Source: an uncultured Gammaproteobacteria bacterium | GTDB taxonomy: Bacteria > Patescibacteriota > Microgenomatia > Levybacterales > UBA12049 | Length of the DNA: 64,000 bases | NCBI GenBank assembly: GCA_964637955.1 | Contig: CAZWXQ010000002.1 | Span: 199,782-263,781 of the forward strand | Direction: 5' to 3' | Shown here: in pieces, positions 1 through 64,000 of the stretch | How the letters are laid out: each line of letters starts with the position of its first letter | How positions within the stretch are numbered: position 1 is the first letter of the stretch | Notes under the pieces: model-generated | What the model was told of the DNA's origin: nothing | The model's input: the letters and a program-made list of their open reading frames with translations, nothing else | The model's database searches: none | Made by a program: the position numbers and the translations under genes

Positions 1-890
1 ACGATTAGCCCTTGGTAAAGTGCTTGCATAATGCTACTACCTCTTACTCTTACGAACCATGTACCAATGATACTAGTTACTATTGAAATCGCACCAAGAA
101 GTAATGGGAAAATAATTACATTTGTGTTTCCGCGAAAAGCAAGATCTCCTATGATCATTGCAGCAACTGAAGTGATTACATAAGTTTCAAAAAGATCTGC
201 TGCCATTCCTGCGTCATCACCGACATTGTCTCCAACTAAATCCGCGATAACCCCAGGGTTTCTTGGATCATCTTCCGGAATTCCCTTTTCAATTTTTCCT
301 ACCATGTCAGTTCCAACGTCAGCTGATTTGGTATAAATTCCTCCTCCAAGTCTAGCAAAAACTGAAATAAGTGATCCTCCGAATCCAAGAGCTATTAATG
401 GTGCTAAATTTGGGGTTGCATCTTGGCGGGTTAAAAACAAATAAAATCCTGTAACAGATAATATTGCAAGACCGTTTACTAAAAGTCCTGTCACTGCCCC
501 ACCCTTAAATGCCATATCAAATGCTTTTGCTAAGCCTGATTTAGCAGCTTGAGCTGTTCTAATATTGCTTTTAACGGCTATGGACATACCAAAAATTCCT
601 GCAGCTGCTGAGAAAATAGCACCAACTGCAAATCCCAAAGCCGTGTACATGTCAAAGGCAAAGAACAAGATTGCGAAAATAAGGGCACCTATAATTGTAA
701 TTACTAGGTATTGTTTTTTCATGAAAGCGATTGCACCTGTTTGAATTGCATCAGCAATTGCATTCATTTTCGAATCTCCTCTGGGACTCTTAACAATAAC
801 GAAGCTTAAGTAGATACCATAAAGAATTGAGAGAATGCCTGCTCCAAGACAAATCGCAATTGCATTATTTGTTATTAAAGATAATTCCAT
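1..890 (-). CDS. hppA: Membrane-bound pyrophosphate-energized proton/sodium pump (V-type PPase), N-terminal ~296 aa; continues beyond window start
   Basis: Reverse translation from ATG at 890 gives MELSLITNNAIAICLGAG... and the ADLVGDNVGDDAGMAADLFETY motif typical of H+-PPases. The ORF is open to position 1. It is absent from the ORF track because it is partial. Confidence 0.8.
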   Translation of the reverse strand, partial: MELSLITNNAIAICLGAGILSILYGIYLSFVIVKSPRGDSKMNAIADAIQTGAIAFMKKQYLVITIIGALIFAILFFAFDMYTALGFAVGAIFSAAAGIFGMSIAVKSNIRTAQAAKSGLAKAFDMAFKGGAVTGLLVNGLAILSVTGFYLFLTRQDATPNLAPLIALGFGGSLISVFARLGGGIYTKSADVGTDMVGKIEKGIPEDDPRNPGVIADLVGDNVGDDAGMAADLFETYVITSVAAMIIGDLAFRGNTNVIIFPLLLGAISIVTSIIGTWFVRVRGSSIMQALYQGLI

Positions 891-901
891 TATAAAAAAG
901 T

Positions 902-929
902 ATTATACCAATTGCAGCCTCATTGTAAA
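902..929 (-). promoter_or_regulatory. Sigma70-like promoter for hppA (TTTACA-16-TATAAT), ATG ~11 nt downstream of -10
   Basis: Minus-strand -35 TTTACA (plus 924-929) and -10 TATAAT (plus 902-907). Confidence 0.4.
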
Positions 930-1007
930 TAGGTTTTATACATCAAGAACTGCTGTCTTCGCCCATTGCTCATTTGCGAATTCGCAAGGACTCAAACTGC
1001 ACCAATT

Positions 1008-3044
<2,037 letters not shown>

Positions 3045-3083
3045 TTAAATTATCGTAAAGATTATATTAGCAAATAAAATCAA

Positions 3084-3127
3084 GTATTTCCACAGCGAGT
3101 ATCAAGTATTTCTCCGGCGAGTCCTGG
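3084..3127. repeat. Tandem 22-nt direct repeat x2 (ATCAAGTATTTCYMCRGCGAGT) upstream of gyrB
   Basis: atcaagtatttccacagcgagt / atcaagtatttctccggcgagt read directly, followed by the 7-bp inverted repeat CTCCGGC..GCCGGAG. Confidence 0.5.
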
Positions 3128-3151
3128 GTCCTTAGACTGCCGGAGAAAAGC

Positions 3152-3463
3152 TTAAGCCTCTTTAGGCTCTGCAGCTGCTGGAAGACCAAGTCCTGATCTT
3201 AAGTCTTCTGGGATCTCAAAAGCATCAGCTATACTTCCTAGCAATCGATCAACTGCTTTGTTTAGATCTGAACGATCTACAAAGAGCGTCTGATGTTTTA
3301 CCGCTACTGCATCAACTAAAATGTCGGGAATACCTGCCGCTCTAAGTCTTTCTTCAGAGCTAGCTGCTTCGAAGCGTATGTCCGATCTTCCAAATGCAGT
3401 ACTTGACCGTCCGCGAGAAACGGCTTGAGCATCTTCGAGCAATGATCTTTGTCTTTCACTCAT
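3152..3463 (-). CDS. Small hypothetical protein (~103 aa) with strong Shine-Dalgarno site; member of the leader-attenuator gene set
   Basis: ORF 3152..3472. ATG at 3463 is preceded by AGAAGGAGGTGATAATT. Protein is R/E/A-rich (MSERQRSLLEDAQAVSRGRS...). No family recognised. Confidence 0.55.
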   Translation of the reverse strand: MSERQRSLLEDAQAVSRGRSSTAFGRSDIRFEAASSEERLRAAGIPDILVDAVAVKHQTLFVDRSDLNKAVDRLLGSIADAFEIPEDLRSGLGLPAAAEPKEA

Positions 3464-3485
3464 AATTATCACCTCCTTCTAAAAC

Positions 3486-3510
3486 CACAAAAAAACTCCC
3501 TTACGGGAGT
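3486..3510 (-). terminator. Intrinsic terminator/attenuator hairpin ACUCCC-GUAA-GGGAGU plus U7 in the leader of the 3152..3463 gene
   Basis: Plus strand reads aaaaaaactcccttacgggagt. The minus-strand RNA has the hairpin followed by UUUUUUUGUGG, then the SD and ATG 25 nt later. Confidence 0.55.
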
Positions 3511-3615
3511 CAGGTTTTCTAAAGCAAAAAATTAATTTAAATCAAAAATACGCTAGCTCCCAAGAGAGTTAGCTCGCAGCATTTTTGATTTGATAGTCTT
3601 CTTAACATTAGCTTT

Positions 3616-3624
3616 ATAATACCA
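3616..3624 (-). promoter_or_regulatory. Extended -10 promoter (TGGTATTAT) upstream of the leader of the 3152..3463 gene
   Basis: Minus-strand TGGTATTAT lies ~150 nt upstream of the start codon. An upstream GGGAG box (CUCUCUUGGGAGCU) could pair with the terminator 5-prime arm. Confidence 0.3.
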
Positions 3625-3694
3625 AATTAAGATACGGTTTTCTAGTCTTTAATTAAATATACATTTGATTTAGTGGACAACTTCTAATTATTTC

Positions 3695-3940
3695 TTATTC
3701 CTCAGGCTGAGGAATAATTGGCTCACCTGTGGTATGTAGATCTGAAATTATTCCCAGATTCCATGCACCTGATACTTCGACTATTCCTCTTTCCACATAG
3801 TCTCTTAATTCCTCATCAACAATATCCTTTAAAATTTGATCCAATTCTGGATTTGGTGGGAGATCATCGAACAAATTTCTGTTAAAAGGAGGTCTTGGTG
3901 GGCTTTCCACCCAAGTTATCTGTGGGATTGGTCTTTCCAT
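3695..3940 (-). CDS. Hypothetical protein (81 aa); overlaps the 3-prime end of the next gene by 25 nt
   Basis: ORF only. Its stop codon is embedded in the palindrome TTATTCCTCAG-G-CTGAGGAATAA. Confidence 0.3.
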   Translation of the reverse strand: MERPIPQITWVESPPRPPFNRNLFDDLPPNPELDQILKDIVDEELRDYVERGIVEVSGAWNLGIISDLHTTGEPIIPQPEE

Positions 3941-4551
3941 AGTGGAATTAAAGCATTATTAGTTTCGATTTGCTTGGTTTGGCGGGTTTTTTTGAGGAAT
4001 CGAAAATCGCCTTCTTCGACAGATTCTGCTTCACCAGTTTCTACAAGTTTTCCCCACACAGCAGTTGCTGACGGGGAGGGCCAGTCTGAGTGTAATGGCG
4101 TATCGGACAGATATGCTAAAGTTAATGCATTCATCATTCTGTATCTTCTTATTCCTAGCCCTTTTCTTTTAAATGGCTTAAATGTGTATGTTCCTTCTAC
4201 TCGTGGTCTTTCTTCATCCGAATTTTCTCCTACCATAGTTACGCTCGCCATTCCTCTTCCTGTTACTATTCCCATTCTATTTTTATCAAATAGCTCTAGC
4301 GCCCATCCTAAATTTGATCCATCTTCTTGTTCTGATTTCCAGATTATTCCATAAGACGCTGTGTCATCAGAATGATAAACGCCAAAGTATTCTGGCTTTG
4401 AGCTCTTAACTTCTTCTGCTTTGAAATATCTTTTTATGGCATCAATATTATCATCTGGAGATAGTGGAACCAAAATGCCAGACGGAAAATGTTCTCTAAA
4501 AATTTTTTGCCTATCATCTTCCCTGTGTAAATAATTTTCGTTTTCTAACAT
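3916..4551 (-). CDS. Putative GNAT-family N-acetyltransferase (211 aa)
   Basis: RKGLGIRRYRMMNALTLA resembles the GNAT motif A (R/Q-x-x-G-x-G/A). Extended -10 TGTTATAAT lies 8 nt upstream of the ATG. Confidence 0.4.
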   Translation of the reverse strand: MLENENYLHREDDRQKIFREHFPSGILVPLSPDDNIDAIKRYFKAEEVKSSKPEYFGVYHSDDTASYGIIWKSEQEDGSNLGWALELFDKNRMGIVTGRGMASVTMVGENSDEERPRVEGTYTFKPFKRKGLGIRRYRMMNALTLAYLSDTPLHSDWPSPSATAVWGKLVETGEAESVEEGDFRFLKKTRQTKQIETNNALIPLWKDQSHR

Positions 4552-5064
4552 AAGAGTGAATTATAACATTTTTTTGCTTCGATTTACTTGGTTTGGCGAC
4601 TTTGGAGTTAAATCATACTATATTTTCTAAGCAGAAATGTTTTGTTATAATTTTTCATTATGTATTTGCCAGATAGAATTGAAGAAGGTTTGAGGCCCAG
4701 TAATGCATATCATCTTATTCTCCTCTGGACTCCAAATGTTCTTAATCCTCACAAGCTTTTTGCGAATCTTCGACATCCCATTGGTGAAGTTTTTCATACG
4801 AATCATAAGCAAAGGCCAGTGAAAGATTAAAAATGGAATTGCTTATTATATCGTTGAGCATAGACTTTTTGGGCATCTAGTAACTGTAGATGTCGTTAAG
4901 CCCACGAAATTCGCAGATGGAATCTTGCCGCGCGCTAGGCAATTATTTGATAGAAATTTTTATTATGGACATGATAAGGATTTTCCGCAGTCTTTTGAGC
5001 TAATTAACAGGACATTTGTAGTTTGCAATTTCGAGGTTAAGTCTCACTTAAAGAAGCTTCTGAA

Positions 5065-5781
5065 TTAGAGATTAAATCTTTTTATAAATTCTGCAATTAC
5101 ATTATTAACTTCCTCTATTTTATCTGGGTATTTCCTGTAATCATGTCCGCAATCTATAGAATATAGTTCTTTTGGTTCTTTGAAGTCTTCATAAGTCTTG
5201 ATTGATTTTTCATAATTAATAATCTGATCACCTTTTCCATATATAAATAGTTTCGGCTTATCATATTTTAGCAACTCTTCGGTTATAAGATAATTTTTTT
5301 CATCTTCAAAAAAGCTTTCTGGGAGTTCAAATTTTTTAACCTTCTCCCCTCCTCCAGGTGGAAGATCTCTCATGGAAACGTTATTGGTTAGTGGAGTAAG
5401 AGAATCTTTAGAGATTCCTGGCATTACTGCCGCATAGCCAGCTATATTTGGATTCTGAAAGGCAGAGAGAAGAGAAACACTTCCTCCCCTGCTATGTCCC
5501 ATTATGAAGGTGGGTCTATTCCCAAAATATTCTATGAGTTCATTTACAGCATTAATATAATTGGTGGTGGTGTAAAGACTTATGTCACCTGGACTTTCCC
5601 AGGTTCCCGGTGGATCAAATGAGAGCGCGAAAAATCCAAGGCTTGCAAGCATTTCTACGTGACTATGCATGTGAGCATAATCCTTGGAGTCTAATTTTCC
5701 TGGAAGAACTAAAGCGAATTTTTCGGAGTTTTCATCTCCTTGTTGGTAAACAGCTAATTCAAAGTTCTTTGTCTTAATCAT
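5065..5781 (-). CDS. Alpha/beta-hydrolase fold esterase/lipase family protein
   Basis: 238 aa. GHSRGG nucleophile elbow (GxSxG) and a C-terminal GHDY His. Confidence 0.6.
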   Translation of the reverse strand: MIKTKNFELAVYQQGDENSEKFALVLPGKLDSKDYAHMHSHVEMLASLGFFALSFDPPGTWESPGDISLYTTTNYINAVNELIEYFGNRPTFIMGHSRGGSVSLLSAFQNPNIAGYAAVMPGISKDSLTPLTNNVSMRDLPPGGGEKVKKFELPESFFEDEKNYLITEELLKYDKPKLFIYGKGDQIINYEKSIKTYEDFKEPKELYSIDCGHDYRKYPDKIEEVNNVIAEFIKRFNL

Positions 5782-5802
5782 AACGAGATTATAGCAAAGT
5801 TA

Positions 5803-6216
5803 TTATTGGTAGTAGTTTGCTGAATTAATACTATTAATAGTTGTATTCACCATTTCTAAGTATTGTTTGATGAATATGATAAATAAGACAGTCGCTATTA
5901 TCGTCACTATTATTGCAAGAGCTCCAATTAGCTTTGCTTTTTTATCTTTATTCTTCAGGTATCTAATTCCAGGAATGAGTCCAAAGGGGGGAAATAAAAA
6001 TGATATAAGAAGTATGCTGATTGTTCCTATGATTGTGAAGTGGTAAGGTGGTTCTTTAATTTTATGTCCACAGTGTGGGCAAAAATAAAATGAAGAATTT
6101 ATTTCACTATGACACCTATTGCAGTGTGTTTGGACTGGGGCGACTTCAGTAGGTGTGTTTTGTAAGATCGTAGTTGGCGGAGTTTGGATCTGTGATGTTT
6201 GGTTATTCTGTTCCAC
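5803..6216 (-). CDS. Zinc-ribbon (CxxC..CxxC) membrane protein, hypothetical
   Basis: CNRCHSE...CPHCGH followed by two predicted TM helices. Confidence 0.35.
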   Translation of the reverse strand: MEQNNQTSQIQTPPTTILQNTPTEVAPVQTHCNRCHSEINSSFYFCPHCGHKIKEPPYHFTIIGTISILLISFLFPPFGLIPGIRYLKNKDKKAKLIGALAIIVTIIATVLFIIFIKQYLEMVNTTINSINSANYYQ

Positions 6217-6253
6217 AATCCTAGCATTTCATAATTTAGTTGAATCGTCAATT

Positions 6254-6284
6254 TAGCCTCGTAAGGCCAGGCCTTGCAAGGCTA
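6254..6284. repeat. REP-like palindromic element, diverged copy (AGCCTCGTAAGGCC-A-GGCCTTGCAAGGCT)
   Basis: One of 5 copies of the 29-nt palindrome family. One mismatch and one wobble in the stem. Lies just downstream of the holB stop. Confidence 0.7.
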
Positions 6285-6288
6285 GAGG

Positions 6289-6939
6289 TTAGATGTTTAA
6301 GAATAGGTTTTCCATTGTAAGGCGGGTGTTGGTATTTGTAGTTTTCAAATCATAATGAGCTAGCTCAAGCTTGTGAATGATTTTCCTAAGTTTTAGGGCT
6401 TTTTCTGATTTGTTATGCTGAACTTGTTTCAGCATCTCGTCCCTGGCTCCCAAGATTGATTGTTCTAAAAAATTTATTGCTTCAGTTTTTTCTTCTGAGA
6501 TTTTCGAAGCTAGATAAAGCATGCCTCCTTCTCCATCTAGTTCTAGAATCTGATTAATTGCTTCGGGGTCAATCTTAATTTCTTCTTTAATCTCAATTAT
6601 TTTTGCACGAGAAAGAATAGTCGGTAGAAAAGAATGATAATTGTTGGTAATTAAAATTATCATAGAGCTTGGGGGAGGTTCTTCGAGAAGTTTTAGCATA
6701 GCGTTTTGGGCATCAACTGTCGCGCTATTTCGCATATATATAATAGTAGATTTTTTTTCTCCTTTGAAAGGCTTTAGAAATATTGTTTTTTGAATGTTTC
6801 GTACGTCTTCAATTCCCAGGGCTTTTTCAAACTCTTTTATATCGACATCGAACTTATCAATTTTATTTTTTTTGTTAAGTTCCTGCGCTTTTTCCAGAGA
6901 TTTTTCAAAGTTGTTCGCAGAAATAATAAAGGTATTCAT
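6289..6939 (-). CDS. holB: DNA polymerase III delta-prime subunit-like clamp-loader protein (short form)
   Basis: LLKLLEEPPPSS and TILSRA motifs of clamp-loader AAA+ proteins. 216 aa. Confidence 0.55.
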   Translation of the reverse strand: MNTFIISANNFEKSLEKAQELNKKNKIDKFDVDIKEFEKALGIEDVRNIQKTIFLKPFKGEKKSTIIYMRNSATVDAQNAMLKLLEEPPPSSMIILITNNYHSFLPTILSRAKIIEIKEEIKIDPEAINQILELDGEGGMLYLASKISEEKTEAINFLEQSILGARDEMLKQVQHNKSEKALKLRKIIHKLELAHYDLKTTNTNTRLTMENLFLNI

Positions 6940-7063
6940 AGGTCAATTTTCAATTTTAAATTTATAATTCTCAAAGAATTTTAAAAGGACAATTTTTATA
7001 ATTTTAACATTTAAATTTCAATAAAAATTTCAAATTTTAAATTTAAAATTATTTATACTTTCC

Positions 7064-7093
7064 TTGACATTATAGCTAAAATTTAAATACTAT
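7064..7093 (+). promoter_or_regulatory. Sigma70-like promoter of the pilus operon (TTGACA-18-TACTAT); ATG 16 nt downstream
   Basis: TTGACA at 7064-7069. The AT-rich upstream region carries three ATTTTAAATTT-type palindromic repeats. Confidence 0.4.
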
Positions 7094-7108
7094 ATTATAG
7101 TAAGTGTT

Positions 7109-8827
7109 ATGGATCCATCTGCCCAACCATCCAGCCTAAGTTTAATTGATATTTTAGCAAGCGAGCGTCTTCTTACTCAAGCTCAGTATAATGACATTAA
7201 GTTAAAGGCAGCAACCCAAGGAGTTAGCGAAGAGTCAATAATTGAGAGTAATAGGCTTGTCACTGAGGAAAAGATGTCCGAAGCAAAGGCTAAAATGCTC
7301 GGCATTCCATTTGTTTCAATTGAAAATGCTTCTTTTTCACCTGAAGCACTGGGCTTGGTTCCTGAGGCTGTGGTTCAAAGATTTAATTTAATCCCCTTTC
7401 TTTATGATGCAAAAAGTCAAACGCTCTCGATTGCCATGGGAAATCCCGTAGATCTTGATGCGATTACTTTCGTCAGACAAAAAACAGGACTTATCATAAA
7501 AGCATTTGCTGCAGCTCCAAGTGCTGTTAAGGCGGCGATCGATATGCAATATAAACAAGAGCTAGTCGGTCAAGTTGGTGAAGCCCTCAAAGAAACTGCA
7601 CCAGATCCTAGTAAAGCAAAGACAGTTGATTCTACCCAAATTGCCCAGATTATAAAGGAAGCTCCTATTGCCAAGATTGTTTCGACGATTCTCGATTATG
7701 CTGTAAAAAGTAGATCATCAGATGTTCATATAGAGCCTCAAGATGACAGAGTTAGAGTTCGCTATAGAATTGACGGAATTTTATATGATCGACTTAGTCT
7801 TCCTAAGTCAGTTCAGGAAGCTGTTATTTCGCGTATAAAAATTCTTTCTGAAATGAAAATTGATGAGCATAGAATTCCTCAGGATGGAAGATTTAATTAT
7901 AAATCTGATGATAAAGAAGTAGATCTTCGTATTTCAGTTCTGCCTGCAAATCATGGTGAGAAAATTGTTATGCGTTTACTTCGTAAAAGTGGCGGAATAC
8001 CTACCTTACAGGAATTGGGGCTTGAAGGAACTGCCCTTCGAAATCTCGAGGTAAATATGCTTCGTCCCCACGGAATTATTTTGGTAACAGGTCCTACAGG
8101 TTCAGGAAAAACCACTACGCTTTATTCCGTTCTTAATAAGCTTAATAGTCCTAAGATAAATATTATGACTCTTGAAGATCCTGTCGAGTATGAAATGCCG
8201 GGGATAAATCAGGTTCAAGTTAACACTGCAGTTGGTTTGACATTCGCATCAGGGCTCAGGTCTTTCTTGAGGCAGGATCCAAATATAATTCTTGTTGGTG
8301 AAATTCGTGATAAAGAAACCACAGATTTGGCTGTTCAAGCAGCATTGACAGGTCATTTGGTGTTCTCTACTCTTCATACTTCAAATGCTGCTGGAGCAAT
8401 TCCGCGTCTTATAGACTTGGGAGCAGAATCATTTTTGCTTGCGTCATCGATTAGTGCGATTGTGGGGCAAAGAATCGTTAGAAAAATCTGTGCGACTTGT
8501 AAAACTGATTTTGACGCAGCCCCGGCAATCCTAGAAGACATAAAAAAAACTTTAGGAACTATGTTTCCTCAGGGTTCTATTAAATTTTCTAGAGGTCAGG
8601 GTTGCAGTGAATGCGGTAATTCTGGATACTTAGGAAGAGTCGGAATTTTTGAAGTGCTTCCTGTTACGCAAAAAATGTCAGACCTTATACTTAAACGTGC
8701 AGATACAAATACAATCGAAAATGAAGCCATTGCTGAGCATATGATTACTATGAAGCAAGACGGTTATTTAAAGTTAATTCGCGGAGTCACAACTCTGGAA
8801 GAAGTTTTGCGCGTTGCTCAGGAATAA
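7109..8827 (+). CDS. pilB: Type IV pilus assembly ATPase PilB (GspE family)
   Basis: 572 aa. GspII_E N-domain, Walker A GPTGSGKTTT, tetracysteine C..C...C..C motif. Confidence 0.9.
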   Translation: MDPSAQPSSLSLIDILASERLLTQAQYNDIKLKAATQGVSEESIIESNRLVTEEKMSEAKAKMLGIPFVSIENASFSPEALGLVPEAVVQRFNLIPFLYDAKSQTLSIAMGNPVDLDAITFVRQKTGLIIKAFAAAPSAVKAAIDMQYKQELVGQVGEALKETAPDPSKAKTVDSTQIAQIIKEAPIAKIVSTILDYAVKSRSSDVHIEPQDDRVRVRYRIDGILYDRLSLPKSVQEAVISRIKILSEMKIDEHRIPQDGRFNYKSDDKEVDLRISVLPANHGEKIVMRLLRKSGGIPTLQELGLEGTALRNLEVNMLRPHGIILVTGPTGSGKTTTLYSVLNKLNSPKINIMTLEDPVEYEMPGINQVQVNTAVGLTFASGLRSFLRQDPNIILVGEIRDKETTDLAVQAALTGHLVFSTLHTSNAAGAIPRLIDLGAESFLLASSISAIVGQRIVRKICATCKTDFDAAPAILEDIKKTLGTMFPQGSIKFSRGQGCSECGNSGYLGRVGIFEVLPVTQKMSDLILKRADTNTIENEAIAEHMITMKQDGYLKLIRGVTTLEEVLRVAQE

Positions 8828-8930
8828 AAAGAAATTTATCATATATTATTTATTATTGAATATTAAAAAAAATGATTAATTGACCAAATTCATTAAATAG
8901 TCTTTAATAAAACTAGGCAGAAATTATTTT

Positions 8931-9998
8931 ATGGAAATTCAGGAATTATTAAATCTTACAGTTAAAAATAAAGCATCGGATTTACATCTTTTGGTTGGTA
9001 TTCCTCCTACAATTAGAGTTGATGGGGTCCTTAATTCCCTTCAAAACTACCCTGTTGTTTCACCGCAGGCTATGGAGCAAATGATTTTTTCACTTCTAAA
9101 ACCAGCTCAAAAAGATGCGCTTCTTGCAAACAAAGAGCTTGATTTCTCTTTTGGAATTGGCGGTGGACCATATGGAGATATGGGTCGTTTCAGAGTGAAT
9201 ATTTATTACCAAAGAGGTTATATGTCAGGAGCATTCAGGTATCTTGAGCCGAAAATTAGAACCATTGAAGAGTTAAAGCTTCCACAAGTTGCTCACAATT
9301 TTGCCGCCCTTAGACAAGGGTTCGTTTTAGTAACCGGTCCTACAGGACACGGAAAATCGACCACTCTTGCAGCAATCATAAATGAAATAAATCTTTCCAA
9401 ACCTGCACATATCTTAACAATCGAGGATCCGATCGAATATATTTATCCTCAGGGAAAAAGTATAATTTCGCAGCGTGAAATGGGGGAAGATTCACACTCT
9501 TGGAACTATGCGCTTCGCGCAGCTCTTCGTGAAGATCCTGATGTAGTTTTAATCGGAGAAATGAGAGATCCTGAGACTATCTCTTCAGCTATAACTATTG
9601 CAGAAACTGGCCATTTGGTGTTCTCTACTCTTCACACGAATTCTGCTTCTCAAACTATTGATCGTATTATAGATTCATTTCCTGCGAACCAGCAGCCGCA
9701 AATTAGAACTCAACTTGCAGGAACTTTAAAAGGAATTATTTCTCAAAGACTTCTTCCTCAGATAAATGGAGGAAGAATACCAGCCGTAGAAGTGCTTATT
9801 GGAAATAATGCAGTTGCTACCAACATCCGAGAAGGAAAAACTCATCTTATTGATTCTATTATTGAAACATCACAAGATGTCGGAATGATAAGTCTTGAGT
9901 CTACTTTGTCCACTATGGTTTCAGCTGGAAGTATTAGCCTTGAGACTGCAAAGAGTTATGCATCTCATCCAGAAGATCTGCTAAGAATGGTAGCATAG
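8931..9998 (+). CDS. pilT: Twitching motility retraction ATPase PilT
   Basis: 355 aa. GPTGHGKSTT and ETGHLVFSTLHT motifs. Confidence 0.9.
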   Translation: MEIQELLNLTVKNKASDLHLLVGIPPTIRVDGVLNSLQNYPVVSPQAMEQMIFSLLKPAQKDALLANKELDFSFGIGGGPYGDMGRFRVNIYYQRGYMSGAFRYLEPKIRTIEELKLPQVAHNFAALRQGFVLVTGPTGHGKSTTLAAIINEINLSKPAHILTIEDPIEYIYPQGKSIISQREMGEDSHSWNYALRAALREDPDVVLIGEMRDPETISSAITIAETGHLVFSTLHTNSASQTIDRIIDSFPANQQPQIRTQLAGTLKGIISQRLLPQINGGRIPAVEVLIGNNAVATNIREGKTHLIDSIIETSQDVGMISLESTLSTMVSAGSISLETAKSYASHPEDLLRMVA

Positions 9999-10005
9999 CT
10001 TTCGT

Positions 10006-11208
10006 ATGAAATTTAGATATAAAGCTATTTCACAAGATGGAAAAAGAGTAAGGGGATTTATTGAGGCCAGTGAGAAAAAAGATGCCATAAATTATCTTCA
10101 TCAAAAAAACCTTATTCCTTTGGATATCAAGGAAGATAAAGAGCTTGAGTTTTTTAAAAAATTACCATTTGTAGGAAAAGTAAGCTCTAAGGATCTTGTA
10201 GTTTTTACAAGACAACTTTCCTCAATGCTTACCTCAGGTCTAACTCTTATTAAATCTCTTCAGATTTTAAAAAGCCAATTAAGCAATAAAACACTTCAAG
10301 AAACAATTGGTGGTTGCCTACTCGACCTTGAAGAAGGAAAGAAATTTTCAGAAGCTATATCCAAGTATCCTGAAATTTTTTCACCTGTTTATGTTTCGCT
10401 TGTTAGCGCAGGAGAGAAATCTGGGCTTCTTGATAAAGTTTTTTTACAATTAGCAACAAATCTTGAAAAACACTATAAATTAAAAAATAAGGTACGAGGT
10501 GCCTTAATTTACCCAATTATCGTAATAATGTTAATGATAGTGGTGACATTTATCTTGATGATTTTCGTAGTTCCTCAGTTATCCACGCTTTATGATGGAT
10601 TGGGGGTAGAACTTCCTTTCGCTACAAAACTTGTTGTAGGTATGTCATCAGGCGCTACAAAATTATGGCCTCTCATACTGGTTTTAGCTGCTTTAGGAAT
10701 TTATGGATTTTTAAGATGGAAAAAAACTCCCAGAGGACGAGAAATTTACGATAAGAAAATATTAAGCTTTCCACTTTTTGGAAAAATTATTCGAGGATCG
10801 ATACTTACTGAAGTTTCAAGAACATTTGGTTTATTGGTAGGTACAGGAACGTTAATAGTAGATGCTCTAAATCAGTGTGCAGCAGTAGCAGGAAATAAAG
10901 TATATGAAATCGCAATATATGAGATAACTAAAAAGGTTGAAAAAGGAGTTAGTGTGGGTGAAGCCATGGAACAATATGATATTTTCCCTCCTATTTTAGT
11001 TCAACTTATTAAGGTGGGAGAAGAAACCGGGAAGATTGATGAAAATGCACTTAAAGCTTCCGAATATTTCGAAGAAGAAGTAGATCAATCAGTTAAAACT
11101 CTTACTACCGCTATGGAACCATTTATTATGATAGTTCTTGGATTAGGTGTAGGATTTTTAGTATTTTCAGTAATATCACCAATTTATGGCTTACTGTCTG
11201 CATTCTAA
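10006..11208 (+). CDS. pilC: Type IV pilus inner-membrane platform protein PilC (GspF family)
   Basis: 400 aa. Two GspF repeats and three TM segments. Confidence 0.85.
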   Translation: MKFRYKAISQDGKRVRGFIEASEKKDAINYLHQKNLIPLDIKEDKELEFFKKLPFVGKVSSKDLVVFTRQLSSMLTSGLTLIKSLQILKSQLSNKTLQETIGGCLLDLEEGKKFSEAISKYPEIFSPVYVSLVSAGEKSGLLDKVFLQLATNLEKHYKLKNKVRGALIYPIIVIMLMIVVTFILMIFVVPQLSTLYDGLGVELPFATKLVVGMSSGATKLWPLILVLAALGIYGFLRWKKTPRGREIYDKKILSFPLFGKIIRGSILTEVSRTFGLLVGTGTLIVDALNQCAAVAGNKVYEIAIYEITKKVEKGVSVGEAMEQYDIFPPILVQLIKVGEETGKIDENALKASEYFEEEVDQSVKTLTTAMEPFIMIVLGLGVGFLVFSVISPIYGLLSAF

Positions 11209-11328
11209 TTTCCTATTGTCATTCTGAATCTTTTCAAAATCTCGATCCCAAAATAAATTTGGGATGACACAAAAAAGATTGGTTTGAGGCTAAAATACCT
11301 ATTGACATAAAGTTTTAGGTATGAATAA

Positions 11329-11886
11329 ATGTATATAGAAATGAAAAAACTTATAGACGCAATTAAAAAGGTACTTGGTTTGGATAAAAAATCAGGGGAT
11401 TCTTCTTCTGGATTCACCCTTATTGAGCTTTTAGTCGTAATAGCTGTTATTGGAATTTTAGCGGCAGCTCTTCTTGTTGCAATAGATCCTATTGATAAAG
11501 TAAGACAAGGAAATGATACAAAAGTTATAAATGATGTCAGAGCCATATATGACGGTGCAAACAGAGTTTATACTCAAACAGGTTCGTGGCCAACGGGTAC
11601 TAATCAAACTGCAATTGATAATATCGTAAATGCAAGTGAATTAAAATCTGCTCCAAAACCACCTAGTACCCCTTATGGTACTGCATATACAACGCTTGTT
11701 GCTACAGGAGGCAATGATTGGATAGCTGGTGGTATAATTTTGGCTAAAGCATCAAAGGCAAAATCAACAACAACAAATACAATCGGTGGTACTGCATGTG
11801 GTACTAATACATGTTACTTTATCGTTACAGCAGGTAAAGCATGCTACAAACCTGGGGCGCCAGTTGCTGGAGATGTCTGTCCTTAA
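11329..11886 (+). CDS. pilA: Major type IV pilin (prepilin, class III signal peptide) with long leader
   Basis: G|FTLIELLVVIAVIGILAA with E at +5. C-terminal Cys pairs. Leader of at least 24-28 aa. Confidence 0.8.
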   Translation: MYIEMKKLIDAIKKVLGLDKKSGDSSSGFTLIELLVVIAVIGILAAALLVAIDPIDKVRQGNDTKVINDVRAIYDGANRVYTQTGSWPTGTNQTAIDNIVNASELKSAPKPPSTPYGTAYTTLVATGGNDWIAGGIILAKASKAKSTTTNTIGGTACGTNTCYFIVTAGKACYKPGAPVAGDVCP

Positions 11887-11923
11887 CTTGAAGTTTAATA
11901 AAATGATGTTCATGCTCACATAA

Positions 11924-12742
11924 ATGAGCTTTTTTTTTGACAATTATTTATTATTACCCGGATTTATTTTATTTTTAATTGGTTTATTTTTCGGTTCTTT
12001 TCTTAACGTACTTATTGATAGACTCCCCAATGATGAAAGTATTCTTGGAAGATCGCATTGCGAGAAATGTAATCACACATTAAACTGGAAAGATCTAATT
12101 CCTCTTTTATCCTTTGCTTTTCTAAGTGGTCGCTGCAGATATTGTCATACTTCCCTTTCCTATCAATACCCATTTCTTGAGATATTTACGGGAATCATGT
12201 TTGCAGGAACATTTTTATTTACCATTTATCATATACCATTTACAAATGGTCAATGGTCAATGGTCAATGGTCAATTGCTTTCCTTGGTATATCGTTTAAT
12301 TATAGTAAGCTGTCTCATCGTTATTTTCTTTGCAGATTTAAAATATAAAATAATCCCCGATGAGATTCTTCTGGTTTTAGGCGCAACTATTTTTGTCTGG
12401 TTAATTTTTATGAGCCCGAGTCAGATTATCGTTCATTTGTTCGCAGGTCTGGTATCATTCTTATTCTTTCTCTCAATTTATTTACTCACCAAAGGTCGTG
12501 GAATGGGTTTTGGCGATGTTAAATTCGCTTTCGTTATTGGATTACTTCTGGGGTTTCCTGGTACGCTTTTAGCTTTATACATAGCATTCTTGACAGGAGG
12601 ACTCGTGGGCATCATACTAATTTTATGGAAGAAAAAAAGAATGAAATCCGAGGTGGCTTTCGGTCCTTTTTTGGTAATAGGAACTTTTCTAAGCTTTTTC
12701 TTTTCCCCGGTCCTAATTCCAAGAATTCTCCAATTCTTTTAA
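11924..12742 (+). CDS. pilD: Prepilin peptidase / N-methyltransferase PilD (A24 family)
   Basis: N-terminal CEKCNHTL...CRYCHTSL zinc motif, FGDVKF Asp box, multiple TM segments. Confidence 0.85.
   Translation: MSFFFDNYLLLPGFILFLIGLFFGSFLNVLIDRLPNDESILGRSHCEKCNHTLNWKDLIPLLSFAFLSGRCRYCHTSLSYQYPFLEIFTGIMFAGTFLFTIYHIPFTNGQWSMVNGQLLSLVYRLIIVSCLIVIFFADLKYKIIPDEILLVLGATIFVWLIFMSPSQIIVHLFAGLVSFLFFLSIYLLTKGRGMGFGDVKFAFVIGLLLGFPGTLLALYIAFLTGGLVGIILILWKKKRMKSEVAFGPFLVIGTFLSFFFSPVLIPRILQFF
12245..12272 (+). repeat. Heptanucleotide tandem repeat (AATGGTC)x4 inside the pilD coding sequence
   Basis: acaaatggtcaatggtcaatggtcaatggtcaattg read directly. The unit length is not a multiple of 3. Confidence 0.9.
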
Positions 12743-12748
12743 AATCAA

Positions 12749-13507
12749 ATGTATTATGTCTATGTCTTGCAAAATAAAATTAGATCTCAAATCTATGTAG
12801 GATCTACAAATGATTTGAGACGGAGGCTAGCAGAGCATAATCAAGGAAAAGAGAGATCGACAAAAAGATATATGCCTTGGAAGTTAATTTATTATGAGGC
12901 ATTTAATAGTGAAAGTTTTGCAAGACAAAGAGAAATGAAACTTAAATATAACGGAAATGCTATGAAAGAATTAAAAAAAAGAATTGGACTGGATTTACCC
13001 AGCACCTGTTCATCTGAACTAGAGCATAAAGAGAGCCCTTTGCATAGAGGCTTAGGTGAAAATAATAGATTAATTAAAAAGCCAACAGGTGCTGGATTTA
13101 CTCTCATAGAGCTTCTTGTGGTGATTGGAATAATAGGTGTTCTCTCGGCAGGAGTTATCATTGCGATTGATCCTGTGAAACAAATCCAAAGAGCTCACGA
13201 TAAGCAAAGAATTACTGATTTAAAGCAAATTCAGACTGCTCTAGAGCTTTACAGAGCAGATAATGGTCTTTATCCAGCAAATGTAGATTGTGCTGGGGGT
13301 TTAACTGCAACAGTTGACGGAGATACAGTTACTTATTTAAGTGAGGTACCATGTGATCCTAAAGACAACTCTACTTCTTATCCGTATGTTAGAGCTTCTG
13401 GAAACACATCAGACTATACTTTAACAGCGTGCTTTGAAAGCGATAAAGACTATACAGGGTCAGGATCACCTTGCACTAATTATAAATATGAAGTAACTGC
13501 TCCATAA
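12749..13507 (+). CDS. In-frame fusion of a GIY-YIG nuclease-like domain (aa 1-80) to a prepilin with long leader (alternative start ATG at 12962)
   Basis: N-terminus YVYVLQNKIRSQIYVGSTNDLRRRLAEHNQG...WKLIYYE resembles short GIY-YIG proteins. Then LPSTCSSELEHKESPLHRGL...KKPTGAG|FTLIELLVVIGIIGVLSAG prepilin motif. No stop codon between the two parts. Confidence 0.6.
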   Translation: MYYVYVLQNKIRSQIYVGSTNDLRRRLAEHNQGKERSTKRYMPWKLIYYEAFNSESFARQREMKLKYNGNAMKELKKRIGLDLPSTCSSELEHKESPLHRGLGENNRLIKKPTGAGFTLIELLVVIGIIGVLSAGVIIAIDPVKQIQRAHDKQRITDLKQIQTALELYRADNGLYPANVDCAGGLTATVDGDTVTYLSEVPCDPKDNSTSYPYVRASGNTSDYTLTACFESDKDYTGSGSPCTNYKYEVTAP

Positions 13508-14022
13508 TGAAAAATGGAATTAAAAAAGACATTTCTCCCAGAAGTTTTATAGCAAGAAACTCAGGCTTTACTTTAATTGAGCTACTTATAGTAATAACGA
13601 TTATCGGAATACTTTCAGGTGCTTCATTCGCAGTTTTAAATAAATTTAATGGCTCTCAAAATCTAAATATTGCCTCAGAAAATATAAAAAATGAACTTAA
13701 TTTCGCTAAGTCAAATGCATTGTCGCAGGTTTTAAAAAAGTGTACGACTGGCAGATTTGATGGATATAGTTTTCATTACGATCAAGATAGAAATGAATAT
13801 TGGGTCGAAGAAGAATGTACACCTGCTGTCGCAAATAACATAGTTGGTGGTGTAAAAAAGAAACTTCCAGATAAAGTGACATTTCAAGGCAGTGGAGAAA
13901 TTCTTTTTGAACCCTTAGAAGGTGGAGCTGACTTAAGTTCAGCAAGAGTTATAGTTATTCAGAACGAAAGTGGAAGTCGAAGTAAACCTGTAACTGTTTA
14001 TAAATCAGGAGTAATTGAATGA
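13507..14022 (+). CDS. Minor pilin / pseudopilin (prepilin N-terminus)
   Basis: Leader MKNGIKKDISPRSFIARNSG then G|FTLIELLIVITIIGILSG. Confidence 0.75.
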   Translation: MKNGIKKDISPRSFIARNSGFTLIELLIVITIIGILSGASFAVLNKFNGSQNLNIASENIKNELNFAKSNALSQVLKKCTTGRFDGYSFHYDQDRNEYWVEEECTPAVANNIVGGVKKKLPDKVTFQGSGEILFEPLEGGADLSSARVIVIQNESGSRSKPVTVYKSGVIE

Positions 14023-14507
14023 AAAAAAAGAATAAAGGTGCGATTCTTATCGAAGCTATTTTGGGAATTACTATAGCTACGATCATAACAACAGGTTTAG
14101 TCACTGCCCTAGTTTCATCTTTAAGTAATTCCACGTTTTCCAGGGGTCAAACTATAGCTACTGGTTATGCTCAAGAGTCAATGGAACTGATTAGAAGTTT
14201 GAAGGATGTCGATTATGGTTCTTTGGAAGACAGTGTTGGGAGTTGTACTGAAGATAATCCTTGTAAATTTGATCTAAGCACAGGAGACGGTAGACTTGTT
14301 TCTGGCGTTGAATCTATCGATGATGATAGTAATATAGAGTTTGACAGATCTGTTGTGTTAAGTAACGTTAGCGACGAATGTCAAGGGTCCGTGTATGCGA
14401 AGGTTACTGTTGCCTGGCAGGATAGTAAATGTAGTGGTAGTGCCAAATGTCATAAAGTTAACCTTAGATCCTGTTTTTCAAATTTAGATTATGCGCCGTT
14501 ACCTTAA
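14019..14507 (+). CDS. Minor pilin (PilV/GspI-like), short leader
   Basis: MKKKNKG|AILIEAILGITIA. Confidence 0.65.
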   Translation: MKKKNKGAILIEAILGITIATIITTGLVTALVSSLSNSTFSRGQTIATGYAQESMELIRSLKDVDYGSLEDSVGSCTEDNPCKFDLSTGDGRLVSGVESIDDDSNIEFDRSVVLSNVSDECQGSVYAKVTVAWQDSKCSGSAKCHKVNLRSCFSNLDYAPLP

Positions 14508-15177
14508 TAAAAATCATAATAAGAGGGATTTACCCAGCACCTGTTTACCAGAGCTGGAGCATGAAGAAAAAGCTTTGCATAGAGGCTTAGATGAAGATAT
14601 TAAATTGGTTAGAAAATCAGCTGGTGCTGGGTTTAGCTTAATTGAGCTACTTGTCGGCATGGCAATTACTGTGACTGCAACCACTATTATACTTGCGATA
14701 GTAATGTCTGCTTTTCGGGTAAGTAGCAAGGCTACGACTGCAGATTTAGCTCGTCAAAACGGAAATTACGCAATGAATAGGATGATTAAGATGATTCAAT
14801 TTGCGGATAGTTATAATGGCAGGAGTACGAGTCTTCTTTCCACAGCGGGTGAAAGTGGTTACCGTGTTAATGATTGTGATGGATCAAATAATACTGCAAT
14901 TAGCATTACATATAAAAATGAAGAAAAGATACTGCAATGTCGAGGGCACAACTCGCTTTACCTCATAGATCCTGTCGATACAACTAAAAATGAACAACTG
15001 ATTCGTACCAGCAGTGTGGCTGTAAGCAATTGTAATATTAGTTGTTTAGAAGTTAGGCCGGGCGCATCCCCTGTTATAACTATAAAATTTGATTTAACAA
15101 TCGGCGAATCCGACGCTGCAATAGAAAAAAGATCGTCGATACCATTTAGAACAAGTGTAAAAATGCGTAATAAATGA
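14491..15177 (+). CDS. Pilin-like protein with 47-aa conserved leader; paralog of the 12749 gene C-terminal part
   Basis: MRRYLNKNHNKRDLPSTCLPELEHEEKALHRGLDEDIKLVRKSAGAG|FSLIELLVGMAI. About 80% nucleotide identity to 12991-13110. Confidence 0.7.
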   Translation: MRRYLNKNHNKRDLPSTCLPELEHEEKALHRGLDEDIKLVRKSAGAGFSLIELLVGMAITVTATTIILAIVMSAFRVSSKATTADLARQNGNYAMNRMIKMIQFADSYNGRSTSLLSTAGESGYRVNDCDGSNNTAISITYKNEEKILQCRGHNSLYLIDPVDTTKNEQLIRTSSVAVSNCNISCLEVRPGASPVITIKFDLTIGESDAAIEKRSSIPFRTSVKMRNK

Positions 15178-16091
15178 GGTGGTTTATTGACACTAGGCAG
15201 CCTAGTTGTTACTCTAAATATATGCCATTTAATGTGAATAGGCGTTTTCGGGATGAATCGGGACAAGTGCTTTTAATAGTAGTTCTTGTGGCTGTTATAT
15301 CTCTCACAGTAGGACTAGCTGCAGTAAGTAGATCTATAACCAATACAAGAGTATCTACGGAAGAATCAAATTCCCAAAAAGCTCTTTCAGCTGCCGAGGC
15401 AGGGCTTGAAGCTCAGATTAATAAAGCAAATGAAAATCCCGATGCTGCTATACCAGAACTTGATAAAAATTTTGATAGCAGTACAGGTTATAAAGCAACC
15501 GTCACTAAAAATACTGACCCACAGATTTTAATTAATAATGCTGAAGTAGATGTATTAAAGACTGAAGGAGCAGACGTTTGGTTGTCTAAATACCCAGATT
15601 TTACTGATCAAAAAAGTCCAAACATCAGTGTTTATTGGAGCGCAAACTCAGGTCCATGCTCAAATGACGCAGCTATAGAAATAGTAATATTAAGAGGAAG
15701 AGATACTACTCCGGCTGCGAAGAATGATCCGATACTTGAGAGATATGCTGTTGATGGGTGTAGTTCAAGACCTGGTGGCGATAATAATTTTGATGATGCA
15801 AGTGCATCAACGGATCGTGGTAGCAGCGTAGCCTCACTTACTCTCAAAGGAAAAAAGTTTGACTATAGATATAATATTCCAAACCAAATTATTAATGGTT
15901 ATATTATGAGAATTATTCCTATTTATAATGACGCAAAAATAGGAGTAAGTAGTGATATACCTCTTCCAGCTCAGGGTTTTGATATAGAATCTGAAGGTAC
16001 TTCTGGAGAAACAAAGCGAAAAGTAAAAGTATTCCAGAGTTTTCCTACTGTTCCTATTGAAATTTTCCCTTATAATTTATTTAACCCATAA
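15174..16091 (+). CDS. PilX-like minor pilin / pilus-associated protein (likely start at internal Met near 15219)
   Basis: ESGQVLLIVVLVAVISLTVGLAAVSRS resembles the PilX N-terminal domain. Confidence 0.5.
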   Translation: MRWFIDTRQPSCYSKYMPFNVNRRFRDESGQVLLIVVLVAVISLTVGLAAVSRSITNTRVSTEESNSQKALSAAEAGLEAQINKANENPDAAIPELDKNFDSSTGYKATVTKNTDPQILINNAEVDVLKTEGADVWLSKYPDFTDQKSPNISVYWSANSGPCSNDAAIEIVILRGRDTTPAAKNDPILERYAVDGCSSRPGGDNNFDDASASTDRGSSVASLTLKGKKFDYRYNIPNQIINGYIMRIIPIYNDAKIGVSSDIPLPAQGFDIESEGTSGETKRKVKVFQSFPTVPIEIFPYNLFNP

Positions 16092-16094
16092 AAT

Positions 16095-17138
16095 ATGAAT
16101 AAAAAATCATTTGGTCTAGATATTGGAAATTCCACTATAAAAGCTGTAGAAGTCGAGCTTACTAAAGCTGGGCTTGATCTTTCGGCTTGCATTATCTCCC
16201 CGACTCCTACTAAAGGAATGATTTCAGAATCAGAGGCAGATGAAGAAGAAATGGCAAATGCAATTAAAAAAACTATTGCTGATGCAGGAATAAAGAATAA
16301 AAATGTTCACATAGCTCTTCCGGATAATCAGGTATATACAAAAGTCATCGACATGCCTTATTTATCAGACAGGGAGCTTTCTTCAGCTATTTATTGGGAG
16401 GCAGAACAGTATTTGCCAATTCCTCTTGCTAACGTTTCCCTTGCATGGAATGTTCTTTCAAAACCTGTAAAGCACTCATCATCTGATAAAATCCGTGTTC
16501 TTATGGTAGGTGCCCCTACTATTCTTGTAAATAAGTATCAGAAAGTGATGGAAATGGCAGAGCTAAATATAACCTCCATCGAGACAGAGGCACTAGCGGT
16601 AATTAGAGCACTTACCTACTCTCTTCCTGAAAATAGTATTGCGCCAACAATCATAATTCACATTGGAGAAATCAGTAGCTCTCTGGCTATAGTTATAAAA
16701 AGTGATTTATATTTTCTTTATTCAATTCCATATGGCAGTCTCGCTATAAACAGAGCTATTTCTGCTGATTTTGGCTTAACAGATGTGCAAGCTGAAGAAT
16801 ATAAAAGAGCATACGGAATTCTGAAAAATCCAATGGGGCAAAGAATAGGTCAGGCAACTGGGCCAATTCTTTCTTCAATCCTTGCTGAAGTTAAAAAAGC
16901 TATATTTTTCTACACAGATAAATACAAAAACAGTAAGATTGAGCAGATAGTAATATCTGGTGAAACCGCGAAGCTTCCTGGAATTGACATGTTTTTTACT
17001 GATGGATCAGGAATAGAAACTGCGATAGGAAATCCATGGAAGTCTTTTATCAGCGATAAAATTCCTAAAGAAATCCTAACCAACGCTCCTGCCTACTCTA
17101 CTGCAGTTGGGCTTGCCCTTAGAGATTATGAGCGCTAG
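16095..17138 (+). CDS. pilM: Type IV pilus assembly protein PilM (actin-like ATPase fold)
   Basis: 347 aa. N-terminus FGLDIGNSTIKAVEV. Confidence 0.8.
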   Translation: MNKKSFGLDIGNSTIKAVEVELTKAGLDLSACIISPTPTKGMISESEADEEEMANAIKKTIADAGIKNKNVHIALPDNQVYTKVIDMPYLSDRELSSAIYWEAEQYLPIPLANVSLAWNVLSKPVKHSSSDKIRVLMVGAPTILVNKYQKVMEMAELNITSIETEALAVIRALTYSLPENSIAPTIIIHIGEISSSLAIVIKSDLYFLYSIPYGSLAINRAISADFGLTDVQAEEYKRAYGILKNPMGQRIGQATGPILSSILAEVKKAIFFYTDKYKNSKIEQIVISGETAKLPGIDMFFTDGSGIETAIGNPWKSFISDKIPKEILTNAPAYSTAVGLALRDYER

Positions 17139-17646
17139 TATTAATTTAGTTAATCAGAAGAATCCTAAAAAAGATAGGCAAGAAAAAGTTCGTAAGATAA
17201 AAGGAATTGCTTATTCTGTTCTTGCTATTACAGCGCTTGTTGTAATAATTATTTTTTCTCTTGAATATAGATTTTCTGCATCTTACGTTAAAAAGCAGCA
17301 GGCGAAGTTACTTGCTGAATTAGACCAATATTCTCAAAAATCTGCCAATTTTTTTATAGTTAGTTCAAATTTGACGGAGATTGGAAATCTTTTAAGTCAA
17401 AGAAAAAACTATCAAGAAACCACCAAGGAAATTTTTAATGTTAAACCTTCTGATGTTACTGTTACAGAATATACATTTGATGAATCAGGAGTAAAGTTAA
17501 GTGCTTCTACTCCTTCACTTGAAAGTATTGATAGTTTTTTAAATTCCTTAATTGAATTAAAGCAAAATAAGAAGATAAATAGTGTAGTTTTGCAAAGCCT
17601 GTCAATGGGAGAAGGTAAATATACATTAGAAATTACAATGCAATGA
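17107..17646 (+). CDS. pilN: PilN-like pilus assembly protein (single TM)
   Basis: Position after pilM. N-terminal TM helix and coiled coil. Confidence 0.55.
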   Translation: MGLPLEIMSASINLVNQKNPKKDRQEKVRKIKGIAYSVLAITALVVIIIFSLEYRFSASYVKKQQAKLLAELDQYSQKSANFFIVSSNLTEIGNLLSQRKNYQETTKEIFNVKPSDVTVTEYTFDESGVKLSASTPSLESIDSFLNSLIELKQNKKINSVVLQSLSMGEGKYTLEITMQ

Positions 17647-18371
17647 AGTTAATAAAAAGTTTTGAAAAAGAAGATTTGGCAAATAGAATTGAAGACAATA
17701 AAGATTTTTTATTGCCAATAGTTGTTTTAATTACAGGAATATTCATGGTGCTAGTTTTTATTCTGCCTCAATTAATCTCACTTCCAACTAAGTTAACGGA
17801 AAGAAATTCTGAGATTGCAAGACTTAATGAAATTAAGATAGCTAAGGAGATCCTCTCGCGTACTAGTGATGATGAAGTAAATATCCAAGTAGAAACGGTT
17901 TCAAATGCACTTCCTATTGATAGAAATTTTGAGGGTATTTTTAATGCGATCTCTACAGCCGCAAATTCATCAAACACACAGATATCAGGATATAAATTTA
18001 GCGAAGCTGTTCAGGCTGGGCCACGTAGCGAAGAAGCGGCAGTGTCTAGAAGGCTAACATTCACGATTACAATTAATGGAGCCCCAGATCAGGCTGGTCT
18101 ATTTCTTGAAGAGTTATATAAAGTAGGTCCGATTTCTGATGTAAAGAAAATTGATTTCGAAGGTGGAGAAACAAAAGTAGAGGTAGATTTCTTTTACAAG
18201 CCTTTTACTAAGCTTGATCAAAATAGCTATCTGCCTAAAGAATTAAGTGCTGATCAACAGCAAACATTAAATGTGATAAATGCTTTTGTAAAGCCAATTT
18301 CTGAACCGGTTTTTGATATTCCAGAGGATGCTACTTCTTCGTCTGATCTTTCTGAGCCTTTAGAGAATTAG
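17643..18371 (+). CDS. pilO: PilO-like pilus assembly protein (single TM)
   Basis: Position and topology. Overlaps the convergent trmD end by 41 nt. Confidence 0.5.
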   Translation: MKLIKSFEKEDLANRIEDNKDFLLPIVVLITGIFMVLVFILPQLISLPTKLTERNSEIARLNEIKIAKEILSRTSDDEVNIQVETVSNALPIDRNFEGIFNAISTAANSSNTQISGYKFSEAVQAGPRSEEAAVSRRLTFTITINGAPDQAGLFLEELYKVGPISDVKKIDFEGGETKVEVDFFYKPFTKLDQNSYLPKELSADQQQTLNVINAFVKPISEPVFDIPEDATSSSDLSEPLEN

Positions 18372-19002
18372 TCTTTTTCCAATTTTCAATCTGTGCATGG
18401 TTTCCATTTCTTAAAACTTCAGGCACGCTTTTGCCTTCAAATATTTCAGGTCTGGTGTAGTGTGGATGTTCAAGGACTGTTTCTACGGAGTGGGATTCGT
18501 TTTGGGTGACTCCCTCTTTTAAAACTTGTGGAATAAGTCTGGTTACAGAGTCGATCATAGCCATTGCAGGAATTTCACCGCCTGTAAGAACAAAATCACC
18601 AATCGAGACTTCCTCATCGATATAATCCTTAATCCTCTCGTCTACCCCTTCATAGTGCCCACAAATAATTATCAAATGTTTAAGTGTGGAATATTCTTTT
18701 GCTTTCGACTGCTTAAAAGTTTCGCCTGCTGCACTTGTTAAAATTATTCTTTGCTCGAATTTGTCCATTTTTGGATCGATCACGGAATCTAAGGCTTTTT
18801 TAAGAACATCAACTTTAAGAATCATTCCAAATCCCCCCCCATAAGGCTTGTCGTCTACTGTTTTATGAGATCCAATTCCAAAATCTCTAATGTCTATGAA
18901 ATTTATTTCGACAAGTCCTTTTTCTACAGCATGCTTAATGATTGAGAAATCAAATGGACCTTGGAACATCTGAGGAAATAATGTGAGAATTGAGATTTTC
19001 AT
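18331..19002 (-). CDS. trmD: tRNA (guanine37-N1)-methyltransferase
   Basis: GHYEGVDERI and SPOUT-knot motifs. 223 aa. Confidence 0.9.
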   Translation of the reverse strand: MKISILTLFPQMFQGPFDFSIIKHAVEKGLVEINFIDIRDFGIGSHKTVDDKPYGGGFGMILKVDVLKKALDSVIDPKMDKFEQRIILTSAAGETFKQSKAKEYSTLKHLIIICGHYEGVDERIKDYIDEEVSIGDFVLTGGEIPAMAMIDSVTRLIPQVLKEGVTQNESHSVETVLEHPHYTRPEIFEGKSVPEVLRNGNHAQIENWKKTNSLKAQKDQTKK

Positions 19003-19025
19003 GAGTTCCTTACTTAAGTTTGAGG

Positions 19026-19262
19026 TTAGTTAACTTCAGCAAGTGTAATGTAAATTTTCTTGTTCTGTTTCATTGCAGGGATTCTCATTACGTTTCTGAT
19101 AGCTTTAATAACTTTTCCTTCTTTTCCAATTACTCTTCCCATGTCGGTTGGATCAACGCTTACTGTTAGATTTACGATTCCTTGATTTTCTTCTTGCGTA
19201 ATTTCGACTTTGTCGTCATTGTCTACTATTCCTTTAATGATATAAGTTAGAATATCTTTCAT
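19026..19262 (-). CDS. KH-domain RNA-binding protein (YlqC-like)
   Basis: VIGKEGKVIKAIRNV GXXG KH motif. Conserved rpsP-KH-trmD gene order. Confidence 0.7.
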   Translation of the reverse strand: MKDILTYIIKGIVDNDDKVEITQEENQGIVNLTVSVDPTDMGRVIGKEGKVIKAIRNVMRIPAMKQNKKIYITLAEVN

Positions 19263-19496
19263 TTATTTAGCTTCAAATATTTTTGCAACTCTATCGCTTG
19301 GTCTTGCGCCAACTGAGAGCCAGTAATTATATCTGTCTCTTTTTAAATTTTGAGCACCATTTTGAGGACCCATTTCGAAGGATCCAAGTGCTTCAATATT
19401 ATCACCGTCGCGTTTGCTTCTTTTCTCTTTAACGACGATTCTAAATTTTCTTTCTCCCTTTTTTCCCATTCGGGAAAGTCTTATTACAACTGACAT
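19263..19496 (-). CDS. rpsP: 30S ribosomal protein S16
   Basis: MSVVIRLSRMGKKGERKFRIVVKEKRSKRDG. Confidence 0.9.
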   Translation of the reverse strand: MSVVIRLSRMGKKGERKFRIVVKEKRSKRDGDNIEALGSFEMGPQNGAQNLKRDRYNYWLSVGARPSDRVAKIFEAK

Positions 19497-19528
19497 GGTG
19501 ATTATTTTACCAAATTTAAGCTATTTAC

Positions 19529-20191
19529 TCAAGAAGATAACTTAGTAAGTGCAGCTTCTGCTGCTTGCTCTTCTGCTTCTTGCTTACTCTTACCTTTTCC
19601 CTCGCCCAGTAGCTCATCCTGAACAAATACTCCTACCGTGAATTTTCGGGCGTGAGCTGGTCCTTCTTCAAGAGTAACTTTGTAATGAGGTGAGCCTTGT
19701 TTTCTTGATTGGACGAGCTCTTGGAATCTGCTTTTCGGATCTTTAAGCATATTTTTTTCTAAAAATGCATCAGCTTGAGGGATAACTGCCATATAAATAA
19801 AGTCTTTAACTGCTTCTACGCCTTGATCTATAAAAAGTGCTCCTAAATAAGCTTCAAATGTGTCTGCTAAAATGCTTTGATTATTTCGTCCACCTGACTC
19901 CTCTTCTCCTTTTGAGAGCCTTAGTTTTTCTCCGAGATTACAATCTTTTGAAAGTATGGCAAGCATTTTCGTATTTACCAAAAGAGATCTGAGGTTGGTG
20001 AGCTTTCCTTCATCAAAGTCTGGATATTTTTCAAATAAGTAACTTGAAACTATAAAAGAAAGGATGCTGTCTCCTAGAAACTCTAATCTTTCGTTTGAAG
20101 GGACTTTTTCTTTAACCTCATTTAAATATGATCTGTGAGTTAAGGCTTCTTGAAGTAATTTTTCGTTTGAGATTTTTGGGATTTGAATCAT
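19529..20191 (-). CDS. rnc: Ribonuclease III
   Basis: ERLEFLGDSILS signature and C-terminal dsRBD. Confidence 0.9.
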   Translation of the reverse strand: MIQIPKISNEKLLQEALTHRSYLNEVKEKVPSNERLEFLGDSILSFIVSSYLFEKYPDFDEGKLTNLRSLLVNTKMLAILSKDCNLGEKLRLSKGEEESGGRNNQSILADTFEAYLGALFIDQGVEAVKDFIYMAVIPQADAFLEKNMLKDPKSRFQELVQSRKQGSPHYKVTLEEGPAHARKFTVGVFVQDELLGEGKGKSKQEAEEQAAEAALTKLSS

Positions 20192-20234
20192 AATTTATTA
20201 TATACTCTTTATGCTTAGGCTTACAATTAATGTA
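20192..20234 (-). promoter_or_regulatory. rnc promoter (TTGTAA-16/18-TATATAAT), ATG ~5 nt after -10 (leaderless)
   Basis: Near-identical to the hflX promoter at 38484-38513. Confidence 0.45.
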
Positions 20235-20293
20235 GTATGCCCTGAGCTTCATTTTGCATGATTTAGTTACAAAATGAAGCGAGAAGGGTATAC
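20235..20293. repeat. 59-nt palindromic element (GTATGCCCTGAGCTTCATTTTG..CAAAATGAAGCGAGAAGGGTATAC), copy 1 of 2
   Basis: Second copy at 38417-38475 in the same orientation relative to the downstream gene. 9-bp outer and 11-bp inner stems. Confidence 0.8.
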
Positions 20294-20294
20294 C

Positions 20295-20642
20295 TCAGCC
20301 ATTTATTATTTTGCCTAGAGCGCCGTTGATAAAAGCAGGGCTATTGTCTCCCCCGTATTCTTTTGCTAGTTCGATTGCTTCATCAACGATTACTTTTGGT
20401 GGTTCTTTTTTCGCTATTAAAAGCTCAAATGTGGCAAGTCTAAGAATAGCTAAGTCAGTTTTATTAATTTTATCTATCGGAAATTCAGGGGCTGCGGCTT
20501 TAATTTTTCCATCAATAAACTCAATGTGTGTCATTACTTCTTTTGCATCTGGACCGATTGGTTGGGTGTGGAATTCTACTTTAAAAATGTCCTCTACTAT
20601 TTTTTGTCTTTTTTTATGGCGAGGGTCAAGCGCTGTTTTCAT
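20295..20642 (-). CDS. nusB: Transcription antitermination factor NusB-like
   Basis: 115 aa. LAILRLATFELL helix typical of NusB. Confidence 0.55.
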   Translation of the reverse strand: MKTALDPRHKKRQKIVEDIFKVEFHTQPIGPDAKEVMTHIEFIDGKIKAAAPEFPIDKINKTDLAILRLATFELLIAKKEPPKVIVDEAIELAKEYGGDNSPAFINGALGKIING

Positions 20643-20861
20643 TTATGCAGTTTCAGCTTGAGTCTGTGGGACTTTTGTGGACTTAGATTTATTTATAACT
20701 TCTTTTCCGCGATAATAACCACAGTTTTTGCAAACGCTATGAGCAATCATCATCTCTGAGCAATTAGAGCAAACAATAGCATTTGGAACGGTGAGTTTAA
20801 TACTCGCACGTCTTTTGCCTTTTCTTTGCCTCGAATGTCTTCGTTTTGGTTCACCAGCCAT
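20643..20861 (-). CDS. rpmF: 50S ribosomal protein L32
   Basis: KRRHSRQRKGKRRAS...C..C...C..CGYY zinc ribbon. Confidence 0.85.
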   Translation of the reverse strand: MAGEPKRRHSRQRKGKRRASIKLTVPNAIVCSNCSEMMIAHSVCKNCGYYRGKEVINKSKSTKVPQTQAETA

Positions 20862-20943
20862 ATGTGTATTTTAGCTTATTTGAGGCTAGCTTGCAATAAG
20901 GACTAAATAATAGTTGTAATACATTGAATTTAAGGTAATGATT

Positions 20944-20972
20944 AGCCTCGCAAGGCCAGGCCTTGCGAGGCT
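20944..20972. repeat. REP palindrome AGCCTCGCAAGGCC-A-GGCCTTGCGAGGCT (perfect 14-bp arms), 5-prime flank of the RAYT gene
   Basis: Read directly. Flank is GATTAGCCTCG...GAGGCTG. Confidence 0.9.
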
Positions 20973-20997
20973 GACATCAAGGTGATATCGTTAGATT

Positions 20998-21666
20998 ATG
21001 CCATCGAAAAATTCAAGAAAAGAGTTTTTAGAAAATGGATATTATCATATTTACAATCGTGGTGTAGAAAAAAGAAAAATTTATCTAGATCAACAAGATT
21101 ATGCTGTCTTCCTTTCTTATCTTAAAGAATATTTGACTGAGAAAAATGAAAAAGAGCTTTATGAAATTTTAAATAATCCACAAACTTCTTATCAAGAAAA
21201 AGACAAAATATTAAAGCAAATCAGATTAAATAATTTTTATCAAGAAATAAAATTAGTCGCATATTGTCTGATGCCAAATCATTTTCATTTTTTTATAAAA
21301 CAAAATAAATATAACTCTATTTCTAAATTTATGAATTCATTATGTACGAGATATACTATGTACTTTAACAAGAAATATGATAGGGTAGGTTTTCTATATC
21401 AAGGAGTTTATAGGGCTGTTTTAATTAAAAACGAATCTCAATTTTTACAGCTTTCTCGTTATATACATAAACAGGCATTGCCTTTTCAGCCATCATCATT
21501 TAAAAGATATTTGAATCAGAATAAAACAGAGTGGATATATCCGGAGGAAGTATTATCCTATTTTTCGATCGAGCATCCAAAATTAAGTTATCAAGATTTT
21601 GTTATTGGAGAAAACGAAGAAAATATAAATTTTGCCTTAAAAGATATTATTTTGGATGATGATTAG
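20998..21666 (+). CDS. IS200-like HUH tyrosine transposase (REP-associated tyrosine transposase, RAYT)
   Basis: 222 aa. GYYHIYNRGVEKRKIY N-terminus, HUH motif LMPNHFHFFI, catalytic YIHKQ (Y-x3-Q). Flanked on both sides by identical REP palindromes. Confidence 0.75.
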   Translation: MPSKNSRKEFLENGYYHIYNRGVEKRKIYLDQQDYAVFLSYLKEYLTEKNEKELYEILNNPQTSYQEKDKILKQIRLNNFYQEIKLVAYCLMPNHFHFFIKQNKYNSISKFMNSLCTRYTMYFNKKYDRVGFLYQGVYRAVLIKNESQFLQLSRYIHKQALPFQPSSFKRYLNQNKTEWIYPEEVLSYFSIEHPKLSYQDFVIGENEENINFALKDIILDDD

Positions 21667-21692
21667 CCTCGCAAGGCCAGGCCTTGCGAGGC
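21664..21692. repeat. REP palindrome (perfect copy), 3-prime flank of RAYT; supplies the RAYT stop codon (gatTAGcctcg)
   Basis: Identical 29-nt palindrome. Same flank orientation as the 20944 copy. Confidence 0.9.
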
Positions 21693-21827
21693 TGGAGAGT
21701 CCCTTTGTCTTAAAATTTGCCTATGGGTTCCTGCAAATGCTTTTATAGTAATTAAATAAGTGTTATTATAATTAAAGAGAGCCGTGGGCCCTATATATAA
21801 TAGTGTTTTAGTAATACTACTATGGGC

Positions 21828-21855
21828 TTGACAAGTAGTAAAAAGGGTGTATAAT
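21828..21855 (+). promoter_or_regulatory. Consensus sigma70 promoter TTGACA-16-TATAAT; ATG 10 nt downstream (leaderless mRNA)
   Basis: cttgacaagtagtaaaaagggtgtataatacatttaaatATG. Confidence 0.6.
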
Positions 21856-21865
21856 ACATTTAAAT

Positions 21866-22819
21866 ATGTCAGCAGAAACACCTACACCATCTATTCAAGA
21901 AGCTACTCAAGCTCCAGTTAATTCTGGAGAAAATGTGTTGCTTTCATCTCCTGTTCTCCGCCTTTCTGAAGGTATTGTAAAAAGTCGCAGATCAAATGTA
22001 CGAAGAGCTGGAGCTTTTGCCGGCGCTGTTTTAGCAGTTGCAACTCTAGGAAGTTCGCTTAATATTGGAGGACGAGCTAACGCGCAAGGTCCTGATTATG
22101 TTCCACCATCCCCTGCTGCATCATCTGAGCCTATTCCATCTGTAGATCCAAATGGTGAAACTGCACAGGGAGAAGTTCCATGCGAACCAGAAGTAATCCC
22201 AGCAGCTCTTTTTGATCCAGCACCATCAGTAATTCCATCAACTGCACCTGAATCTTTTGCCCCATTACCTTCGGGGGGAGATTTGATTGGTGGAGATTTG
22301 GGAGGAGAAAATTGTACGGTTGCACCAGAAAAGATGCATGCAGCTTTAAATGAAATATTGGATCAAAATGACAAAGATATTAATAAAAATGTTAAGCCAA
22401 AGCAAATAAAGAAAAAGTTTAATCTACTTTGGAATGGTCAAGAGAAAACAAACAAAGAAACAGGAGAAAAAATAATAATTCCAGGCATAAAAGATAAAAT
22501 TGCTGGATATGTTGTGCCTCGTTTTGAAGATCAATCATTGTATGAATATCTATCAAACAATATTGGAGTAGCATTAGATCCCAAGACGGATAAATATAGG
22601 AGAACTGGTTATGGTAGTGATACAATAGGAATCTTGAGTTCAGCGGGGTTTTACTTGTCTGAAGAAGAATATGCACGCGTTATTGAATTTATAGATCCCT
22701 TTTATGATTATGTGGTTACTCACACAGATCCTGGTAATGAAGTTGTTGTTAAAGAATTAATGAAAGAAGCAAGCGTAAAAAGTTTAGATTTTTTCCTCTC
22801 GAAACTTATTCCGCAGTAG
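21866..22819 (+). CDS. Hypothetical secreted/membrane-anchored protein (Pro/Ser-rich linker)
   Basis: 317 aa. Hydrophobic segment AGAFAGAVLAVATLG. No family recognised. Confidence 0.45.
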   Translation: MSAETPTPSIQEATQAPVNSGENVLLSSPVLRLSEGIVKSRRSNVRRAGAFAGAVLAVATLGSSLNIGGRANAQGPDYVPPSPAASSEPIPSVDPNGETAQGEVPCEPEVIPAALFDPAPSVIPSTAPESFAPLPSGGDLIGGDLGGENCTVAPEKMHAALNEILDQNDKDINKNVKPKQIKKKFNLLWNGQEKTNKETGEKIIIPGIKDKIAGYVVPRFEDQSLYEYLSNNIGVALDPKTDKYRRTGYGSDTIGILSSAGFYLSEEEYARVIEFIDPFYDYVVTHTDPGNEVVVKELMKEASVKSLDFFLSKLIPQ

Positions 22820-22882
22820 ATATTGACTGTCATTAAAGTAATTGATACTCTAATTTTAAGGCTCATTTAGCTTTGTCTGCTC

Positions 22883-23551
22883 GTGAATAAAAATAGAAAA
22901 ATTATTTGGTTGTTTTTAATTTTAATTTCAGTCGTATTGACTTTGGTAATAGGTGCATTAATCTACTTGAATTTTCTTACTTCAAAAATAACTGATGATT
23001 CTTCGCAATATTTCTCAAACAATATAAAAAAAGTAATAGTAGAGGATTTAAAAAAGGAATACCCAGATTCAATAAAAAGACAAGTTGATATCGTTCAGGA
23101 CTTAAATAAATCAGAAAAAGAAAGATATCAGGCATTAGTTGCACTTTCTTTCTACTTTGAAAGTGAATATACGCAAACTCGTAATCCAAAAGTAAGAGAA
23201 TACAATGAGAAAATTATTAAATCCTATGCTCAGAAAAATTTTAAAAAAATGTTTAAAAATGGAGATTTTACTATTTTATGTTCAGATCCAGAATGTGGTC
23301 AGCAGCTAGATAAAGAAATTGTTGAAATATTAAATATCATTGCAAAAAGTGATTTGCCATCAGAAGTAAAAGTGCCTGTTAGGGATAATCTTACTACAGC
23401 AGGTCTTGCTCCTGATAAAGATATCATAAATAAGCAATTTGGTTTTAAACTAGTTTTTAGTCAGCTGAATGAATCATCAAATAATGAAGCTTCCCGTGCT
23501 GCAAATTTGCTAAAAGCCTACGCCAAAGTAAAATATAAAATGGATTTATGA
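22883..23551 (+). CDS. Hypothetical membrane-anchored protein
   Basis: 222 aa. N-terminal TM IIWLFLILISVVLTLVIGALIYL. Confidence 0.45.
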   Translation: MNKNRKIIWLFLILISVVLTLVIGALIYLNFLTSKITDDSSQYFSNNIKKVIVEDLKKEYPDSIKRQVDIVQDLNKSEKERYQALVALSFYFESEYTQTRNPKVREYNEKIIKSYAQKNFKKMFKNGDFTILCSDPECGQQLDKEIVEILNIIAKSDLPSEVKVPVRDNLTTAGLAPDKDIINKQFGFKLVFSQLNESSNNEASRAANLLKAYAKVKYKMDL

Positions 23552-26421
23552 AAAAAAAATTATATTTAATTATATCTTTAGTCTCTTTTTTTATTTTTTT
23601 TATACCTATCAATAAAGCAGAAGCTCTTAACATTGAATACTTTTTTTACAGTGACAATGCAAGTAATATAATCTGGCAAGCTGGATTTAGGATAGTTAAT
23701 AGATTGCATGATCCGATTACTTCTAGGTATACGGTTATGGTAAGAGACCCTTGTTTTCAGGGGTCGAATAATTGTCAAACTGATTTGCTCGACAACATTG
23801 TATCATCATATGCGGAAGATGAAGTGGAATTTCAGTGGGGTACTGGATGTATTGATCCATATGTTGATATAGGTAGGGTTGGAAAAGATTCATTTGGAAG
23901 AATTGTACATTATACTGGTCGTTTGAATGTCACCTTAAGTCATGCAAACATAAATGATTTGCAGGGTCAATCATCGCCTTCCCATGCTTTTGTAGATGAT
24001 ATTCAGTGGTATGAAAAAAACGGTGGGAAGACTATTTGGTTTGGTGGATTTGGAGATATTGATAATTGCCCACATAAGCCTGCATTTTCATGTAATACAA
24101 ATGGAAATGGAGCATGTATTCAGAGGTTTTGTGATCCCGCAACGGATAACAATTGCTATGCTGGAAGTTCATGTGGAGGAACAGATTGTAATGGGCCGAT
24201 TTCTGGACAAGTTTTTCTTCCCAACGGGAATCCTTTAAATGGAGCTGAGGTTGATAGAAATGGCGGGACGAATCAAACAACAAGAAATATAAATGGTGTG
24301 AATGGAAGCTTCAGATGGACTGGGTTGAATATATTCTCCAATCACACTATCCGACTTATAAGGTCTAGTTATGATCAGTGCGCTTATGACATAGCAGATA
24401 ATACCCAAAATGCTCAGGTTATAGATAATAATGTAAATTTCAGACTTAGCAATGTTTTATATAACATAAATGCACATGCTTACTGGGATGCTGAAGGCGA
24501 TGGAATTGATGCTGGAGACCCGGATTATAATAGAGACAGGATAACGTTTGGCGTAGAGCCAAGCAATCCTAATAGAAACTGTACGACTACTGATGGAACC
24601 TGTGCGATAACTGGAAATCCTACAGATCCTGGAGGAAAGAGATATGACATTACAGTCTCCGGGCTTCCTGCTGGTGACATAGTATATAGTAATAATCCTA
24701 TATCTAGAACTATAACTTGTGGTAATGTTGGAGCACCTTTCGCAATAGCTAAAGGCTATAGAATATCTGGCTCTATTTTTAAAGATTTAAATTATAATGG
24801 AAGATATAACCCCGCACTCGGTGAAGAGCTTTATACCACTGCAAATAGTGGAAATACTGTAGGTACAAACACAGTAAGAATAGAAGGTCTCGGAAGTAGG
24901 GGTGGTTATAGAGATCAGCAAACAGTAACAGACGGAACCTACCAGTTTGGCGGATTATTTAGAGGTCAGTATAGGGTAACTATTGATGATGGTGACTTTA
25001 ATCCTCTTGGATATAGGTTTTCTGCTCCTGTAAATAATCCTAAATCTTTTACTGTTACGGTCGCACCCGGAGCTGCTTGTACTCCTGATCCAACAAGTCT
25101 ACAGGATAGTTGTGTAACTGTAGCGCCTTGGGGTGGAAGTATTGAGGATCTTAATTTTGGAATAACACCTATTTATTCTATTTCGGGTGGAGTATTCGAA
25201 GATTTAAATGATAATTTAAGGAGAGATATAAGCGCAAATCCAAATGTAAATGAGCCTTATATGGCAGGTCAGCAAATGAGGTTAACTCAGGGTGGAGTTT
25301 TGTTTTCAGATGGAGCGCCATTTGCTTCTGCCAATCCTCAAGATACTAATCCAGATTATAACTTCTCTTTCCTTCTTCAGGATTCTTATAGAGTTGCATT
25401 TAACTGGTCACCTGCTATATATCAGCAGTATGATGCAGTAGGTCCAGTTGCCACTCCTCCAAGTGCAGCAAATGCCCCTTCTTTTCTAGTAAATTTAGAT
25501 CGCCCAGCGCTAGCTTCGTGCCCTACTCCGGATCTTAGTTATTTAGCTTGTAACGGTCTTGGAATAGCTAACTTAGATTTCGCATTGAAAAAAATTACTC
25601 AAGGGCCTTGGATGCAGACTTTTGGGGGAGATGTAAGATTTGATAAAAATTTCACCAACAAATTACCAGATGGTGAGAGGTTTTCAAAAATAATTCCTAA
25701 TATAAGTTCCTACGGAATTATATTTAATAAAATTGGATCAACAATAAACTTAGGTGCAAATGGAGATTACAACGCTACAAATAGACATGTAGTAGATTCA
25801 GGATTGCCGGGTTCTATAAAGATGGGTTATTCCCAGCTCTCAAGCTTAATTGAGAAGAGTGGAAATAGGGCTACGAATGTAGCATGTCAAACTCCATGTG
25901 CCTTGAGTAGCTTTACAAAAACTGATAAGACTTCAATATATAACCTAACTTCAGCTTCAGGTACAGTGAGTATTGATGGTCTTTTTGATGTTCCAGCTGG
26001 TAGAAATTATATATTTCTAGTGCCTGGAAACTTAAATATTAATACAGATATTCAAGTTCCAAATGGATCAGGATCAACTGTTACATTTGCAGTTGGTGGC
26101 AAAATAACTGTAAATGGATCAGTGAAAGATCTTCAAGGTATTTATGCAACAGATGGAGCTTTTGAGTTTGCTACTCTTGGATTTGATGCTACAGGTAAAA
26201 GTCTTGATACTGTAATTAATGTAGAAGGGAGCATCATTGTCGGGGGTACATTTATGCGTACGAGAAAATTAACACCTAGGGAAAGTGCTTATGGAATTGG
26301 TGGATCTGGAGGTCCTACATCCACGATAAATATTTCTTACAGACCAGATTTTGTTCTAAATATGCCTGCAATCATAAGAACTGCACTTTCTAAGCGAATC
26401 GAGGTTGTTCCTGGAAACTAA
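23548..26421 (+). CDS. Large secreted cell-surface protein (957 aa) with repeated SdrD-B/Cna-B-like Ca-binding beta-sandwich modules
   Basis: Signal peptide MKKKLYLIISLVSFFIFFIPINKAEA. Repeats of the form GSIFKDLNYNGRYN.. and GGVFEDLNDNLRRD.. Starts with an A9 tract (23551-23559). Confidence 0.5.
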   Translation: MKKKLYLIISLVSFFIFFIPINKAEALNIEYFFYSDNASNIIWQAGFRIVNRLHDPITSRYTVMVRDPCFQGSNNCQTDLLDNIVSSYAEDEVEFQWGTGCIDPYVDIGRVGKDSFGRIVHYTGRLNVTLSHANINDLQGQSSPSHAFVDDIQWYEKNGGKTIWFGGFGDIDNCPHKPAFSCNTNGNGACIQRFCDPATDNNCYAGSSCGGTDCNGPISGQVFLPNGNPLNGAEVDRNGGTNQTTRNINGVNGSFRWTGLNIFSNHTIRLIRSSYDQCAYDIADNTQNAQVIDNNVNFRLSNVLYNINAHAYWDAEGDGIDAGDPDYNRDRITFGVEPSNPNRNCTTTDGTCAITGNPTDPGGKRYDITVSGLPAGDIVYSNNPISRTITCGNVGAPFAIAKGYRISGSIFKDLNYNGRYNPALGEELYTTANSGNTVGTNTVRIEGLGSRGGYRDQQTVTDGTYQFGGLFRGQYRVTIDDGDFNPLGYRFSAPVNNPKSFTVTVAPGAACTPDPTSLQDSCVTVAPWGGSIEDLNFGITPIYSISGGVFEDLNDNLRRDISANPNVNEPYMAGQQMRLTQGGVLFSDGAPFASANPQDTNPDYNFSFLLQDSYRVAFNWSPAIYQQYDAVGPVATPPSAANAPSFLVNLDRPALASCPTPDLSYLACNGLGIANLDFALKKITQGPWMQTFGGDVRFDKNFTNKLPDGERFSKIIPNISSYGIIFNKIGSTINLGANGDYNATNRHVVDSGLPGSIKMGYSQLSSLIEKSGNRATNVACQTPCALSSFTKTDKTSIYNLTSASGTVSIDGLFDVPAGRNYIFLVPGNLNINTDIQVPNGSGSTVTFAVGGKITVNGSVKDLQGIYATDGAFEFATLGFDATGKSLDTVINVEGSIIVGGTFMRTRKLTPRESAYGIGGSGGPTSTINISYRPDFVLNMPAIIRTALSKRIEVVPGN

Positions 26422-26431
26422 TTTTACCTAC

Positions 26432-26460
26432 AGCCTCGCAAGGCCTGGCCTTGAGAGGCT
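26432..26460. repeat. REP palindrome, diverged copy (AGCCTCGCAAGGCC-T-GGCCTTGAGAGGCT) between convergent gene ends
   Basis: One arm substitution. Located between the stop of the 957-aa gene and the recG stop. Confidence 0.7.
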
Positions 26461-26468
26461 AGATAGCT

Positions 26469-28487
26469 TTAATCGGGGTTAACTTCTTTTATATTTTTTT
26501 CTTCAACTTTTTCTGCCAATTTCGGATACTTACTAATATTTGGTGCAATATTTTCTGCTTCAGTTCTTGTAGTTTTTATGAGTTCAAAGTCTGAAAAACT
26601 GGCAATTTTTAAATAATTTCTTCCAGATTGCTTAGTGCCATATATCTCCCCTGGCCCGCGAAGTTTGAGATCCAGTTCTGCAAGCTGTGCGCCCACATTG
26701 GTTTTTTCCATAGCTTTTAGTCTTTCTAGGGTTATTGGTGAAGTGCTCTCTGTAAATAAAAGACAATAGGCTTGTCTGTCGCGTCTTCCTACTCTACCTC
26801 TAAGTTGGTGAAGCCCAGAAAGGCCAAATCTTTCAGATGCTTCAATAAGAATTATGTCAGCATCCGGAATATCAATTCCTACTTCGACAACAGGAGTTGC
26901 AACCAAAATATCATATTTCTTTTCTTTAAAATCATTTAGAACTATCTCTTTTTCTTTTGGTTTTAGTTTTCCATGGAGGAGAGCTACTTTATAATCTTTA
27001 AAAATATTTTCTTTTAGATTTTCATATTCTTTTGTAGCTGCTTTAACTGTCGTCATTGATTCTGACTCCTCAATAAATGGACAAATCACAAAAACTTGAC
27101 TACCTTTTTCATCAATCTCTTTTTTTATCCAATCATATGATGCATCTCTTTTCTCATTCGGAACCAGCCAGGTTTTTACTTCAAGTCTTCCTTTGGGCAT
27201 TTCATCAAGAAGAGAAAGATCCAAATCTCCATAAAGAGTTAGAGCTATGGTTCTAGGAATTGGCGTTGCGGTCATAGTTAGAACGTGAGGGTTATTTCCC
27301 TTCTTTCTAAGTATTCCTCGCTGCTCTACTCCAAAGCGTTGCTGTTCGTCTATGATGATCAATCCAAGTTTTTTAAAATTTATATTTTTTTGGATAACGG
27401 CATGAGTGCCTATTAAAATATCAAACTCATCAAGAGAAACTTTTTTACTTCCAGTGGCATATCCAATCTTAATTCCGAGTGGAGTTAAGAGGCTTGAAAT
27501 TGTATCAAAATGCTGATTGGCAAGTATTTCAGTAGGTGCCATAATTACGCTCTGAAAGCCGTTAAAATGCCCTAGAAGCATAGCAATAGTCGCAACCACT
27601 GTCTTTCCACTTCCGACGTCTCCTTCAAGAAGTCTATTCATGGGCTTATCTTTTGAGAGGTCATTAAAAATCTCTTTGATTGATCGGTTTTGCGCTTGCG
27701 TAAGAGTAAATGCGAGATCCTTAATGAAATTTTCAATTTTCGATTTATAATTTTCAATTTCGAAAGGTTCGCTGTTTAGTTCTTTATTCCACGCAATTTT
27801 TCTGAGATTTGATGCAAGCTGAGTAACGAATAGTTCATCAAAACTGAGTCTTCTTTTTGCTGTATCTATGTCGCTTAACTGATCTGGGAAATGGATTTTG
27901 TAAATAGAATCTGATAGGTTTTCAAGTTTATTTTTAGTTTTTAGTTCATTTGGTAAAAAATCTTCAATTTCATTCTTAGAATCATTGAGAATTTTAAAAA
28001 CTTGGCGTCTTATCCATTTTGATGAAATTCCCCGAGTTTCAGGATAAACTGGAACAAGTCGACCGGTATGAATAAAATTATTTTCAGTTATCTCATAATC
28101 TGGTGTGTTTATCTGAAGTTTACCGGCTTTAAATTCTATTTTTCCAGAAAGCGAAATATGGTCAGACTTATGAATATTTTTGGCAAGATATGGTTGATTA
28201 AACCAAACAGCTTCTATTTCACCAGTGTCGTCTTTTATTTTCGCTTTTTGAAGTGTGAATCTGCTTCTTGTGTATTGGTTTTTTATTTCAATTACTTCAC
28301 CTCGGATAGTTACAGTTTCTCCTGGCTGAAGATTTGAAATGCTAGAAATTATGCGAAAGTCGTCGTATCTGAAAGGGATATGATATAAAAAATCATTTAT
28401 TGTTATGATTCCTAGTTTTTCTAGTGGAGCGGCGTAGCGCTTGTAAATTCCTCCAAGCGAACGGATTTGCGTATTAAGTGAGGTCAC
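26469..28487 (-). CDS. recG: ATP-dependent DNA helicase RecG
   Basis: 672 aa. N-terminal wedge domain, Walker A GDVGSGKTVVA, DEQQRFG, helicase C motifs. Confidence 0.9.
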   Translation of the reverse strand: MTSLNTQIRSLGGIYKRYAAPLEKLGIITINDFLYHIPFRYDDFRIISSISNLQPGETVTIRGEVIEIKNQYTRSRFTLQKAKIKDDTGEIEAVWFNQPYLAKNIHKSDHISLSGKIEFKAGKLQINTPDYEITENNFIHTGRLVPVYPETRGISSKWIRRQVFKILNDSKNEIEDFLPNELKTKNKLENLSDSIYKIHFPDQLSDIDTAKRRLSFDELFVTQLASNLRKIAWNKELNSEPFEIENYKSKIENFIKDLAFTLTQAQNRSIKEIFNDLSKDKPMNRLLEGDVGSGKTVVATIAMLLGHFNGFQSVIMAPTEILANQHFDTISSLLTPLGIKIGYATGSKKVSLDEFDILIGTHAVIQKNINFKKLGLIIIDEQQRFGVEQRGILRKKGNNPHVLTMTATPIPRTIALTLYGDLDLSLLDEMPKGRLEVKTWLVPNEKRDASYDWIKKEIDEKGSQVFVICPFIEESESMTTVKAATKEYENLKENIFKDYKVALLHGKLKPKEKEIVLNDFKEKKYDILVATPVVEVGIDIPDADIILIEASERFGLSGLHQLRGRVGRRDRQAYCLLFTESTSPITLERLKAMEKTNVGAQLAELDLKLRGPGEIYGTKQSGRNYLKIASFSDFELIKTTRTEAENIAPNISKYPKLAEKVEEKNIKEVNPD

Positions 28488-28491
28488 GGTA

Positions 28492-28602
28492 TTAAATAAA
28501 GATGTAAACTACAGAAGACAAGATTAGTGAAACTGCGATAAGTCCAAAAAGAAATATTAAAATAATTCTGTGTTTTTTACTGTATGTATCTAAATTATCC
28601 AT
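28492..28602 (-). CDS. Possible small single-TM protein (36 aa) between tyrS and recG
   Basis: MDNLDTYSKKHRIILIFLFGLIAVSLILSSVVYIFI. Below the ORF-track cutoff. Confidence 0.2.
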   Translation of the reverse strand: MDNLDTYSKKHRIILIFLFGLIAVSLILSSVVYIFI

Positions 28603-28613
28603 ATTTTTGAGCT

Positions 28614-29780
28614 TTACTCGATTATTAATTTTACCATTTTTTTGCCAATTCTCAAGATTGTGTTTTCTTCTTTCTCCCCCGCCAAGCCTTCCCCATTTCG
28701 TATTTTTTCTTCGTTTAAAGAAACACCATTTTGTTCGAAAAGTCTTTTTGCATCAGATTTGGAGTTGGCTAATCCGTGTTGTACTAAAAATTCATCGTCT
28801 ATCACAGTATCTTCTTTGACCTCTATTTCTGGAATATCTTTTGGAATTTCGTGATTTTGGACAACGCTTTGAAATGCTTCCATTGCTTTATTTGCTTCTT
28901 CTTCTGAGTGAAGTTCAGATACTATTATGCTTGCTAATTTTTTCTTAACTTCCATTGGATTATTTTTTATTTCATCATCATTTGGAATTTGATTTATAGG
29001 AGTATTTGTCCCTAATTCAAAATAACTTTTAATCTGGTCATCATTTATAGCCATAACTTTTCTATACATCTCAAAAGGTTCGTCTGTCAGCCAAATTGCA
29101 TTTCCCCAACTCTTGCTCATTTTTCTTCCATCGGTTCCCATAAGATAGTCAGTGCAAATAACAAAACTGTCTTTGTTTCTTAGTACTTTTTGGAGAGTTC
29201 TTCCAGCCTGCATGTTGAAAACCTGATCGGCGCCACCAATTTGAATATCTGTATCCATAAAATAACTGTCATATCCTTGCATTACTGGGTACATAAATTC
29301 ATGAAGTCCAACTCTCTTTCCTTCCCCAAGTCTTTTTTTAATTAGTTCGCGACTTACGAAGTCCCCTACTGAGAAGTTCTGACAAAGCTTAATTATTTCC
29401 TCAAAAGAAAGTTTTGAAAGCCACTCACTGTTGTGTTTTACGCTTACTTTATCAAAATCAACAATTTTTGAAGCCTGTTCTTTATACGTTTGAAAATTTT
29501 CTTCGATTTGTTCTTTTGTTAGTACTGGCCTTTCAGAATCTTTGTCTGAGGTGTCGCCAATCAGAGATGTAAAATCGCCAATTAGAAAAGTGACATTATG
29601 CCCTAACTCTGAAAATTGTTGAAGCTTTCGAAGTGGCATAGCATGACCCAGATGGATTTGAGTTGCGGTTGGATCAATTCCTAGATAAACATTCAGCTTT
29701 TTATCAGTGCTTAGTGCTTTTTCTAGATCTTTTTTATTTGAAATAATGTTCGCAATTCCTCTTGTTAATATACCGTCCAT
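28614..29780 (-). CDS. tyrS: Tyrosyl-tRNA synthetase (likely start MDGILTRG at 29780)
   Basis: HLGH (HIGH) and KMSKS motifs. C-terminal S4-like domain. Confidence 0.85.
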   Translation of the reverse strand: MDGILTRGIANIISNKKDLEKALSTDKKLNVYLGIDPTATQIHLGHAMPLRKLQQFSELGHNVTFLIGDFTSLIGDTSDKDSERPVLTKEQIEENFQTYKEQASKIVDFDKVSVKHNSEWLSKLSFEEIIKLCQNFSVGDFVSRELIKKRLGEGKRVGLHEFMYPVMQGYDSYFMDTDIQIGGADQVFNMQAGRTLQKVLRNKDSFVICTDYLMGTDGRKMSKSWGNAIWLTDEPFEMYRKVMAINDDQIKSYFELGTNTPINQIPNDDEIKNNPMEVKKKLASIIVSELHSEEEANKAMEAFQSVVQNHEIPKDIPEIEVKEDTVIDDEFLVQHGLANSKSDAKRLFEQNGVSLNEEKIRNGEGLAGEKEENTILRIGKKMVKLIIE

Positions 29781-29833
29781 AGCCTTGAGTATAGCATATA
29801 AATTCTTAAATTTGATATAATTAAGAGTATAAA

Positions 29834-32125
29834 ATGGTTGACTACGCAGCGGCCTCAAGGCGCACAAGATCAAGATTAAATAAGCCTAAAAAAGCACCAA
29901 AATTAAACAACAACTTATTTCTTTTTTCAAAACTATCTAAGTTTGCGTTATTTGGACTTATTGGTCTTATTATTCTTACGTTCGGTGTTTTCTTCTGGTT
30001 TAGTCGTGATCTTCCAGAGCCTGGTAAACTTGTTGAGGCTCAAGCCGAGAATTCTACAAGAATTTATGATCGTAATGATGTCCCGCTTTACTCAGTTTAT
30101 GAAGATGTAAATAGGACTTATGTAAAGATTGATAAAATTCCAAAAAATCTCCAAAACGCTACAATCGCAGTTGAAGACAAAAATTTCTACAAAAATGATG
30201 GTTTTTCAGTGACAGGTTACGCCAGAGGACTTATTATAGATCCAATCTTCAGAAGAAGAATAAGTGGAGGTTCGACTATTACTCAGCAGCTTGTTAAAAA
30301 CGTACTTCTTACTTCAGAAAGAAGTCTACCTCGTAAGATTAAAGAATTAGTCCTCGCTATTCAGGTAGGAAAAAGATATTCAAAAGAAGAGATCTTAGAA
30401 ATGTACTTGAATGACGTTCCTTATGGAGGAACTGCGATTGGCGTAGAAGCAGCATCTGAGAACTATTTTGGTAAAAAAGTAACCGACTTAAATTTAGCTC
30501 AGTCAGCATTTCTAGCTGGTCTTCCTCAGAGTCCGAGCACTTATTCACCTTACTCAGGGAATAAATATTATATAGATAGAAGCGCAGTTGTGCTTAAGGC
30601 TATGAAAGACCAGGGTTATATAAATGACGATCAAAAGAAAAAAGCACTTGATGAAATAACGAAAATGAAATTTGAAAAGCAAAATGCAGTGTCTATGAAG
30701 GCTCCCCACTTCGTAATTTATGTAAAGCAGCTTTTAGCTGCTCAGTTCGGTGAAGCAGCAGTTGAAACAGGCGGGCTTCAAGTTAAAACTACCCTTGATT
30801 ACGAAATTCAGGAAGAATCTGAAAAAATTGTAAAAGATCACATTGATAAATTAAAGAGTTATAAAGTTGGAAACGGAGCTGCTATGGTGACTGATCCTAA
30901 GACTGGTGAGGTTTTGGCTATGGTAGGAAGTAAAGATTATTTTGACACGGAAGCAGATGGAAATTTCAATGTTGCTATTGCAAATCGTCAACCTGGATCT
31001 TCTCTTAAGCCTGTTGTTTTTGCTGCAGCATTTGAAAAAGGATATAGTCCAGCAACCATGCTTATGGACGTACCGACAGATTTTCCAAACGGGAGTGGAG
31101 GCATGTATAGTCCTGTCAATTATGATGGTAAATTCCGCGGACCAGTTCAGGTGCGATTTGCTCTTGGAAATTCTTTAAACATTCCCGCCGTAAAAATGCT
31201 TGCCAAAGTAGGCATTGAAGATGTTATGGAAAAGGGTTATGAGATGGGCCTAACGAATTGGCAGCCAACTAATTCAAACATGCAAAACGTAGGACTCTCT
31301 CTGGTTCTTGGGGGACGCGAGGTTTCGCTTATGGATGAGATGACAGCTTATGGAGTATTCGCAAATAAAGGAGTAAAAATGGAACCCATTACGATTCTTG
31401 AGGTAAAAGATAATAATGGAAAAACGCTTTATAAAGCAAAGAAAAAAGAAGGTCAAAAAGTTCTTAGTGAGGAAATTTCATTTTTAATTTCTCATATTCT
31501 TCTTGATAATAATGCCAGAAGTGATGCTTTTGGTCCTAATTCTCTGCTTAATGTAGCAGGAAAAACAGTTGCTGTAAAAACAGGAACCACCGATCAAAAA
31601 CGCGATAACTGGACGATTGGATACACACCTTCTTATGTGGTTGGGGTTTGGGTTGGGAATAATGATAATAGTCCAATGAATCCAGCAATCGCTTCGGGAG
31701 TTACAGGAGCTTCACCTATCTGGCATGATATTATGGCCTCCATTCTCAAAGGTAAAAAGGATGAGGCTTTTGCAATTCCAAAAAATGTAGTTGCTGTTCA
31801 GGTGGATACTGTAGGCGGAGGAATGCCTACGAGTGGACGTGCGACTAGATCTGAGTATTTTGTAAAAGGTACAGAGCCTACATCAGAGTCTCAGATTATT
31901 AAGAAAAAAGATGATAAAGTTTATTACTGGATTCGTGAATCAGATCCAGTTTCTACGGACGGTGTAAACAGATGGCAAGAAGCAATCGACAAGTGGATAG
32001 AACAGTTCCATAAGGATGATCCTGTATATCATCCTCCTTCTGAAATAACAGGTGGAGATAACAATGAGCATAAAGATGAATCACAGAGCCCTACCCCAAG
32101 TCCTACAGTGACACCTACTCCTTAG
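29834..32125 (+). CDS. mrcA: Class A penicillin-binding protein (glycosyltransferase GT51 + transpeptidase)
   Basis: EDKNFYKNDGF, GGSTITQQL, RKIKE (GT51). SSLKP, SLN, KTGT (transpeptidase). Confidence 0.9.
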   Translation: MVDYAAASRRTRSRLNKPKKAPKLNNNLFLFSKLSKFALFGLIGLIILTFGVFFWFSRDLPEPGKLVEAQAENSTRIYDRNDVPLYSVYEDVNRTYVKIDKIPKNLQNATIAVEDKNFYKNDGFSVTGYARGLIIDPIFRRRISGGSTITQQLVKNVLLTSERSLPRKIKELVLAIQVGKRYSKEEILEMYLNDVPYGGTAIGVEAASENYFGKKVTDLNLAQSAFLAGLPQSPSTYSPYSGNKYYIDRSAVVLKAMKDQGYINDDQKKKALDEITKMKFEKQNAVSMKAPHFVIYVKQLLAAQFGEAAVETGGLQVKTTLDYEIQEESEKIVKDHIDKLKSYKVGNGAAMVTDPKTGEVLAMVGSKDYFDTEADGNFNVAIANRQPGSSLKPVVFAAAFEKGYSPATMLMDVPTDFPNGSGGMYSPVNYDGKFRGPVQVRFALGNSLNIPAVKMLAKVGIEDVMEKGYEMGLTNWQPTNSNMQNVGLSLVLGGREVSLMDEMTAYGVFANKGVKMEPITILEVKDNNGKTLYKAKKKEGQKVLSEEISFLISHILLDNNARSDAFGPNSLLNVAGKTVAVKTGTTDQKRDNWTIGYTPSYVVGVWVGNNDNSPMNPAIASGVTGASPIWHDIMASILKGKKDEAFAIPKNVVAVQVDTVGGGMPTSGRATRSEYFVKGTEPTSESQIIKKKDDKVYYWIRESDPVSTDGVNRWQEAIDKWIEQFHKDDPVYHPPSEITGGDNNEHKDESQSPTPSPTVTPTP

Positions 32126-32143
32126 TGTAAGTTTTGGGAGAAA

Positions 32144-34087
32144 CTATTTTACTGAAGCTTTAAATTTAGTTTTAATCGAGTTAATTATTTGATTTCTTAT
32201 TTCTGAAACTTCTTGGTTTGTTAAATTTCTGTCTTCAGCTTGATAAGTTATGTGATAAGTTTTTGCGTCTTTAAAACTGTCTTTAAGAGTCACTTCTCTA
32301 ATTAAAAAGCTTTGAAGTTTTATTTCTTCTGTTACATCCTCAGTCTTAATTCCCTCATTTAGTACAAAAGTTATATCTTCATAAACTGCAGGAAATTTAG
32401 CAAGTGGCTTATAAATCTTTTTAAGAGTTGCATGCTTAAGGATAATTTCAAAACTTAATTCAAAATCTAAAGTATCTTTATTTAAAATTTCTATATATCC
32501 AAGCATATCTTCACCAATAAGAATATCAGCGCCTGACTGCGCTCGATTTTTAAATTTATAATTTTTAATTCCAAGATCAATTAATAATTGCTCGATCAAT
32601 CCCTTTATTTCAAAAAATGATGCGTTTTTGTGTTTGAAAACACCAGCGAGCATAAGATTTTCTTCTGGTAAATCATTTTCCCGTTTTTTATAAACATTTG
32701 AGAGTTCAAAAATTTTAACCTCTTCCCTAGTCTTATTTTCATCAAGAACTTTTAGAAGACTTGGCACAAGTGAATTTCTCATGTATTCCATGTCAGTCGT
32801 TAGTGGATTTTTTAGCTTAACCGCATTGGATATGGGTCCGTCAAACATATCTTCAGAAATAAGTGAATATGTGTAGACTTCAGTATATCCCCAATATTTC
32901 AATGCTTCTTTAACTTTATTCTCAAAATAAAATTCATTTCCATGCTGCTTGGTCTTTGTGCTAAAAAATCCTGGAATTACACTTGGTAGCTTGTGATATC
33001 CATAAATTCTGGCGATTTCTTCAATGATGTCTTCAGTAATTTTTACCTCATCTGCACGGATAGTTGGAACTTCGACCTCAAGTGAACCCTCAAGTTTTTT
33101 AACACCAAAGCCCAGCTTTTCAAGAATTGCAATTGATTTTTCCATAGGAATTTCAACTCCGATTAGAGAATTTATTTTATTTAAATCTACTTTGACTGTA
33201 TGAGCCTTTGATTTGTTTGGATAAATATCAAGAACTTTTGAAATCACTTTTCCATCTGCAATTTCTCTAAATAATTGAACTCCTCGTTTGAAAGCTATTT
33301 CAGTAAGCTCGGGATCAATTCCCTTCTCATTTATAATCGCTGCTTCAGTACGGATTCCAAGATTCATGGAAGTTTGTCTGACAAGTCTAGGATTTAGGTT
33401 ATCCAAGAAAAACATAATGCGCTTTGTGTCATTTTGAACAACAGAATTTTTGGTACCCATTACTCCAAGAAGATCTATGATTTCTCCAGCATCATTTACT
33501 CCGACTATATCTCCGCCGGTAAGCTTGTAGGTTTTATCATCAAGTGTAGTTAGTTCTTCTCTTGGCTTCGATTTTCTGATAATCATTTTTTTAGTTTTTA
33601 GTAAATCATAATCGAAGACATGGGTAGGATGGCCAATTTCTCGCATTACGTAGTTAGTTACATCAATTAAATTATTTAGACTTCTTATTCCTGATTGCTC
33701 AAGTCTGTTTGAGATTTCCTTAGGACTTGGTCCAATCTTTACTTCCATGATAACTGCCATGATTCTGTTTGTAAGGCTTGGATCAGTGATTATCTCAAGT
33801 GGAAAAGAAATATCTGCGCTTGGTACTTCAAGGAATTTTTTGTCCACAAATTTTGCATCAATTTTCTCTTCACTAAGTGCAGCTGCGGCTTCCAAAGCAA
33901 TTCCACGGGCGCTCATTAGGTCCGGTCGATTCGTGGTGACTTCAATTTCATATACTGTTTCATTTCCAATTTTTTCAGTTCGTTCCACAGAAACTGCACG
34001 AAGTGATAGCTCTTTTGCAAGCTGGGCGTTCGTAGCTTTTGTATTTAAATATTCCCTAAGCCAACTGTCTACTATTTTTATATTCAT
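32144..34087 (-). CDS. pheT: Phenylalanyl-tRNA synthetase beta subunit (short form, 647 aa)
   Basis: B3/B4 and B5 domain architecture. Adjacent to pheS. Confidence 0.75.
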   Translation of the reverse strand: MNIKIVDSWLREYLNTKATNAQLAKELSLRAVSVERTEKIGNETVYEIEVTTNRPDLMSARGIALEAAAALSEEKIDAKFVDKKFLEVPSADISFPLEIITDPSLTNRIMAVIMEVKIGPSPKEISNRLEQSGIRSLNNLIDVTNYVMREIGHPTHVFDYDLLKTKKMIIRKSKPREELTTLDDKTYKLTGGDIVGVNDAGEIIDLLGVMGTKNSVVQNDTKRIMFFLDNLNPRLVRQTSMNLGIRTEAAIINEKGIDPELTEIAFKRGVQLFREIADGKVISKVLDIYPNKSKAHTVKVDLNKINSLIGVEIPMEKSIAILEKLGFGVKKLEGSLEVEVPTIRADEVKITEDIIEEIARIYGYHKLPSVIPGFFSTKTKQHGNEFYFENKVKEALKYWGYTEVYTYSLISEDMFDGPISNAVKLKNPLTTDMEYMRNSLVPSLLKVLDENKTREEVKIFELSNVYKKRENDLPEENLMLAGVFKHKNASFFEIKGLIEQLLIDLGIKNYKFKNRAQSGADILIGEDMLGYIEILNKDTLDFELSFEIILKHATLKKIYKPLAKFPAVYEDITFVLNEGIKTEDVTEEIKLQSFLIREVTLKDSFKDAKTYHITYQAEDRNLTNQEVSEIRNQIINSIKTKFKASVK

Positions 34088-34199
34088 AATATTAATTCAA
34101 AATTTAAGACTCAAAAATCAAAAATTAAAGTAAAAAGTACTTAATTTTAAGATTTTTAATTTCAGTTTTACCTTTTGCATTTTGACTTTTGAGTTACAT

Positions 34200-35234
34200 C
34201 TAGAATTGTTCCAAGAATTCAAGCTTTGTTGAATACGTCATTCTCACGTCATCGAGCTTAATTCCATCTCTCATCATAAGAACTCTCTCGACTCCCCATC
34301 CAAAAGCAAAACCGTTATATTTTCCTGGATCTACTCCAGAGTTTTTTAATACATTTGGATGTACCATTCCTGCTCCTCCTAATTCGAGCCAGCCTTCTTT
34401 ACAAAGCTTACATCCCTCGCCACCGCACACTCCGCATGAGAGATCAACTTCAAATGATGGTTCAGTAAATTCAAAATGATATGGCCTGATTCTGCTTTTT
34501 CTATCTGGGCCAAAAAAAGATTTTACGAAATAATCAAGTACACCTTTAAGATTTACGATCGAAAGATTTTCATCTATTGCTAAGCCTTCAAACTGATGAA
34601 ACATAGGGACATGACTGACATCGCTTTGTCTTCTGTAGCATTTGCCGATATTTAACATTTTTATTGGAGGTTTATTCGTAGTAAGTTCTCTTATCTGACC
34701 ACTTGAAGTATGTGGAGTTAAAAGCATGGGGCCGTATTTTTTACTCGGATCCTGATCAATAAAAAAAGTTTCCCAATCGTCTCGGGCTGGATGACCTTCT
34801 GGGAAATTTAGAGCACCAAACGCATACCAATCCCATTCGATCTCTGGATATCTCACTCTACTAAATCCAATCCTTTCAAAAATATCAGTTATTTCAGTGA
34901 TTGCTTGAGTTACTAAATGAAGATGTCCAAGTGTGGGTCGAATTCCAGGATTCGTAACATCTAGTTTTTCGATATGCTCCCTGACAATTTTAGTTTTGGT
35001 TTCATGAGTTTTTTCACCGAGTGCATTTTCTATAGTTTCTTTTACTTCGTTTGCAAGAATTCCCACTTCCTTTCGCTTTGAGGGGTCAATTTTTGGCAAC
35101 TCTTTCATGGCAACTGTCAGTTTTCCACTGCGTCCCAGAAATTGAAGTTTAATTTCTTCTAGCTCCATAGGATCCGTAGTAGAGAGAATCATCGAAAGCG
35201 CAGTGTTTTTGATCCTGATTAGTTCTTCTTCCAT
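34200..35234 (-). CDS. pheS: Phenylalanyl-tRNA synthetase alpha subunit
   Basis: Class II motifs FEFTEPSFEVD and GFAFGWGVERVLM. Confidence 0.9.
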   Translation of the reverse strand: MEEELIRIKNTALSMILSTTDPMELEEIKLQFLGRSGKLTVAMKELPKIDPSKRKEVGILANEVKETIENALGEKTHETKTKIVREHIEKLDVTNPGIRPTLGHLHLVTQAITEITDIFERIGFSRVRYPEIEWDWYAFGALNFPEGHPARDDWETFFIDQDPSKKYGPMLLTPHTSSGQIRELTTNKPPIKMLNIGKCYRRQSDVSHVPMFHQFEGLAIDENLSIVNLKGVLDYFVKSFFGPDRKSRIRPYHFEFTEPSFEVDLSCGVCGGEGCKLCKEGWLELGGAGMVHPNVLKNSGVDPGKYNGFAFGWGVERVLMMRDGIKLDDVRMTYSTKLEFLEQF

Positions 35235-35271
35235 AGCTCTAAGGATATCAAATTTTGAGGCAAAATGGGAG

Positions 35272-36108
35272 TTAGCTGATATTGTCTACCACAAAGGGAT
35301 TTTTTTCTCCCTCATCGAGTGGAAGTAAATCGTATTGAGCTGTAATATGAACTATTTCTCCTTCTTTTATAGGGAGTCTTTCAAGAGGTGTTTCAGATTT
35401 CCCCCCATCTGGCAATTTCCATTCTTGAGATTCTGGATCAAAATATTCGGTTTCACCAGTATCAGCATTTACCATTTTTATGCCTTCCATTTGTTTTTGG
35501 AACGAAATAATTTCTACTTGATTTCCTTCCTGATTGTTAAATGCTTGATAAAAAAGTTCAATTAATTCAGGGGAAATATCAATTTCCTGTTGCTCAATTC
35601 CTGAGCCTTGGCTTTTTAAATCATTTGATTTTACTAAAGCCTTCCAATAATTGTAAGGTTCTTGTGAATACCCATCTTCGAGGGAAAAACCTGGTTGAAT
35701 ATGATTTGTTAAATTAATGCTTAAGAAGTAATTTGGATATGAAAAAAAGATATTAAATTCCCTGGAATGATATCTGTCAGTGGTATCATAAGGTCCAAAG
35801 TCCTGAACTGATAAGGATATATTGTTGGTATCATCAAATGGGAGTTCAGTTCTATCTACTTTCCAGCTTCCATCATCTTCCTGATAATGCTCATACCCTC
35901 TAAGTTTAATTAAAGCTTGTCCTGCATCACTTGTTTTAACCATACTTTGAATTTGAGCTGCTGAGTCTTCGGGTGGTTTAAATGCAGCTACTTTCCAAAC
36001 AGCAGTCTGCATTGTGCCATTTTCCATAGCATGGTCACCAAGGGCATTTAATTGGTCTGTTAAGAATACAATTTTTATTTCTTTGGCACTTGGTCTTGGA
36101 TTTTCCAT
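35272..36108 (-). CDS. Hypothetical acidic cytoplasmic protein (278 aa)
   Basis: ORF only. Confidence 0.4.
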   Translation of the reverse strand: MENPRPSAKEIKIVFLTDQLNALGDHAMENGTMQTAVWKVAAFKPPEDSAAQIQSMVKTSDAGQALIKLRGYEHYQEDDGSWKVDRTELPFDDTNNISLSVQDFGPYDTTDRYHSREFNIFFSYPNYFLSINLTNHIQPGFSLEDGYSQEPYNYWKALVKSNDLKSQGSGIEQQEIDISPELIELFYQAFNNQEGNQVEIISFQKQMEGIKMVNADTGETEYFDPESQEWKLPDGGKSETPLERLPIKEGEIVHITAQYDLLPLDEGEKNPFVVDNIS

Positions 36109-36174
36109 GCCGAGAGTTTAACATAACTTATAGTAAATTTCAAGGAGAGCAAAGTTTACAAATTTCAAGGCAAA

Positions 36175-36834
36175 ATGCGAGCAGTGGAGTTTGACTATGA
36201 ATGTTTTATGTCCTATAATGCTGCAATTATGGCTGGAAATGTAGAAAATGGAGAAAGAGAATTAAAATTACCTCTCGAAATTGAGCTAGGAAAAGAATAT
36301 TTTCCATTTGTGGGTGAAGATTGGGGTGATTTAAGTGTTACTCGCGGAGTATTATCTGAATGGAAATTTAAGTTTGGTGAATTAAATGGTGGAGTAACTG
36401 CCTCATTGGCAGAGCCATTTTTTGAAGTACATGGTGACGATGAATTAGAAGGAATTGAATATGATGCTGATGATACACCAGCATTTCCCTTAGGTTCTAC
36501 AAATTATGAAGGTTCAAATATTCCTGAGCAAGCAGGAGTTATGTTCAGTCTAAATCCAGAATTCGATTCTTTAGAGAAATATAACTGGGTTAAAAACTTC
36601 AGAGTTGTATTTAGTTTTGGAGACCAGAAATATTTGTTGGGATTTGAAGGAGATGGTTTAATAGATGATGGTGAGGATTTTAACGATACAGAGGAGCTTT
36701 ATAATGATTTAAATGATGGTAAACTTCGTAAACTAAGTAATTATAGAATGTATCAATCATCTAAAGGACATTTTCAAGTCGCAGTGCCTAGAAATTCAGA
36801 TTTATCTAAAATATCAGTTAAATTTTACCACTAG
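36175..36834 (+). CDS. Hypothetical acidic protein (219 aa), divergent from 35272..36108
   Basis: ORF only. Confidence 0.4.
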   Translation: MRAVEFDYECFMSYNAAIMAGNVENGERELKLPLEIELGKEYFPFVGEDWGDLSVTRGVLSEWKFKFGELNGGVTASLAEPFFEVHGDDELEGIEYDADDTPAFPLGSTNYEGSNIPEQAGVMFSLNPEFDSLEKYNWVKNFRVVFSFGDQKYLLGFEGDGLIDDGEDFNDTEELYNDLNDGKLRKLSNYRMYQSSKGHFQVAVPRNSDLSKISVKFYH

Positions 36835-36921
36835 TTGATGCTGCATTGATGTCGCATGTAGAATCTATGTCAAATGAAGATCGTGCGCAATTCTTTTCTG
36901 ATTTAATTGAAAATATTGACA

Positions 36922-37860
36922 CTACAGATTCTTAAGAATAGTTTTTAATTTTTCCAATGACTCCAAATCATGAATTGAAGCTGTCAAGATTTCTTTCCCT
37001 TTAAAATATTTGGCTTTTTCTTTTACTTCATCTTCGGTTGCTAGATCGGTTTTGGTAAGAAGTATTATTTCTTTTTTATTCAGGAGTTCTTTATTAAATT
37101 TGGAAAATTCTTCTCTAACTGTTTCATAACTTTTTAGCGGATTTTCGTCATTACTTGCTATACAATGAAGAAGGATTTTGGTTTTTTCGATGTGCTTTAG
37201 GAATTTTATTCCTAGTCCTTTTCCTTCTGCTGCACCCTCGATTAGTCCTGGGATATCAGAAAGGATTAGTTTATCCAGTACGCCGAGATTTGGTTCAAGA
37301 GTCGTGAACTGATAGTTACCTATCTTAGGATTGGCATTAGTGAGTTCTTTAAGAAGCGAGCTTTTTCCTGCATTTGGAAGTCCGATTAATCCTATGTCTG
37401 CAATTAAAGTTAGAGTTAGATGGAGAGTTGTAGATTGGCCGATTCGCTTTACTGTTTGTTTGCCTTCCATCTTGGTCAGGTGATAGCTCCCTAATTCTCC
37501 TTCCCCACCCTTTGCCATTAGAACCTTATTCTTAGTATCTGTGAGCTCATATTCACGACCATATTTTTCATCTTTTATTTTTGTTCCGACTGGCACGAGA
37601 ACTATAATGTCAGAAGCATCTTTTCCATTGTGATTCTTTATAAGTCCTTTGGCGCCGTGCTCTGCTTTTATAGCATTTCTGTTTTGAAATCTGGAGAGAT
37701 CATTTTCGTTATGTGATGCTAGAAAATATATGCTTCCACCACGTCCTCCATCTCCACCACTAGGGCCGAACTTAACACCTTTTCGACTTCCTATAAATGT
37801 TTGTGCACCTTCCCCACCGTTCCCTGCTATTAAATCAATTCGTACATCATCAACTAACAT
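36922..37860 (-). CDS. obg: GTPase Obg/CgtA
   Basis: Obg fold GNGGEGAQTF..GPSGGDGGRGGSIYF. G1 GLIGLPNAGKSSLL. Confidence 0.9.
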   Translation of the reverse strand: MLVDDVRIDLIAGNGGEGAQTFIGSRKGVKFGPSGGDGGRGGSIYFLASHNENDLSRFQNRNAIKAEHGAKGLIKNHNGKDASDIIVLVPVGTKIKDEKYGREYELTDTKNKVLMAKGGEGELGSYHLTKMEGKQTVKRIGQSTTLHLTLTLIADIGLIGLPNAGKSSLLKELTNANPKIGNYQFTTLEPNLGVLDKLILSDIPGLIEGAAEGKGLGIKFLKHIEKTKILLHCIASNDENPLKSYETVREEFSKFNKELLNKKEIILLTKTDLATEDEVKEKAKYFKGKEILTASIHDLESLEKLKTILKNL

Positions 37861-37888
37861 ATGTATATTTTACCAGAGGATGTATAAA

Positions 37889-38347
37889 TTATATGGGGGA
37901 AGATGGGGGAATTGTTGGATCTAGATTATCTAACGCTTTTCTAAACACTCTCAAGGCTTGATTGACACCAATAATTGTAGTCATATTATCTGCATTTGAT
38001 CTTTCATGCCAAATAAGAGTTCCATCGAGCGATGAATCACAATGCCAGATTCTTCCATCTGGAGTAGCATAATATTCTGGTTCATAAACACGAGTAAGTC
38101 CCATTACTTCAGATTCACCAATTCTTCCTAGGGGAATCACATGAATAGGCGCCTTGACAATTTCATTTCCAACTTTAACTTCTACTGTTCGTTGCGGATA
38201 TCCTCCCGCTTCTATTAATTTTGCAGATTCTCTTCTCAAGAGTACTTCAGCAGTATCTCTATGTCTAGATTCTATGATTCTCAATTCGGCTTGTGTTTTA
38301 GAAATATCGTCTTGCAAAGCTTCAATAGTTGGTCTTGGTGTTTCCAT
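37889..38347 (-). CDS. Hypothetical protein (152 aa)
   Basis: ORF. Leaderless promoter TTGACA-17-TAGAAT lies 6 nt upstream. Confidence 0.45.
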   Translation of the reverse strand: METPRPTIEALQDDISKTQAELRIIESRHRDTAEVLLRRESAKLIEAGGYPQRTVEVKVGNEIVKAPIHVIPLGRIGESEVMGLTRVYEPEYYATPDGRIWHCDSSLDGTLIWHERSNADNMTTIIGVNQALRVFRKALDNLDPTIPPSSPI

Positions 38348-38352
38348 GCTGG

Positions 38353-38381
38353 CATTCTATCAAATGATTCTAAATGTGTCA
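38353..38381 (-). promoter_or_regulatory. Sigma70 promoter TTGACA-17-TAGAAT, ATG 6 nt after -10 (leaderless)
   Basis: -35 at plus 38376-38381. -10 at plus 38353-38358. Confidence 0.5.
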
Positions 38382-38416
38382 AAGAGTATCATAAATATAA
38401 TTAAAGCTTAGTTAAG

Positions 38417-38475
38417 GTATACCCTTCTCGCTTCATTTTGAACAAAAATCATGCAAAATGAAGTTCAGGGCATAC
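38417..38475. repeat. 59-nt palindromic element, copy 2 of 2 (inverted relative to the 20235 copy on plus-strand coordinates)
   Basis: Its reverse complement is near-identical to 20235-20293. Sits between divergent promoters, directly upstream of the hflX promoter. Confidence 0.8.
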
Positions 38476-38483
38476 TACATTAT

Positions 38484-38513
38484 TTGTAAACCTGAGTTTA
38501 TGGAGTATATAAT
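38484..38513 (+). promoter_or_regulatory. hflX promoter TTGTAA-N16/18-TATATAAT; ATG 7 nt downstream
   Basis: Same module as the rnc promoter. Confidence 0.45.
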
Positions 38514-38520
38514 GTAGAGC

Positions 38521-39627
38521 ATGATTAAAAGTGAAAAAGAAAAGCTAAAATTTCTGGCAGTACATGTAATTAATCCAAGAGCAGATAGAGAGGAATCTAT
38601 CCAAAACGGTGAGGAATTGGAATCTTTGATCTCAACTCTTGGTGGAGAGATTGAAAATCGAATAATCCAAAAGCTAGAACGGCCTGATTTGAGAACTTTC
38701 GTGGGTCGAGGAAAAGTTCAATCTATTATTGAAATCCTTAAAGAAAAACAGGCTGACATAGTAGTTCTAAATGCTATGGCAAAACCAGGGCAGGTTTTTA
38801 ATTTAAAATCAGAACTCCAGAAAGAATTTCCTCAGATTGAGGTTTGGGATAGGGTAGATCTTATTCTTCATATTTTTGATAAACATGCTGTTTCTTCTGA
38901 AGCGAAATTACAAATTGAATTAGCTAGGATGCGGTATATGGGGCCGCGCATTTATGGCATGGGAATGGTGATGTCTCGCCAAGGTGGCGGAATTGGCACT
39001 GTAGGTGTTGGAGAAACTAATACTGAGCTTATGAAACGACACTGGAGAGATGAAATGAAAAATGTGCAAGATCAGCTTAAAAAGCTAACAGAAGAGCGCG
39101 AAAAACAGATCGAAAGAAGAAAAGAGCAGGGTTATAAGACAGTGTCTATTGTGGGTTACACAAACGCTGGCAAGACTTCCCTTTTTAATCTACTGACTAA
39201 GAAAGCCAATCTAGTAGAAAATGCCTTGTTTGCTACTCTAGATAGCGCTGTTGGGAAGTTATATTTACCAGATTTGGGACGAGAGATATTGCTTACTGAT
39301 ACGATTGGATTTATAAGAAGTTTGCCCCCAAGACTTATCGATGCATTCAAGTCTACTCTCATAGAGTCAATACATGCTGATGTACTTTTGCATGTAATTG
39401 ATGCAAGTGACCCTGAAATGGATTTAAAGATAGACGTCGTAAATAGAATACTTGGTGAAATAGGGAGAACAAATGAGAGAATGGTTTTCGTATTTAATAA
39501 GATTGATAAAGCTGATATAGACGCGTTAATCGATAAATACAGTTATTATTCACCGGTATTTATTTCTGTTAAGAAAGAAGAAGGAATCGAGGAGCTAAAG
39601 AATGAGATATCTAAATTACTGCTCTGA
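38521..39627 (+). CDS. hflX: GTPase HflX
   Basis: HflX N-domain. G1 GYTNAGKTSLFN, G3 DTIGF. Confidence 0.85.
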   Translation: MIKSEKEKLKFLAVHVINPRADREESIQNGEELESLISTLGGEIENRIIQKLERPDLRTFVGRGKVQSIIEILKEKQADIVVLNAMAKPGQVFNLKSELQKEFPQIEVWDRVDLILHIFDKHAVSSEAKLQIELARMRYMGPRIYGMGMVMSRQGGGIGTVGVGETNTELMKRHWRDEMKNVQDQLKKLTEEREKQIERRKEQGYKTVSIVGYTNAGKTSLFNLLTKKANLVENALFATLDSAVGKLYLPDLGREILLTDTIGFIRSLPPRLIDAFKSTLIESIHADVLLHVIDASDPEMDLKIDVVNRILGEIGRTNERMVFVFNKIDKADIDALIDKYSYYSPVFISVKKEEGIEELKNEISKLLL

Positions 39628-40137
39628 TGCGTATCTAGCTTTACCTTCATTAATTATTCTAAAAGCTTCATTTTTTCCTAACCAGCCATCTACATTCACT
39701 TCTTTATTTTCAAGAGTTTTATAAACTTCAAAAAAGTGTTGAATTTCGTTTTTATGGTGTTCATCAAGGTCATCAAGTGAGTTTACTTCTTTAAGTCTTG
39801 GATCTGAGTTACAAATACAAATAATTTTGTGATCTTCACCTTTATCATCAGTCATTGCTAGAACTCCAATTGGGCGCACTTCCATGACACACCCAGGAAA
39901 AGTAGGTTCAGAAATTATAATAAGAGCGTCTAAATGATCTCCGTCTCCTCCTCTGGTATCAGGAATAAATCCATAATCTGTAGGGTAAAAAACACTAGAA
40001 TGAAGCACGCGATCAAGTTTGATCTCATGCATCTTTTCATCATATTCATATTTGTGATGAGATCCGCGCGGTATCTCAATCACAACATTTAATTTTTCAG
40101 GAGACTGCTCTCCAATCCTTACGTTTGTAAAAGACAT
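39616..40137 (-). CDS. ppa: Inorganic pyrophosphatase (family I)
   Basis: DGDHLDALII and PRGSHHKYEYD motifs. Confidence 0.85.
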   Translation of the reverse strand: MSFTNVRIGEQSPEKLNVVIEIPRGSHHKYEYDEKMHEIKLDRVLHSSVFYPTDYGFIPDTRGGDGDHLDALIIISEPTFPGCVMEVRPIGVLAMTDDKGEDHKIICICNSDPRLKEVNSLDDLDEHHKNEIQHFFEVYKTLENKEVNVDGWLGKNEAFRIINEGKARYASEQ

Positions 40138-40178
40138 AATGATATTATAGCATAAATAGGCCTATAATGCTAGTTTTT

Positions 40179-40403
40179 TTAAATCTCGGGATATAAAGTC
40201 TTAATGACATGATCCGGTGCATCAGCCACTAATTTTACCAATGTTTTAATTGATTCAGCGTCAGGTTGACCACCCTGTATTTTTCCCTTCACTACTCTAT
40301 TATGCGCTACCGCTATAGTAAGTGCGTCAGGTTTTTGTTCACCAGCCTCATTTATAATAATATCAGTTTTATCTATAGTTCCAATACTACTTTCTCTTTC
40401 CAT
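40179..40403 (-). CDS. Small hypothetical protein (~74 aa) with strong SD; leader-attenuator gene set
   Basis: AAAGGAGGTGATTATT then ATG at 40403. Protein MERESSIGTIDKTD... Confidence 0.5.
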   Translation of the reverse strand: MERESSIGTIDKTDIIINEAGEQKPDALTIAVAHNRVVKGKIQGGQPDAESIKTLVKLVADAPDHVIKTLYPEI

Positions 40404-40585
40404 AATAATCACCTCCTTTCTTTTAATTTATTTGCTTTTCCGTTAGGAAAAGTTTAGTAAAATCTTATGCTATCTTTAGGTCGAATATATTTAAGTCTCT
40501 TATTGAGTACCGAATGGTACGAGATTTAGAGTTAATTATCCTAACTAATGACGGTTAGGACTTTAGTCACTTTACTTTTTTGACC

Positions 40586-40610
40586 ACAAAAAACCTCCCA
40601 TTCGGGAGGT
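40586..40610 (-). terminator. Leader terminator/attenuator ACCUCCC-GAAU-GGGAGGU plus U6, ~180 nt upstream of the 40403 start
   Basis: Plus strand reads acaaaaaacctcccattcgggaggt. An upstream P1 hairpin ACUUCC-UUUAAC-GGGAGGU could pair alternatively with the terminator 5-prime arm. Confidence 0.55.
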
Positions 40611-40695
40611 CAGTGACCTGTTATTTTACAACAGCACCTTACCTCCCGTTAAAGGAAGTAAAGTAAAAATATACTGCTGTTCTAATCATGGATTT

Positions 40696-40724
40696 ATAAT
40701 AGCAAAATTATCATAAACTTTCAA
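40696..40724 (-). promoter_or_regulatory. Promoter TTGAAA-17-TATTAT for the 40403 leader
   Basis: Minus-strand TTGAAAgtttatgataattttgcTATTAT. Confidence 0.45.
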
Positions 40725-40751
40725 TTAAAACCTGTTAGCCTCGATTAGCCT

Positions 40752-40780
40752 CGCAAGGCCAGGCCTTGCGAGGCTGGAGT
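40752..40780. repeat. REP palindrome (perfect copy) with partial duplication of its 5-prime flank (tagcctcgaTTAGCCTCG)
   Basis: Read directly. Lies 42 nt downstream of the truncated greA stop. Confidence 0.9.
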
Positions 40781-40822
40781 AGGTGGAGTACTTGGTTGAT
40801 CGTGAGTTGGTTAAGATCTTTG

Positions 40823-41107
40823 CTAGTTAATGCGCCTTAAGATTACCGTGTGGCCTATTTGCACAGTTTCATTTTGCTTTGGTTTTTCAATAATTTTGGC
40901 GTTTTCCATAAGATGAGATAAGTGTCTAATTTTTCTATCCAAATCAGAGAGTTCAAATCTGGCTCCTTTATAAAACCCGTTTTCCGAGAGATCCCCCATC
41001 GCCCTTGCTCTAGCAAGTGTCGCTACAGCTTCAGGTCGTCTTTTCTTAGCATCCTCGAGATCATTTTTAAATTTAGCAAATCCTTCCTTTGTAAATAAAT
41101 ATGCCAT
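40823..41107 (-). CDS. greA: Transcription elongation factor GreA, N-terminal coiled-coil domain only (truncated; possible pseudogene)
   Basis: GDLSENGFYKGARFE matches the GreA N-domain. The ORF ends ~20 aa into the C-terminal FKBP-like domain (VQIGHTVIL then stop). No downstream frame continues the protein. Confidence 0.6.
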   Translation of the reverse strand: MAYLFTKEGFAKFKNDLEDAKKRRPEAVATLARARAMGDLSENGFYKGARFELSDLDRKIRHLSHLMENAKIIEKPKQNETVQIGHTVILRRIN

Positions 41108-41111
41108 AATT

Positions 41112-41669
41112 TTATTTTAGTATTTTTTTAAGATCATTGATAGCTTTTGTGGGAAGTCCTAATACATTTAGCATATCTCCATCAATCTTTTCTACGAATT
41201 TATCAGCGCCGTCTTGAATTCCATATGCTCCCGCAAACCCAAGTACATTAGTACTATTTATATAATCATCAATTTCATTATTTGTTAATACTTTAAATTT
41301 AACGAAGCTTATATCGTATGAAGTAATTGATTCTTTTGCGCTAATAATTGTATATCCAGTAATTACTTTGTGTCTGGTTCCAGATAAATCTTGTAGCATT
41401 TTTTTTGCATGGTCTAAATCTTTTGCTTTGCTAAGGATTTTTCCATCTAAATCAACTGTGGTATCTGCTCCAATCACAATATTATTTTTAAATTTGACAA
41501 ATATTTTTTCAGCCTTAAGTTTTGATAATATTTTTACCATTTCCAGAGGACTTAGGTTTTCATATTCCTCTTCCTTGATATCAGCAGGTTCCATGACAAA
41601 ATCAAATCCACTTTCTTTAAGGATTTTTTGTCGCCTTGGAGACTTCGAAGCTAAAATTAGCTTAGACAT
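41112..41669 (-). CDS. maf: Maf-like nucleoside triphosphate pyrophosphatase
   Basis: LILASKSPRRQKIL N-terminus. Confidence 0.8.
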   Translation of the reverse strand: MSKLILASKSPRRQKILKESGFDFVMEPADIKEEEYENLSPLEMVKILSKLKAEKIFVKFKNNIVIGADTTVDLDGKILSKAKDLDHAKKMLQDLSGTRHKVITGYTIISAKESITSYDISFVKFKVLTNNEIDDYINSTNVLGFAGAYGIQDGADKFVEKIDGDMLNVLGLPTKAINDLKKILK

Positions 41670-42013
41670 TACTTAACTGAGGAAACGATTTGCTTAAATG
41701 TTTCAGGATCGTTTTGAACTAATTCATTTAAAATTTTTCTATCTAGTTCGATATTTGCTTTCTTAAGCTTATTCATAAACACAGAATATGAAACTCCTTC
41801 TTTTTTAGTGGCTTCAGAGATTCTGGTTATCCAAAGAGCTCTGTTATTTCTTTTTCTGAGCTTTCTTCCGTGATATGCATATTCACCAGCATGAAGATAC
41901 GCTTCTTTCGCATCTTTTGTAAGCCTACTATTGGTACCAATATAGCCTTTATTGCTTTCGTGTAATTTGTTATGTTTTCTTCGGGATACTACTCCTCTTT
42001 TTACTCTACTCAT
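41669..42013 (-). CDS. rplT: 50S ribosomal protein L20
   Basis: RVKRGVVSRRKHNKL...KGYIG. Confidence 0.9.
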   Translation of the reverse strand: MSRVKRGVVSRRKHNKLHESNKGYIGTNSRLTKDAKEAYLHAGEYAYHGRKLRKRNNRALWITRISEATKKEGVSYSVFMNKLKKANIELDRKILNELVQNDPETFKQIVSSVK

Positions 42014-42017
42014 ATTT

Positions 42018-42221
42018 TTATGCTACGTTTAACATTCTCTTTATTCTTTTTCCAAATGCACCAGTTAGTTCGCCTTGAGCACGACCTCGTCTTATTTGAC
42101 CTTTACTTTTATGTGATTTTCTGTGTCCTGCATTCTGGCGTGAGTGTAAAACTTTTCCGGTTTTTGTAACCTTAAAGCGTCTACTTACTGCTCTTTTTAC
42201 TTTTATTTTATTTTTTTTCAT
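42018..42221 (-). CDS. rpmI: 50S ribosomal protein L35
   Basis: Basic 67-aa protein. infC-rpmI-rplT gene order. Confidence 0.8.
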   Translation of the reverse strand: MKKNKIKVKRAVSRRFKVTKTGKVLHSRQNAGHRKSHKSKGQIRRGRAQGELTGAFGKRIKRMLNVA

Positions 42222-42223
42222 TT

Positions 42224-42817
42224 TTATTGTCTTTCAGGATTTATTTCTTCCTGGCCTTCAGCTGTTTTTACTTCCTTATGTTTTTCTGGAGAAAGCATCG
42301 TGATAAGCTGTCTTCCTTCAAAATGTGGACTTTTATCCACTTTTGAAATGTCTGAGAGCATTTCTGTTGCTTTTCCTATTACCTTATGTCCGAACTCTGG
42401 ATGACCCATCTGTCTGCCTTTGAATCTGACTACAAGTTTTACTTTGTCATTTTCTTCAAGAAACTCGCGGGCTCTATTTACCATTGTTTCCAAATCATGT
42501 TCATTCATGAATGGGCCAAGGCGAATTTCTTTGGTTTCAGAATTCTTGGCTTTTTTCTTTTCTTCTCGTCTCTTTTTCTCTTCCTGATAAAGAAACTTCT
42601 TAAAGTCAATAATTCTAGCAACCGGCGGTTTAGCAGTTGGGGCAATTTCTACTAAATCAAGTCCGAGCTCTCTGGCTTTATCGATTGCTTCCTGTTTTTT
42701 AAGAATTCCTATTTGCTTTCCTTCCGAATCTAAAACTCGAAGTTCAGAAGCAAATATACGCTCGTTTAATTTATAGAACTTTACCGGTGTTTTATTTTTA
42801 TTGTACTTTTTTACCAA
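42224..42817 (-). CDS. infC: Translation initiation factor IF-3
   Basis: INERIFASELRVLDSEGKQIGIL...LDLVEIAP. True start may be a non-ATG codon, as usual for infC. Confidence 0.85.
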   Translation of the reverse strand: MVKKYNKNKTPVKFYKLNERIFASELRVLDSEGKQIGILKKQEAIDKARELGLDLVEIAPTAKPPVARIIDFKKFLYQEEKKRREEKKKAKNSETKEIRLGPFMNEHDLETMVNRAREFLEENDKVKLVVRFKGRQMGHPEFGHKVIGKATEMLSDISKVDKSPHFEGRQLITMLSPEKHKEVKTAEGQEEINPERQ

Positions 42818-44576
42818 TTTCTTCTTTGACCTTTCGCAAAAACTGGGAAAGCTCTAGTTTTCCTAGGTCTTCCCCGTCGCGAGATCTAACAGAAATTGAA
42901 TTATCTTCAATTTCCTTATCGCCTATTATACCTAAATATGGCACTTTTTGCAAAGTGGCTTCTCGAATCTTCAATTGTAGCCTTTCAGATCTAGTATCTA
43001 CCTCACATTTTATGCCGTTTTCGATCAGCTCACTGTTAATTTTTAAGGCAAAATCTATGTGTTTATCTGAAATTGGAAGCAGTTTAACTTGAACTGGAGA
43101 AAGCCAAATCGGAAATTTTCCAGCGTAATGTTCAGTGAGAATTCCTATAAATCTTTCAAAGCTTCCCAGAATTGCCCTGTGAAATACAAAAGGCATTTGT
43201 TCTTTCCCTTCATTATTAATGTAGTTTAGTCCAAATCTTTTTGGTTGCTGAATATCAAGCTGCACAGTTCCTGTTTGCCATTCTCGATTCAGCGAGTCGC
43301 GCATAAGAATATCTACTTTTGGTCCATAAAAAGCTCCTTCACCTTCCTCCGTATAAAATTCCTTGCCTGAAGCTTCAAGTACTTCTCTAAGTATTTTTTC
43401 TACATTCTCCCAATCAGAAATTTCACCAAGTGCTTTTTCAGGTCTTGTCCCAAAACGAAGTTTGTATGAAAGTCCAAATGGAACATACATTTCTTCAATC
43501 ATATTCATAAGGTTTTTAAATTCTTCCTGCGCTTGATCTGGAGTTATAAAAATATGAGCATCGTCCTGTCTAAATTGCCTAATTCTAAAAAGCCCATTTA
43601 GTGTTCCTGAAAGCTCATATCTATGAAGTATGCTTGTGTCAGCAAGTCTCATTGGCAAGTCATTGTATGATCTTAGTTTTGAACCAAAGATGGTCATGGC
43701 GTTTGGACAGTTCATAGGTTTTACTCCGAATACTTCAGCGCCCTCAAAAACTTCGTTGGATTCGCCGGTGATATAACTCATTGGAGAAACAAACATGTCA
43801 TCCTTATAATGAGACCAATGGCCTGATGTTTCATATAACTCTTTTTTATTTAGAATTGGAGTTGAGACTTCGCGGTATCCATATTTTTTATATTTTTCTC
43901 TCACGAAATCATAAAGAGTGTTGTATAGAGTTAGGCCATTTGGAAGCCAATAAGCCATTCCAGGAGCAGTTTCTTCAAAAATAAATAAGTCTAGTTCTCG
44001 ACCCAATTTTTTATGGTCTCGTTTCTTTGCCTCCTCAAGCATTTCAAGATATTTGTCCAGTTCTTCCTGGCTCGCAAAAGCTGTGCCATAAATGCGAGTT
44101 AGCATTTTATTTTTTTCACTTCCCCGCCAATAAGCTCCAGCTAGACTAAGAAGTTTGAACGCGCCGATTTCTTCTGAAGGATTTTCGCAGTGGCCTCCTC
44201 GGCAAAGATCTTCAAATTCCCCAGCTTTATAGAAAGTAATTTTTTCATCTTTTCCGACTATTTCATCGATAAGTTCCAGTTTGTATGGATTATTTTTATA
44301 AAAATCTTTTGCTTCGTTTTCGATTAATTCCCTGTGAGAAAATGATGTCCAAGTTGGAAGGATTTTTTTCATCTCCTCTTCAATTTTTGGTAAATCATCT
44401 TCAGAGATTGATGAGCTCATGTCTAAATCGTAGTAAAAACCATTTTCAATCGCAGGGCCTATTGTTAGCTTCGTGTCAGGATAAAGATTAAGAATCGCTG
44501 CTGCGAGAAGATGCGCAGATGAATGTCTAATGTTTGAGAGATTATTTGAATCCATAGCTAATTCGCATTTTATCAA
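42798..44576 (-). CDS. thrS: Threonyl-tRNA synthetase (592 aa, short N-terminus)
   Basis: Class II motifs (RFGLSYKLRF, HRAILGSFERFIGIL). Upstream of infC. Confidence 0.85.
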   Translation of the reverse strand: MIKCELAMDSNNLSNIRHSSAHLLAAAILNLYPDTKLTIGPAIENGFYYDLDMSSSISEDDLPKIEEEMKKILPTWTSFSHRELIENEAKDFYKNNPYKLELIDEIVGKDEKITFYKAGEFEDLCRGGHCENPSEEIGAFKLLSLAGAYWRGSEKNKMLTRIYGTAFASQEELDKYLEMLEEAKKRDHKKLGRELDLFIFEETAPGMAYWLPNGLTLYNTLYDFVREKYKKYGYREVSTPILNKKELYETSGHWSHYKDDMFVSPMSYITGESNEVFEGAEVFGVKPMNCPNAMTIFGSKLRSYNDLPMRLADTSILHRYELSGTLNGLFRIRQFRQDDAHIFITPDQAQEEFKNLMNMIEEMYVPFGLSYKLRFGTRPEKALGEISDWENVEKILREVLEASGKEFYTEEGEGAFYGPKVDILMRDSLNREWQTGTVQLDIQQPKRFGLNYINNEGKEQMPFVFHRAILGSFERFIGILTEHYAGKFPIWLSPVQVKLLPISDKHIDFALKINSELIENGIKCEVDTRSERLQLKIREATLQKVPYLGIIGDKEIEDNSISVRSRDGEDLGKLELSQFLRKVKEEIGKKVQ

Positions 44577-44725
44577 TCCAGCTTCGATTTAGCAATTAGA
44601 TACCCCAGCACTTTTAATTATAAATTACTTTTAATACAATTAAATGCTGGTTCAGGCGTAAAACTGCTGCTTCCAGATAAAAGGCACTACTGGAGCTAAT
44701 AAAATTAAGAGAAATAAAAGTCTTT

Positions 44726-44953
44726 TCATCTTCCAGGAACTTGTTCACCGGTTAGCACAATATAGTTTATGACTTTTGCGGCAAAGTCTCCCACCACTGG
44801 AACCAAATCTATTCTAGAGCCAATAAATGCAAGTACTCCCAAAAAAACAGAAAGGCCAACTGTGATTCCGAGGCCCCAAGCGATTCCCCCAATAAAGTTA
44901 TTTGTAAAAATAGCTTTTTTAGTCCTGTTTATATTAAGATGTTTTTCTTCCAC
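44726..44953 (-). CDS. Small membrane protein (75 aa), hypothetical
   Basis: Two predicted TM helices. Confidence 0.35.
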   Translation of the reverse strand: MEEKHLNINRTKKAIFTNNFIGGIAWGLGITVGLSVFLGVLAFIGSRIDLVPVVGDFAAKVINYIVLTGEQVPGR

Positions 44954-45007
44954 TAATATATCTTAGGCAAAACTTCCCGGAAATGTCAAAGTTTGAGGTA
45001 GTTTGTG

Positions 45008-45081
45008 TGGGCCCGACAGGATTCGAACCTGTGACCTCAGCAATGTCAATGCTGCGCTCTAACCAACTGAGCTACGAGCCC
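45008..45081 (-). tRNA. tRNA-Val (anticodon GAC)
   Basis: GGGCTCGTAGCTCAGTTGGTTAGAGCGCAGCATTGACATTGCTGAGGTCACAGGTTCGAATCCTGTCGGGCCCA. Cloverleaf verified by hand. CCA not encoded. Confidence 0.85.
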
Positions 45082-45125
45082 GTGCTGGTTAATTTTAACA
45101 AAACCAGCCTGCGCTTACAAACCCT

Positions 45126-45377
45126 TTAGCTTATAGCACCTGTATTGTCCACTAAAACATTTTCTATAACAGGAGAGGTTGCTACTTCAATTACAGGCTG
45201 AGCAGCAGTTAATGCTCTCTCTGCTCGTTTTTGCGCTGACAATTGTATAATTTCTAGTCTTGAAGCAGGATACGATTCAATTGCTTCACCAGAAACTAAA
45301 TCTTCAACTAGTACATGGGTAATGCCCCCAATTCTAGCTAGTCTTGCTTTTTCCACATAATGTGCTTTATCTATCAT
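45126..45377 (-). CDS. Small hypothetical protein (83 aa) with strong SD; own promoter plus attenuator
   Basis: AGAGGTGATTAATT then ATG. Protein MIDKAHYVEKARLARIGGITHVLV... Confidence 0.5.
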   Translation of the reverse strand: MIDKAHYVEKARLARIGGITHVLVEDLVSGEAIESYPASRLEIIQLSAQKRAERALTAAQPVIEVATSPVIENVLVDNTGAIS

Positions 45378-45428
45378 AATTAATCACCTCTATTCTCCGC
45401 CATGATTTATTGAAGGCTGATTTTTCCA

Positions 45429-45454
45429 CAAAAAAACCGCCCATAAGGCGGTTC
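45429..45454 (-). terminator. Leader terminator/attenuator AACCGCC-UUAUG-GGCGGUU plus U7
   Basis: Plus strand reads cacaaaaaaaccgcccataaggcggtt. Upstream box AACGGCGGUU is complementary to the terminator 5-prime arm. Enclosing stem GUUCUUGC..GCAAGAAC. Confidence 0.55.
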
Positions 45455-45529
45455 TTGCTCATGCAAATAAACCGCCGTTAGGAGGTCATGCAAGAACACA
45501 TAAATACGTTATTTTTCATAGGTTAAGAC

Positions 45530-45558
45530 ATGATATAAAATTGGCTTAATTAAGTCAA
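45530..45558 (-). promoter_or_regulatory. Promoter TTGACT-17-TATCAT for the 45377 leader
   Basis: Minus-strand TTGACTtaattaagccaattttaTATCAT. Confidence 0.45.
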
Positions 45559-45566
45559 TAAATAAA

Positions 45567-45836
45567 TTAGTCTCCTTGGGCTTCCATAATTGCTACTGAT
45601 AATATGTCTGCATGAGCCATAGAATCAAAGATAGTTTGCTGACCAATCTCCTCTGTAATTTCAGAAGCCAATCCTTGCTTGGCTCTTTGTTCGTGCCATC
45701 TTCTATTTGAATCAACAATATTTTGAACAACCATGCCTTCCATACAGTCCCGAATTATTGCAGCGTCTAGTCTGCGATGCGTTTCTCTGGTCTCTGCTAT
45801 TCGTATTACATCTATTTGTTCTGTTTCAATTGTCAT
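45567..45836 (-). CDS. Small hypothetical protein (89 aa) with strong SD
   Basis: AAAGGAGGTGATTAATT then ATG. Protein MTIETEQIDVIRIAETRETHRRLDAA... Confidence 0.5.
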   Translation of the reverse strand: MTIETEQIDVIRIAETRETHRRLDAAIIRDCMEGMVVQNIVDSNRRWHEQRAKQGLASEITEEIGQQTIFDSMAHADILSVAIMEAQGD

Positions 45837-45864
45837 AATTAATCACCTCCTTTCAAGTAAAGTT

Positions 45865-46122
45865 TTATGCATCAGGTCTTGCATTTGCTGCAGTTTTTTC
45901 TGCAATCTGAGCTAATTCTTCCCCTATATTAGCTATGTTTCCTTTCTGTGATGCTATATAAGTTGCCTGCGGTCTTTCAAGAACAGTAGCTTCGCCTGTA
46001 TCGAAAATTGAAACATATCCAGGAGGCGTAACTCTATCTTCCGGATTTATTCCAGGAACATGTCCAGTATAAACCGGTATTTCTCTTGAGCCCTCAACTA
46101 TTATTAATTCGTTATCTATCAT
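45865..46122 (-). CDS. Small hypothetical protein (85 aa) with strong SD (start MIDNELII)
   Basis: AAAGGAGGTGAAAAGAAT then ATG at 46122. Confidence 0.5.
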   Translation of the reverse strand: MIDNELIIVEGSREIPVYTGHVPGINPEDRVTPPGYVSIFDTGEATVLERPQATYIASQKGNIANIGEELAQIAEKTAANARPDA

Positions 46123-46183
46123 ATTCTTTTCACCTCCTTTCATTCATATAATTAAAATTAGTACATAAATTTTCATTATTCGT

Positions 46184-46621
46184 TTAGGTCATATTTGTAA
46201 GATGATGTATATCTCTAGCTCTGTATTTAGCCCTTATTCCTTTTGGAGTTAGTCTCTGTCCATTTGAATAAAGTTCAACTATTTCTCCTTCTATAGTTCC
46301 TTGAAATATAGAGACCGATCCATCTCCCATTTTGGCAAGTGCCTGTAATTCTCTAACTATTTCACCTGCTGTAAAATGACCTGCTGTAAAATTACTGGTT
46401 TCTTCATTTGTTTGTTGTATTATTCCTAGAACACAAGCGCCTGGATTTATCACCGCTTTTACTAATGTTCCTCTTTGAATGTTCCTAATTACTTCTCCTT
46501 GTGGAATATCTAATGGTTTAGTGTCAGACTCGCTGGGTATAGCGAGAAAAGCACTTGAAAATGCCGTTTCGCTTTCCCCATCAATTAATTGTGAATCAAC
46601 TTCGCTCATATTTTTAGCCAT
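46184..46621 (-). CDS. Hypothetical protein (145 aa); first gene of an SD-bearing operon
   Basis: ATG lies immediately after the terminator U7 (GGGAGGUUUUUUUAUG). Contains internal FTAGHFTAG. Confidence 0.5.
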   Translation of the reverse strand: MAKNMSEVDSQLIDGESETAFSSAFLAIPSESDTKPLDIPQGEVIRNIQRGTLVKAVINPGACVLGIIQQTNEETSNFTAGHFTAGEIVRELQALAKMGDGSVSIFQGTIEGEIVELYSNGQRLTPKGIRAKYRARDIHHLTNMT

Positions 46622-46646
46622 AAAAAAACCTCCCTTGTGGGGAGGT
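46622..46646 (-). terminator. Leader terminator/attenuator ACCUCCC-CACAA-GGGAGGU plus U7, directly abutting the start codon
   Basis: Plus strand reads taaaaaaacctcccttgtggggaggt. The only SD for the gene (GGGAGG) is in the hairpin 3-prime arm. An upstream UUACGGGGAAC box could pair with UCCCC. Confidence 0.55.
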
Positions 46647-46741
46647 CTAAGTTTCTGCTTCTGGCCTTATTACGCCACAAACTTAGTTCCCCGTAAGGAG
46701 TTAAGAAGGACGAGAATAAGGTTTCTATTTAACATAGAGTG

Positions 46742-46771
46742 AGTATATCAAAGTGGAATTTTTTCTGTCAA
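46742..46771 (-). promoter_or_regulatory. Promoter TTGACA-18-TATACT for the 46621 operon leader
   Basis: Minus-strand cTTGACAgaaaaaattccactttgaTATACT. Confidence 0.5.
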
Positions 46772-46818
46772 GAAGAAAAAATAAGATGCAGAAACAAGTT
46801 TAGCATGATTGTTTTACT

Positions 46819-47469
46819 TTATCCAACTGAAGTAGCTACCTGACGTTCATTGTTCATAGTAAATGAAGTTCCATGTTTTTTGGCCATAGATTTATACTGA
46901 CGTGCTTGTTTTTTGCCATTAATTGCACTGAACCATGCCAAAGAATCATCAACGCTCATTCGAAGCTCATGAATGAAGCTAAGCATTTTATCTAAGAAGT
47001 TAAGGTGATAAATTCCAACCTGTTCTCCAGTTTGTTCCATAGCAATAACTTCTACTTTTTGCTTTAACTCTCCTGAGCTTTCAGTTAGTTGTTTAATTTC
47101 AATCATTATTTGATGAAGTCTAACTTCAACCTCTTGGGAATGCTTCGCATCTGCTCTTTCTCCCGCATGCGTGATTTCACGCATATATTTTTGCCCTGCT
47201 TCTGTAACTGCATGTGCTTTTTCATGGAGACTGCCTAGGTCAAACTCATGGCCCTCTTCTAAAACTCCATGACTCGAGCTATGACCGCCTTCATTGTGGT
47301 CTTCCTGTGGAATTAGAAGTTGGTTCCATGTATCATGGGCTACGCCGTCTGCATTTACTTTAACTTGATCAACTGTGGATCTTACTACGCCGGTTAATGA
47401 CTCTAGGACGTTGTCATTCGTATAGTGTTTTTCCTTCTTTTTGCTGCTAAGAAGCTTAGGTAGATTCAT
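46819..47469 (-). CDS. Hypothetical His-rich protein (216 aa)
   Basis: ORF only. Confidence 0.4.
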   Translation of the reverse strand: MNLPKLLSSKKKEKHYTNDNVLESLTGVVRSTVDQVKVNADGVAHDTWNQLLIPQEDHNEGGHSSSHGVLEEGHEFDLGSLHEKAHAVTEAGQKYMREITHAGERADAKHSQEVEVRLHQIMIEIKQLTESSGELKQKVEVIAMEQTGEQVGIYHLNFLDKMLSFIHELRMSVDDSLAWFSAINGKKQARQYKSMAKKHGTSFTMNNERQVATSVG

Positions 47470-47485
47470 AATTGGCCTTAATTTA

Positions 47486-48367
47486 TCACAGGTTCTTTAG
47501 AAAATCAAGCGTTTTCTGTTGCCTGATTATGCTGGCTAGAAGATATTTATTTGCCTCGAGGCTGGCTTTCTCTTCCGGTACTGCATTCTCAATTGTTTTT
47601 TGAATTTCAGCTTCTTCAACAGTTATTTTTTCATCTTGGGCGATTTTCTGAAGAATGAATTCAAGCTTTAAATCAGCTTCTGCCTTTTTTGCATAATCAG
47701 CCCTTAAATCTTCAGCGCTTTTTCCTGTCGAAGTTAGATAGCTTTCAAGAGTCATTCCAAGCTTTTTGATTTCATCAAGCATTTGAGAGATAAGCCTGTC
47801 AGCTTCTCTCTGAATAAGTATGCCAGGAATTGTAATCTTAGCGGTTTCAAGTATTTTTCCCACGATCTCTTCAAATTTTGGAGCTTCTGTTTCTTTTCCT
47901 GGAACAACGATCTTACTTTTAGCTGTTATTTTTTTAACCTCAGCCTTATAATTTCCTAAATCAATTTCCGGAAATTCGCAAGTAATTGCATGAAATAGCC
48001 AATCTTGACCTTCTGTTAATTCTCCATCAACATGAATTTGAGGATCAATAATAGGTTTTATATTATTTTCTCTAATCGCGGATGCATAGGCTGGAGGTAA
48101 AAGATGCTTTATGACTTCATCCTTAATTTTTGCTTTGTCTAATCTTTCTTCAACAAGCTTAACTGGAGCCTTCCCTTTTCTAAATCCTGGAAGATTTACA
48201 TTAGCTGCCATTGCTTGGACTGCTTTTCCCCACTCTGCTTGAATATCCTTCCAATAAAGAGTAATTCTCAGTTCAATTGTGCCATCCTGACCCCTCTCAA
48301 TTGGCTTGTGAGCTACTTCTGCTGGTTCTTTGACTGTCTTTGTTTCTTTTTTAACTGCTTTTGCCAT
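47486..48367 (-). CDS. tig: Trigger factor-like chaperone (293 aa, short form; PPIase domain apparently absent)
   Basis: N-terminal ribosome-binding signature GFRKGKAPVKLV. Confidence 0.65.
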   Translation of the reverse strand: MAKAVKKETKTVKEPAEVAHKPIERGQDGTIELRITLYWKDIQAEWGKAVQAMAANVNLPGFRKGKAPVKLVEERLDKAKIKDEVIKHLLPPAYASAIRENNIKPIIDPQIHVDGELTEGQDWLFHAITCEFPEIDLGNYKAEVKKITAKSKIVVPGKETEAPKFEEIVGKILETAKITIPGILIQREADRLISQMLDEIKKLGMTLESYLTSTGKSAEDLRADYAKKAEADLKLEFILQKIAQDEKITVEEAEIQKTIENAVPEEKASLEANKYLLASIIRQQKTLDFLKNL

Positions 48368-48391
48368 ATTGTTTATTTTATTTGTTGAATT

Positions 48392-48736
48392 TTACTGTTT
48401 TGTTTCTCTGTTTGCAAGTTCTTCTCGTATCTCATTTAGTCTAGTCTGAGTATTTACAAGTCTTTGAAATCTAGTAATAGGGCTTATTAAATCATTGCCA
48501 GCACCCTCTGTTAGTCTTGAAATGTCCACCATTCCTTCATCAGTTCTGGGCAACTGACTTAAGTGATAGTCGACCATGATTGAATGACCGAATTGCTGAG
48601 TTTCTAATTCAGCTGTTTCCATAGCTTTTAAGTCGATTTCTATACTTTTTATCATATTAATTCTGCAGATTTGAAAATATTTTTTTCTTGAGTATTGTTC
48701 TATGGATTCCTTTGCGAATCTGGTGCGGATCAGCAA
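48392..48736 (-). CDS. Hypothetical protein (114 aa)
   Basis: ORF only. Confidence 0.3.
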   Translation of the reverse strand: MLIRTRFAKESIEQYSRKKYFQICRINMIKSIEIDLKAMETAELETQQFGHSIMVDYHLSQLPRTDEGMVDISRLTEGAGNDLISPITRFQRLVNTQTRLNEIREELANRETKQ

Positions 48737-48787
48737 GCATATTATTCCCTACTTGTCTTGCAATCCCACCGAGTTTCGCGAAACTCG

Positions 48788-48804
48788 GTGCGGATGAGAG
48801 GACT
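48788..48804 (-). repeat. 17-nt direct repeat of the tRNA-Leu 3-prime end (GTGCGGATGAGAGGACT), 108 nt downstream of the tRNA
   Basis: Identical to 48912-48928. Adjacent perfect 12-bp hairpin CACCGAGTTTCG/CGAAACTCGGTG. A third partial copy GGTGCGGAT at 48722-48730. Confidence 0.8.
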
Positions 48805-48912
48805 TCCTTCGTCTACGCTCAGGATTGCCATTGCTTTCGCAATGTCTGACTTCTCGTCCTTTCCGCCCTTCGCCTCGTTTTGCTTAATAAATAAGCAAAT
48901 CGTGTCGAAGTG

Positions 48913-48996
48913 TGCGGATGAGAGGACTCGAACCTCCACGCTTTTTAAGGGCACAAGATCCTAAATCTTGCGTGTCTACCATTCCACCACATCCGC
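48913..48996 (-). tRNA. tRNA-Leu (anticodon TAG), class II with long variable arm
   Basis: GCGGATGTGGTGGAATGGTAGACACGCAAGATTTAGGATCTTGTGCCCTTAAAAAGCGTGGAGGTTCGAGTCCTCTCATCCGCA. Confidence 0.8.
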
Positions 48997-49148
48997 GCGT
49001 CGAATGCACAGCTTTTGGTCTTCGCTTCGACTTTGTCGAAGCTTTAACCTATCGCTGGCTTCTCCTTTTCAAAATCCTTCAGATTTTGAGCAAGAAACTG
49101 GCTGCGGCCAAAAAAGGACGAGCCCAGGACGCGAATATTATATCCTAT

Positions 49149-49697
49149 TTATAAAGCTAGGGATAGAGTGGTTTTAGATTTTTTTACTCTGTAATCTTCA
49201 ATTTGATTCATGAAATAAGTAACTCTAACTGCCCATGTGGGTGAAGCAGCATATTTAGGACCAATTAGGTATGGATCAGAATACTGACCTTCAGCTAAAT
49301 AGCCTTCATGTATTCCCTTAGAGATAGTTCCAATTCCCTCATCCCATGAATTAAATCTTTTAACGTTGTCTCCGTATATTCCCCAACCCCATCCATTATA
49401 AGAGTTATATGGAATATGTTTTCCGAAAGATGATTCAAGCCCAGCAATTGAAGCTACAAGCCTCCAGTCAAGGTTATATTTGTCAGCATTTTCCACGAAA
49501 TCCTGCGCATATGGCGCAAGCGGAGAATTTTTTTCTTCAAGATATTCTCTTAATATAGCAATACGATTATCTTCATTTTTAAGCGCGATAGCTGAGTTAA
49601 GTGACGCAGATGTCCTCGATGCTTCATAAGCAAAGGTATCTTGCGTACTTATAAAAAGTAATAAAATAACAGTAATGATAATAAGGAATTTTTTCAT
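49149..49697 (-). CDS. Secreted peptidoglycan hydrolase, GH73 glucosaminidase-like domain (paralog 1)
   Basis: Signal peptide. PYAQDFVENADKYNLDWRLVASIAGLESSFGK resembles the FlgJ/AcmA glucosaminidase core (A.LESGWG). Confidence 0.45.
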   Translation of the reverse strand: MKKFLIIITVILLLFISTQDTFAYEASRTSASLNSAIALKNEDNRIAILREYLEEKNSPLAPYAQDFVENADKYNLDWRLVASIAGLESSFGKHIPYNSYNGWGWGIYGDNVKRFNSWDEGIGTISKGIHEGYLAEGQYSDPYLIGPKYAASPTWAVRVTYFMNQIEDYRVKKSKTTLSLAL

Positions 49698-49807
49698 AGA
49701 TTTTTTATTTCTACTTCAAGTGTTTTTGAAGTATTAAATTTTATGGTTCACTAAATTGAGTATTTAGTTCAGAGTCCTACTTCGCTAATGCTTGTAAGAT
49801 TTAAACC

Positions 49808-49852
49808 ATAAAAAAATCCTAACGTGAGCATTTGGAAAGGCACACCTTAGGA
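49808..49852 (-). terminator. Intrinsic terminator (AUCCUAA..UUAGGAU long hairpin plus U7) downstream of 49972..50541
   Basis: Plus strand reads aaaaaaatcctaacgtgagcatttggaaaggcacaccttaggat. Confidence 0.5.
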
Positions 49853-49862
49853 TCTAAAAAGA

Positions 49863-49891
49863 ATTATAACATGGACTATAGGGTTTGTCAA
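49863..49891 (-). promoter_or_regulatory. Perfect consensus sigma70 promoter TTGACA-17-TATAAT located immediately upstream of the terminator hairpin
   Basis: -35 at plus 49886-49891 (tgtcaa). -10 at plus 49863-49868 (attata). Confidence 0.5.
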
Positions 49892-49971
49892 GTACCAACT
49901 ATAGGTCACATGTTGTGACATCTATTTATTTAGCCTTGAAATTGAGGGTTTTAAAGTATACTTGAGGCTAA

Positions 49972-50541
49972 TTACTCTAGTTCAGCCATGAAGTGGGACA
50001 CCTTTTCAGCCCAATTATTGGTATTGCTTGGGTTATACATTTTTCCTATTTCAAATGGAGTTACTAAGCCTCTATCTCTATATTTGGTTGAAAGTGTCTT
50101 AGAAATGGTTTCAATGGCTTCAGGATAGTTACTAAAACGCGTTACCTTTCCTCCATATATTCCCCATCCCCAACAATTATTCGAGTCTACTGGAGTCCTT
50201 TTGCAAAGATTACTTTCCTGCATAGCTATTGCTGGTAAAAGCCTGAAATCTAGGTCATAACGTTTTGCAGCAGCGACTATGTCAGGAGCATAAGGTTCAA
50301 GTGGTGAATTGTGTTTTTCTAAGAATTGTCTAACTATCTCAGTCTGAGAATCTTCCTGGCCGATTGTAGCTGAAAACGCTTCATCAGACGGTGGAAGCGC
50401 AGCATAAGCTATGCCTGTGGACCTGGCTCCTAGGACCTGCCCATCTTTTACAGTATATAAATAGGATAAGTAGAAGATGCAGAGAAAAATCATAAGAGGA
50501 GTCCCGACAAAGAAGCTAACCATTACTAGAATTTTTCTCAT
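49972..50541 (-). CDS. Secreted/membrane-anchored GH73 glucosaminidase-like peptidoglycan hydrolase (paralog 2)
   Basis: PYAPDIVAAAKRYDLDFRLLPAIAMQESNLCK. Same domain as 49149..49697. Confidence 0.45.
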   Translation of the reverse strand: MRKILVMVSFFVGTPLMIFLCIFYLSYLYTVKDGQVLGARSTGIAYAALPPSDEAFSATIGQEDSQTEIVRQFLEKHNSPLEPYAPDIVAAAKRYDLDFRLLPAIAMQESNLCKRTPVDSNNCWGWGIYGGKVTRFSNYPEAIETISKTLSTKYRDRGLVTPFEIGKMYNPSNTNNWAEKVSHFMAELE

Positions 50542-50652
50542 GTCAAACTATTTTGCCAAATCTTGCACTTTTAAGTCAACTGAAACGAAATAGCTCAAAG
50601 AGTAATTTTCTAACACCATTCTAAGTCCTATAGTTGACTTATTGAGCCTAAA

Positions 50653-51477
50653 ATGTTAATATTGCGCATGAGTTTAGAAGCAGGACCTATTGGACCATTT
50701 AGATTTGCGAGTCCTGATGCTGGGCAATCTCCTCGAATAGATGGCCTTCACATCCCGCCAGAAAACCCCTACGATCGAATCCTGAGAATGAATGAGCAAG
50801 AGCTATTTGACTATCTTCGTAAAGATATTACAAGAGCTGAGTATGAACTTTATGGTGAAACTGATGTAGAAGCAAAGCTGGCGTTTGCAGGAGGTTCATT
50901 AGAGGACGATATTTCGCAGTTAACAACTTTTGAAGGGAACACGATTTATGCAAATCCACCTAAGTATGCGAAAGATTCAGAAGCAATTGAATTTATTTCA
51001 ATGGCAGGACGCGTTTTAAATGAAGGCGGAGATGTTGTTGATTTAGTATCTGAAGCTTCGGATTTATTTTATAATTTCACATATTTAGCTGAGAATGACA
51101 AGGATAAAGGACATAGAGAGAGAGGGCATAAACATGCTCCGGACTATGTTTATTTAATGAGTCAAATTGCAGGTTCATTAGGATGGGAGCCAATCCATGC
51201 TCTCCGAGCAGCTACAATGAAGTATCACAGAAGATTTATTGATAAAAAAGAAAAAGATCCAAAAGGAGAAAAAGCTATGATGAGTGAATTAATGTATGGA
51301 ACACAGCTAAAATCGTCTTCGATTCCAGTTCCTAATCTTGATCAGGTAAATACAGCTCGAAGGATAGTATCAGGAATCACTAAAAATACACTTCATCATA
51401 GGTATTTAGAGATTAGAGAGCAGAAGAGGCTTGCTGCTTCAGGTCAGATATATCCCTCCTGGTCAATTAAAGCTTGA
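50653..51477 (+). CDS. Hypothetical protein (274 aa)
   Basis: ORF only. Confidence 0.4.
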   Translation: MLILRMSLEAGPIGPFRFASPDAGQSPRIDGLHIPPENPYDRILRMNEQELFDYLRKDITRAEYELYGETDVEAKLAFAGGSLEDDISQLTTFEGNTIYANPPKYAKDSEAIEFISMAGRVLNEGGDVVDLVSEASDLFYNFTYLAENDKDKGHRERGHKHAPDYVYLMSQIAGSLGWEPIHALRAATMKYHRRFIDKKEKDPKGEKAMMSELMYGTQLKSSSIPVPNLDQVNTARRIVSGITKNTLHHRYLEIREQKRLAASGQIYPSWSIKA

Positions 51478-51576
51478 GTGGCGGATAAGTTTTGAGCCTA
51501 CAACATCAAATTAGTAGCATTAATAATATTAAATATATTTGAGTAATTTAGCCTCTTTTGTTATAATTCCAATACT

Positions 51577-51647
51577 GCGGGTATAGTACAATGGTAGTAC
51601 ACCTGGTTGCCAATCAGGTTACAGGGGTTCGATTCCCCTTACCCGCT
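51577..51647 (+). tRNA. tRNA-Gly (anticodon GCC)
   Basis: GCGGGTATAGTACAATGGTAGTACACCTGGTTGCCAATCAGGTTACAGGGGTTCGATTCCCCTTACCCGCT. Cloverleaf verified by hand. Confidence 0.85.
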
Positions 51648-51733
51648 CTGGATTCGGCAAGCTCACCATTCGCGGTGTGCTGGTGGAATCCAGAATGGAG
51701 CGATGAGGAGTTTGCCCTGAGGATGCCGAATGG

Positions 51734-51751
51734 GATTCCCCTTACCCGCTC
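51734..51751 (+). repeat. 18-nt direct repeat of the tRNA-Gly 3-prime end (GATTCCCCTTACCCGCTC), 86 nt downstream
   Basis: Identical to 51631-51648. Confidence 0.8.
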
Positions 51752-51908
51752 AAATTCTGAAGAATTTGAAGGGGTTGAGAACAAATCAATGAAAAACATG
51801 CTTGACCCGTACATGATTTATTTTATAAATAAGTACTACCTTGATTTCTAGCGAAATCAATGGGGGATCCAAATTAAAGAATGCACCTGCCTCATTTATT
51901 AGCCTCTT

Positions 51909-52523
51909 TTGAATATGGAAAAAGACGCAGTCACCGAAAAACCTAAAATCATATCGAAAAGAATATATATAAAATGTCCGGTTGTAACTCCAGATCCGAT
52001 TGTGACAATACAGCAAGATTTAGGTTTGAAGCAAAATGATAGAGTTCCCGTGAATAAGCTTCATCTAACTTTGTTTCATTTAGGAAAACCGGATGAATTA
52101 TTTAATGAAGTTGCTAATAAGAATCCCGATATACATCCAGGTCTTTTTGCTGAGGAATTGTCCAGGGTCTTAAGAGGCACATTGGTCGAAAAAGAAGAGA
52201 TTGACGTTGTGGGAAAAGAACTGGGTTTGTTTGAGAAAAACGCAAAGCCAGTTATTGTCCTTAGGCTTCAAGAGAATGATGAGATCAGAGAGCTTCGAGG
52301 TGAGTTTTTAGGCAGATTTGAGAAATTTTTGGCTAGTTGTGGAATTACTGACATTCCTTCATATATGGAATCTAGTCCAAATCTTAGGTATCAGTCTCAG
52401 GAGAATTTTGATCCTCACATTTCGATAGGATTTCCAGGAGTAAATGTTATTCTTCCGAGGCTAGGCGTATCAAGAATGGGTTTGGTTTTGGGTTCACCGA
52501 GATTGGCAAATAGTGATTTTTAA
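51909..52523 (+). CDS. 2H phosphoesterase family protein (LigT/ThpR-like RNA 2',3'-cyclic phosphodiesterase)
   Basis: Two H-x-T/S-x motifs: HLTLFHLG and HISIGF. Confidence 0.6.
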   Translation: MNMEKDAVTEKPKIISKRIYIKCPVVTPDPIVTIQQDLGLKQNDRVPVNKLHLTLFHLGKPDELFNEVANKNPDIHPGLFAEELSRVLRGTLVEKEEIDVVGKELGLFEKNAKPVIVLRLQENDEIRELRGEFLGRFEKFLASCGITDIPSYMESSPNLRYQSQENFDPHISIGFPGVNVILPRLGVSRMGLVLGSPRLANSDF

Positions 52524-52570
52524 GTTTATTGTTCCATCCGCGAGATCTGGTCGTAGCTGTAGATTAGATA

Positions 52571-53182
52571 TTACTCTATTTCATCATCATTATAATCGTT
52601 ATCATAAAAATTTACTTTTCCGTCATAATCTGTGTCTATGGTATGACTAAAAAAGGGATCAGGTGTTGAGTCAAGAAAATTGCGATTTGGATAAGAATCT
52701 AAGTAATCATAAATACCGTCATGGTCGGTATCAATCTTAAGATAATCAGGAATTTGTTGTGGTGGTGACAGCGGTTGTTCAGGATTAGCATAAACTACTA
52801 TGGTTGGCGCTGGAATAATATGCCTATTGTCAGTTGGATCTTTAAAATCAGGAATTCCATCTTTATCTAAGTCAAAAATCCAATCATTTAGCCCAGGATA
52901 TAAATCAAATTGATTGTAAACACCATCTAAATCTATGTCCTGCAGTAGTGCTAGATCATCTTGACCAGGATGTTTATCATCCATGTTATTTACTGTGTCA
53001 CAATCAAGATCTCCAAGATTAAAAATTATAGGATTATTGCTGTCGCAACTACTTGGGTATGGACCATTATTGTTTGAATTGTCTAAATATACTGAAATTC
53101 CTCCTATTGTAAGTGCAGTACCTAAAATAATCGTAACATACTTAGAAGTGGTTGAATCTTTTTTAATCGGTATTTCGGTCAT
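52571..53182 (-). CDS. Membrane-anchored protein with thrombospondin type-3-like Ca-binding repeats (DxDxDGxxD)
   Basis: Repeated DLDGVYNQFD, DLDKDGIPDFKD, DTDHDGIYDYLD, DTDYDGKVNFYD. Confidence 0.45.
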   Translation of the reverse strand: MTEIPIKKDSTTSKYVTIILGTALTIGGISVYLDNSNNNGPYPSSCDSNNPIIFNLGDLDCDTVNNMDDKHPGQDDLALLQDIDLDGVYNQFDLYPGLNDWIFDLDKDGIPDFKDPTDNRHIIPAPTIVVYANPEQPLSPPQQIPDYLKIDTDHDGIYDYLDSYPNRNFLDSTPDPFFSHTIDTDYDGKVNFYDNDYNDDEIE

Positions 53183-53184
53183 AG

Positions 53185-54003
53185 TTATTGATTCCAGCCT
53201 CTGGATCTTGCATAATTATATACTAATTCCGAAGCTCCGCCATATGCTTTTAATCCTGCTTCTACTCCACCATGTGCGGCCAGGAAGTTTGCAGCTCCAA
53301 AAATAGCATCTATTGCATTATTTATGTCCGCGTTTCCATCGCCATTTCCATCAATTCCATATGCTGCCCAAGTTCCAGGCATGAATTGGAGTGGGCCTTG
53401 TGCTCCCGTTCCGTATCCTGAAGTTATGGCTCCGTCTCTCCCTCCTGTTTCCATGTGATGTATTCCATAAAGAATCTCCCATGGCACGCCAAATCTAGAG
53501 CCAGCTTGTCGGTATGCCTCGTCAAAATTTGAAGGGCCAGCTTGAGGGACGTTTATTCCTTTTATCTCACCTGTAGGAGTAGGGGCTTGGCTTGGTGTCG
53601 GTGAAGGTTTGGTTAGTACATCGTAAATAGTTTGTAAATCTTCGTTTAAATCTTCCACTTTTTCAGGCTTAGTACTTTTAATTTTAATTTCCATTCCTGC
53701 ATGTATTACTCTTGGATCCTTTATAGAAGGGTTATCGTTCCAAAGATTAGTCCAAAATTTTGATCCTCCATAATAATCCTTAGCGATGCTGTCTAAAGTT
53801 TCCCCCGATTCTACTACATGGATAGTTGGCTCAACTGGTTTTTCTGTTGGTTTGGGAGTCGGTGAGTTTTTTACTGTTTGAGTGAGGACTGTGGAAGTTG
53901 AAGGCGAAGGAGCTGGAGTAATAGATTTTTGAATCTTCTCCTGCGCACTGCTAGTCGGAAAAATGGTAAGCAGAATAATAGCTCCTGCGACTATCATTTC
54001 CAT
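53185..54003 (-). CDS. LysM domain-containing lytic transglycosylase (SLT/MltB-like C-terminal domain)
   Basis: LysM: HVVESGETLDSIAKDYYG. C-terminus: GPLQFMPGTWAAYGIDGNGDGNADINN. Confidence 0.6.
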   Translation of the reverse strand: MEMIVAGAIILLTIFPTSSAQEKIQKSITPAPSPSTSTVLTQTVKNSPTPKPTEKPVEPTIHVVESGETLDSIAKDYYGGSKFWTNLWNDNPSIKDPRVIHAGMEIKIKSTKPEKVEDLNEDLQTIYDVLTKPSPTPSQAPTPTGEIKGINVPQAGPSNFDEAYRQAGSRFGVPWEILYGIHHMETGGRDGAITSGYGTGAQGPLQFMPGTWAAYGIDGNGDGNADINNAIDAIFGAANFLAAHGGVEAGLKAYGGASELVYNYARSRGWNQ

Positions 54004-54033
54004 GAGAATAAATATTAGCAGAAGGATATTTTT

Positions 54034-54639
54034 TTGTCAAAAATGAGGCTAATTTTATGCTATGCTAAATTAATGAATATCAGATTTATTCTGTGGTTGT
54101 CCGGATGCTTTTTAATCACTATATTTTGTGGACTAGTTTATATTTCTTCTCAGCAAATCATCAGACATTCTGCCAATTATCCCCTAGTGGAAATTGCTTC
54201 AGATATTTCCAATGCGTCAAGAGTAAGTCAGATTGAGCTTGATAATTCTTTGCCCAAACAAAAAGTAGATGCAATTTATAGTAGTGGTTCACCATATGTA
54301 ATAATCTTTGATTCCAAATTTAATATTATTGCTACAAATGCAACAGCCGAGGGAAAGCAAATTGAGGAAAAACCACCTTTTGGTGTATTTGAGAATGTAT
54401 CTGATAATTTGCCTTACTTTTTTACCTGGGAGCCGGTGTCTAGCTTTAGGTATGCCACTGTAGTTCGGGAAATTAAATTAGACAATAAAAAAGGCTATGT
54501 TTTAGTAGCCAGATCGTTAGGATATGTTGAACAGCTTGGGAAACAAATGTTTATTTATGCTGTATTTGCCTGGATTTTGGGTATTGGTGTCGTATCCATT
54601 GCAGCTATTCTAATTTCAAAATGTTCAAAGAAAAAATAA
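54034..54639 (+). CDS. Hypothetical membrane protein (201 aa)
   Basis: N- and C-terminal TM helices. Confidence 0.4.
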   Translation: MSKMRLILCYAKLMNIRFILWLSGCFLITIFCGLVYISSQQIIRHSANYPLVEIASDISNASRVSQIELDNSLPKQKVDAIYSSGSPYVIIFDSKFNIIATNATAEGKQIEEKPPFGVFENVSDNLPYFFTWEPVSSFRYATVVREIKLDNKKGYVLVARSLGYVEQLGKQMFIYAVFAWILGIGVVSIAAILISKCSKKK

Positions 54640-54668
54640 AACTCCGCTTTTAAAACGGAGTTTTATTT
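54636..54668. terminator. Bidirectional intrinsic terminator (AAACTCCG-loop-CGGAGTTT flanked by A- and T-runs)
   Basis: aaaataaaactccgcttttaaaacggagttttatttat, between convergent genes. Confidence 0.6.
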
Positions 54669-54681
54669 ATATTTGTTAAGT

Positions 54682-55101
54682 TTAATTTCCAGAATCTACT
54701 TTGACCTGAATTTTTTTAGGTTGAGATTTGGGAGATTTTGCAAAAGAAATTTTCATTACACCATGCTTATAATTTGCAGATGGTTCCTGATTTTGATCTA
54801 TTTCTCCTGGAACTGCAACCCTATACGAGAATGATCTTGTAGCTTCTCTATAATATTTTCTTGATTTGTCTTTTTCTTCCTCTTTTGTTTCGCCTTTTAT
54901 CCATAGATTTCCATCGTGGAAAGTTATATCTATATTTTTTGGATCGATTCCTGGAACTGAAGCCTCAACATAGATATGAGTATCATCTTCTGAAACTGAA
55001 AGTCCACCTGTGGTGTTAGAGATTGTTGGAATCAGATCTTCATCCTCGTTCCAGATAGATGGGAAATTAAATAACCTACTTGGAACTAAATCATATGACA
55101 T
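54682..55101 (-). CDS. Small heat-shock protein, Hsp20/alpha-crystallin family
   Basis: Alpha-crystallin domain (GVMKISFAK, IPGIDPKNIDITFHDGNLWIKGE). ATG at 55101 preceded by GAAAGGAGGTGAATTAT. Confidence 0.75.
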   Translation of the reverse strand: MSYDLVPSRLFNFPSIWNEDEDLIPTISNTTGGLSVSEDDTHIYVEASVPGIDPKNIDITFHDGNLWIKGETKEEEKDKSRKYYREATRSFSYRVAVPGEIDQNQEPSANYKHGVMKISFAKSPKSQPKKIQVKVDSGN

Positions 55102-55129
55102 ATAATTCACCTCCTTTCTTGTTCTAGTA

Positions 55130-55166
55130 TTAGCACTAATATACTACGAGTGCTAACTCTTGTCAA
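55130..55166 (-). promoter_or_regulatory. CIRCE-like HrcA operator (TTAGCACT-N10/9-GAGTGCTAA) overlapping a TTGACA-17-TATATT promoter of the hsp20 gene
   Basis: Plus strand reads ttagcactaatatactacgagtgctaactcttgtcaa. CIRCE consensus is TTAGCACTC-N9-GAGTGCTAA. Confidence 0.65.
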
Positions 55167-55220
55167 GAGATAAATTTATATGAGTTATTAAGATTAAAAT
55201 AAAATTTAAATAATGAAATT

Positions 55221-55958
55221 TTAAATTAAGCCTAGTGTGAGATTTTCGTAGGTATCTATAAATAGATCTTCTTGAGGGGTTTCAGTTCCATTCCATGCTC
55301 CTAGAAATCCTGTTGCAAGGTATATTCCAGCTACAGTTTTTCCACATTGTAGTTGCATACCTTCAAATTCTTTGAATGTAAACCAGTCCTTTTCGGAAGC
55401 TACTATATCTTCTCCTGATTCAAGAGCTTGGGCGTAATCTTTATCATTATAATCGACTTCAGCTAAGAAAAATGACATTGGAGATTCAGAGTTTGCTGCA
55501 TCAAGATATAAATCTCTCATTAATGTTAATTTATTCGGTGTAAATCCAGTTTCCTCTCTTATCTCTCTAAGAGCAGCTTCTTCTGGTGTTTCATCTTTCC
55601 AAACTTTTATTCCTCCTTGAGGAATATTTCTAATCCAAACACTTCCCTGTTCTCTATCCGGACTCGCAAGATCTCTTAAAACTACTCTGTTTTCGAATGG
55701 TATAAAGTATTCTATTTGATTATTTTTTTCAGGATTAACTCTATAAACGACAATAAAAACACCAGGATTCCACTCTATATTGAGTTTGTCATAGCTTGAT
55801 CCATCAGGATTTGTAACTTTTATATGGTGTATTGTTCCATATTTTTCGTCTTTTATTTGAGTCCAGTTTGGGCCTTGCCCAGTTGCTGTCCAATTTGTTT
55901 CAACGGGTATTTCTGTAGCTTGTAGTTGAGAATAGTTTGTGACTTCAATTCCTGCCAT
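55221..55958 (-). CDS. NUDIX hydrolase
   Basis: Nudix box GGIKVWKDETPEEAALREIREETGF. Confidence 0.7.
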   Translation of the reverse strand: MAGIEVTNYSQLQATEIPVETNWTATGQGPNWTQIKDEKYGTIHHIKVTNPDGSSYDKLNIEWNPGVFIVVYRVNPEKNNQIEYFIPFENRVVLRDLASPDREQGSVWIRNIPQGGIKVWKDETPEEAALREIREETGFTPNKLTLMRDLYLDAANSESPMSFFLAEVDYNDKDYAQALESGEDIVASEKDWFTFKEFEGMQLQCGKTVAGIYLATGFLGAWNGTETPQEDLFIDTYENLTLGLI

Positions 55959-55993
55959 GTGCGGAGTATACTTCCGATAATTTGTAGTGTCAA

Positions 55994-56221
55994 TTAACTT
56001 TCCAATCTGGATTTTTTAATTAAATTCCCTAAATATTGTGCAACTTTTTCAAAGTCATCATCTTTTACTTTTAGCCTAAATCTTGCAGGTACATTAAATT
56101 CCTGAATAGGAATTCCATCAAATTTATCTTCTGAAATTTCTGATTCAAAACCACCTTTTTTAAGTTCTTTTTGAGCATCTTTTACTTCTTCTTCTGAATC
56201 AAAAATTCTAATTGTAATCAT
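55994..56221 (-). CDS. Hypothetical protein (75 aa)
   Basis: ORF only. Confidence 0.3.
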   Translation of the reverse strand: MITIRIFDSEEEVKDAQKELKKGGFESEISEDKFDGIPIQEFNVPARFRLKVKDDDFEKVAQYLGNLIKKSRLES

Positions 56222-56840
56222 TAAGCTTGATCCATTTCTCTTTCAATTGTTTAATTTCATTTTCAGCATCTGTTTTGATTTGAGGATTATTAATCATTTC
56301 TTTCCAATTCCCTCTTTCAGGTTTTCCTAAGGCATTTGCAATACGGTTACGGAAAAATCTCGGCTCAGCAATGCTTACGTTTATTACATATTCCTTGCCT
56401 TCAATTGAAATATAGAGATACCCTCCATCATTTCCATAGATTTTTTTAAGTTCTTCTATGCTTTTAATTTCAGAAATCTTATCCTTTTCTGGAACTATAT
56501 CGTTTAAATCACCTTTAAATGGCAAATAATGTACGTGGGAATGAAAAACGGTTTGACCAAAAACTCCATGTTCAAATGATGCGACATTTCCATAAGTTTC
56601 GATTATAAATACTGAAACCTGTTTGTCTAGAATTTGAAATTCTTTAAATTGTGCATCATCAAATTCACCAACACAAGGAATGTGTTTTTTAGGAATTATT
56701 AAAATGTGACCCTCAGTTATGGGATTTGCATCACAAACTATATAGAAATTTTCAGTCTCTCTAAGGATTGAACTAGGTGCTAGCTGTTTCTGATTACATA
56801 GCGGACAATTATTTGCTCTTTGAATTTTATAATCTGTCAT
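56208..56840 (-). CDS. HIT-family (histidine triad) nucleotide hydrolase/transferase with N-terminal CxxC
   Basis: HSHVHYLP HxHxHxx motif. Confidence 0.65.
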   Translation of the reverse strand: MTDYKIQRANNCPLCNQKQLAPSSILRETENFYIVCDANPITEGHILIIPKKHIPCVGEFDDAQFKEFQILDKQVSVFIIETYGNVASFEHGVFGQTVFHSHVHYLPFKGDLNDIVPEKDKISEIKSIEELKKIYGNDGGYLYISIEGKEYVINVSIAEPRFFRNRIANALGKPERGNWKEMINNPQIKTDAENEIKQLKEKWIKLNDYN

Positions 56841-56864
56841 TTGTGAAATTATACCACTCAGGGT

Positions 56865-59363
56865 CTATTTCCGAAGCAAAAGACTTACCCATTTTCGTAT
56901 TTCTATTAGTGAGAAAATTATGACAGATGTAATGCCAATCAGCACATATTCAGTTAACCCAAGAGGGACTGCGTCAAACCAATCGCTGAAGACATAGATT
57001 GCGAGGAATTGAAGAATAATTCCTGCTAAGATTCCTACCCAAATATATTTATTTATAGTAAAGCTTCTTTTTATATTTTTGAAGAACGGTTCTTTTTGTT
57101 TCTGAGATTGAATTCCATTAACCCACTGAGAAACTACCATGGATGTAAAAATTGTTGTTGAAGTTATCTCTGGGGAAAATCTATTAAGCATAAAGACATA
57201 GAGAATTAAATTCGGGACTCCTATTGCGAGAGTTCCGTAGGCCATATTTATGAGCTGACTCCTGCTGAAAAACATTTGAGAGATTTTCTTTGGAGGATGG
57301 CGCATAACGTCTCCCTCCTCTTTAATAAATGGAAACGTTTTGTCTAAGACCCCATCTGTAACTAAATTTATCCAAAGAATTTGAATCGGCTTTAGAGGGA
57401 AAGGCAAATTCAAAATAATTGAAGAGAAAATAAGAAAAATTTGAGAAAGGTTTGTTGATACCAAATAATAAATTACTTTCCTAATGTTATCTGCGATTAT
57501 TCTTCCTCGCCTTATGGCATCAACTATTACATTAAGATGATCATCAAGTAGTATCATCTTGGCAGTAGATTTGGCAGCTTGAGTTCCAGATCCCATTGCA
57601 ATTCCTAAGTCGGCTGCCTTAAGCGCTAAGACGTCATTAACGCCGTCGCCTGTTACTGCTACTACTTCACGATTTTCAAGAAGCTTTACTATTTTATATT
57701 TATGTTCTGGAACAATTCTTGCCAGTACGGATGTATTTGAAATTTTCTTAAGAAGATCGTCGTCGGTCATTTTCTCAATTTCAATTCCGGTTAGAACATG
57801 ATCACCTTCTCTGTAAATTCCTACATCGCGAGCAATTGCCTTTGCAGTGAGTGCGTTATCTCCAGTTATCATTATGATTCTAACTCCTGCATTTCTTGCA
57901 GCTGCGACAGCTTCTTTTACACCGTCTTTGGGTGGATCAATAAGTCCAACAAGTCCTACAGTTTTTATTTTCCATGAATCAAAATCACCCCCTGAATGTG
58001 TTTGACCGAATGCTATAACTCGAAGTCCATCCTCTGCCATCGCGTCATGTTCTTTTTTAAATTCTTCAAGCTCTTCTTTTGAATTATCAGATTTTTCGCT
58101 AAGAGATTCGTAAGCGCCTTTAATATATGTAATATTTTTGTCTGAGTCTTTTATAGTTGCTGCCATATATTTGAGCTGAGTATCAAAAGGATAAATTTTT
58201 TTGTCTTCAAATTTAAATTGCATATCCTCAAATTCTTTTCCCAGCCAATTTATCAGCGCAACGTCCAGTGGGTCTCCATCAGATTCGTCCTTAGATTCAT
58301 TTGCAATTGCGGCAATTTTTTTAAGAAGATCTAGATCTTTTGTAAAATGTTTGTAAACCGAAAGTTCACCTTTTGTAATAGTGCCGGTTTTGTCAGATGC
58401 GATAAGGGTCGTGCTTCCGAGCGTTTCGACGGATGGAAGATGACGAGTGAGGACGCTTTTTTTCGCGAGCTGAAGCGAGCCTACAGCGAGCGAAAGAGTT
58501 ATTACGATCGGAAGTCCTTCTGGAACTGCTGAAACTAGAATTGCTAGCAGTGTATAAAAAATATCTTTTGGAGCCTCATTCTCAATAAACATGAATGTTC
58601 CTATCAGCGCAATTAAAATAAAAATTACTACGATATATTTTTTTGAAAAACTAGAAAGAGCTTTTGTAAGAGGACTGTCTGGAGATTTTTCCATTACTTT
58701 TTCTGCGATTGAAGCCAGGTAAGTATCTTTTCCAGTTGCTATTACTACACCTTTCCCCTTTCCTTTTACGACAATAGTGCCAGATAAGGCCATGTTTAAT
58801 AGATCAAATGCCTGTGTGTTTTCAGGCAGAACCTTATCGGCGTTTTTCTCAACAGGAATTGACTCACCTGTAATTGATGATTCATTAATCATTAGGCTAT
58901 TTGTTTCAATAAGTCTGATGTCAGCTCCTACCACTGCCCCCTCCTCCAGAATTACGATGTCCCCTGTCACAAGTTCTGATGAGGGAATATCAATTTCCTC
59001 ATTGTCTCTAAAGACTATTACGTGGGTTTCGGTCATTTTCCGAAGAGCTTGAGTTGAGACTTCAGCTTTTACTTCCTGCCAAAATCCGATAGTAGAATTT
59101 ACCAAAATAACTATAGCAATAACTGTAAAATCTTTTACATCGCCTACGAAAATTGAGATTAAAGCGGCTACGATGAGGATATAAATAATAGGGTTTTTAA
59201 ATTGTCTAAGAAAAATTTCAAAGTGATTTACTTTTTCTTCTTTTAGTACATTTTTCCCAAACTTAAGAAGCCTTTGTGTTGCTTCATTTTTACTAAGTCC
59301 ATTTATGGAGCTTTCAAGTTTTTCTAATGCAAATTCTTTTGAAGAAGCATAAAAAAGTTCCAT
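56865..59363 (-). CDS. Cation-transporting P-type ATPase (P2-type, Ca2+/Mg2+-like)
   Basis: DKTGTIT phosphorylation site, TGDN, GDGVNDVLALKAADLGIAMG. 832 aa. Confidence 0.85.
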   Translation of the reverse strand: MELFYASSKEFALEKLESSINGLSKNEATQRLLKFGKNVLKEEKVNHFEIFLRQFKNPIIYILIVAALISIFVGDVKDFTVIAIVILVNSTIGFWQEVKAEVSTQALRKMTETHVIVFRDNEEIDIPSSELVTGDIVILEEGAVVGADIRLIETNSLMINESSITGESIPVEKNADKVLPENTQAFDLLNMALSGTIVVKGKGKGVVIATGKDTYLASIAEKVMEKSPDSPLTKALSSFSKKYIVVIFILIALIGTFMFIENEAPKDIFYTLLAILVSAVPEGLPIVITLSLAVGSLQLAKKSVLTRHLPSVETLGSTTLIASDKTGTITKGELSVYKHFTKDLDLLKKIAAIANESKDESDGDPLDVALINWLGKEFEDMQFKFEDKKIYPFDTQLKYMAATIKDSDKNITYIKGAYESLSEKSDNSKEELEEFKKEHDAMAEDGLRVIAFGQTHSGGDFDSWKIKTVGLVGLIDPPKDGVKEAVAAARNAGVRIIMITGDNALTAKAIARDVGIYREGDHVLTGIEIEKMTDDDLLKKISNTSVLARIVPEHKYKIVKLLENREVVAVTGDGVNDVLALKAADLGIAMGSGTQAAKSTAKMILLDDHLNVIVDAIRRGRIIADNIRKVIYYLVSTNLSQIFLIFSSIILNLPFPLKPIQILWINLVTDGVLDKTFPFIKEEGDVMRHPPKKISQMFFSRSQLINMAYGTLAIGVPNLILYVFMLNRFSPEITSTTIFTSMVVSQWVNGIQSQKQKEPFFKNIKRSFTINKYIWVGILAGIILQFLAIYVFSDWFDAVPLGLTEYVLIGITSVIIFSLIEIRKWVSLLLRK

Positions 59364-59390
59364 CTAATTATTGTACGATATTTTATATTA

Positions 59391-60920
59391 TTGAAGCTAC
59401 TATTGAGAGTAAAACTCTTCTTAATTTACACATATGCTAGAATGCACGTAATTAAAATGAATATATCTTGGAAAAGGATAAATATTTATTTAAATCCAAT
59501 TAAAAGACTTGGGTATCCTCGTTATTCCATAATGTTCCCAATTGCTCTAACTGTTTTTATATATGCTTTATTGGAATTTATAGTTTATTTTATAATTCGT
59601 GACCCAAATGCAGTTGGGTATCCGGCAATAGTTTTATCGATAATCCTAATCGTTTATTTGGCGTTTAGAGATGGGATTTTGGGTGGAGTAATCGTTGCGA
59701 CAATTACAATTGCATACTACTTATTCATTGTTTACACAAGACATTATTCAGGTAATCAATTAAAAACAAGCGTAATTACCATAGCTATTCTTGGTGTCGT
59801 TTATTTTTTAATTGCAGGCTTAATAGGTTGGCTGAAAGAAACTATCGATGGCCTTATAGAGAAGCAATTGAATGAGAAGAAAAGATTAAAGGCCATTCTA
59901 CAGGAGCTTCCGGTGGGAGTTGTGGTTGCTGATGATGATGGAAAACTTGTTCAAGCAAATAAGCAGGCAGAGTATTTTGCAGGCGGAAAAATTGGATCTA
60001 ATTTAACAATTGGAAAAGACCTTTTTATTAATATTATGCAAAACGGAAAAGCTGTTCATACTTCAGTTGCACCACTTACACTTGCTCTCAAGGGCAAAAC
60101 CACATTAAAAAAAGAATTTGAAATAAAAAATGAAAACAAAGAATTTGTGGTGAGTATTACATCTTCGCCAATTAGAAATAAAAATGGAAAAATAATTGCT
60201 GCAGCTTCGATAATTAATGATATTACGGCCCAGAAAGAACTTGAAAAAAGAAAAGACGATTTTATCAGTATGGCATCTCACGAGCTGAAGACTCCACTTA
60301 CCAGCATGAGTCTTTATTTAAGTGTTTTAAAAGCTAGAGTAGGTAAAAGTGATCTAAAGACATTGAAAATCTTAAATAGTGTTCAGAATCAGACGCTCAG
60401 ATTGTCGGAGTTGGTTAATGATTTACTTGATGTTTCAAAAATTCAAACAGGTAAACTTAATTTTAATTATGAAGTTTTTCGAATTGATGAATTAGCGCTT
60501 GAAGTAGTTACAGATCTTCAAAATACTACTACTCAATCGATAGTTTTATCTAAGTCCAGCCGAACTTTAGTTTATGGTGATAAATTTAGAATCTATCAAG
60601 TTTTAACAAACTTGATAACGAATGCAATTAAGTATTCTTCAGATAAGATTTTAGTAAAAATAACTAAAGATAAAAACGATGTGACACTTAGTGTAAAAGA
60701 TTTTGGAATTGGTATTTCTATTGAACAGAAAAATAAAATATTTGATAAGTTATACCAAGTTACTGGTAATAATGAAAAAACTTATCCTGGACTTGGAATG
60801 GGTCTTTATATTTCTAAAGAAATTATAAAGAGGCATCATGGAAAAATTTGGGTAGAAAGCAAGAAAGGATCAGGATCTACTTTTTATTTTAGCTTGCCTG
60901 TAAAAAATAAAGCACTATAA
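59391..60920 (+). CDS. Sensor histidine kinase (TM + PAS + HisKA + HATPase_c); true start may be an internal Met
   Basis: H-box SHELKTPLTSM and G-boxes GLGMGLYISK..GSGSTF. Confidence 0.75.
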   Translation: MKLLLRVKLFLIYTYARMHVIKMNISWKRINIYLNPIKRLGYPRYSIMFPIALTVFIYALLEFIVYFIIRDPNAVGYPAIVLSIILIVYLAFRDGILGGVIVATITIAYYLFIVYTRHYSGNQLKTSVITIAILGVVYFLIAGLIGWLKETIDGLIEKQLNEKKRLKAILQELPVGVVVADDDGKLVQANKQAEYFAGGKIGSNLTIGKDLFINIMQNGKAVHTSVAPLTLALKGKTTLKKEFEIKNENKEFVVSITSSPIRNKNGKIIAAASIINDITAQKELEKRKDDFISMASHELKTPLTSMSLYLSVLKARVGKSDLKTLKILNSVQNQTLRLSELVNDLLDVSKIQTGKLNFNYEVFRIDELALEVVTDLQNTTTQSIVLSKSSRTLVYGDKFRIYQVLTNLITNAIKYSSDKILVKITKDKNDVTLSVKDFGIGISIEQKNKIFDKLYQVTGNNEKTYPGLGMGLYISKEIIKRHHGKIWVESKKGSGSTFYFSLPVKNKAL

Positions 60921-60929
60921 TTATAAAAT

Positions 60930-61283
60930 ATGTCAAAAAAAATTCTTGTCGTTGATGATGATATTTCAATTCTCGATGCCGTCTCTTTGATACTTGAAGA
61001 AAATGGATATGAAGTCGAAACAGCGTTTAAAGGTGATGAAGCTTATCAAAAAGCTTTAAGCTTTAATCCAGATGTGATAGTTCTTGACGTTCTCCTTTCA
61101 GGAAAGGATGGACGAGAAATTTGTAAAAATTTGAAGTTAGATGAAAAGACAAAAAAAATTCCAGTAATTATGGTTTCGGCTCATCCAGGAGCGAGTGAAA
61201 GCACAAAAGAAGTAGGAGCTGACTTTTTCCTCGCCAAACCTTTTATGCCAGATGATTTACTCAGTGCTGTAGGTAATTGTTAA
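60930..61283 (+). CDS. Single-domain response regulator (CheY-like receiver)
   Basis: KILVVDDD...DVLLSGKDG...K. 117 aa with no output domain. Confidence 0.7.
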   Translation: MSKKILVVDDDISILDAVSLILEENGYEVETAFKGDEAYQKALSFNPDVIVLDVLLSGKDGREICKNLKLDEKTKKIPVIMVSAHPGASESTKEVGADFFLAKPFMPDDLLSAVGNC

Positions 61284-61335
61284 CTAGATATTCTTAAATT
61301 GTACGTTGGGAATATGTATAGTATAATCCCCTCTT

Positions 61336-62619
61336 ATGTCTATGCCAGAGATGTCAGGTGATAATTTTTCTCAGATTCAAGAAGCTGAGATTCAAGAAGT
61401 AGTTTGGGATAATCCTCTTGCTGTAATTACTTATGCCAGTTCCACCAAGGCAATAATTATAGATAAAGATGAAATGGGTCTTTTTCGACAAACGACTCAT
61501 TCCATTCCTGCTTCACAGGATTTCGGAGAAGTAGAAGGAAGAGTAAGAAGACTTGATAATTTCTCAGATGTGGAAGTAAGACAGGTTCAATTATCTCAAG
61601 GAATTCCAAATGCGCATAAGTCAATTACTGGAGTTGATTATATAAGTTTTAGGTATTTTTACGACAGTCCGCAAGGCGGAGAATCGGATTTAGTTGAGGG
61701 TGAAGATATATTAAACTTTTTAACTGATAATAGTGGTGGAATTTTAGTATTTGAAGGTCAGGAAAAGCCTCAAGATTTGGCAGTTTTTTTTGATAGAGTT
61801 GATGAACCTAAAGCAACAGTTTTATTTTTTCATCCGGATTACACTCAAGCCGGCTTAGATTCCTTTGCTGGGTTCGAAGCATTTTTTAGAAGTTTAAATA
61901 TAGAAATTTCTCAGCTAATCGGAAATCCAGATCTTAGAGAATATCTGAAAGAATTTGATAAGGAAATTATTGAAGGAGATACTCATCACGATTTAACTGC
62001 GGTCTTAGAAGTTTTTCGTGCGCGTGTAGTTGCTTCATTGTATTTGTATGAGACGACTCACGATAAAAGATACATGCAGTTTCCATTATCGCAATTTAGA
62101 AATGGTAAGCTAGACATTTTTGATGTTAATAATACTGATCCTCAGGAGGCGTTAAATGAACTGCTTTGGGATGATCAAATTACTGTGAGGCCAGTAGAAA
62201 AAGTGAGCCTAACGCCTGCTCAATTAACAGAAGCTGACAAAAAAGTAATTCTAAGCCTTTCAACTCAAGCAGGAAAAAGATTAAGAGAGGCAGTTTCTAG
62301 TCCAACTTCTATCTATTCTTTTGATGTTATGGCTGCATATCTAACAAAGGTATACGAATTAATTAGGTCTCATAGTTCAAAAGCTCATGATGATGCCATT
62401 AGATTAATGCGAGAACTTCAAGAGTCACCACTACAAAATCGTGATTTTTACTTTAAAGTAGGAAAGAAAAAAGTTCAATTGTCTGAAAGTGAATATGGCA
62501 TTTCAAGTGATTATTACCAAAGAGGAAATTTGGGAGAATTAATAAGTGAATTAAATTTGAAGCTAAGATCTATTCAAGATGAAATCAGATATAACAATAT
62601 CTTGCAAGAGTTAAGCTAA
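61336..62619 (+). CDS. Hypothetical cytoplasmic protein (427 aa)
   Basis: ORF only. Confidence 0.4.
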   Translation: MSMPEMSGDNFSQIQEAEIQEVVWDNPLAVITYASSTKAIIIDKDEMGLFRQTTHSIPASQDFGEVEGRVRRLDNFSDVEVRQVQLSQGIPNAHKSITGVDYISFRYFYDSPQGGESDLVEGEDILNFLTDNSGGILVFEGQEKPQDLAVFFDRVDEPKATVLFFHPDYTQAGLDSFAGFEAFFRSLNIEISQLIGNPDLREYLKEFDKEIIEGDTHHDLTAVLEVFRARVVASLYLYETTHDKRYMQFPLSQFRNGKLDIFDVNNTDPQEALNELLWDDQITVRPVEKVSLTPAQLTEADKKVILSLSTQAGKRLREAVSSPTSIYSFDVMAAYLTKVYELIRSHSSKAHDDAIRLMRELQESPLQNRDFYFKVGKKKVQLSESEYGISSDYYQRGNLGELISELNLKLRSIQDEIRYNNILQELS

Positions 62620-62634
62620 AAAATACTAGATAAT

Positions 62635-63330
62635 TTACAATAATCCTTCCGCTTGCATGCGTCTGGCGCATCCTGGAAATTGATGAAAAATGCTTGATCT
62701 TGCTACTAGTCTTTGGACTGCATCAATTTGAACTTCAAGTGGTGCTAAATCCGCCCTTTCATAGGCAGTTCCCATACTCTTCCAAGTTCCATATGAGAAC
62801 TGAAATGCGCCGTAATATCCATTGCCACTATTTCTGGTGGGATTCATCCCGGCTTCACAATTTCCCAGGAAAGTAATTTGAGCTTCATTTAAAGGCCCGT
62901 TTGAAGATGTTTGTACGACTGACTGAGGAGTTGGTGTTGTGGCTATTTGTTCAGGTGATGATGACATGGTTGGCGTGACGGTTGGTATTGGTGTATTTTC
63001 AGTATTAACAATCTCTTGATCAAATGTACTTGGCTTTACAGGTTTTATGTTTCTAATTTTAATTATCCATCCCTTTTCAATAATATCAGGATTCTTTATC
63101 CAGCTATTATCGTTCCATATGGTAGTCCAAAATTCTTCTGATCCATAAATATTCTTCGCAATAGAAATAATACTATCCCCTTCTTCCACGCGATAATCTC
63201 TCATCTCTTGGATTGGCGCTTGATGAGAAGTTGTGTTTATATTGTTAATCGAAGATGGGTTCAGTAGTGCTACGGATATTGCTAAGGCACCTGTAATTAC
63301 TGATTGTTCCATAAGCATTAAAAAAGCCAA
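62635..63330 (-). CDS. LysM domain protein with C-terminal Rpf-like transglycosylase domain
   Basis: LysM: YRVEEGDSIISIAKNIYG. C-terminus GNCEAGMNPTRNSGNGYYGAFQFSYGTWKS resembles the resuscitation-promoting-factor transglycosylase-like domain. Confidence 0.55.
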   Translation of the reverse strand: MAFLMLMEQSVITGALAISVALLNPSSINNINTTSHQAPIQEMRDYRVEEGDSIISIAKNIYGSEEFWTTIWNDNSWIKNPDIIEKGWIIKIRNIKPVKPSTFDQEIVNTENTPIPTVTPTMSSSPEQIATTPTPQSVVQTSSNGPLNEAQITFLGNCEAGMNPTRNSGNGYYGAFQFSYGTWKSMGTAYERADLAPLEVQIDAVQRLVARSSIFHQFPGCARRMQAEGLL

Positions 63331-63458
63331 CTATTAGTTAGTTGGCGAATTAGATGTGAATGATACCGAAATTTGAGTTAAAAGTCAAATTTGAAGTGTC
63401 CTTTTTAGGCACAATTTAGCTTCAAGCAGCGAATTAAATTAATATTTTTTTATTATTA

Positions 63459-63806
63459 CTATTGTGGTGCTTCTTCCTTTTCTACTCCTGCAATTTTAAG
63501 GATCTTGAGTCTGTCGCGAGTTTCATTCGTTTTATTCCACTGAGTCAAAACAGTATTATTTTTATCTATCATATTTGCTGTTTGTGTGTTAACTGCATCT
63601 TGATCTACGATAGGCGTTTCTTTAGGTTTCCTGGGATTGGTAGCAAGATAAAGACAAATAATGCTTGTTACAACGAAAACTAGAGAAATAATTAGAAAAA
63701 TAAAATTTGAGCCATTATTTATGCTTTTTAGAAATAGATATCCGGTAAATATTCCTACAGCGCCACAAACTAATCCGACTAAAGTAAAAATTGCCAAATT
63801 TTTCAT
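63459..63806 (-). CDS. Small membrane protein (115 aa), hypothetical
   Basis: Two TM helices. Confidence 0.35.
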   Translation of the reverse strand: MKNLAIFTLVGLVCGAVGIFTGYLFLKSINNGSNFIFLIISLVFVVTSIICLYLATNPRKPKETPIVDQDAVNTQTANMIDKNNTVLTQWNKTNETRDRLKILKIAGVEKEEAPQ

Positions 63807-63869
63807 CTATATTAAAGCATAAAAAAATCTGAAAATATTTGCAATGAGTTTTGCGAAGTATCTATTGAT

Positions 63870-64000
63870 TTAGGTTGCGTTTGTAGATATCTTCTTGAGA
63901 AGATAATTAAAATCTGAGAATTGTTGCTCTGCTGTGAATTTTTCGAGAACAGTTTTTATCCCAGCATCAATGAATTTTTCTTTAAGTTCATCTTCGCTTA
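63870..64000 (-). CDS. C-terminal fragment of an unidentified gene running off the window end
   Basis: Minus-strand open frame ...SEDELKEKFIDAGIKTVLEKFTAEQQFSDFNYLLKKISTNAT ending in a stop at 63870. Confidence 0.3.
   Translation of the reverse strand, partial: SEDELKEKFIDAGIKTVLEKFTAEQQFSDFNYLLKKISTNAT

Follow-up and report, generated by a model that had tools for sequence, protein, structure and literature searches.

The question raised by this locus is why two genes which lie on opposite strands and 18 kb apart, rnc for RNase III and hflX for the GTPase HflX, are each directly preceded by the same 99-nt unit. The window, as we call the whole stretch of 64,000 nucleotides that was analysed, has a low GC content (33-39%), and homologues of its RNase III and HflX at 70-95% identity come from assemblies of Dojkabacteria/Patescibacteria (CPR); the bacterium belongs to Candidatus Dojkabacteria. 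In both copies the unit consists of a 59-nt imperfect palindrome that runs into TTGTAA-18 nt-TATAAT, and family matches identify the upstream neighbours as NusB on the rnc side and Obg on the hflX side (Table 1). The two copies align without gaps at 87 of 99 identical positions, were picked up by a repeat search as arms of 88% complementarity, and find each other by blastn inside the window at E = 5e-31. All three analyses bear out an earlier note on this DNA, which had described a duplicated module of palindrome and promoter at these two places; both copies are also, as had been claimed, oriented alike relative to the gene that follows, on the (-) strand for rnc and on the (+) strand for hflX. 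Copy 1 was recovered at 100% identity in the independent Logan assembly L128 (SRR14271332) and copy 2, likewise at 100%, in L117 (SRR14271336). Since both copies are thus present in independent assemblies of two samples, an assembly artefact is ruled out.

Table 1. Positions in the 64,000-nt window of the two copies of the unit, their target genes and the neighbouring features discussed in the text.
Feature	Position	Strand	Context or basis
Copy 1, 99-nt repeat	20197..20295	-	between nusB stop codon (TGA, 20295-20297) and rnc
Copy 1, net inserted DNA, 90 nt (TATA + 86 nt)	20203..20292	-	empty sites of L021, L120/L121 and L122 compared with the window
Copy 1, 59-nt imperfect palindrome	20235..20293	-	folds and pattern search
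Copy 1, -35-like hexamer TTGTAA, element-borne	20221..20226	-	promoter scan
Copy 1, -10 hexamer TATAAT, at element/target junction	20197..20202	-	5 nt 5' of rnc ATG (20189-20191)
rnc (RNase III), downstream of copy 1	19529..20191	-	TIGR02191, 251 bits
Copy 2, 99-nt repeat	38415..38513	+	divergent spacer between ORF152 and hflX
Copy 2, net inserted DNA, 90 nt (TATA + 86 nt)	38418..38507	+	empty sites of L119 and L118
Copy 2, 59-nt imperfect palindrome	38417..38475	+	folds
Copy 2, -35-like hexamer TTGTAA	38484..38489	+	promoter scan
Copy 2, -10 hexamer TATAAT	38508..38513	+	7 nt 5' of hflX ATG (38521)
hflX (GTPase HflX), downstream of copy 2	38521..39627	+	TIGR03156, 362 bits
Native hflX promoter remnant, left of the insertion	38391..38421	+	homologous to L119 ATTAACCTAATAATGCTAAGTTGAGGTATA; ends in the left TATA
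Element ends			TACCCTTCTCGCTTCATTTTG / CAAAATGAAGCTCAGGGCA
514-nt insertion between obg and hflX	37877-38390		relative to L118 and L119
ORF152, 152 aa	37889-38347	-	within the 514-nt insertion
Genes with TATAAT near the start, examples	4551, 5781, 40137, 56840	-
Genes with TATAAT near the start, examples	7109, 60930, 61336	+
RAYT-like Y1 (IS200-like) transposase gene	20998-21666	+	Pfam Y1_Tnp, 46 bits
GC-rich palindrome GATTAGCCTCGCAAGGCCAGGCCTTGCGAGGCTG flanking the RAYT-like gene	20939-20973, 21660-21694
Further copies of the GATTAGCCTCGCAAGGCCAGGCCTTGCGAGGCTG palindrome	6251-6284, 26428-26461, 40746-40779
Intrinsic terminator family D9	3477-3507, 40576-40606, 46611-46641		GGGAGG/CCTCCC-type stem and T-run, after (-) strand genes

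Folding and pattern searches agreed on the anatomy of the palindrome, which is the one read from the letters before: a 9-bp outer stem (GTATACCCT/AGGGCATAC) with one A.C mismatch and an 11-bp inner stem (GCTTCATTTTG/CAAAATGAAGC) which encloses a 13-nt loop, with an asymmetric internal loop between the two stems. In copy 2 the inner stem is closed by G.T, in copy 1 by G-C. Relative to shuffled sequence, the z-scores of the hairpin folds range from -3.2 to -4.4 as RNA and from -4.4 to -6.6 as DNA, and a second, small hairpin within the promoter tail folds in copy 2 and is weak in copy 1. The coding capacity of the element amounts to a promoterless frame of 10-12 codons at most. A short peptide gene in the hairpin (ATG CAA AAT GAA ..., 10-12 codons) was rejected, as the frame is equipped with neither a -10 nor a ribosome-binding site and its stop codon is not conserved. 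Similarly, an integron attC site was dismissed: the RYYYAAC/GTTRRRY core sites are missing at the ends, and reading the sequence revealed no integrase nearby.

Within the window, the unit is confined to these two positions. The stem pattern GCTTCATTTTG-N13-CAAAATGAAG occurs at two places only, and so does the segment following the hairpin when used as a search pattern (0.00 expected for each in 100 shuffles); patterns and blastn yielded no further copy in the rest of the 64 kb. Beyond the window, the relaxed pattern GCTTCATTTTG-N10-16-CAAAATGAAG hit 19 loci in genome_contigs, all of them chance matches with unrelated flanks, and the same relaxed pattern minus its first G hit 95 stretches in metagenome_contigs, again all by chance and with unrelated flanks. 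Two pattern scans of viral_contigs gave chance matches only. These collection scans demanded an exact match of 20-21 specified stem bases, so that diverged copies are missed by them. Searches by blastn against phage and plasmid collections returned zero matches.

The 3' part of the unit has the features of a promoter. Behind the palindrome and a short stretch (ACTACATTA), the promoter scan detected TTGTAA-18-TATAAT, which agrees with the sigma-70 consensus at 10 of 12 positions in both copies. Between the -10 hexamer and the start codon lie 5 nt in the case of rnc and 7 nt in that of hflX, as had been stated before, and this geometry is typical of the window: in a crude set of 69 predicted genes (ORFs), eight have an exact TATAAT 5-8 nt before the start codon, where 0.2 would be expected from its window-wide frequency and about 0.55 from its intergenic frequency. 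At internal in-frame ATGs the same arrangement was found in none of 281 cases. The hexamer is also present in relatives that lack the element, at 5 nt from the ATG of rnc (L021, L120, L122) and at 6-7 nt from that of hflX (L119, L118). Leaderless transcripts are established in other bacteria, and with these as a guide our analysis suggests that many mRNAs of this lineage, those of rnc and hflX included, may be leaderless; our literature search found nothing on leaderless promoters in Patescibacteria. A minority of the genes in the window carry GGAGGTG Shine-Dalgarno sites instead.

A stable hairpin immediately 5' of a promoter, which in copy 1 begins only 2 nt after the nusB stop codon, might be taken for a cassette in which the hairpin stops transcription from upstream and the tail restarts it. 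We hold this to be extremely improbable. No T-run follows the stem, the terminator scan was empty at either copy, and elsewhere this genome uses canonical terminators with a GC-rich stem and a T-run (family D9, Table 1). In addition, copy 2 has no upstream gene on its strand that could be terminated.

Comparison with related assemblies revealed that both positions are empty elsewhere. In L021, L120/L121 and L122, with RNase III proteins that are 90%, 85% and 83% identical to that of the window, respectively, nusB and rnc are separated by 11-13 nt and the element is absent. Likewise, the obg-hflX spacing is 55-61 nt and free of the element in L119 and L118, the HflX proteins of which share 95% and 89% identity with that of the window. 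Nothing resembling the unit was found in about 75 kb covering the loci of these relatives. The empty site of L119 maps onto the window in three pieces (37858-37876, 38391-38421 and 38508-38526), with the middle piece ending in ...AAGGTATA (GGTATA at 38421) and the right piece opening with TATAATGT (TATAAT at 38508); the match to 38391-38421 has a score of 31, which none of 500 shuffles reached. From this map it follows that 86 nt and a second TATA were added at hflX, and that the obg-hflX interval received two separate insertions, the 514-nt segment with ORF152 and the element. The native promoter DNA upstream of hflX (...GCTTAGTTAAGG) is still recognisable at 38391-38417, displaced by 90 bp.

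ORF152 was considered as a part of the element and rejected, since about 30 nt of native promoter DNA lie between the two and mark it as a separate insertion. It has a near-consensus promoter of its own, TTGACA-17-TAGAAT, with the ATG 6 nt further on. Neither Pfam nor NCBIfam has a family for its product, and a search of 5.8 billion proteins returned the protein itself and nothing else; an exhaustive search added four weak, repeat-like matches (E ~1e-6), in which several stretches of long proteins were matched. The AlphaFold model, with a pLDDT of 45, is unusable.

The junction at rnc reads GGCTGAGGTATA[..]TATAATAAATTATG in the window and AGCTAGGTATAATAAATCATG in L120. Spelled out from the end of nusB, L120 has AAT AGC TAG GTATAAT AAATC ATG, and the window has AAT GGC TGA GGTATA[CCC...GAGTA]TATAAT AAATT ATG. 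Thus, the targets at rnc and hflX are both (G/A)AGG-TATA-AT, and the insertion point and the orientation relative to the gene are identical. The sequence (G/A)AGGTATAAT is present at both sites, and a single further AGGTATAAT occurs in the whole 64 kb. At both loci TATA (or TA) flanks the element on either side, as compared to a single TATA(AT) in the empty sites; the repeat is 2-4 bp long and lies in AT-rich promoter DNA, and for these reasons it is weak proof of a staggered cut. As TATA is duplicated, the boundary of the insertion in copy 1 is ambiguous by 4 nt. The element was accordingly gained at two sites, at the same target point, in the same orientation, with a duplicated TATA and with the promoter consensus restored. 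The last codon and the stop codon of nusB differ among the relatives (AAT TAA, AGC TAG and CAA TAA; GGC TGA in the window), and the bases encoding the NusB C-terminus overlap the region just 5' of the -10 box of rnc, a stretch in which promoter and coding sequence are shared.

These empty sites bear directly on the earlier proposal of co-regulation, in which the palindrome would serve rnc and hflX as a shared operator or UP-like element recognised by a DNA-binding protein. Counted from the presumed transcription start, the palindrome covers about -43 to -102, which is in the range of activator sites and UP elements; moreover, the stems are nearly invariant, the loop is variable, and the orientation is the same at both genes. 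However, none of the orthologous promoters that we compared, from five related lineages (L021, L120/L121, L122, L118 and L119), has the element, and the identical spacing and orientation follow from the duplication of one unit and hence do not count as independent observations. Half-sites with one mismatch occur elsewhere in the window at the level of chance (4 compared to 3.0 expected), and the 24 bp between the half-site centres are an unusual spacing for a dimeric operator. The functional link between the two genes is also weak, as most genes near either site are related to translation, which is the norm in this compact genome. The shared operator was therefore not sustained, and we now consider it improbable.

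The degree of divergence gives an indication of the age of the copies. Between the window and the nearest relatives, coding DNA is 78-83% identical and third codon positions are 56-62% identical. As the two copies are 88% identical and the relatives less so, the copies separated long after the lineages split. It follows that at least one copy, and by parsimony both, is a gain in this lineage. The differences are distributed unevenly over the unit: 4 of 13 positions differ in the loop, 6 of 18 in the spacer and 1 of 8 in the linker, compared to 1 of 40 in the stems and none of 6 in either the -35 or the -10 hexamer. This clustering of the 12 differences in loop and spacer versus stems and hexamers is significant (Fisher p ~0.001), and the only stem difference is the change from G-C to G.T. 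The pattern supports the view that the pairing or the sequence of the arms, as well as both hexamers, may have mattered after the duplication; two copies are too few for a covariation analysis. The conserved arms could reflect recognition by a transposase or a use by the host.

Such a structure might also act as RNA, either as a site for RNase III cleavage in nusB-rnc read-through transcripts, which would uncouple rnc from nusB or serve rnc autoregulation, or as the gene of a small structured RNA as proposed in the earlier note. The autoregulation of rnc by RNase III cleavage of its leader is established in E. coli. The hairpin folds strongly as RNA on either strand, its stem, some 20 bp interrupted by an internal loop, would suit RNase III, and copy 1 is located between the co-oriented genes nusB and rnc, which are nearly contiguous in the relatives. 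Hairpins of the Correia elements are indeed RNase III substrates (PMC2649163). Still, copy 2 lies between divergent promoters and the scan detected no promoter that would transcribe it, no terminator delimiting a small RNA was found by the terminator scan at either copy, and the element is not conserved in relatives. The base changes favour neither strand: the stem change gives G.U on the sense strand, and the outer A.C would become G.U only on the antisense strand. No Rfam family matches at either locus: at gathering thresholds, Rfam 15 identified nothing but 3 tRNAs in the whole window, and searching both loci at E up to 10 added noise-level matches to eukaryotic miRNAs and snoRNAs only. The small RNA thus found no backing, and a role as RNA in any of these forms appears highly improbable to us.

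On balance, we regard the unit as probably a lineage-specific, non-autonomous and non-coding MITE-like element of about 86-90 bp that carries a promoter. The 59-nt hairpin palindrome makes up its 5' side, and the 3' side is a promoter tail of 30 nt comprising TTGTAA and a spacer ending in ..GAGTA; the unit entered the -10 boxes of two existing promoters at (G/A)AGG-TATA-AT. The final TA of the tail meets the TATAAT/TAAT of the target, by which the -10 hexamer is rebuilt and its spacing from the start codon is retained. With the native upstream promoter pushed off by about 90 bp, the -35 and spacer of the element would be expected to take over, and both rnc and hflX may still be transcribed, probably leaderless from the A of the ATG, through the same imported promoter half. 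An insertion at rnc or hflX that splits the -10 box and fails to restore it would probably be strongly deleterious; survival of exactly these insertions is what would be expected if the element brings a promoter half. The hairpin might most likely be the recognition or inverted-repeat structure for a mobilising enzyme, and any host role would be secondary and recent, for instance in blocking passage or binding a protein at about -43 to -102, or as an RNase III target in read-through from nusB. That a transposition-like process moved the element is inferred from two events, corresponding to the two known copies. Other mobile DNA of this lineage, which speaks for such an element, is found close to both: a RAYT-like Y1 transposase gene flanked by REP palindromes near copy 1, and the 514-nt ORFan insertion beside copy 2.

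The unit deviates from a classical MITE in its strong inverted repeat, which is internal and biased to the 5' side and is followed by 30 nt of unpaired tail. Terminal inverted repeats were not found, the ends sharing only TAC(C/T)C when parsed with a TA duplication, and no partner transposase for the element was identified. A mobile MITE had already been named in the earlier note as the reading to be adopted if further copies were scattered randomly with respect to promoters. The comparison of filled and empty sites favours something MITE-like, while the extra copies at random positions did not turn up in the window, in the ~75 kb of relatives or in the exact-core scans.

The same footprint could have arisen differently, by one insertion, likeliest at hflX, and a subsequent copying of the unit to the rnc promoter by template switching or ectopic repair, that is, a segmental duplication. 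Microhomology-mediated copying between promoters leaves the same footprint, so that the TATA duplication fits both models. The native promoters have short homology in common exactly at the boundaries of the unit, with TGAGGTATA at the left one and TATAAT at the right one, amounting to about 11 nt (T(G/A)AGGTATAAT); only two copies are known, 18 kb apart, and their termini have no inverted repeats. In addition, the tail resembles the native hflX promoter of the relatives (CCTGAGTT..GGAGTATA compared to GCTAAGTTGAGGTATA), a hint that the unit originated at hflX, although this likeness needs indels and may merely reflect a shared promoter consensus. However, homology of 6-9 nt per side is very short for such an event, the arrival of the first copy at the same point of a -10 box is left unexplained, and the conservation of stems and hexamers is as expected of a functional element. 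For these reasons we think a duplication unlikely.

Among the systems known from other bacteria, promoter-bearing MITEs, above all the Correia elements (CREE), are functionally closest to the promoter-carrying element, and it belongs to no sequence family searched. In Neisseria, a TA target is duplicated by Correia elements, which bring promoters with them and whose hairpins are cut by RNase III (PMC2649163, PMC10969869). Like these elements (CREE/NEMIS), the unit is non-coding, is of a similar size (~70-157 bp for Correia elements), has TA on either side and is situated just 5' of genes, as Correia elements often are; shared features are also the outward-facing sigma-70-type promoter parts and a long hairpin, which in the Correia elements can be bound or cut by RNase III when transcribed (PMC2649163, PMC10969869). 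Presence or absence varies between related genomes in both cases. In contrast, the ends of Correia elements are inverted repeats of 26 bp, and a genome contains more than 100 of these elements, whereas the termini of the element share TAC(C/T)C and two copies are known. Unlike in Correia elements, the palindrome fills the 5' two thirds and leaves an unpaired promoter tail as the 3' third, both insertions lie inside a -10 hexamer, and there is no similarity in sequence. The element further resembles promoter-creating insertion sequences and MITEs in that it brings a -35 to a working distance from the -10 at the junction, by which expression of the downstream gene would be maintained or rewired. 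In classical hybrid promoters, however, an outward -35 comes to lie beside a resident -10, whereas here the resident -10 is split and regenerated exactly, and the ATG still follows the regenerated box after 5-7 nt, as a leaderless transcript would need. Our literature search found nothing on MITEs in Patescibacteria.

A second group to be compared are the REP/RAYT (Y1/HUH) and IS200/IS605-derived elements, which resemble the unit in that a hairpin repeat lies beside a short specific sequence and long terminal repeats are lacking. REP/RAYT and IS200/IS605-derived repeats are recognised as single-stranded DNA. A RAYT-like transposase gene is situated 700 bp from copy 1 (Table 1); its match to the NCBIfam REP-associated tyrosine transposase (38 bits) is below the cut-off. 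Together with the palindromes around it, this gene forms an arrangement of the REP/RAYT type in a CPR genome. The REPs beside it (GCCTCGCAAGGCC/GGCCTTGCGAGGC) are, unlike the element, GC-rich and much shorter, and the two are unrelated in sequence; similarity of the element to the REP family D1 (TAGCCTCGCAAGGCCAGGCCTTGCGAGGCTG; 5 copies) was nil. The element also differs from IS200/IS605 in having one large AT-rich hairpin instead of distinct left-end and right-end hairpins. Both copies follow (G/A)AGGTATA, which would fit a fixed target of the IS200/IS605 type (4-5 nt, located 5' of the insertion and not duplicated), though with a single conserved hairpin in place of subterminal ones at both ends. 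A link between the element and the neighbouring RAYT/REP system is possible in principle; the sequence gives it no support.

Taking the target preference further, it might be speculated that the element is a cassette that homes to promoters: it would recognise the leaderless -10 region (G/A)AGG/TATAAT, probably as single-stranded DNA by means of its hairpin and an HUH/Y1 enzyme (e.g. the RAYT-like protein encoded 700 bp away), insert in a single orientation, and swap the upstream half of the promoter with the start site left undisturbed. We consider this extended version quite unlikely. If it were true, such an element could spread via the promoters of essential genes in a tiny, gene-dense CPR genome without killing its host, and would rewire housekeeping expression on its way.

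Judged by the sequences at hand, the unit is best seen as a hairpin-plus-promoter module, a young and lineage-specific insertion or duplication that would have rebuilt the promoters it interrupted, and not as a conserved regulatory site. The shared module is thus no evidence of an ancestral rnc-hflX regulon, and annotators should not infer co-regulation from it. If the promoter-carrying element is real, it would be a clear CPR case of a small repeat element that splits a -10 box and regenerates the box exactly, and it would illustrate how DNA that is selfish or duplicated survives where almost 90% of the genome is coding and promoters abut start codons. The TATAAT located 5-8 nt before the ATG, which would imply widespread leaderless transcription in the lineage, may prove more broadly useful than the element.

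Two further regions of the window were compared with L021. The RAYT-like gene is absent from the corresponding place in this relative. A type IV pilus or type II secretion-like cluster at 7109-17646 is syntenic in L021; it includes two paralogous secretion ATPases, with 74-77% DNA identity over matched stretches (8079-8415 and 9325-9673), and several pseudopilin genes with an N-terminal motif coding for GFTLIELL (11410, 13094, 13564 and 14629).

Follow-up and report, generated by a model that had tools for sequence, protein, structure and literature searches.

Most knowledge of REP/RAYT systems comes from Proteobacteria, and why their single-copy "transposases" persist is an open question. The REP sequences of E. 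coli number in the hundreds. The E. coli system consists of a single-copy HUH/Y1 gene (yafM), which encodes TnpA_REP or RAYT, and of cognate GC-rich extragenic palindromes (REP/BIME) dispersed at gene ends (structure 4ER8; Messing 2012, PMC3479197; Ton-Hoang 2012 as cited in Quentin 2018), and Ton-Hoang and Quentin use the name REPtron for such an arrangement. A RAYT is recognized by a single copy per genome with no duplicates above 95% identity, and the RAYT-associated counts are 12–14 for groups 1 and 4 and 57–140 for groups 2 and 3 (Bertels 2017). In the classification of TnpA_Y1 proteins, the Y motif of class 2 is Y---NP (Quentin 2018). Subclass 2.4, which corresponds to Bertels group 4, occurs in Cyanobacteria and Bacteroidetes, and in-frame REP insertions are reported within its tnpA_REP genes. 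[quoted passage not shown] The IS200 elements are present in a mean of 4.8 copies with 99% identity (Quentin 2018).

The 64-kb stretch of DNA analyzed here (64,000 nucleotides; the window) contains one Y1 gene with a hairpin on each side. The E. coli REPtron likewise combines a single-copy HUH/Y1 gene with cognate GC-rich palindromes at gene ends, and the REP/RAYT ("REPtron") reading of the hairpin-flanked gene is supported, with corrections. A 222-aa ORF with YHIYNRG, NHFHFF and YIHKQ motifs had been described in an earlier note, and we located it on the plus strand at 20998..21666, with an ATG start and the motifs in their extended forms YYHIYNRG, PNHFHFF and RYIHKQ. The two perfect 29-nt palindromes said to bracket the gene lie on the plus strand at 20944..20972 and 21665..21693, so the end previously given as 21692 is one base short. 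Both have the sequence AGCCTCGCAAGGCC-A-GGCCTTGCGAGGCT, comprising a 13-bp GC-rich stem and a 3-nt loop, with GATT on the 5′ side and G on the 3′ side. The copies share the same orientation and are thus direct, not inverted, which differs from the inverted imperfect pairs of E. coli, and the hairpin-gene-hairpin unit spans approximately 754 bp. The 5′ palindrome ends 25 nt before the ATG, and a putative Shine-Dalgarno-like AAGGTGA (20979..20985, plus strand), read from the sequence, precedes the start codon by 12 nt. No convincing plus-strand promoter was located between the 5′ hairpin and the ATG, so the transcript probably contains this hairpin or begins with it. At the opposite end, the TAG stop codon occupies 21664–21666, and two of its three bases (AG) therefore fall inside the 3′ palindrome, as expected from the claim that the 3′ copy contributes the stop. 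The description of the element as GC-rich does not hold for the gene itself. The GC content of the ORF is 25.6% versus 35.9% in the window, and GC-richness is therefore confined to the palindromes.

The perfect copies fold as single-stranded DNA with energies of −17 to −18 kcal/mol (z ~ −7), and the 5′ flanking copy reaches −18.4 kcal/mol (z −7.7). The foot consensus from 39 copies is Y-T|AG...CT|A-R, and the window copies read GATT|AG. The canonical REP foot GT[AG]G is absent from this consensus, and YTAG replaces the GTAG of E. coli REP. Since the foot has the form YTAG...CTAR, the palindrome can be regarded as a "double foot" type, although not with the canonical GT[AG]G. Rfam gave no match at the palindromes, and no other GC-rich repeat families were found in the window. 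Five palindrome sites with up to 3 mismatches are present in the window, versus none in 100 dinucleotide-preserving shuffles.

The identification of the ORF as an HUH/Y1 transposase homologue is borne out by both sequence and fold comparisons. The ORF matches the Pfam Y1_Tnp model (PF01797) over aa 81–159, scoring 46 bits where the cut-off is 23. The sole NCBIfam match at E < 0.01 is REP_Tyr_transpos (NF047646), an equivalog model that the protein fails with 38 bits against a cut-off of 80; seven distant relatives also match this model with 35–49 bits. A PDB sequence search with the single window protein yielded no match and a profile search gave at best a marginal one to ISDra2 (E = 0.7), so that a comparison of folds was required. 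The AF2 model (pLDDT 85.6, pTM 0.82) predicts an HUH beta-alpha core, a helical insert (~aa 48–80, its two helices at ~aa 51–76) and a helical C-terminal tail (aa 168–214). The top Foldseek match in the PDB is 4ER8_A, the E. coli RAYT with a REP hairpin (E 1.5e-4, prob 1.0), with a TM score of 0.62 on the target and a sequence identity of 11%. The other top matches are 2A6O, 2FYX, 2XQC and 2F4F. The TnpA proteins of IS608, ISDra2 and IS200 rank below 4ER8, and the series of TnpA matches is broken only by Thg1 chains, which come third and sixth. In an alignment of 35 homologues, His95 and His97 of the HUH motif, Tyr155, His157 and Gln159 are invariant. Tyr155 is the predicted catalytic tyrosine and Gln159 a predicted metal ligand, and the HUH and Y...Q residues align to those of ISDra2 TnpA. 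The window protein differs from the E. coli RAYT in its length (222 aa versus 165 residues in the 4ER8 chain), in the additional helical insert and C-terminal tail, and in its Y motif, YIHKQA versus YIHYNP. Judging from the model and the motifs, the protein looks catalytically competent and its predicted structure is nearest a RAYT, while the curated RAYT equivalog model excludes it.

The Y1 HUH fold, the Y---Q motif, the hairpins at the two ends on the same strand and the ~0.7-kb size of the unit are also features of IS200/IS608, and the Y---Q of the window clade resembles that of class 1 IS200 TnpA (Quentin 2018). The compact 750-bp unit could accordingly be an autonomous minimal IS200-type insertion sequence, itself mobile, with left- and right-end hairpins on the same strand; solo hairpins would then have been left behind by recombination between the identical ends or be miniature derivatives. 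The direct orientation of the hairpins, seen in 26 of 34 scorable relatives, and the different gene neighbourhoods among distant lineages are in line with such an element. However, the protein reaches only 15 bits in the IS200 model of NCBIfam (NF033573, transpos_IS200), below its cut-off of 55. IS200 elements come in several near-identical copies, frequently reside on plasmids and differ between their left and right ends, whereas the present gene is single and diverged, and its ends are identical perfect palindromes in place of distinct imperfect hairpins. Each locus or MAG holds one copy, and no duplicates above 95% identity occur in the window or the fetched loci. Paralogs were found in 2 of ~80 loci, with identities of 61% and 79%; in one of these (L052), the two paralogs carry different hairpin types, a situation described for RAYTs. 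No tnpB partner is present near the gene in the window. A scan of viral contigs returned no relatives, and plasmid relatives are only 23–29% identical.

The gene also diverges together with its host. In the sole block syntenic with the window, from the MAG L007, identities to the window are 49–72% for the host proteins, and the Y1 protein of this MAG shares 70% with ours. Among three related MAGs, the Y1 locus is syntenic, with identities of 69–78% for the Y1 protein versus 63–87% for its neighbours. The equal divergence and the shared synteny speak against the insertion sequence and, as far as sequence comparison can tell, fit vertical inheritance of the Y1 gene. Taken with the behaviour of the solo hairpins described below, they leave the autonomous insertion sequence improbable.

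Three solo copies account for the remaining sites in the window. The first (6255..6283, plus strand), with 2 mismatches and a weaker hairpin, lies 5 nt past the stop of holB (6289–6939, minus strand). The second (26432..26460), with T as its central base and 1–2 mismatches, is situated between the convergent 3′ ends of the gene for a 957-aa protein and recG, and has no T-run. Both of these diverged copies fold more weakly than the perfect ones. The third is a perfect copy at 40747–40775, located 47 nt past a greA-like gene, with the foot and 5′ arm partially duplicated in tandem in front of it (TTAGCCTCG), the whole feature occupying 40735..40775 on the plus strand. The earlier note had correctly counted three further copies at gene ends, two of them diverged, but the starts are 6255 and 40747 instead of 6254 and 40752. 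The perfect solo copy shares its GATT...GGAG flanks with the 3′ copy of the Y1 gene, which are the flanks expected of a recombinant between left and right ends, a point in favour of the insertion sequence. No inverted (REPIN) doublets are present in the window, and the suggested check for inverted pairs yielded only direct flanking copies there.

Every solo copy in the window is located just past a gene 3′ end, one of them between convergent genes. This placement raises the alternative that the palindromes are host regulatory elements, such as terminators, mRNA 3′ stabilizers or a protein-binding site, and that the Y1 gene just happens to lie between two of them, with no enzymatic connection. 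Each arm is nearly palindromic in itself (CCTYGCRAGG), like a site for a dimer binding double-stranded DNA, and the conservation of the copies at orthologous sites would also suit a host element. In contrast, none of the solo copies in the window has a T-run, and the genome has canonical terminators separate from the palindromes, including one that follows the 40747 copy.

To place the copies in a genomic context, a slightly degenerate version of the palindrome was scanned against one genome per species (GTDB representatives), a set in which the window genome was not among the matches. The palindrome was found in seven MAGs. Three related MAGs, labelled "uncultured Gammaproteobacteria" but linked to the window by a syntenic block with 49–72% protein identity, contain 14, 11 and 6 copies, and each has one hairpin-flanked Y1 gene in the fetched loci. 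Every MAG with several copies has the ORF, so the palindrome was not encountered as an abundant family apart from the gene. The Y1-centred loci contain 28 solo copies in 665 kb, approximately 1 per 24 kb. By extrapolation, the copy number appears to be low, in the order of tens per genome versus hundreds in E. coli. The 29-nt size, within the 20–40 nt of canonical REPs, and the extragenic position fit a canonical REP, whereas this extrapolated number is below the REP norm of hundreds and near the low range of RAYT groups 1 and 4 (Bertels 2017).

Most solo hairpins in the related MAGs occupy orthologous sites. At these sites, 27–29 of 29 hairpin positions are identical, while the 80-nt flanks are ~60–75% identical and contain gaps. 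The retention of the hairpins amid drifting flanks indicates that the copies are long-lived and either selected or homogenized, unlike the decaying remnants that an insertion sequence would leave behind. Turnover had been expected to appear as non-orthologous solo positions in related MAGs, an expectation that the prevalence of orthologous sites did not bear out. Recent mobility is therefore not demonstrated, and the solo copies at orthologous sites indicate long persistence. At the place in L007 that is orthologous to the holB-linked copy of the window, no hairpin is present, which suggests gain or loss of sites on a longer time scale. The differences between orthologous hairpins mostly concern the central loop base. 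This base (A or T) was considered as an orientation marker and dropped, since orthologous copies differ exactly there; the orientation of a copy is accordingly only weakly defined.

The relatives of the protein form a large family of at least 7,926 clusters at 90% identity. An exhaustive search gave 183 clusters at 50% identity with E ≤ 1e-30 and ~15,000 with E ≤ 1e-3. The nearest relatives are 62–72% identical, the relatives are ~220–235 aa long, and all named ones belong to Patescibacteria (Levybacteria, "Patescibacteria group"). We took their loci from public assemblies. At 65% identity, homologues from unrelated neighbourhoods have a related hairpin on each side, the copies being direct, with the TAG stop again provided by the 3′ copy. 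For a survey of the flanks, 78 non-redundant complete Y1 genes (37–70% identity) were compared with 498 control ORFs from the same loci. A GC-containing hairpin lies within 150 nt upstream of 63% of the Y1 genes versus 19% of the controls, and a hairpin at the stop or closely behind it is found in 72% versus 21%. An identical hairpin on both sides characterizes 44% of the Y1 genes and 0.2% of the control ORFs. Among the 34 same-hairpin pairs, 26 have direct and 6 inverted orientation, with 2 ambiguous. A stop codon within or adjoining the hairpin is seen in 32% of the 78 Y1 genes. The hairpin sequence varies by lineage (e.g. CCTGCAGGGCCAGGCCCTGCAGG, CCTGCGAGGAGACTCCTCGCAGG and ACTTAGAGGATCAACCCCTAAGT), and its divergence correlates with that of the protein (Mantel rho 0.28, 0 of 999 permutations). 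Because hairpin divergence follows protein divergence and the flanking arrangement is conserved, strong comparative evidence suggests that the Y1 protein and the hairpin constitute a functional pair. The concentration of identical hairpins around Y1 genes and the change of hairpin sequence with protein lineage are at odds with an incidental Y1 gene beside a host element.

Many relatives carry the hairpin of their own lineage within the coding sequence as well. These in-gene copies recur in two places, at ~nt +146–177 (5′ of the HUH motif) and at ~nt +435–483 (just past the catalytic helix), and several genes have both. In one locus (L065), the same hairpin encodes two different peptides, LQGQALQ in one place and PAGPGPAG in the other. 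The use of different frames indicates that the conserved entity is the nucleic-acid hairpin and not the peptide. Both sites fall on surface loops in the AF2 model of the window protein. The window gene has neither in-gene hairpin, and its clade shows an AT-rich helical insert at the first site. We had considered the in-gene hairpins as a new phenomenon, a possibility ruled out by the report on subclass 2.4 (Quentin 2018); with in-frame REPs already described there, they represent a known kind of phenomenon. The presence of a lineage's own hairpin in coding sequence, in different frames, is hard to reconcile with a terminator or another host element, and we consider that explanation very improbable.

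Comparison with the described subclasses gives only partial agreement. Subclass 2.4 is similar in its NH[IFV]H form of the HUH motif (NHFH in the window), in its long "double foot" palindromes, in which the foot is followed by its reverse complement (here TAG...CTA), and in its low flanking 16-mer counts (~14). It differs in that its in-gene copies lie between the two motifs, whereas those of the present family precede the HUH motif and follow the Y motif, and the foot of this family is not GT[AG]G, unlike that of subclass 2.4. The [YF]Q and YIHKQA of the window, set against subclass 2.4 by description, contrast with WQ and YIxNNP. Subclass 2.6 and class 3 share the REPtron-like layout and the non-GTAG hairpins recurring elsewhere in the genome, but they differ in phyla (Bacteroidetes; Planctomycetes and Acidobacteria), in motif details (YIH[QN]NP; Y----Q) and in length. 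The motifs match no full signature among subclasses 2.4, 2.6 and 3 in the motif table of Quentin 2018. Relatives at 40–50% identity have the class 2 motif YIHRNP, while the window clade has YIHKQA. On this comparison with subclasses 2.4, 2.6 and 3 by description, the Patescibacteria group most likely represents an undescribed class-2-like subclass.

The core of the REP/REPIN-RAYT designation of the locus is supported. The cognate, lineage-specific hairpins and the single-copy gene agree with it, and no REPINs occur in the window. The points against the REP/RAYT reading are the failed equivalog, the YIHKQA motif in place of Y---NP, the missing GT[AG]G foot, the direct copies, the low copy number and the long persistence of solo copies at orthologous sites. 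We would file the system as one that works like REP/RAYT, with its enzyme a member of the TnpA_Y1 superfamily that is neither the curated RAYT equivalog nor IS200. Considering all the comparisons, the locus is probably a REPtron-like unit, in which a single-copy, vertically inherited and domesticated RAYT-like Y1 enzyme would seed or maintain its cognate hairpin at a few tens of gene ends.

By analogy with E. coli TnpA_REP, we infer catalysis, hairpin binding, cleavage and mobilization by the Y1 enzyme. During a single-stranded stage, for example on the lagging-strand template, the 29–33-nt palindrome may extrude as a hairpin. The Y1 protein would recognize the stem-loop together with the foot (YTAG...CTAR), and Tyr155 would cleave beside the hairpin with the aid of a metal ion held by His95, His97 and Gln159. 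The strand would be rejoined after cleavage. Such cutting and rejoining may seed and/or homogenize hairpins at the 3′ ends of genes, amounting to a few tens in a genome of ~1 Mb. The Y1 gene itself would no longer move, its flanking copies serving as resident master copies. These copies probably also affect Y1 expression, the 5′ one as a leader hairpin and the 3′ one as a stop-defining end.

A closely related alternative is a domesticated Y1 nuclease that has a host role on hairpin DNA and is neither selfish nor a maker of new copies. Its role may be, for instance, the processing or repair of hairpins extruded at forks, or the homogenization of fixed sites. The large and strongly conserved family in ~1-Mb genomes is compatible with such an enzyme, as are the few, near-perfect solo copies persisting at orthologous positions, and no recent insertion event was caught. 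The holB copy without an L007 counterpart opposes it, pointing to sites gained or lost over longer times. We assign this alternative a small probability, while sequence data alone cannot separate it from the REPtron-like unit.

A broader proposal would make the family a new TnpA_Y1 subclass, a Patescibacteria-wide and vertically inherited domesticated Y1 nuclease that actively curates its cognate hairpins, keeping their sequence perfect, at a few fixed chromosomal sites. We hold this to be unlikely, though less so than the rival explanations above. If it were true, the hairpins would be enzyme-maintained elements useful to the host, or an autoregulatory device, and not selfish repeats. The proposal would also cover the in-gene copies, which occupy two permissive loops in different reading frames in many lineages. 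It would amount to a mutualism between REP/RAYT and host that is cleaner than the proteobacterial cases, in minimal genomes.

A literature search for RAYT or REP in CPR/Patescibacteria found no relevant paper, which at its incomplete coverage is weak evidence of novelty, and this large family from tiny-genome Patescibacteria is apparently undescribed. Such genes are now called only "transposase" or are unnamed, so the REPtron-like assignment is also a practical point for annotation. The family is very large, and its named members come from Patescibacteria, whose ~1-Mb genomes have little room for dispensable DNA. A gene conserved like housekeeping genes, together with few, perfect and stable hairpins, argues for a host-level or mutualistic role. 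With one enzyme and about 10–40 sites, the system would be a tractable one in which to test a host role. The concept itself is known; what makes the family useful for studying the persistence of RAYTs is its size, its conservation among minimal genomes and how stable its few hairpins are.

The 29-nt palindrome flanking the Y1 gene, which encodes a RAYT-like transposase homologue, has an internal order of its own, in which each single arm is nearly palindromic by itself (CCTCGCAAGG and CCTTGCGAGG in the window). In L001, a fetched locus of a Y1 relative, the arm CCTTGCAAGG of the hairpin at 3841–3867 is a perfect palindrome. Doublets of mini-hairpins are clear in some relatives (AAGGTCTGACCTT-TCA-AAGGTCAGACCTT), and the upstream hairpins of L107 and L101 are noted in this regard. 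With this arm-within-palindrome layout the palindrome has two levels, and it resembles a REPIN in miniature or a dimer-binding site in tandem.

In the related MAGs, the palindrome-carrying genomes behind loci L005–L032, the 29-nt palindrome is often enclosed in a larger inverted structure, CCTATAA-N4-hairpin-N4-TTATAGG, as exemplified at L014 2364, L011 5763, and L025 7932. Across these loci, TTATA(G) on the 3′ side is over-represented at +5 to +10. The outer CCTATAA/TTATAGG motif is absent from the palindrome copies of the window. At three loci, full hairpins are directly adjoined by tandem partial duplicates comprising the foot and part of one arm: at window 40735–40746 (TTAGCCTCG abutting ATTAGCCTCG...), immediately 3′ of the Y1 stop codon in L004 (GATAAATAGCTTTGCAGGGG, present twice), and immediately 3′ of the 3′ hairpin in L011 (GCGAGGCTA abutting GCAAGGCTA). 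Cleavage and joining gone wrong may have left these duplicates behind, or they may stem from slippage.

The Y1 coding sequence itself holds the lineage's own hairpin in-frame in several relatives, including L053, L065, L074, L079, L088, and L092. These in-gene hairpins recur at two loop positions, at gene offsets of approximately +146–177 and +435–483, and in L065 the hairpin is translated in different frames at its two sites. In the L073, L050, and L042 lineages, the DNA hairpin has decayed and the encoded peptide is still kept. In-gene copies are already known in RAYT subclass 2.4, but at positions other than those in the present relatives.

Between the 40747 palindrome and ppa, the minus strand of 40585–40724 contains a promoter-like site, TTGAAA-17-TATTAT with TG, and a canonical intrinsic terminator (GACCTCCCGAATGGGAGGTT-TTTTG) approximately 100 nt downstream of it. 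This segment, which has no Rfam match at the gathering threshold, may be a unit for a small RNA or a small protein. At 21828–21855, a promoter that fits the sigma-70 consensus perfectly (TTGACA-16-TATAAT, 12/12) is located upstream of the gene at 21866 encoding a 317-aa protein with no Pfam match. Since this gene has its own consensus promoter, it is predicted to be transcribed independently of the Y1 unit.

The window also contains two intergenic copies of a ~100-nt repeat, 89% identical and on opposite strands, in the rnc–nusB spacer (20197–20295) and in the spacer preceding an hflX-like GTPase gene (38415–38513). A long conserved hairpin of 27 pairs is predicted, with the differences concentrated in the loop. 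Rfam holds no family for this repeat, its sole match being a sub-threshold chance miRNA; the repeat could be a small RNA or regulatory element. Elsewhere, a 40-nt segment repeated at 11410, 13094, 13564, and 14629 forms the starts of four neighbouring genes and codes for the prepilin-type N-terminus G-F-T-L-I-E-L-L, indicating a putative type IV pilin or pseudopilin cluster.

Several of the related MAGs with both the palindrome and the Y1 gene were deposited as 'uncultured Gammaproteobacteria bacterium'. The Y1 proteins of these MAGs, and in CAZMGC also a syntenic block, match the Patescibacteria-like window at 49–72% protein identity; these labels are probably wrong.

Follow-up and report, generated by a model that had tools for sequence, protein, structure and literature searches.

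A probable leader-peptide attenuator with a predicted leaderless sensor in front of an orphan small-protein gene in a Patescibacteria-like genome

The window, which is the whole 64-kb stretch of DNA that was analysed, carries between greA and a gene for a 74-aa protein a promoter, a short upstream reading frame (uORF), a series of hairpins ending in an intrinsic terminator, and a spacer that leads to a Shine-Dalgarno (SD) sequence (Table 1). All the features that the original prediction had placed in this region, here called leader A, were found where it had put them, on the minus strand. The proposed promoter was returned by a promoter scan, the terminator was found by a terminator scan and by a separate scan of our own, and the gene has the SD, start codon and length that had been claimed for it. 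The REP element announced upstream of the promoter is also present, as a palindrome with five copies within the window. At the equivalent position in relatives the REP is absent and the stop codon of greA overlaps the -35 box. Two independent Logan contigs contain the identical gene, and both of them end at the palindrome; the locus is found in identical form in SRR14271336 and SRR14271332. A truncation of greA by an insertion was suspected at first, and was rejected because the 93-94-aa form of greA is conserved in the relatives.

Table 1. Features of leader A and of its paralogues in the window.
Feature	Coordinates	Strand	Remarks
REP-like perfect palindrome GCCTCGCAAGGCC-N-GGCCTTGCGAGGC	40747..40775	.	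between greA and leader promoter
-35 hexamer TTGAAA	40719..40724	-	promoter scan: 10/12 matches, 17-nt spacer
extended -10 TGcTATTAT	40696..40704	-	promoter scan; hexamer TATTAT 40701-40696
putative leaderless uORF for leader peptide MIRTAVYFYFTSFNGR	40639..40689	-	ATG 6 nt after -10 box; UAA 40641-40639
region 1, P1 5' arm	40653..40680	-	lower helix 40680-40673, upper helix 40664-40653; MFE folds
region 2, P1 3' arm and antiterminator 5' strand	40628..40647	-	core GGGAGGU 40647-40641
apical hairpin CUGUU-GUAAAAU-AACAG inside antiterminator	40618..40634	-	small; analogous hairpins in relatives
regions 3 and 4, intrinsic terminator GACCUCCC-GAAU-GGGAGGUU with U6 run	40588..40611	-	two scans, -13.3 kcal/mol
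spacer beginning GUGG, three local hairpins	40417..40587	-	170 nt, between terminator and SD
extended Shine-Dalgarno GGAGGTGAT	40408..40416	-	strong SD
cargo gene, 74-aa orphan protein, three helices predicted	40179..40403	-	ATG 40403, stop 40181-40179; without Phe
paralogous attenuator B, Leu/Ile/Val type	46626..46771	-	uORF 46735-46670, MLNRNLILVLLNSLRGTKFVA
paralogous attenuator C, possibly Cys/Met type	45430..45558	-	uORF 45519-45478, MKNNVFMCSCMTS
paralogous attenuator D, possibly Cys type	3489..3644	-	uORF 3608-3537, MLRRLSNQKCCELTLLGASVFLI

The original prediction left room for the hairpin and U-run being only the terminator of greA, and they do form the first canonical terminator downstream of that gene. 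We find this hardly credible. The terminator lies 212 nt past the greA stop codon, behind the REP element and a near-consensus promoter, the same unit of promoter, uORF and terminator stands after unrelated genes in relatives (L004, L005, L007-L009), and it recurs at three further places in the window.

The key part of the leader, missed in the original prediction, is what we read as a leaderless uORF of 16 codons, the proposed sensor. Since the ATG follows the -10 box after 6 nt the transcript is probably leaderless, and from this gap we infer that transcription starts at the AUG itself. The same spacing of -10 box, 6 nt and ATG is found at ppa, and a -10 box precedes the start by 5-8 nt in 22 of the 55 large ORFs of the window, as compared to 9.7% of all ATGs. 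Judged by these sequence signals, the genome is largely leaderless and the leaderless context of the uORF is typical there. A GGAGG SD precedes only 1 of the 55 large ORFs, and the exact GGAGGTGA has five occurrences in the 64 kb, always before small genes. The candidate regulatory codons of the uORF are Y7 F8 Y9 F10, a run that is short, mixed and overlapping the paired P1 strand; a further aromatic codon is F13. The stop codon is placed within the antiterminator strand (GGG AGG UAA).

The first 105 nt of leader A fold with z = -4.9, a value not equalled in 200 shuffles, and the whole 301 nt with z = -5.0. The P1 hairpin of the original prediction is real, but it is larger and longer than was described, with an upper helix of 12 bp (40664-40653 with 40647-40636) and a lower helix of 8 bp (40680-40673 with 40635-40628). 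It is the structure formed by the free RNA, at -27.8 kcal/mol. The 3' arm of P1, GGGAGGU, had been said to complement the terminator 5' arm, ACCUCCC (40610-40604), and the pairing between regions 2 and 3 is indeed perfect over 7 nt; the same core holds the last two sense codons of the uORF and the first base of its stop codon. The antiterminator 2:3, at -21.7 kcal/mol, requires that region 1 be masked. It contains a small apical hairpin, which has an analogue at the same position in L004 and L007-L009 (UUGCC...GGCAA). The pattern CCTCCC-N3-8-GGGAGG is present twice in the window as compared to 0.01 times expected, and four of the six clean intrinsic terminators in the 64 kb belong to the attenuator leaders A-D. 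The picture of a leader driven by a promoter, in which P1, antiterminator and terminator exclude one another, is upheld, and the leader has the three exclusive helices of an attenuator, 1:2, 2:3 and 3:4, the last being an intrinsic terminator with its U-run.

The implicit model of the original prediction was another one, in which a protein or a ligand would act as antiterminator by recognising a 'UAACGGGAGG' box in the loop and 3' arm of P1, and translation would not be needed. UNACGG is common to A, B and C, which speaks for this model. Among 18 aligned homologues, however, the shared box is not a conserved motif; the P1 loop varies (among its forms are UUAAC, CCUACG, CCUGAC, CUUUCC, CCAACC and CCUAAG), and GGGAGG alone is invariant. 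In the wider class GGGAGG occurs in each of the three reading frames (44/38/33), which implies that it is an RNA pairing strand and not a binding box. Neither an aptamer-sized structure nor a conserved aptamer or box outside the switching helices was seen, and Rfam, searched in gathering and E-value modes, gave no family above threshold and only weak matches to Phe_leader. The box would also leave a uORF with conserved start and stop unexplained, and altogether we regard this model as very improbable.

We consider it likely, from the arrangement of the sequence, that leader A is a transcription attenuator of the trp/phe type, operated by a ribosome on a leader peptide, and that it probably reads how far tRNA-Phe and tRNA-Tyr are charged. 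Sequence and computation are the source of the anatomy, of the conserved uORF and helices, of the geometry and of the class-wide pattern of cognate cargo. Transcription would start about 7 nt after the extended -10, at the A of AUG, and give a leaderless RNA, on which a ribosome would translate the 16-codon uORF. If translation goes through to the stop codon in region 2, the ribosome would cover this region, region 3 would pair with region 4, and RNA polymerase would terminate at the U6 run. If the RNA is not translated, P1 would sequester region 2 and the result would again be termination. A ribosome stalled at the Tyr/Phe codons 7-10 would mask only region 1, the 2:3 antiterminator would form, and transcription would run on across the spacer and reach the SD-led 74-aa gene. 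The leader has a short translatable uORF at its 5' end, and in silico the geometry is that of an attenuator, where region 2 is set free by a stall and masked by a ribosome that has reached the stop codon. In masking folds of leader A an A-site anywhere from codon 2 to codon 10 permits 2:3, which is lost from codon 11-12 on, and codon 10, the last permissive A-site, is the end of the Y-F-Y-F run.

Relatives were located in two ways, from synteny and in a metagenome scan that used the RNA alone, and those from both sources keep a uORF of the form ...[FYW][YF]FT...GR-stop. Those labelled L003, L004, L005 and L007-L010 were found independently of the RNA sequence, by greA synteny and a 79-aa homologue, and in all their leaders 6-8 nt separate the -10 box from the ATG, and the uORF has 16-17 codons and ends in ...[FYW][YFC]FTxxxGR-stop. 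The length, frame and C-terminal motif of the uORF are kept in 18 of 18 relatives, and in masking folds the dependence of the 2:3 window on the position of the A-site holds in all 18. The untranslated RNA favours 2:3 over P1 in five of them. The upper helix of P1 is 80% paired across the 18 homologues as compared to 43-55% in slid controls, and the lower helix is 49% paired, without a fixed conserved register; changes in P1 are mostly one-sided (G-U) and there is little true covariation. The codons UUU-ACN and GGG-AGG-UAA are at the same time paired strands of P1, which makes the conservation of the peptide and that of the RNA inseparable.

The permissive window of the uORF has no more than two codons each for Phe and Tyr, the cluster is down to a single Phe in some close relatives (L003: W Y Y F), and mixed W/Y/F/C codons are found at the cluster positions in relatives. 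With so few Phe codons the sensed amino acid could be aromatics generally, or the sensing may not be specific at all. In the latter case the element would still be a translation-coupled attenuator, but the leaderless uORF would report ribosome availability, the efficiency of leaderless initiation, or global starvation. The aromatic codons would then follow from the U-richness of the 5' arm of P1. That the conserved codons coincide with paired nucleotides, and that the cargo is unrelated to Phe metabolism, fits such a reading. What it does not account for is that in the masking folds of all 18 family members the last permissive codon is exactly where the F/Y/W cluster ends. Nor does pairing explain the runs in sister classes (UGU-UGU-UGU, AUG-AUG-AUG, ACN x5), which precede cognate enzymes, and the depletion of the cargo proteins, described below, is specific to the cognate residue. 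An attenuator without amino-acid specificity therefore seems unlikely to us.

The pattern used in the metagenome scan required only region 2 and the terminator, and gave 104 low-GC elements; as it fixes regions 2-4, the antiterminator is bound to be conserved among these elements. In 95 of the 104 a uORF of 12 or more codons ends at region 2, as compared to 29.5 in shuffles, and in 66 there is a -10 box 5-8 nt before the ATG, as compared to 4.9. In several classes of the scan the genes behind the leaders match the peptide. The leader peptides MKQMNVFAATFFSFTTPPGR and MKIKIVRARFFFSFTTQLGR precede chorismate mutase/prephenate dehydratase, ...FFSFTTPPGR-stop leaders lie directly upstream of CM_2+PDT genes, and proteobacterial-like contigs show a peptide and an architecture of the leader A type in front of pheA. 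Leaders rich in F/Y precede DAHP synthase, Cys-rich ones a PALP (cysteine-synthase-like) enzyme, those of the Thr class a ThrRS-like synthetase or aspartokinase, and Ile-rich ones an amino-acid kinase and an HMGL-like synthase (IPMS-like enzyme). At the level of gene annotation, this cognate cargo validates the predicted uORF reading frames.

The further hairpins that had been announced between the terminator and the SD exist, as three local ones, but they are conserved nowhere and are barely above shuffles (z = -2.0). Compared as DNA and in translation, the spacer resembles none of the fetched loci, and this includes the 151-aa gene standing in its place in the orthologous locus L003. Its length, 170 nt, could be taken to mean that the leader is a stand-alone gene for a small RNA of about 105 nt and/or a 16-aa peptide, with its own terminator, and that the 74-aa gene is transcribed from a promoter in the spacer. 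The terminated RNA might then act in trans, like rnTrpL of Sinorhizobium; trans-acting attenuator RNAs and leader peptides are known (PMC6614838, PMC7298713), and the leader is more conserved than the cargo. However, the promoter scan found no site of at least 9/12 matches in the spacer, and in the relatives L003 and L007-L009 the SD of the cargo follows 24-60 nt after the terminator. In about 20% of the attenuator class the cargo start even uses the terminator arm as its SD, and the alternative 2:3 structure would have no role in a stand-alone gene. We find this explanation improbable, more so than the non-specific attenuator.

The unusual part of the system is the cargo, small orphan proteins that are SD-led and show a significant depletion of the amino acid that their leader would sense. 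The 74-aa protein has one homologue, of 60% identity and in a syntenic locus, and the differences between the two genes by codon position (21/14/33) show a third-position excess. A word-index search found only the protein itself. An exhaustive search gave the one true homologue together with repeat matches in giant proteins, which we regarded as compositional and set aside. The AF2 model is a three-helix structure (pLDDT 78.9), for which Foldseek returned no match in the PDB with E < 0.6, and no Pfam or PADLOC match was found either. The cargo of an attenuator is expected to serve in making, charging or transporting the amino acid that is sensed, and the 74-aa orphan does not show such a function. 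It has no Phe in 73 residues, whereas the proteome of the window has 4.3%. In 32 small cargo proteins the cognate residue was observed 64 times as compared to 108.8 expected, and a ratio as low was obtained in 0 of 20,000 label permutations. Pfam and PADLOC gave nothing recurrent among 37 cargo proteins of the class, and an all-against-all BLAST of the small ones formed no clusters. The cargo proteins of D and L108 looked like a conserved pair, a candidate that was dropped when BLASTP found no similarity between them.

That one architecture is repeated at dispersed places before SD-led small genes holds true. The copies proposed at 46.6 kb (B) and 45.4 kb (C) were confirmed, but the copies are four and not three, as a further one, D, lies at 3.5 kb upstream of a 103-aa SD-led gene. 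In B the GGGAGG of the terminator arm is at the same time the SD for the 145-aa cargo gene. In C regions 2, 3 and 4 have changed together, to GGCGGUU, AACCGCC and GGCGGUU. The masking folds of B, C and D agree with those of A, and the amino-acid run is found at the 3' edge of the permissive window.

The 64 kb contain at least four putative attenuators, one of Phe/Tyr type, one of Leu/Ile/Val type, and two with Cys or Met. It is conceivable, and we suggest it only tentatively, that Patescibacteria-like bacteria, which are unable to make most amino acids, re-use leader-peptide attenuators as amino-acid-specific starvation sensors, each of which would turn on fast-evolving small orphan proteins that are SD-led and made without the limiting amino acid. 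If true, this would be a previously unseen set of effectors for starvation response or host exploitation, a 'ribulon' of dark-matter small proteins. The mechanism itself is textbook, and RNA biology therefore gains little from the element. What it offers is a concrete testable handle on how ultra-small auxotrophic CPR/Patescibacteria sense the shortage of a single amino acid, and the literature searched contained nothing that links leader-peptide attenuation with Patescibacteria. It also flags the orphan small proteins, SD-led in an SD-poor leaderless genome and depleted in the cognate residue, as the output of the sensing. With the help of the leaders, unrecognised uORFs can be annotated, dark-matter genes in metagenomes can be given an expression condition, and candidates for functional tests can be chosen.

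By its organisation attenuator A is of a known kind, probably the Phe/Tyr type, which would sense the supply of phenylalanine/tyrosine. The Phe leader peptide of E. coli has an aromatic (Phe) run followed by Thr. The peptide of leader A (...YFYFTSFNGR) is likewise short, with an internal aromatic run and then Thr, and the 1:2, 2:3 and 3:4 structures with an intrinsic terminator are also shared with pheL-pheA and pheM-pheST, the leader-peptide attenuators of Gammaproteobacteria (Rfam RF01859; PMC3082878). Unlike pheL-pheA, leader A is apparently leaderless and not SD-led, its stop codon is embedded in region 2, and the permissive window has just the two Phe and two Tyr codons; the host is Patescibacteria-like and the cargo an orphan, which sets it apart from pheST as well. 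The Rfam model Phe_leader gives 29.0 bits on 40586-40690, below its gathering threshold of 55. As the Leu-type paralogue B scores 33.5 bits, the match reflects the architecture. The pheA-linked contigs from the scan are also below the threshold.

For the leaderless uORF there are two precedents. In Deinococcus deserti 14 leaderless leader peptides have been predicted upstream of aaRS and biosynthesis genes (PMC4007540). As predicted for leader A, the transcription start there is the start codon of a short amino-acid-rich uORF before an attenuator, and that genome, too, is dominated by leaderless mRNAs. The phylum is a different one, however, the start sites were mapped experimentally where that of leader A is predicted, and the cargo is a cognate aaRS or biosynthesis gene instead of an orphan. 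Mycobacteria have polycysteine leaderless sORF attenuators, the 'Cys ribulon' (10.1101/834739), with a leaderless sensory sORF, ribosome stalling that remodels the downstream RNA, and several dispersed copies in a regulon-like response; in the window C and D carry Cys codons. The mycobacterial system controls translation, in that it unmasks the RBS of the gene that follows, while the output here would be a canonical intrinsic terminator, and the cargo of leader A has no known link to the amino acid. The trpL attenuator of Sinorhizobium meliloti, with its trans-acting rnTrpL and peTrpL (PMC6614838, PMC7298713), is ribosome-dependent, as leader A would be, and by analogy the terminated RNA or the peptide of leader A could have a second role in trans.

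It is likely that leader A, which precedes the 74-codon gene, is a Phe/Tyr-type and probably leaderless leader-peptide transcription attenuator. Scans and folds confirmed the promoter, the terminator, the P1/terminator complementarity, the SD sequence, the 74-codon gene and the upstream REP element of the original prediction, and the hairpin is more than the greA terminator. The P1 hairpin is present but longer than described, with an upper helix of 12 bp and a lower one of 8 bp, and the GGGAGGU of its 3' arm perfectly complements the terminator 5' arm. None of 200 shuffles was as stable as the leader RNA (z = -4.9). The window contains four copies of the architecture; those at 46.6 kb (B) and 45.4 kb (C) had been predicted, but the one at 3.5 kb (D) had been omitted. 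Canonical intrinsic terminators are rare in this essentially SD-less and leaderless genome, and four of the six clean ones in 64 kb belong to leaders A to D.

Features of leader A and of other elements in the window
Feature	Position	Strand	Remark
greA, 94 aa	40823-41107	-	N-terminal coiled-coil domain (PF03449) alone; 3' end at 40823, then REP-like palindrome
REP-like perfect palindrome	40747-40775		between greA and promoter; 1 of 5 window copies
Other palindrome copies	6256-6283, 20945-20972, 21666-21693, 26433-26459		
Promoter TTGAAA-17-TGcTATTAT	40724-40696	-	promoter scan
uORF ATG	40689	-	6 nt past -10 box
P1 upper helix	40664-40653 with 40647-40636	-	RNA folding
P1 lower helix	40680-40673 with 40635-40628	-	RNA folding
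Intrinsic terminator GACCUCCC-GAAU-GGGAGGUU-U6	40611-40588	-	3' of P1
Spacer, 170 nt	between terminator and SD	-	
Extended SD GGAGGTGAT	40416-40408	-	5' of 74-codon ORF
Cargo ORF, 74 codons	40403-40179	-	
Attenuator B, ..LILVLL..	46626-46771	-	before SD-led orphan small genes, 145+85+89 aa
Attenuator C, ..FMCSCM..	45430-45558	-	before SD-led orphan small gene, 83 aa
Attenuator D, ..KCCE..	3489-3644	-	before SD-led orphan small gene, 103 aa
RTGG	40584-40587, 45427-45430, 3484-3488, 46619-46622		directly 3' of terminator U-run
hsp20 (alpha-crystallin-like)	54682-55165	-	CIRCE-like inverted repeat TTAGCACTC-N9-TAGTGCTAA overlaps promoter

The proposed switch between P1 (regions 1:2), antiterminator (2:3) and terminator (3:4) and its dispersed copies are correct, but the putative sensor, a probably leaderless uORF, had been missed. 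It has 16 codons and encodes MIRTAVYFYFTSFNGR, and its stop together with the two codons before it (GGG AGG UAA) forms region 2; the equivalent uORFs in B, C and D encode MLNRNLILVLLNSLRGTKFVA, MKNNVFMCSCMTS and MLRRLSNQKCCELTLLGASVFLI. When the nascent RNA of A was folded through region 3 with the ribosome footprint masked (A-site -15 to +13), the antiterminator (-21.7 kcal/mol) formed while the A-site lay within codons 2-10; it was gone from codon 11-12 through the stop. Unmasked, P1 formed (-27.8 kcal/mol) and region 3 stayed free for the terminator. The last permissive codon is the exact end of the run Y7-F8-Y9-F10, and the runs of B (L6 I7 L8 V9 L10 L11), C (M7 C8 S9 C10 M11) and D (C10 C11) end at theirs, as do those of all 18 aligned homologues in the A family. 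Across this family the P1 upper helix was 80% paired, as compared to 43-55% in slid controls; its substitutions are mostly G-U, and true covariation is scarce. In C, regions 2, 3 and 4 are altered in concert, to GGCGGUU / AACCGCC / GGCGGUU.

The spacing of -10 box, 6 nt and ATG is typical of the starts of real genes in this genome, ppa among them. Since a -10-like box lies 5-8 nt before the start in 22 of the 55 large window ORFs, as compared to 9.7% of all ATGs, and only one of the 55 has a GGAGG SD, leaderless translation is the norm in this genome, with the SD-led small genes as the exception.

Comparative loci were gathered without the leader as query, through the 74-aa protein and a GreA-fragment scan. 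The protein has one true homologue (79 aa, 60% identity), on a syntenic contig with the order greA (93 aa), leader, 151-aa gene, 79-aa gene, ppa, hflX. The scan gave eight close relatives, one labelled Patescibacteria group. Leaders were present in loci L003, L004, L005 and L007-L010, adjoining greA or 3' of other genes, all with an ATG 6-8 nt past the -10 box and a uORF of 16-17 codons ending GGG AGG UAA or UAG; the peptides are MTRAAAWYYFTVLNGR, MIKGLNFGFYFTHPTGR, MKQINTLWSCFTIPDGR, MINKLNFGFYFTLLSGR, MIKIINFGFYFTFPSGR, MIKHKNFGFYFTSPTGR and MNKNLTAVWYFTYPKGR.

A metagenome scan for region 2 (GGGAGG), terminator and U-run only gave at least 120 loci. Among the 104 low-GC elements listed, 95 had an ATG-initiated ORF, 12 codons or longer, that stops at region 2 (29.5 in dinucleotide shuffles) and 66 a -10 box 5-8 nt before its ATG (4.9 in shuffles). 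The uORFs carry single-amino-acid runs of Met, Cys, Ile, Thr, Ser, Phe, Trp/Tyr or Leu, and recognisable cargo matches the run: CM_2 + PDT (PheA) for Phe, DAHP synthase for Phe/Tyr, PALP (cysteine-synthase-like) for Cys, a ThrRS-like synthetase for Thr, and an amino-acid kinase and HMGL-like synthase for Ile. This match confirms the uORF frames and identifies the class as the classical amino-acid attenuator. Peptides linked to pheA (ending …AATFFSFTTPPGR and …RFFFSFTTQLGR) intergrade with those preceding small SD genes (…TAAFFYFTNPTGR and …TAVYFYFTIPNGR) and with that of A (…TAVYFYFTSFNGR*). A sequence box shared by the leaders had also been proposed and is unsupported: the 18-sequence alignment showed no conservation in the P1 loop, and the class as a whole uses every reading frame for GGGAGG (44/38/33), which implies that it is kept as RNA, neither as peptide nor as a box. 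The RTGG after the U-run is conserved and recurs in many scan loci. The cargo ATG of B and of about 20% of the metagenomic relatives lies there, so that the terminator 3' arm GGGAGG also serves as cargo SD; C, D and L003 have a second mini-ORF with its GTG start at this place, which runs to the cargo start or slightly beyond it and may reflect translational coupling. Trp/Tyr-rich peptides (..NYWYYGK.., ..NWYYGK..) precede an Asp/Glu racemase-family gene (PF01177) in L092, L114, L127, L140 and L152, which is surprising as the cargo of an attenuator for aromatic amino acids.

Judged by its conserved homologue and the excess of third-position changes (codon-position differences 21/14/33, 18 synonymous codon differences), the 74-aa ORF is genuine. 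The protein, modelled by AF2 with three predicted helices (pLDDT 78.9), had no family in Pfam, no match in PADLOC and no PDB fold match. Among related loci the cargo is each time another small SD-led protein (65-163 aa); these did not cluster in an all-against-all comparison, and no recurrent family was found among 37 cargo proteins in Pfam or PADLOC. The cargo proteins are poor in the amino acid that their leader appears to sense: cognate residues numbered 64, against 108.8 expected from pooled composition, and no label permutation of 20,000 had so low a ratio, with leaders classed by hand and some loci related. Phe is absent from the 74-aa protein (0/73 residues; 4.3% in the window's large ORFs). 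The protein also matches 6-7 repeats in the giant proteins P0003 (3460 aa) and P0004 (2750 aa), with E = 8.5e-11, ~34% identity and a shared ..LV..L..DAPDH.., probably a compositional or repeat-summed artefact since the 74-aa protein is predicted to be all-helical.

The mechanism proposed for A is of a known kind. A would work like the pheL-pheA attenuator (PMC3082878). At 29 bits it did not reach Rfam Phe_leader membership (55 bits), and one classical feature is lacking, an amino-acid gene as cargo. Similar elements are the leaderless leader peptides in Deinococcus deserti (PMC4007540) and, in mycobacteria, the polycysteine sORFs, which target translation and not termination (10.1101/834739). 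In the literature that could be searched, no paper combined leader-peptide attenuation with Patescibacteria or CPR. What is new, and makes A of moderate interest, is the host lineage and the orphan cargo poor in the cognate residue.

The short GreA, oddly without the RNAP-binding globular domain, is kept in close relatives (L003-L011, 67-79% identity), its stop inside the next promoter's -35 box; the distant L012-L014 have the C-terminal domain. The GC-rich perfect palindromes (GCCTCGCAAGGCC-N-GGCCTTGCGAGGC) are intergenic, in a genome that is AT-rich. The 40.7-kb copy is a breakpoint in two independent Logan assemblies, and L007 and L202 have related GC-rich palindromes 3' of the attenuator terminator. 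The extended SD of hsp20 is identical to that of the attenuator cargo genes; apart from these genes, hsp20 alone in the window has an exact GGAGGTGA.

Follow-up and report, generated by a model that had tools for sequence, protein, structure and literature searches.

Gene organization upstream of tRNA-Val

Four ORFs encoding proteins of 145, 85, 89 and 83 aa (p145, p85, p89 and p83) lie on the minus strand next to tRNA-Val(GAC), which has a promoter-like site of its own and forms the conserved downstream boundary of a variable island (Table 1). The features on which the original prediction was built are all present where it had placed them, in the 64-kb window (the whole stretch of DNA analysed), and only small inaccuracies were detected. 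One of these concerns the canonical Shine–Dalgarno (SD)-ATG site credited to every gene: exactly AAAGGAGGTGATTAATT-ATG was found only for p89, and the others differ, namely AAAGGAGGTGAAAAGAAT-ATG for p85, ATAGAGGTGATTAATT-ATG for p83, and, for p145, an SD inside the terminator arm (GGGAGG-U7-AUG), this last as predicted. The start of p145 may also be the in-frame second ATG at 46609. Most other genes in the window indeed lack an SD and begin within a few nt of a −10 box upstream, and AGGAGGTGA precedes only seven genes in the 64 kb.

Table 1. Features of the locus upstream of tRNA-Val(GAC) and of two further leaders in the window
Feature	Position	Strand	Description
Promoter 1	46742..46771	−	TTGACA (46771-46766), 18-nt spacer with TG, TATACT (46747-46742)
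Leader ORF 1 (W1)	46670..46735	−	MLNRNLILVLLNSLRGTKFVA + stop; leaderless, rich in Leu/branched-chain (BCAA) residues
Leader 1 segment 1	46697..46705	−	CUUAACUCC; 5′ strand of P1 (anti-antiterminator), within the leader ORF
Leader 1 segment 2 (box)	46679..46692	−	GGGGAACUAAGUUU
Leader 1 segments 3 + 4	46622..46654	−	Antiterminator partner, loop, 3′ arm, U7
Antiterminator partner and terminator 5′ arm, leader 1	46654-46639	−	AAACUUAGACCUCCCC
Terminator 1	46648-46622	−	AGACCUCCC-CACAA-GGGAGGUUU + U7 (46628-46622)
p145	46184-46621	−	Cargo gene 1; follows leader 1
p85	45865-46122	−	Operon 1 gene 2; SD AAAGGAGGTGA
p89	45567-45836	−	Operon 1 gene 3; SD AAAGGAGGTGATTAATT
Promoter 2	45530..45558	−	TTGACT-17-TATCAT; 10/12
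Leader ORF 2 (W2)	45478..45519	−	MKNNVFMCSCMTS + stop; leaderless, Cys codons
Leader 2 P1	45497-45490 with 45458-45451	−	GUUCUUGC with GCAAGAAC
Leader 2 box	45470..45476	−	GGCGGUU; identical to the terminator 3′ arm
Terminator 2	45430..45453	−	AACCGCC-UUAUG-GGCGGUU + U7
Second short ORF of leader 2	45367..45429	−	GUG right after U7, 20 codons, MEKSAFNKSWRRIEVINYDR
p83 SD	45390-45384	−	GAGGUGA
p83	45126-45377	−	Leader 2 cargo; orphan
Promoter-like site of tRNA-Val(GAC)	45120-45092	−	
tRNA-Val(GAC)	45007-45081	−	Marks the conserved downstream end of the variable island
Leader 3 (W3) with promoter and cargo	40179..40724	−	Outside the locus of interest
Leader ORF 3	40689-40639	−	MIRTAVYFYFTSFNGR
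Leader 3 box	40647-40642	−	GGGAGG
Leader 3 terminator	40611-40588	−	GACCUCCC-GAAU-GGGAGGUU + U6, then GUG
Leader 3 cargo	40403-40179	−	74-aa orphan, SD-led, without Phe or Trp
Leader 4 (W4) with cargo	3152..3621	−	Same kind as leaders 1-3
Leader ORF 4	3608-3537	−	MLRRLSNQKCCELTLLGASVFLI; contains CC
Leader 4 box	3561-3556	−	GGGAGC
Leader 4 terminator	3511-3489	−	GACUCCC-GUAA-GGGAGUU + U7, then GUG
Leader 4 cargo	3463-3152	−	103-aa orphan, SD-led, without Cys

Each promoter is followed by a short, apparently leaderless ORF and a terminator hairpin

A promoter scan recovered both near-consensus promoters of the original prediction, promoter 1 with 11 of 12 matches and an extended TG, and the GC-rich hairpins (stems of 7–9 bp, then U7) were found downstream of them as described. 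The combination of a perfect stem, T6–9 and an immediate RTG occurs at only four sites in the 64-kb window, terminators 1 and 2 among them. Four leaders had been implied at the locus; only two exist in the region, and p85 and p89 have none of their own. Promoter 2 begins 9 nt past the p89 stop, so no terminator lies between operon 1 and leader 2, and terminator 2 probably ends the operon 1 transcripts as well.

The complementarity claimed between the terminator 5′ arm and an upstream box was verified in both leaders, and the proposed box consensus UAACGG(G/C)(A/G)GG matches leader 2, whereas leader 1 reads UUACGGGGAA. The leader 1 box has two alternative partners, segment 1, with which it forms a well-folding hairpin P1 (z = −2.7), and segment 3, with which it forms the antiterminator; in leader 2, the box is enclosed by P1 and pairs with AACCGCC in the antiterminator. 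In leader 1, moreover, the terminator 3′ arm is GGGAGGU, of which GGGAGG also provides the AUG at 46621 with its SD; this ties translation initiation to transcriptional read-through and supports the coupling suggested earlier.

What had been overlooked is a short, apparently leaderless ORF in each leader, with its Leu or Cys codons at the very position at which ribosome stalling would release the box. The ATG lies 6 nt past the −10 box in leader 1 and 10 nt past it in leader 2, as in the ordinary leaderless genes of the window. The putative regulatory codons of leader ORF 1 are the Leu/branched-chain codons L6–L11 (LILVLL); those of leader ORF 2 are Cys8 and Cys10, just two and non-adjacent (C-S-C), and its stop codon is the ‘UAA’ of the earlier box consensus. 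The second short ORF of leader 2 has a stop that overlaps the p83 start region. Two further leaders of the same kind were found in the window, at about 40.7 kb (..VYFYFTSFNGR) and about 3.6 kb (..KCCEL..); aside from box and terminator, no conserved core that might form an aptamer is common to the four.

Leaders are retained and cargo genes differ among relatives

Leaders 1 and 2 are retained in relatives at 71–83% nucleotide identity, the cargo genes differ, and the homology breaks off at the start codon of the cargo. The Leu/Cys codons are kept in the orthologous leaders of L130, L131, L132, L124 and L126, as are stop, box and terminator. Leader ORF 1 is kept as ..L-I-(L/I)-V-L-L-N-S-L-R-G-(A/T)-K.. 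in L130, L131, L132 and L124, with synonymous changes (TTA/CTC/CTT) at the Leu codons, and leader ORF 2 as M-C-(S/A)-C-(M/L)-T-(S/G) in L130, L124 and L131, its L132 counterpart being ..TCQMLCIA. Among the genes, p89 has an ortholog of 102 aa with 59% identity in the closest relative, L130, in which the p83 SD and the second short ORF stretch are conserved too; no relative of p85 was found among the compared loci, and scanning the genome contigs for the DUF5660 protein yielded only two distant relatives.

Across the relatives, the box varies in concert with both terminator arms, which gives five sequence classes, GGGAGG/CCUCCC, GGCGGUU/AACCGCC, GGGCGG/CCGCCC, GGAGAGU/AACUCUCC and GGGAG/CUCCC, and a permutation test on this covariation gave 4 sites observed versus 0.66 expected (fraction 0.0015). 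The mutually exclusive antiterminator/terminator layout proposed behind the two promoters is supported. For P1, the pairing potential is retained in 88.6% of cells versus 44–52% in slid controls, and no significant covariation was detected in this helix among 11 aromatic-type leaders.

Ribosome position selects between the alternative structures in folding models

Helices 1:2 (anti-antiterminator), 2:3 (antiterminator) and 3:4 (terminator) were all seen in folding. When nascent RNA was folded with the ribosome masked, its footprint being assumed to span −15 to +13 nt, the antiterminator formed only with the A site at or before L10/L11 in W1, C10/M11 in W2, F10 in W3 and C11/E12 in W4, and was gone once the ribosome advanced further or sat at the stop. 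At full length, W2–W4 alternate between antiterminator and terminator even at equilibrium; the leader 1 antiterminator is never the equilibrium minimum-energy structure and appears only in the co-transcriptional (truncated) model.

We therefore read the locus as two ribosome-mediated (leader-peptide) transcription attenuators of the trp/phe/leu/thr type, adapted to mostly leaderless translation, with a probability of roughly 0.8; the start sites of transcription, its termination at the U-tracts and the translation of both leader ORFs are predicted from the sequence. The RNA from each promoter would begin at, or very close to, the AUG of a 13–21-codon ORF. With ample charged tRNA, the ribosome would reach the stop in or beside the box and cover the box, so that the GC hairpin and U7 form and transcription terminates; with no ribosome, P1 would sequester the box and termination would likewise ensue. 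A stall at the Leu/Ile/Val codons of leader 1 or the Cys codons of leader 2 would instead melt P1 and free the box to pair with the terminator 5′ arm, and RNA polymerase, meeting no terminator, would enter the cargo genes. The released 3′ arm (GGGAGG or GGCGG) would then serve as the SD for the start codon right behind the U-tract, which in leader 1 would be that of p145 or of a mini-ORF fused in frame to p145, and in leader 2 would open a 20-codon ORF ending on the p83 start. Since this SD needs an opened hairpin, we propose that leaky read-through with the hairpin closed would be poorly translated, and that the strong SD sites on the cargo genes may reflect their position behind long 5′ leaders. 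Accordingly p145, p85 and p89 would respond to Leu/BCAA shortage and p83 to Cys shortage. Against the attenuator reading, the regulatory codons of leader 1 are mixed (L-I-L-V-L-L), and leader 2 offers two separated Cys codons only.

One-residue runs precede the box in a metagenomic family of similar leaders

Scanning metagenomes for the box/terminator/U-tract layout returned about 120 sites, among them known gammaproteobacterial pheA leaders and sites on low-GC contigs; because the set was chosen by GGGAGG/CCUCCC/GGGAGG, those positions give no independent information. One-residue runs lie 14–28 nt ahead of the box: at least three of five codons at −28..−14 are identical in 67% of the small-cargo leaders, versus 8% and 5% for the five-codon stretches on either side. 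The run residues across the family are T, F, C, S, L, M, V, K, I and Q/N, and the run fits the downstream gene where that is known (thrS, leuS, pheS, gatC, cysK, pheA). LLLL precedes LeuRS, FFF precedes PheRS-alpha and CM-PDT (PheA), and QIQQNN precedes GatC; TTTT precedes a class II aaRS and an amino-acid kinase, which we read as ThrRS and aspartokinase, CCC a PALP enzyme read as CysK, and SSSS a fusion of HAD and 2-hydroxyacid dehydrogenase read as SerB/SerA-like. Runs at the same position that fit the downstream gene point to ribosome-mediated attenuation.

Many of the metagenome sites precede small SD-led orphans instead. In this group, a −35/−10 pair stands 3–11 nt ahead of the leader ATG in 35 of 50 leaders (4.5% of random positions), and 42 of 52 have a start codon 0–1 nt behind the U-tract (GUG 17, AUG 17, UUG 8). 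The small cargo is also depleted in the residue in which its leader is rich, with a fraction of 0.030 versus 0.048 permuted (none of 20,000 as low, n = 30).

Alternative explanations

That, instead of the supply of one amino acid, the leader ORFs register translation stress in general, as elongation-rate sensors, or undergo nascent-peptide arrest, as ermCL/cat-like peptides, is unlikely but the most serious of the alternatives. The geometry needs merely a ribosome stalling in a defined window, the leader 1 codons are mixed hydrophobic and leader 2 offers two Cys only, the peptide C-termini ..FTSxNGR* and ..MTS* are conserved, and antibiotic-arrested leader peptides provide a precedent (10.1101/834739). 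These C-termini, however, are encoded where the RNA also forms the strands of P1 and the box, so their conservation needs no peptide-level explanation; furthermore, the family's runs are homopolymeric, involve many residues and track the downstream gene where known, and cognate-residue depletion in the cargo is specific to an amino-acid logic.

The original prediction had envisaged a riboswitch, a tRNA or a protein as the sensor. Leaders acting as such switches (riboswitch, T-box, TRAP/PyrR-like), with the short ORFs incidental, would explain the antiterminator/terminator alternative, which exists in riboswitch expression platforms too, and the well-folding P1 hairpins. Comparison with the Rfam riboswitch and T-box models, however, gave no match at the gathering threshold in the window and none even at E ≤ 10 in 45000–46900, where the matches were Phe_leader, itself a family of leader-peptide attenuators (RF01859; 33.5 bits at 46620–46736 and 19.2 bits at 45427–45520, below the gathering score of 55) and otherwise only chance-level sRNAs. 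As Rfam yields only sub-threshold Phe_leader, the riboswitch and T-box readings were dropped. The absence of a common aptamer-like core from the four window leaders speaks against such switches as well, the conservation falls on the ORF, the Leu/Cys codons and the stop, and positional one-residue runs fitting downstream aaRS and biosynthesis genes would be unexpected of a ligand sensor; we regard a switch of this kind as very unlikely.

It is highly improbable that the hairpins are just ordinary terminators of the DUF5660 gene and of the p145-p85-p89 operon beside chance promoters and ORFs: terminator 2 is the sole one after p89 and very likely ends operon 1 too, and AT-rich DNA often contains promoter-like hexamers (15 observed versus 10.5 expected), but no other site in 4 kb matches a promoter as well as these two, which precede the hairpins, the promoter–ORF–box–terminator module is preserved in relatives with differing cargo, the box co-varies with the terminator, and the module is found again near 40.7 and 3.6 kb.

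A prophage or integrative element at tRNA-Val was also considered. No att-like direct repeats or integrase were detected around the island, the leader pattern had 0 matches in a scan of viral contigs, and the cargo GC3 is low, as expected of native genes, so this origin is unsupported; the island, moreover, lies 5′ of the tRNA.

Cargo proteins are orphans with unusual composition

The four cargo proteins had been reported to fit no recognised family, and indeed none of these small, fast-evolving proteins matches Pfam or PHROGs, nor are they paralogs of one another. They had also been described as R/E/Q-rich and unlike a K/N/I-rich proteome. Relative to the window, Arg (6.0 versus 4.0%), Glu (9.7 versus 7.5%), Gln (5.2 versus 3.2%) and Ala (10.7 versus 6.4%) are enriched, and Lys (3.0 versus 7.6%), Phe (1.7 versus 4.3%), Tyr (1.7 versus 3.6%) and Leu (5.7 versus 9.0%) are depleted; Ile is not. 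The leader-2 cargos contain zero Cys in 5 of 5 cases, p83 included, but p145, the leader 1 cargo, is not Leu-poor (6.9%). Unlike in all classical attenuators, the controlled genes have no visible tie to amino-acid metabolism, whether making, charging or importing the sensed amino acid; such a tie is seen only in other members of the metagenomic leader family.

A k-mer-indexed protein search returned only self matches for p145 and p83, and exhaustive HMMER searching yielded 10 relatives of p145. Cys63, His82, Glu91 and Asp137 are invariant in the p145 family, Cys63 and His82 across 11 sequences. The AF2 model of p145 (pLDDT 84.9) has NTAN1 as its top Foldseek match (E 0.06, probability 0.91), a weak CheD/NTAN1-like Cys-His fold; Pfam CheD was not matched, the p145 profile gave only chance-level matches to PDB sequences, and a fold search of viral structures gave no match. 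A Cys-His amidohydrolase of the CheD/NTAN1-like type is thus a possible identity for p145. For p83, AF2 without an alignment gave pLDDT 64 and a helical structure at low confidence.

Relation to known systems and implications

The regulatory logic is known textbook attenuation, and what is new is the setting. As in the classical attenuators (trpL, pheL/pheM, leuL, thrL, hisL), a short ORF carries a codon run for one amino acid, helices 1:2, 2:3 and 3:4 overlap, with 3:4 being an intrinsic terminator followed by a U-tract, and the regulatory codons are positioned such that ribosome stalling there releases segment 2; the GGGAGG/CCUCCC/GGGAGG-U6 layout is the same as in the gammaproteobacterial pheA leaders. 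The leaders described here differ in that the leader ORF is apparently leaderless, with no SD and its ATG 6–10 nt past the −10 box, in that a second start stands right behind the U-tract with the terminator arm as its SD, and in that the cargo consists of orphan small proteins swapped among close relatives rather than of biosynthesis, aaRS or transport genes.

T-box riboswitches read the aminoacylation status and control terminator read-through ahead of aaRS and amino-acid genes; in contrast, the present leaders have neither a specifier loop nor a T-box sequence, and sensing would go through the translating ribosome and not through tRNA binding. Leader-peptide attenuators outside Proteobacteria, e.g. 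in Actinobacteria, have reportedly been described by comparative genomics with the same search logic (leader ORF, regulatory codons, alternative hairpins), and the orphan-cargo class seems absent from those descriptions. Our literature search found no paper joining leader-peptide attenuation with CPR/Patescibacteria.

The mycobacterial ‘Cys ribulon’ resembles W2 and W4 in having leaderless Cys short ORFs at several loci per genome. There, ribosome pausing on polycysteine leaderless short ORFs opens an RNA structure that otherwise prevents expression of the operon genes behind it, and the defining criteria are at least two consecutive Cys codons, Cys-related downstream genes and RBS sequestration; the case studied is translational, with a sequestered RBS and without an intrinsic terminator (Canestrari et al., 10.1101/834739). 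Against these criteria, the short ORFs here are leaderless, with CC in W4 and C-S-C in W2, and the cargo is not Cys-related and shows no visible tie to Cys metabolism. Also unlike the mycobacterial system, a canonical terminator with U7 is joined here to SD sequestration, and several amino acids (Leu/BCAA, Cys, aromatic) are involved.

The novelty of the setting thus lies in leaderless leader peptides in a mostly leaderless genome, in several amino-acid specificities inside one 64-kb window, and in orphan outputs that are poor in the sensed residue and swapped exactly at the leader/cargo junction. As a tentative idea that we hold well short of even odds, amino-acid-specific leaderless attenuators in this lineage, probably Patescibacteria/CPR and so auxotrophic for amino acids, could be conserved ‘expression sockets’ for exchangeable small starvation-induced proteins, synthesisable without the missing amino acid, some of them enzymes or effectors; p145 might be one of these, deamidating a protein target and so slowing translation, triggering proteolysis or acting on the host. 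If true, such sockets would constitute a starvation response unlike biosynthetic induction or the stringent response. The leader-peptide run would also provide an annotation rule: for dozens of small genes annotated as ‘hypothetical’, it would predict which condition induces them. Should the organism be a CPR episymbiont unable to make amino acids, the cassettes would mark the genes switched on by a specific shortage, and would offer a sequence-defined handle on a physiology that can hardly be reached by other means in uncultured cells.

The leaders open with short ORFs

All parts of the locus that the original prediction had described, i.e. four ORFs, two promoters, hairpin-plus-U7 terminators and complementarity between each terminator 5′ arm and an upstream box (the putative antiterminator segment), were found as claimed. 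Promoters 1 and 2 are the top sigma-70 matches within 4 kb, and a perfect stem followed directly by T6-9 and RTG occurs at only four sites in the window, terminators 1 and 2 among them. The box of leader 2, the one upstream of p83, is GGCGGUU (45476-45470), an exact copy of the terminator 3′ arm, while in leader 1, upstream of p145, GGGGAACUAAGUUU (46692-46679) is complementary to AAACUUAGACCUCCCC (46654-46639). A candidate operator is the near-perfect 20-bp palindrome ATTGACTTAATTAAGCCAAT (45540-45559), which overlaps the promoter 2 −35 box; visual comparison with L130, the closest related locus, shows it only partly preserved there.

Features of the cassette locus (ORFs named by length in amino acids)
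Feature	Position	Strand	Description
p145	46184-46621	-	ORF
p85	45865-46122	-	ORF
p89	45567-45836	-	ORF
p83	45126-45377	-	ORF
tRNA-Val(GAC)	45007-45081		downstream of the four ORFs
Promoter 1	46771-46742		TTGACA-18-TATACT
Promoter 2	45558-45530		TTGACT-17-TATCAT
Terminator 1	46648-46622		GC hairpin + U7
Terminator 2	45453-45430		GC hairpin + U7

Overlooked in that prediction was a short ORF that opens each leader. Leader ORF 1 begins with an ATG at 46735, 6 nt past the −10 box, and encodes MLNRNLILVLLNSLRGTKFVA; leader ORF 2 begins at 45519, 10 nt past the −10 box, and encodes MKNNVFMCSCMTS, its stop codon being the 'UAA' previously assigned to the box. Both ATGs are positioned as expected of a leaderless gene. 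Two further leaders of the window that are built alike, W3 (beginning near 40724) and W4 (near 3621), encode MIRTAVYFYFTSFNGR and MLRRLSNQKCCELTLLGASVFLI and are followed by SD-led orphans of 74 and 103 aa, respectively.

The contrast drawn earlier with the remaining genes of the window holds as well: leaderless genes predominate, and most first genes have a TATAAT-like box 5-9 nt ahead of the ATG and no SD. AGGAGGTGA was found ahead of only seven window genes, and an SD is found where a long 5′ leader precedes the gene. Just one further gene of the window is SD-led: read from its sequence as Hsp20-like (54682-55170, minus strand; AAAGGAGGTGAATTAT-ATG), it has an upstream TTGACA promoter and an ∼35-nt 5′ UTR and is devoid of an attenuator. 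At 49800-49895 (minus strand), a consensus promoter (TTGACA-17-TATAAT) is directly followed by an imperfect ∼45-nt hairpin, U7 and AUGG, without a leader ORF; this element, which may be a small RNA or an attenuator of another kind, is located ∼110 nt ahead of ORF 49149-49697. From the gene content, with type IV pilus genes and DUF5660/DUF5665 present and no biosynthetic genes seen, and from the groundwater origin of its relatives, we infer a CPR placement of the window.

Folding of the proposed ribosome-mediated switch

A ribosome was mimicked by forcing a 29-nt stretch to be unpaired in each of the four leaders, W1 and W2 being leaders 1 and 2. The terminator formed in 4/4 leaders either without a ribosome or with one at the stop codon. 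In nascent RNA lacking the 3′ arm, the box paired with the 5′ arm only with the A site at or before L10/L11 (W1), C10/M11 (W2), F10 (W3) and C11/E12 (W4), and the antiterminator was gone once the ribosome stood 1-2 codons beyond these limits. Because the limits fall there, the permissive stall window has its 3′ edge exactly where the Leu, Cys or aromatic codons lie, the same geometry of regulatory codons as in trp/phe/leu-type attenuation. The switch of W2-W4 was also obtained at equilibrium with full-length RNA; W1 showed it in the co-transcriptional model alone, a weak point for leader 1. The interpretation given in the original prediction is partly supported: the attenuation stands, but most probably works through a translating ribosome in place of the riboswitch, tRNA or protein sensor proposed with it.

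Conservation of the leaders

The order tRNA-Leu, tig, DUF5660, variable genes, tRNA-Val, DUF5665 and thrS is kept in the related loci L002, L003, L124, L130 and L132, while the partial contigs L126 and L131 have only the DUF5660-proximal end in common, and each variable gene block has a leader of the same kind upstream. Leader 1 orthologs retain ..L-I-(L/I)-V-L-L-N-S-L-R-G-(A/T)-K..stop, in which the Leu codon of a loop position varies synonymously (TTA/CTC/CTT), and those of leader 2 retain M-C-(S/A)-C-(M/L)-T-(S/G)-stop. The p145 ortholog of L126 is preceded by leader MKSLFTVILLIKP, whose box is GGGCGG and whose terminator is CCGCCC/GGGCGG. Terminators outside the GGAGG type were tested by permuting the arms among sites: 4 had their own 3′ arm repeated upstream, far above the 0.66 expected (fraction 0.0015). 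For P1, the hairpin that would sequester the box, pair counting over 11 aromatic-type leaders gave high pairing potential and no significant covariation.

L003 carries another such leader (9288-9420; peptide MKFVKNTRCTKIS, box UAGGAGG, terminator AGCCUCCC..GGGAGG-U7-AUG), located between DUF5665 and thrS upstream of an LmbE/PIG-L-type deacetylase-like gene. L002 and L003 (CAYRYY010000005 and CAYOTA010000002) have the tig, DUF5660, tRNA-Val, DUF5665 and thrS synteny and ∼38% GC in common with the window, and the GenBank label 'uncultured Gammaproteobacteria' of these MAGs looks doubtful.

A wider leader family in metagenomes

Metagenome contigs were scanned with the exact pattern GGGAGG, 15-35 nt, CCTCCC, 3-6 nt, GGGAGGTTTTTT, yielding at least 120 stretches. 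The matches listed include genuine gammaproteobacterial pheA leaders as well as many low-GC contigs, and the weak Rfam Phe_leader match is explained by pheA leaders having this pattern. At least about fifty of the leaders listed precede small SD-led, family-less proteins instead. Among these small-cargo leaders, as far as listed, 67% have at least three identical residues in the five codons 14-28 nt ahead of the box, versus 8% and 5% for the five-codon windows before and after. Wherever the downstream gene was nameable among the listed matches, the run residue agreed with it, the genes being a class II aaRS (read as ThrRS) and an amino-acid kinase (read as aspartokinase) for Thr; LeuRS for Leu; PheRS-alpha and PheA for Phe; GatC for Gln/Asn; a PALP enzyme (read as CysK) for Cys; and a HAD and 2-hydroxyacid dehydrogenase fusion (read as SerB/SerA-like) for Ser. 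On the low-GC contigs L015, L049, L062, L103, L122, L030, L064 and L017, the module stands ahead of thrS (Thr runs), leuS (LLLL), pheS (FFF) or gatC (QIQQNN), suggesting that aaRS genes of those lineages are under leader-peptide attenuation.

In 42 of the 52 small-cargo leaders among the listed matches, a start codon (GUG 17, AUG 17, UUG 8) lies 0-1 nt past the U-tract, i.e. 7-8 nt past the 3′ arm GGGAGG; that all three bacterial start codons occur there points to initiation rather than to an RNA motif. The codon corresponds in leader 1 to the first ATG of p145; in L130 the same position is taken by a 4-codon ORF that begins with UUG and has a stop overlapping the ATG of the cargo, which makes 46609 a possible start of p145. 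The leader 2 codon begins a 20-codon ORF that ends on the p83 start. The freed 3′ arm would serve as an SD only once the antiterminator forms, which would add a translational layer; this part of the earlier idea, the coupling of transcription to translation initiation, is supported.

Cargo exchange between relatives

The DUF5660 proteins of L130 and the window are 88% identical and their housekeeping DNA ∼78-85%. Homology spans leader 1, ends at 46606 and picks up again at the p89 SD, then spans leader 2 with its SD, ends at 45370 and picks up again at tRNA-Val. From these breaks, the cargo genes behind both leaders differ between the two loci, whereas the leaders are retained. Over 98 nt, leader 2 shares 83% identity with that of L124, above the flanking coding DNA, and the cargo genes of six genomes belong to families that make up a small, mosaic pool. 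Repeats occur at the SD/start junctions (45363-45395 versus 45822-45854, 33 nt, 79% identity; TATGATAGATAA exactly twice, 45367-45378 versus 46112-46123), which one may speculate are a recombination substrate for cassette exchange; no integrase, att-like repeat, viral match or deviant GC3 was found at the cassette island. In L128/L129 (249-2614), a p145 homolog, P0007, adjoins rpmG and a large serine recombinase without an attenuator, so the p145 family is not always attenuator-controlled, and it may be mobile.

Setting of the mechanism and nature of the cargo

Both leaders are proposed to work by a known mechanism, classical leader-peptide attenuation. Among specific precedents, the polycysteine leaderless short ORFs of mycobacteria come closest; they sit ahead of Cys-related genes and act by sequestering the RBS (10.1101/834739). 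As judged from sequence, the setting differs: unlike that precedent, the present leaders would combine an intrinsic terminator with SD sequestration, respond to several amino acids within a single genome, and precede orphan cargo swapped among relatives. Our literature search found no paper tying leader-peptide attenuation to CPR/Patescibacteria.

The unusual composition ascribed earlier to the cargo was borne out, with Ala, Glu, Gln and Arg higher and Lys, Phe, Tyr and Leu lower than in the rest of the window. Among the matches listed, small cargo is poor in the residue of its own leader (mean 0.030 versus 0.048 permuted; 0 of 20,000 permutations as low), and 5/5 cargos of leader 2 orthologs are without Cys. 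Enzymes that are induced when their own product runs short show such depletion of the cognate residue. The depletion speaks for the orphans being real proteins, which would be made during shortage of the cognate amino acid.
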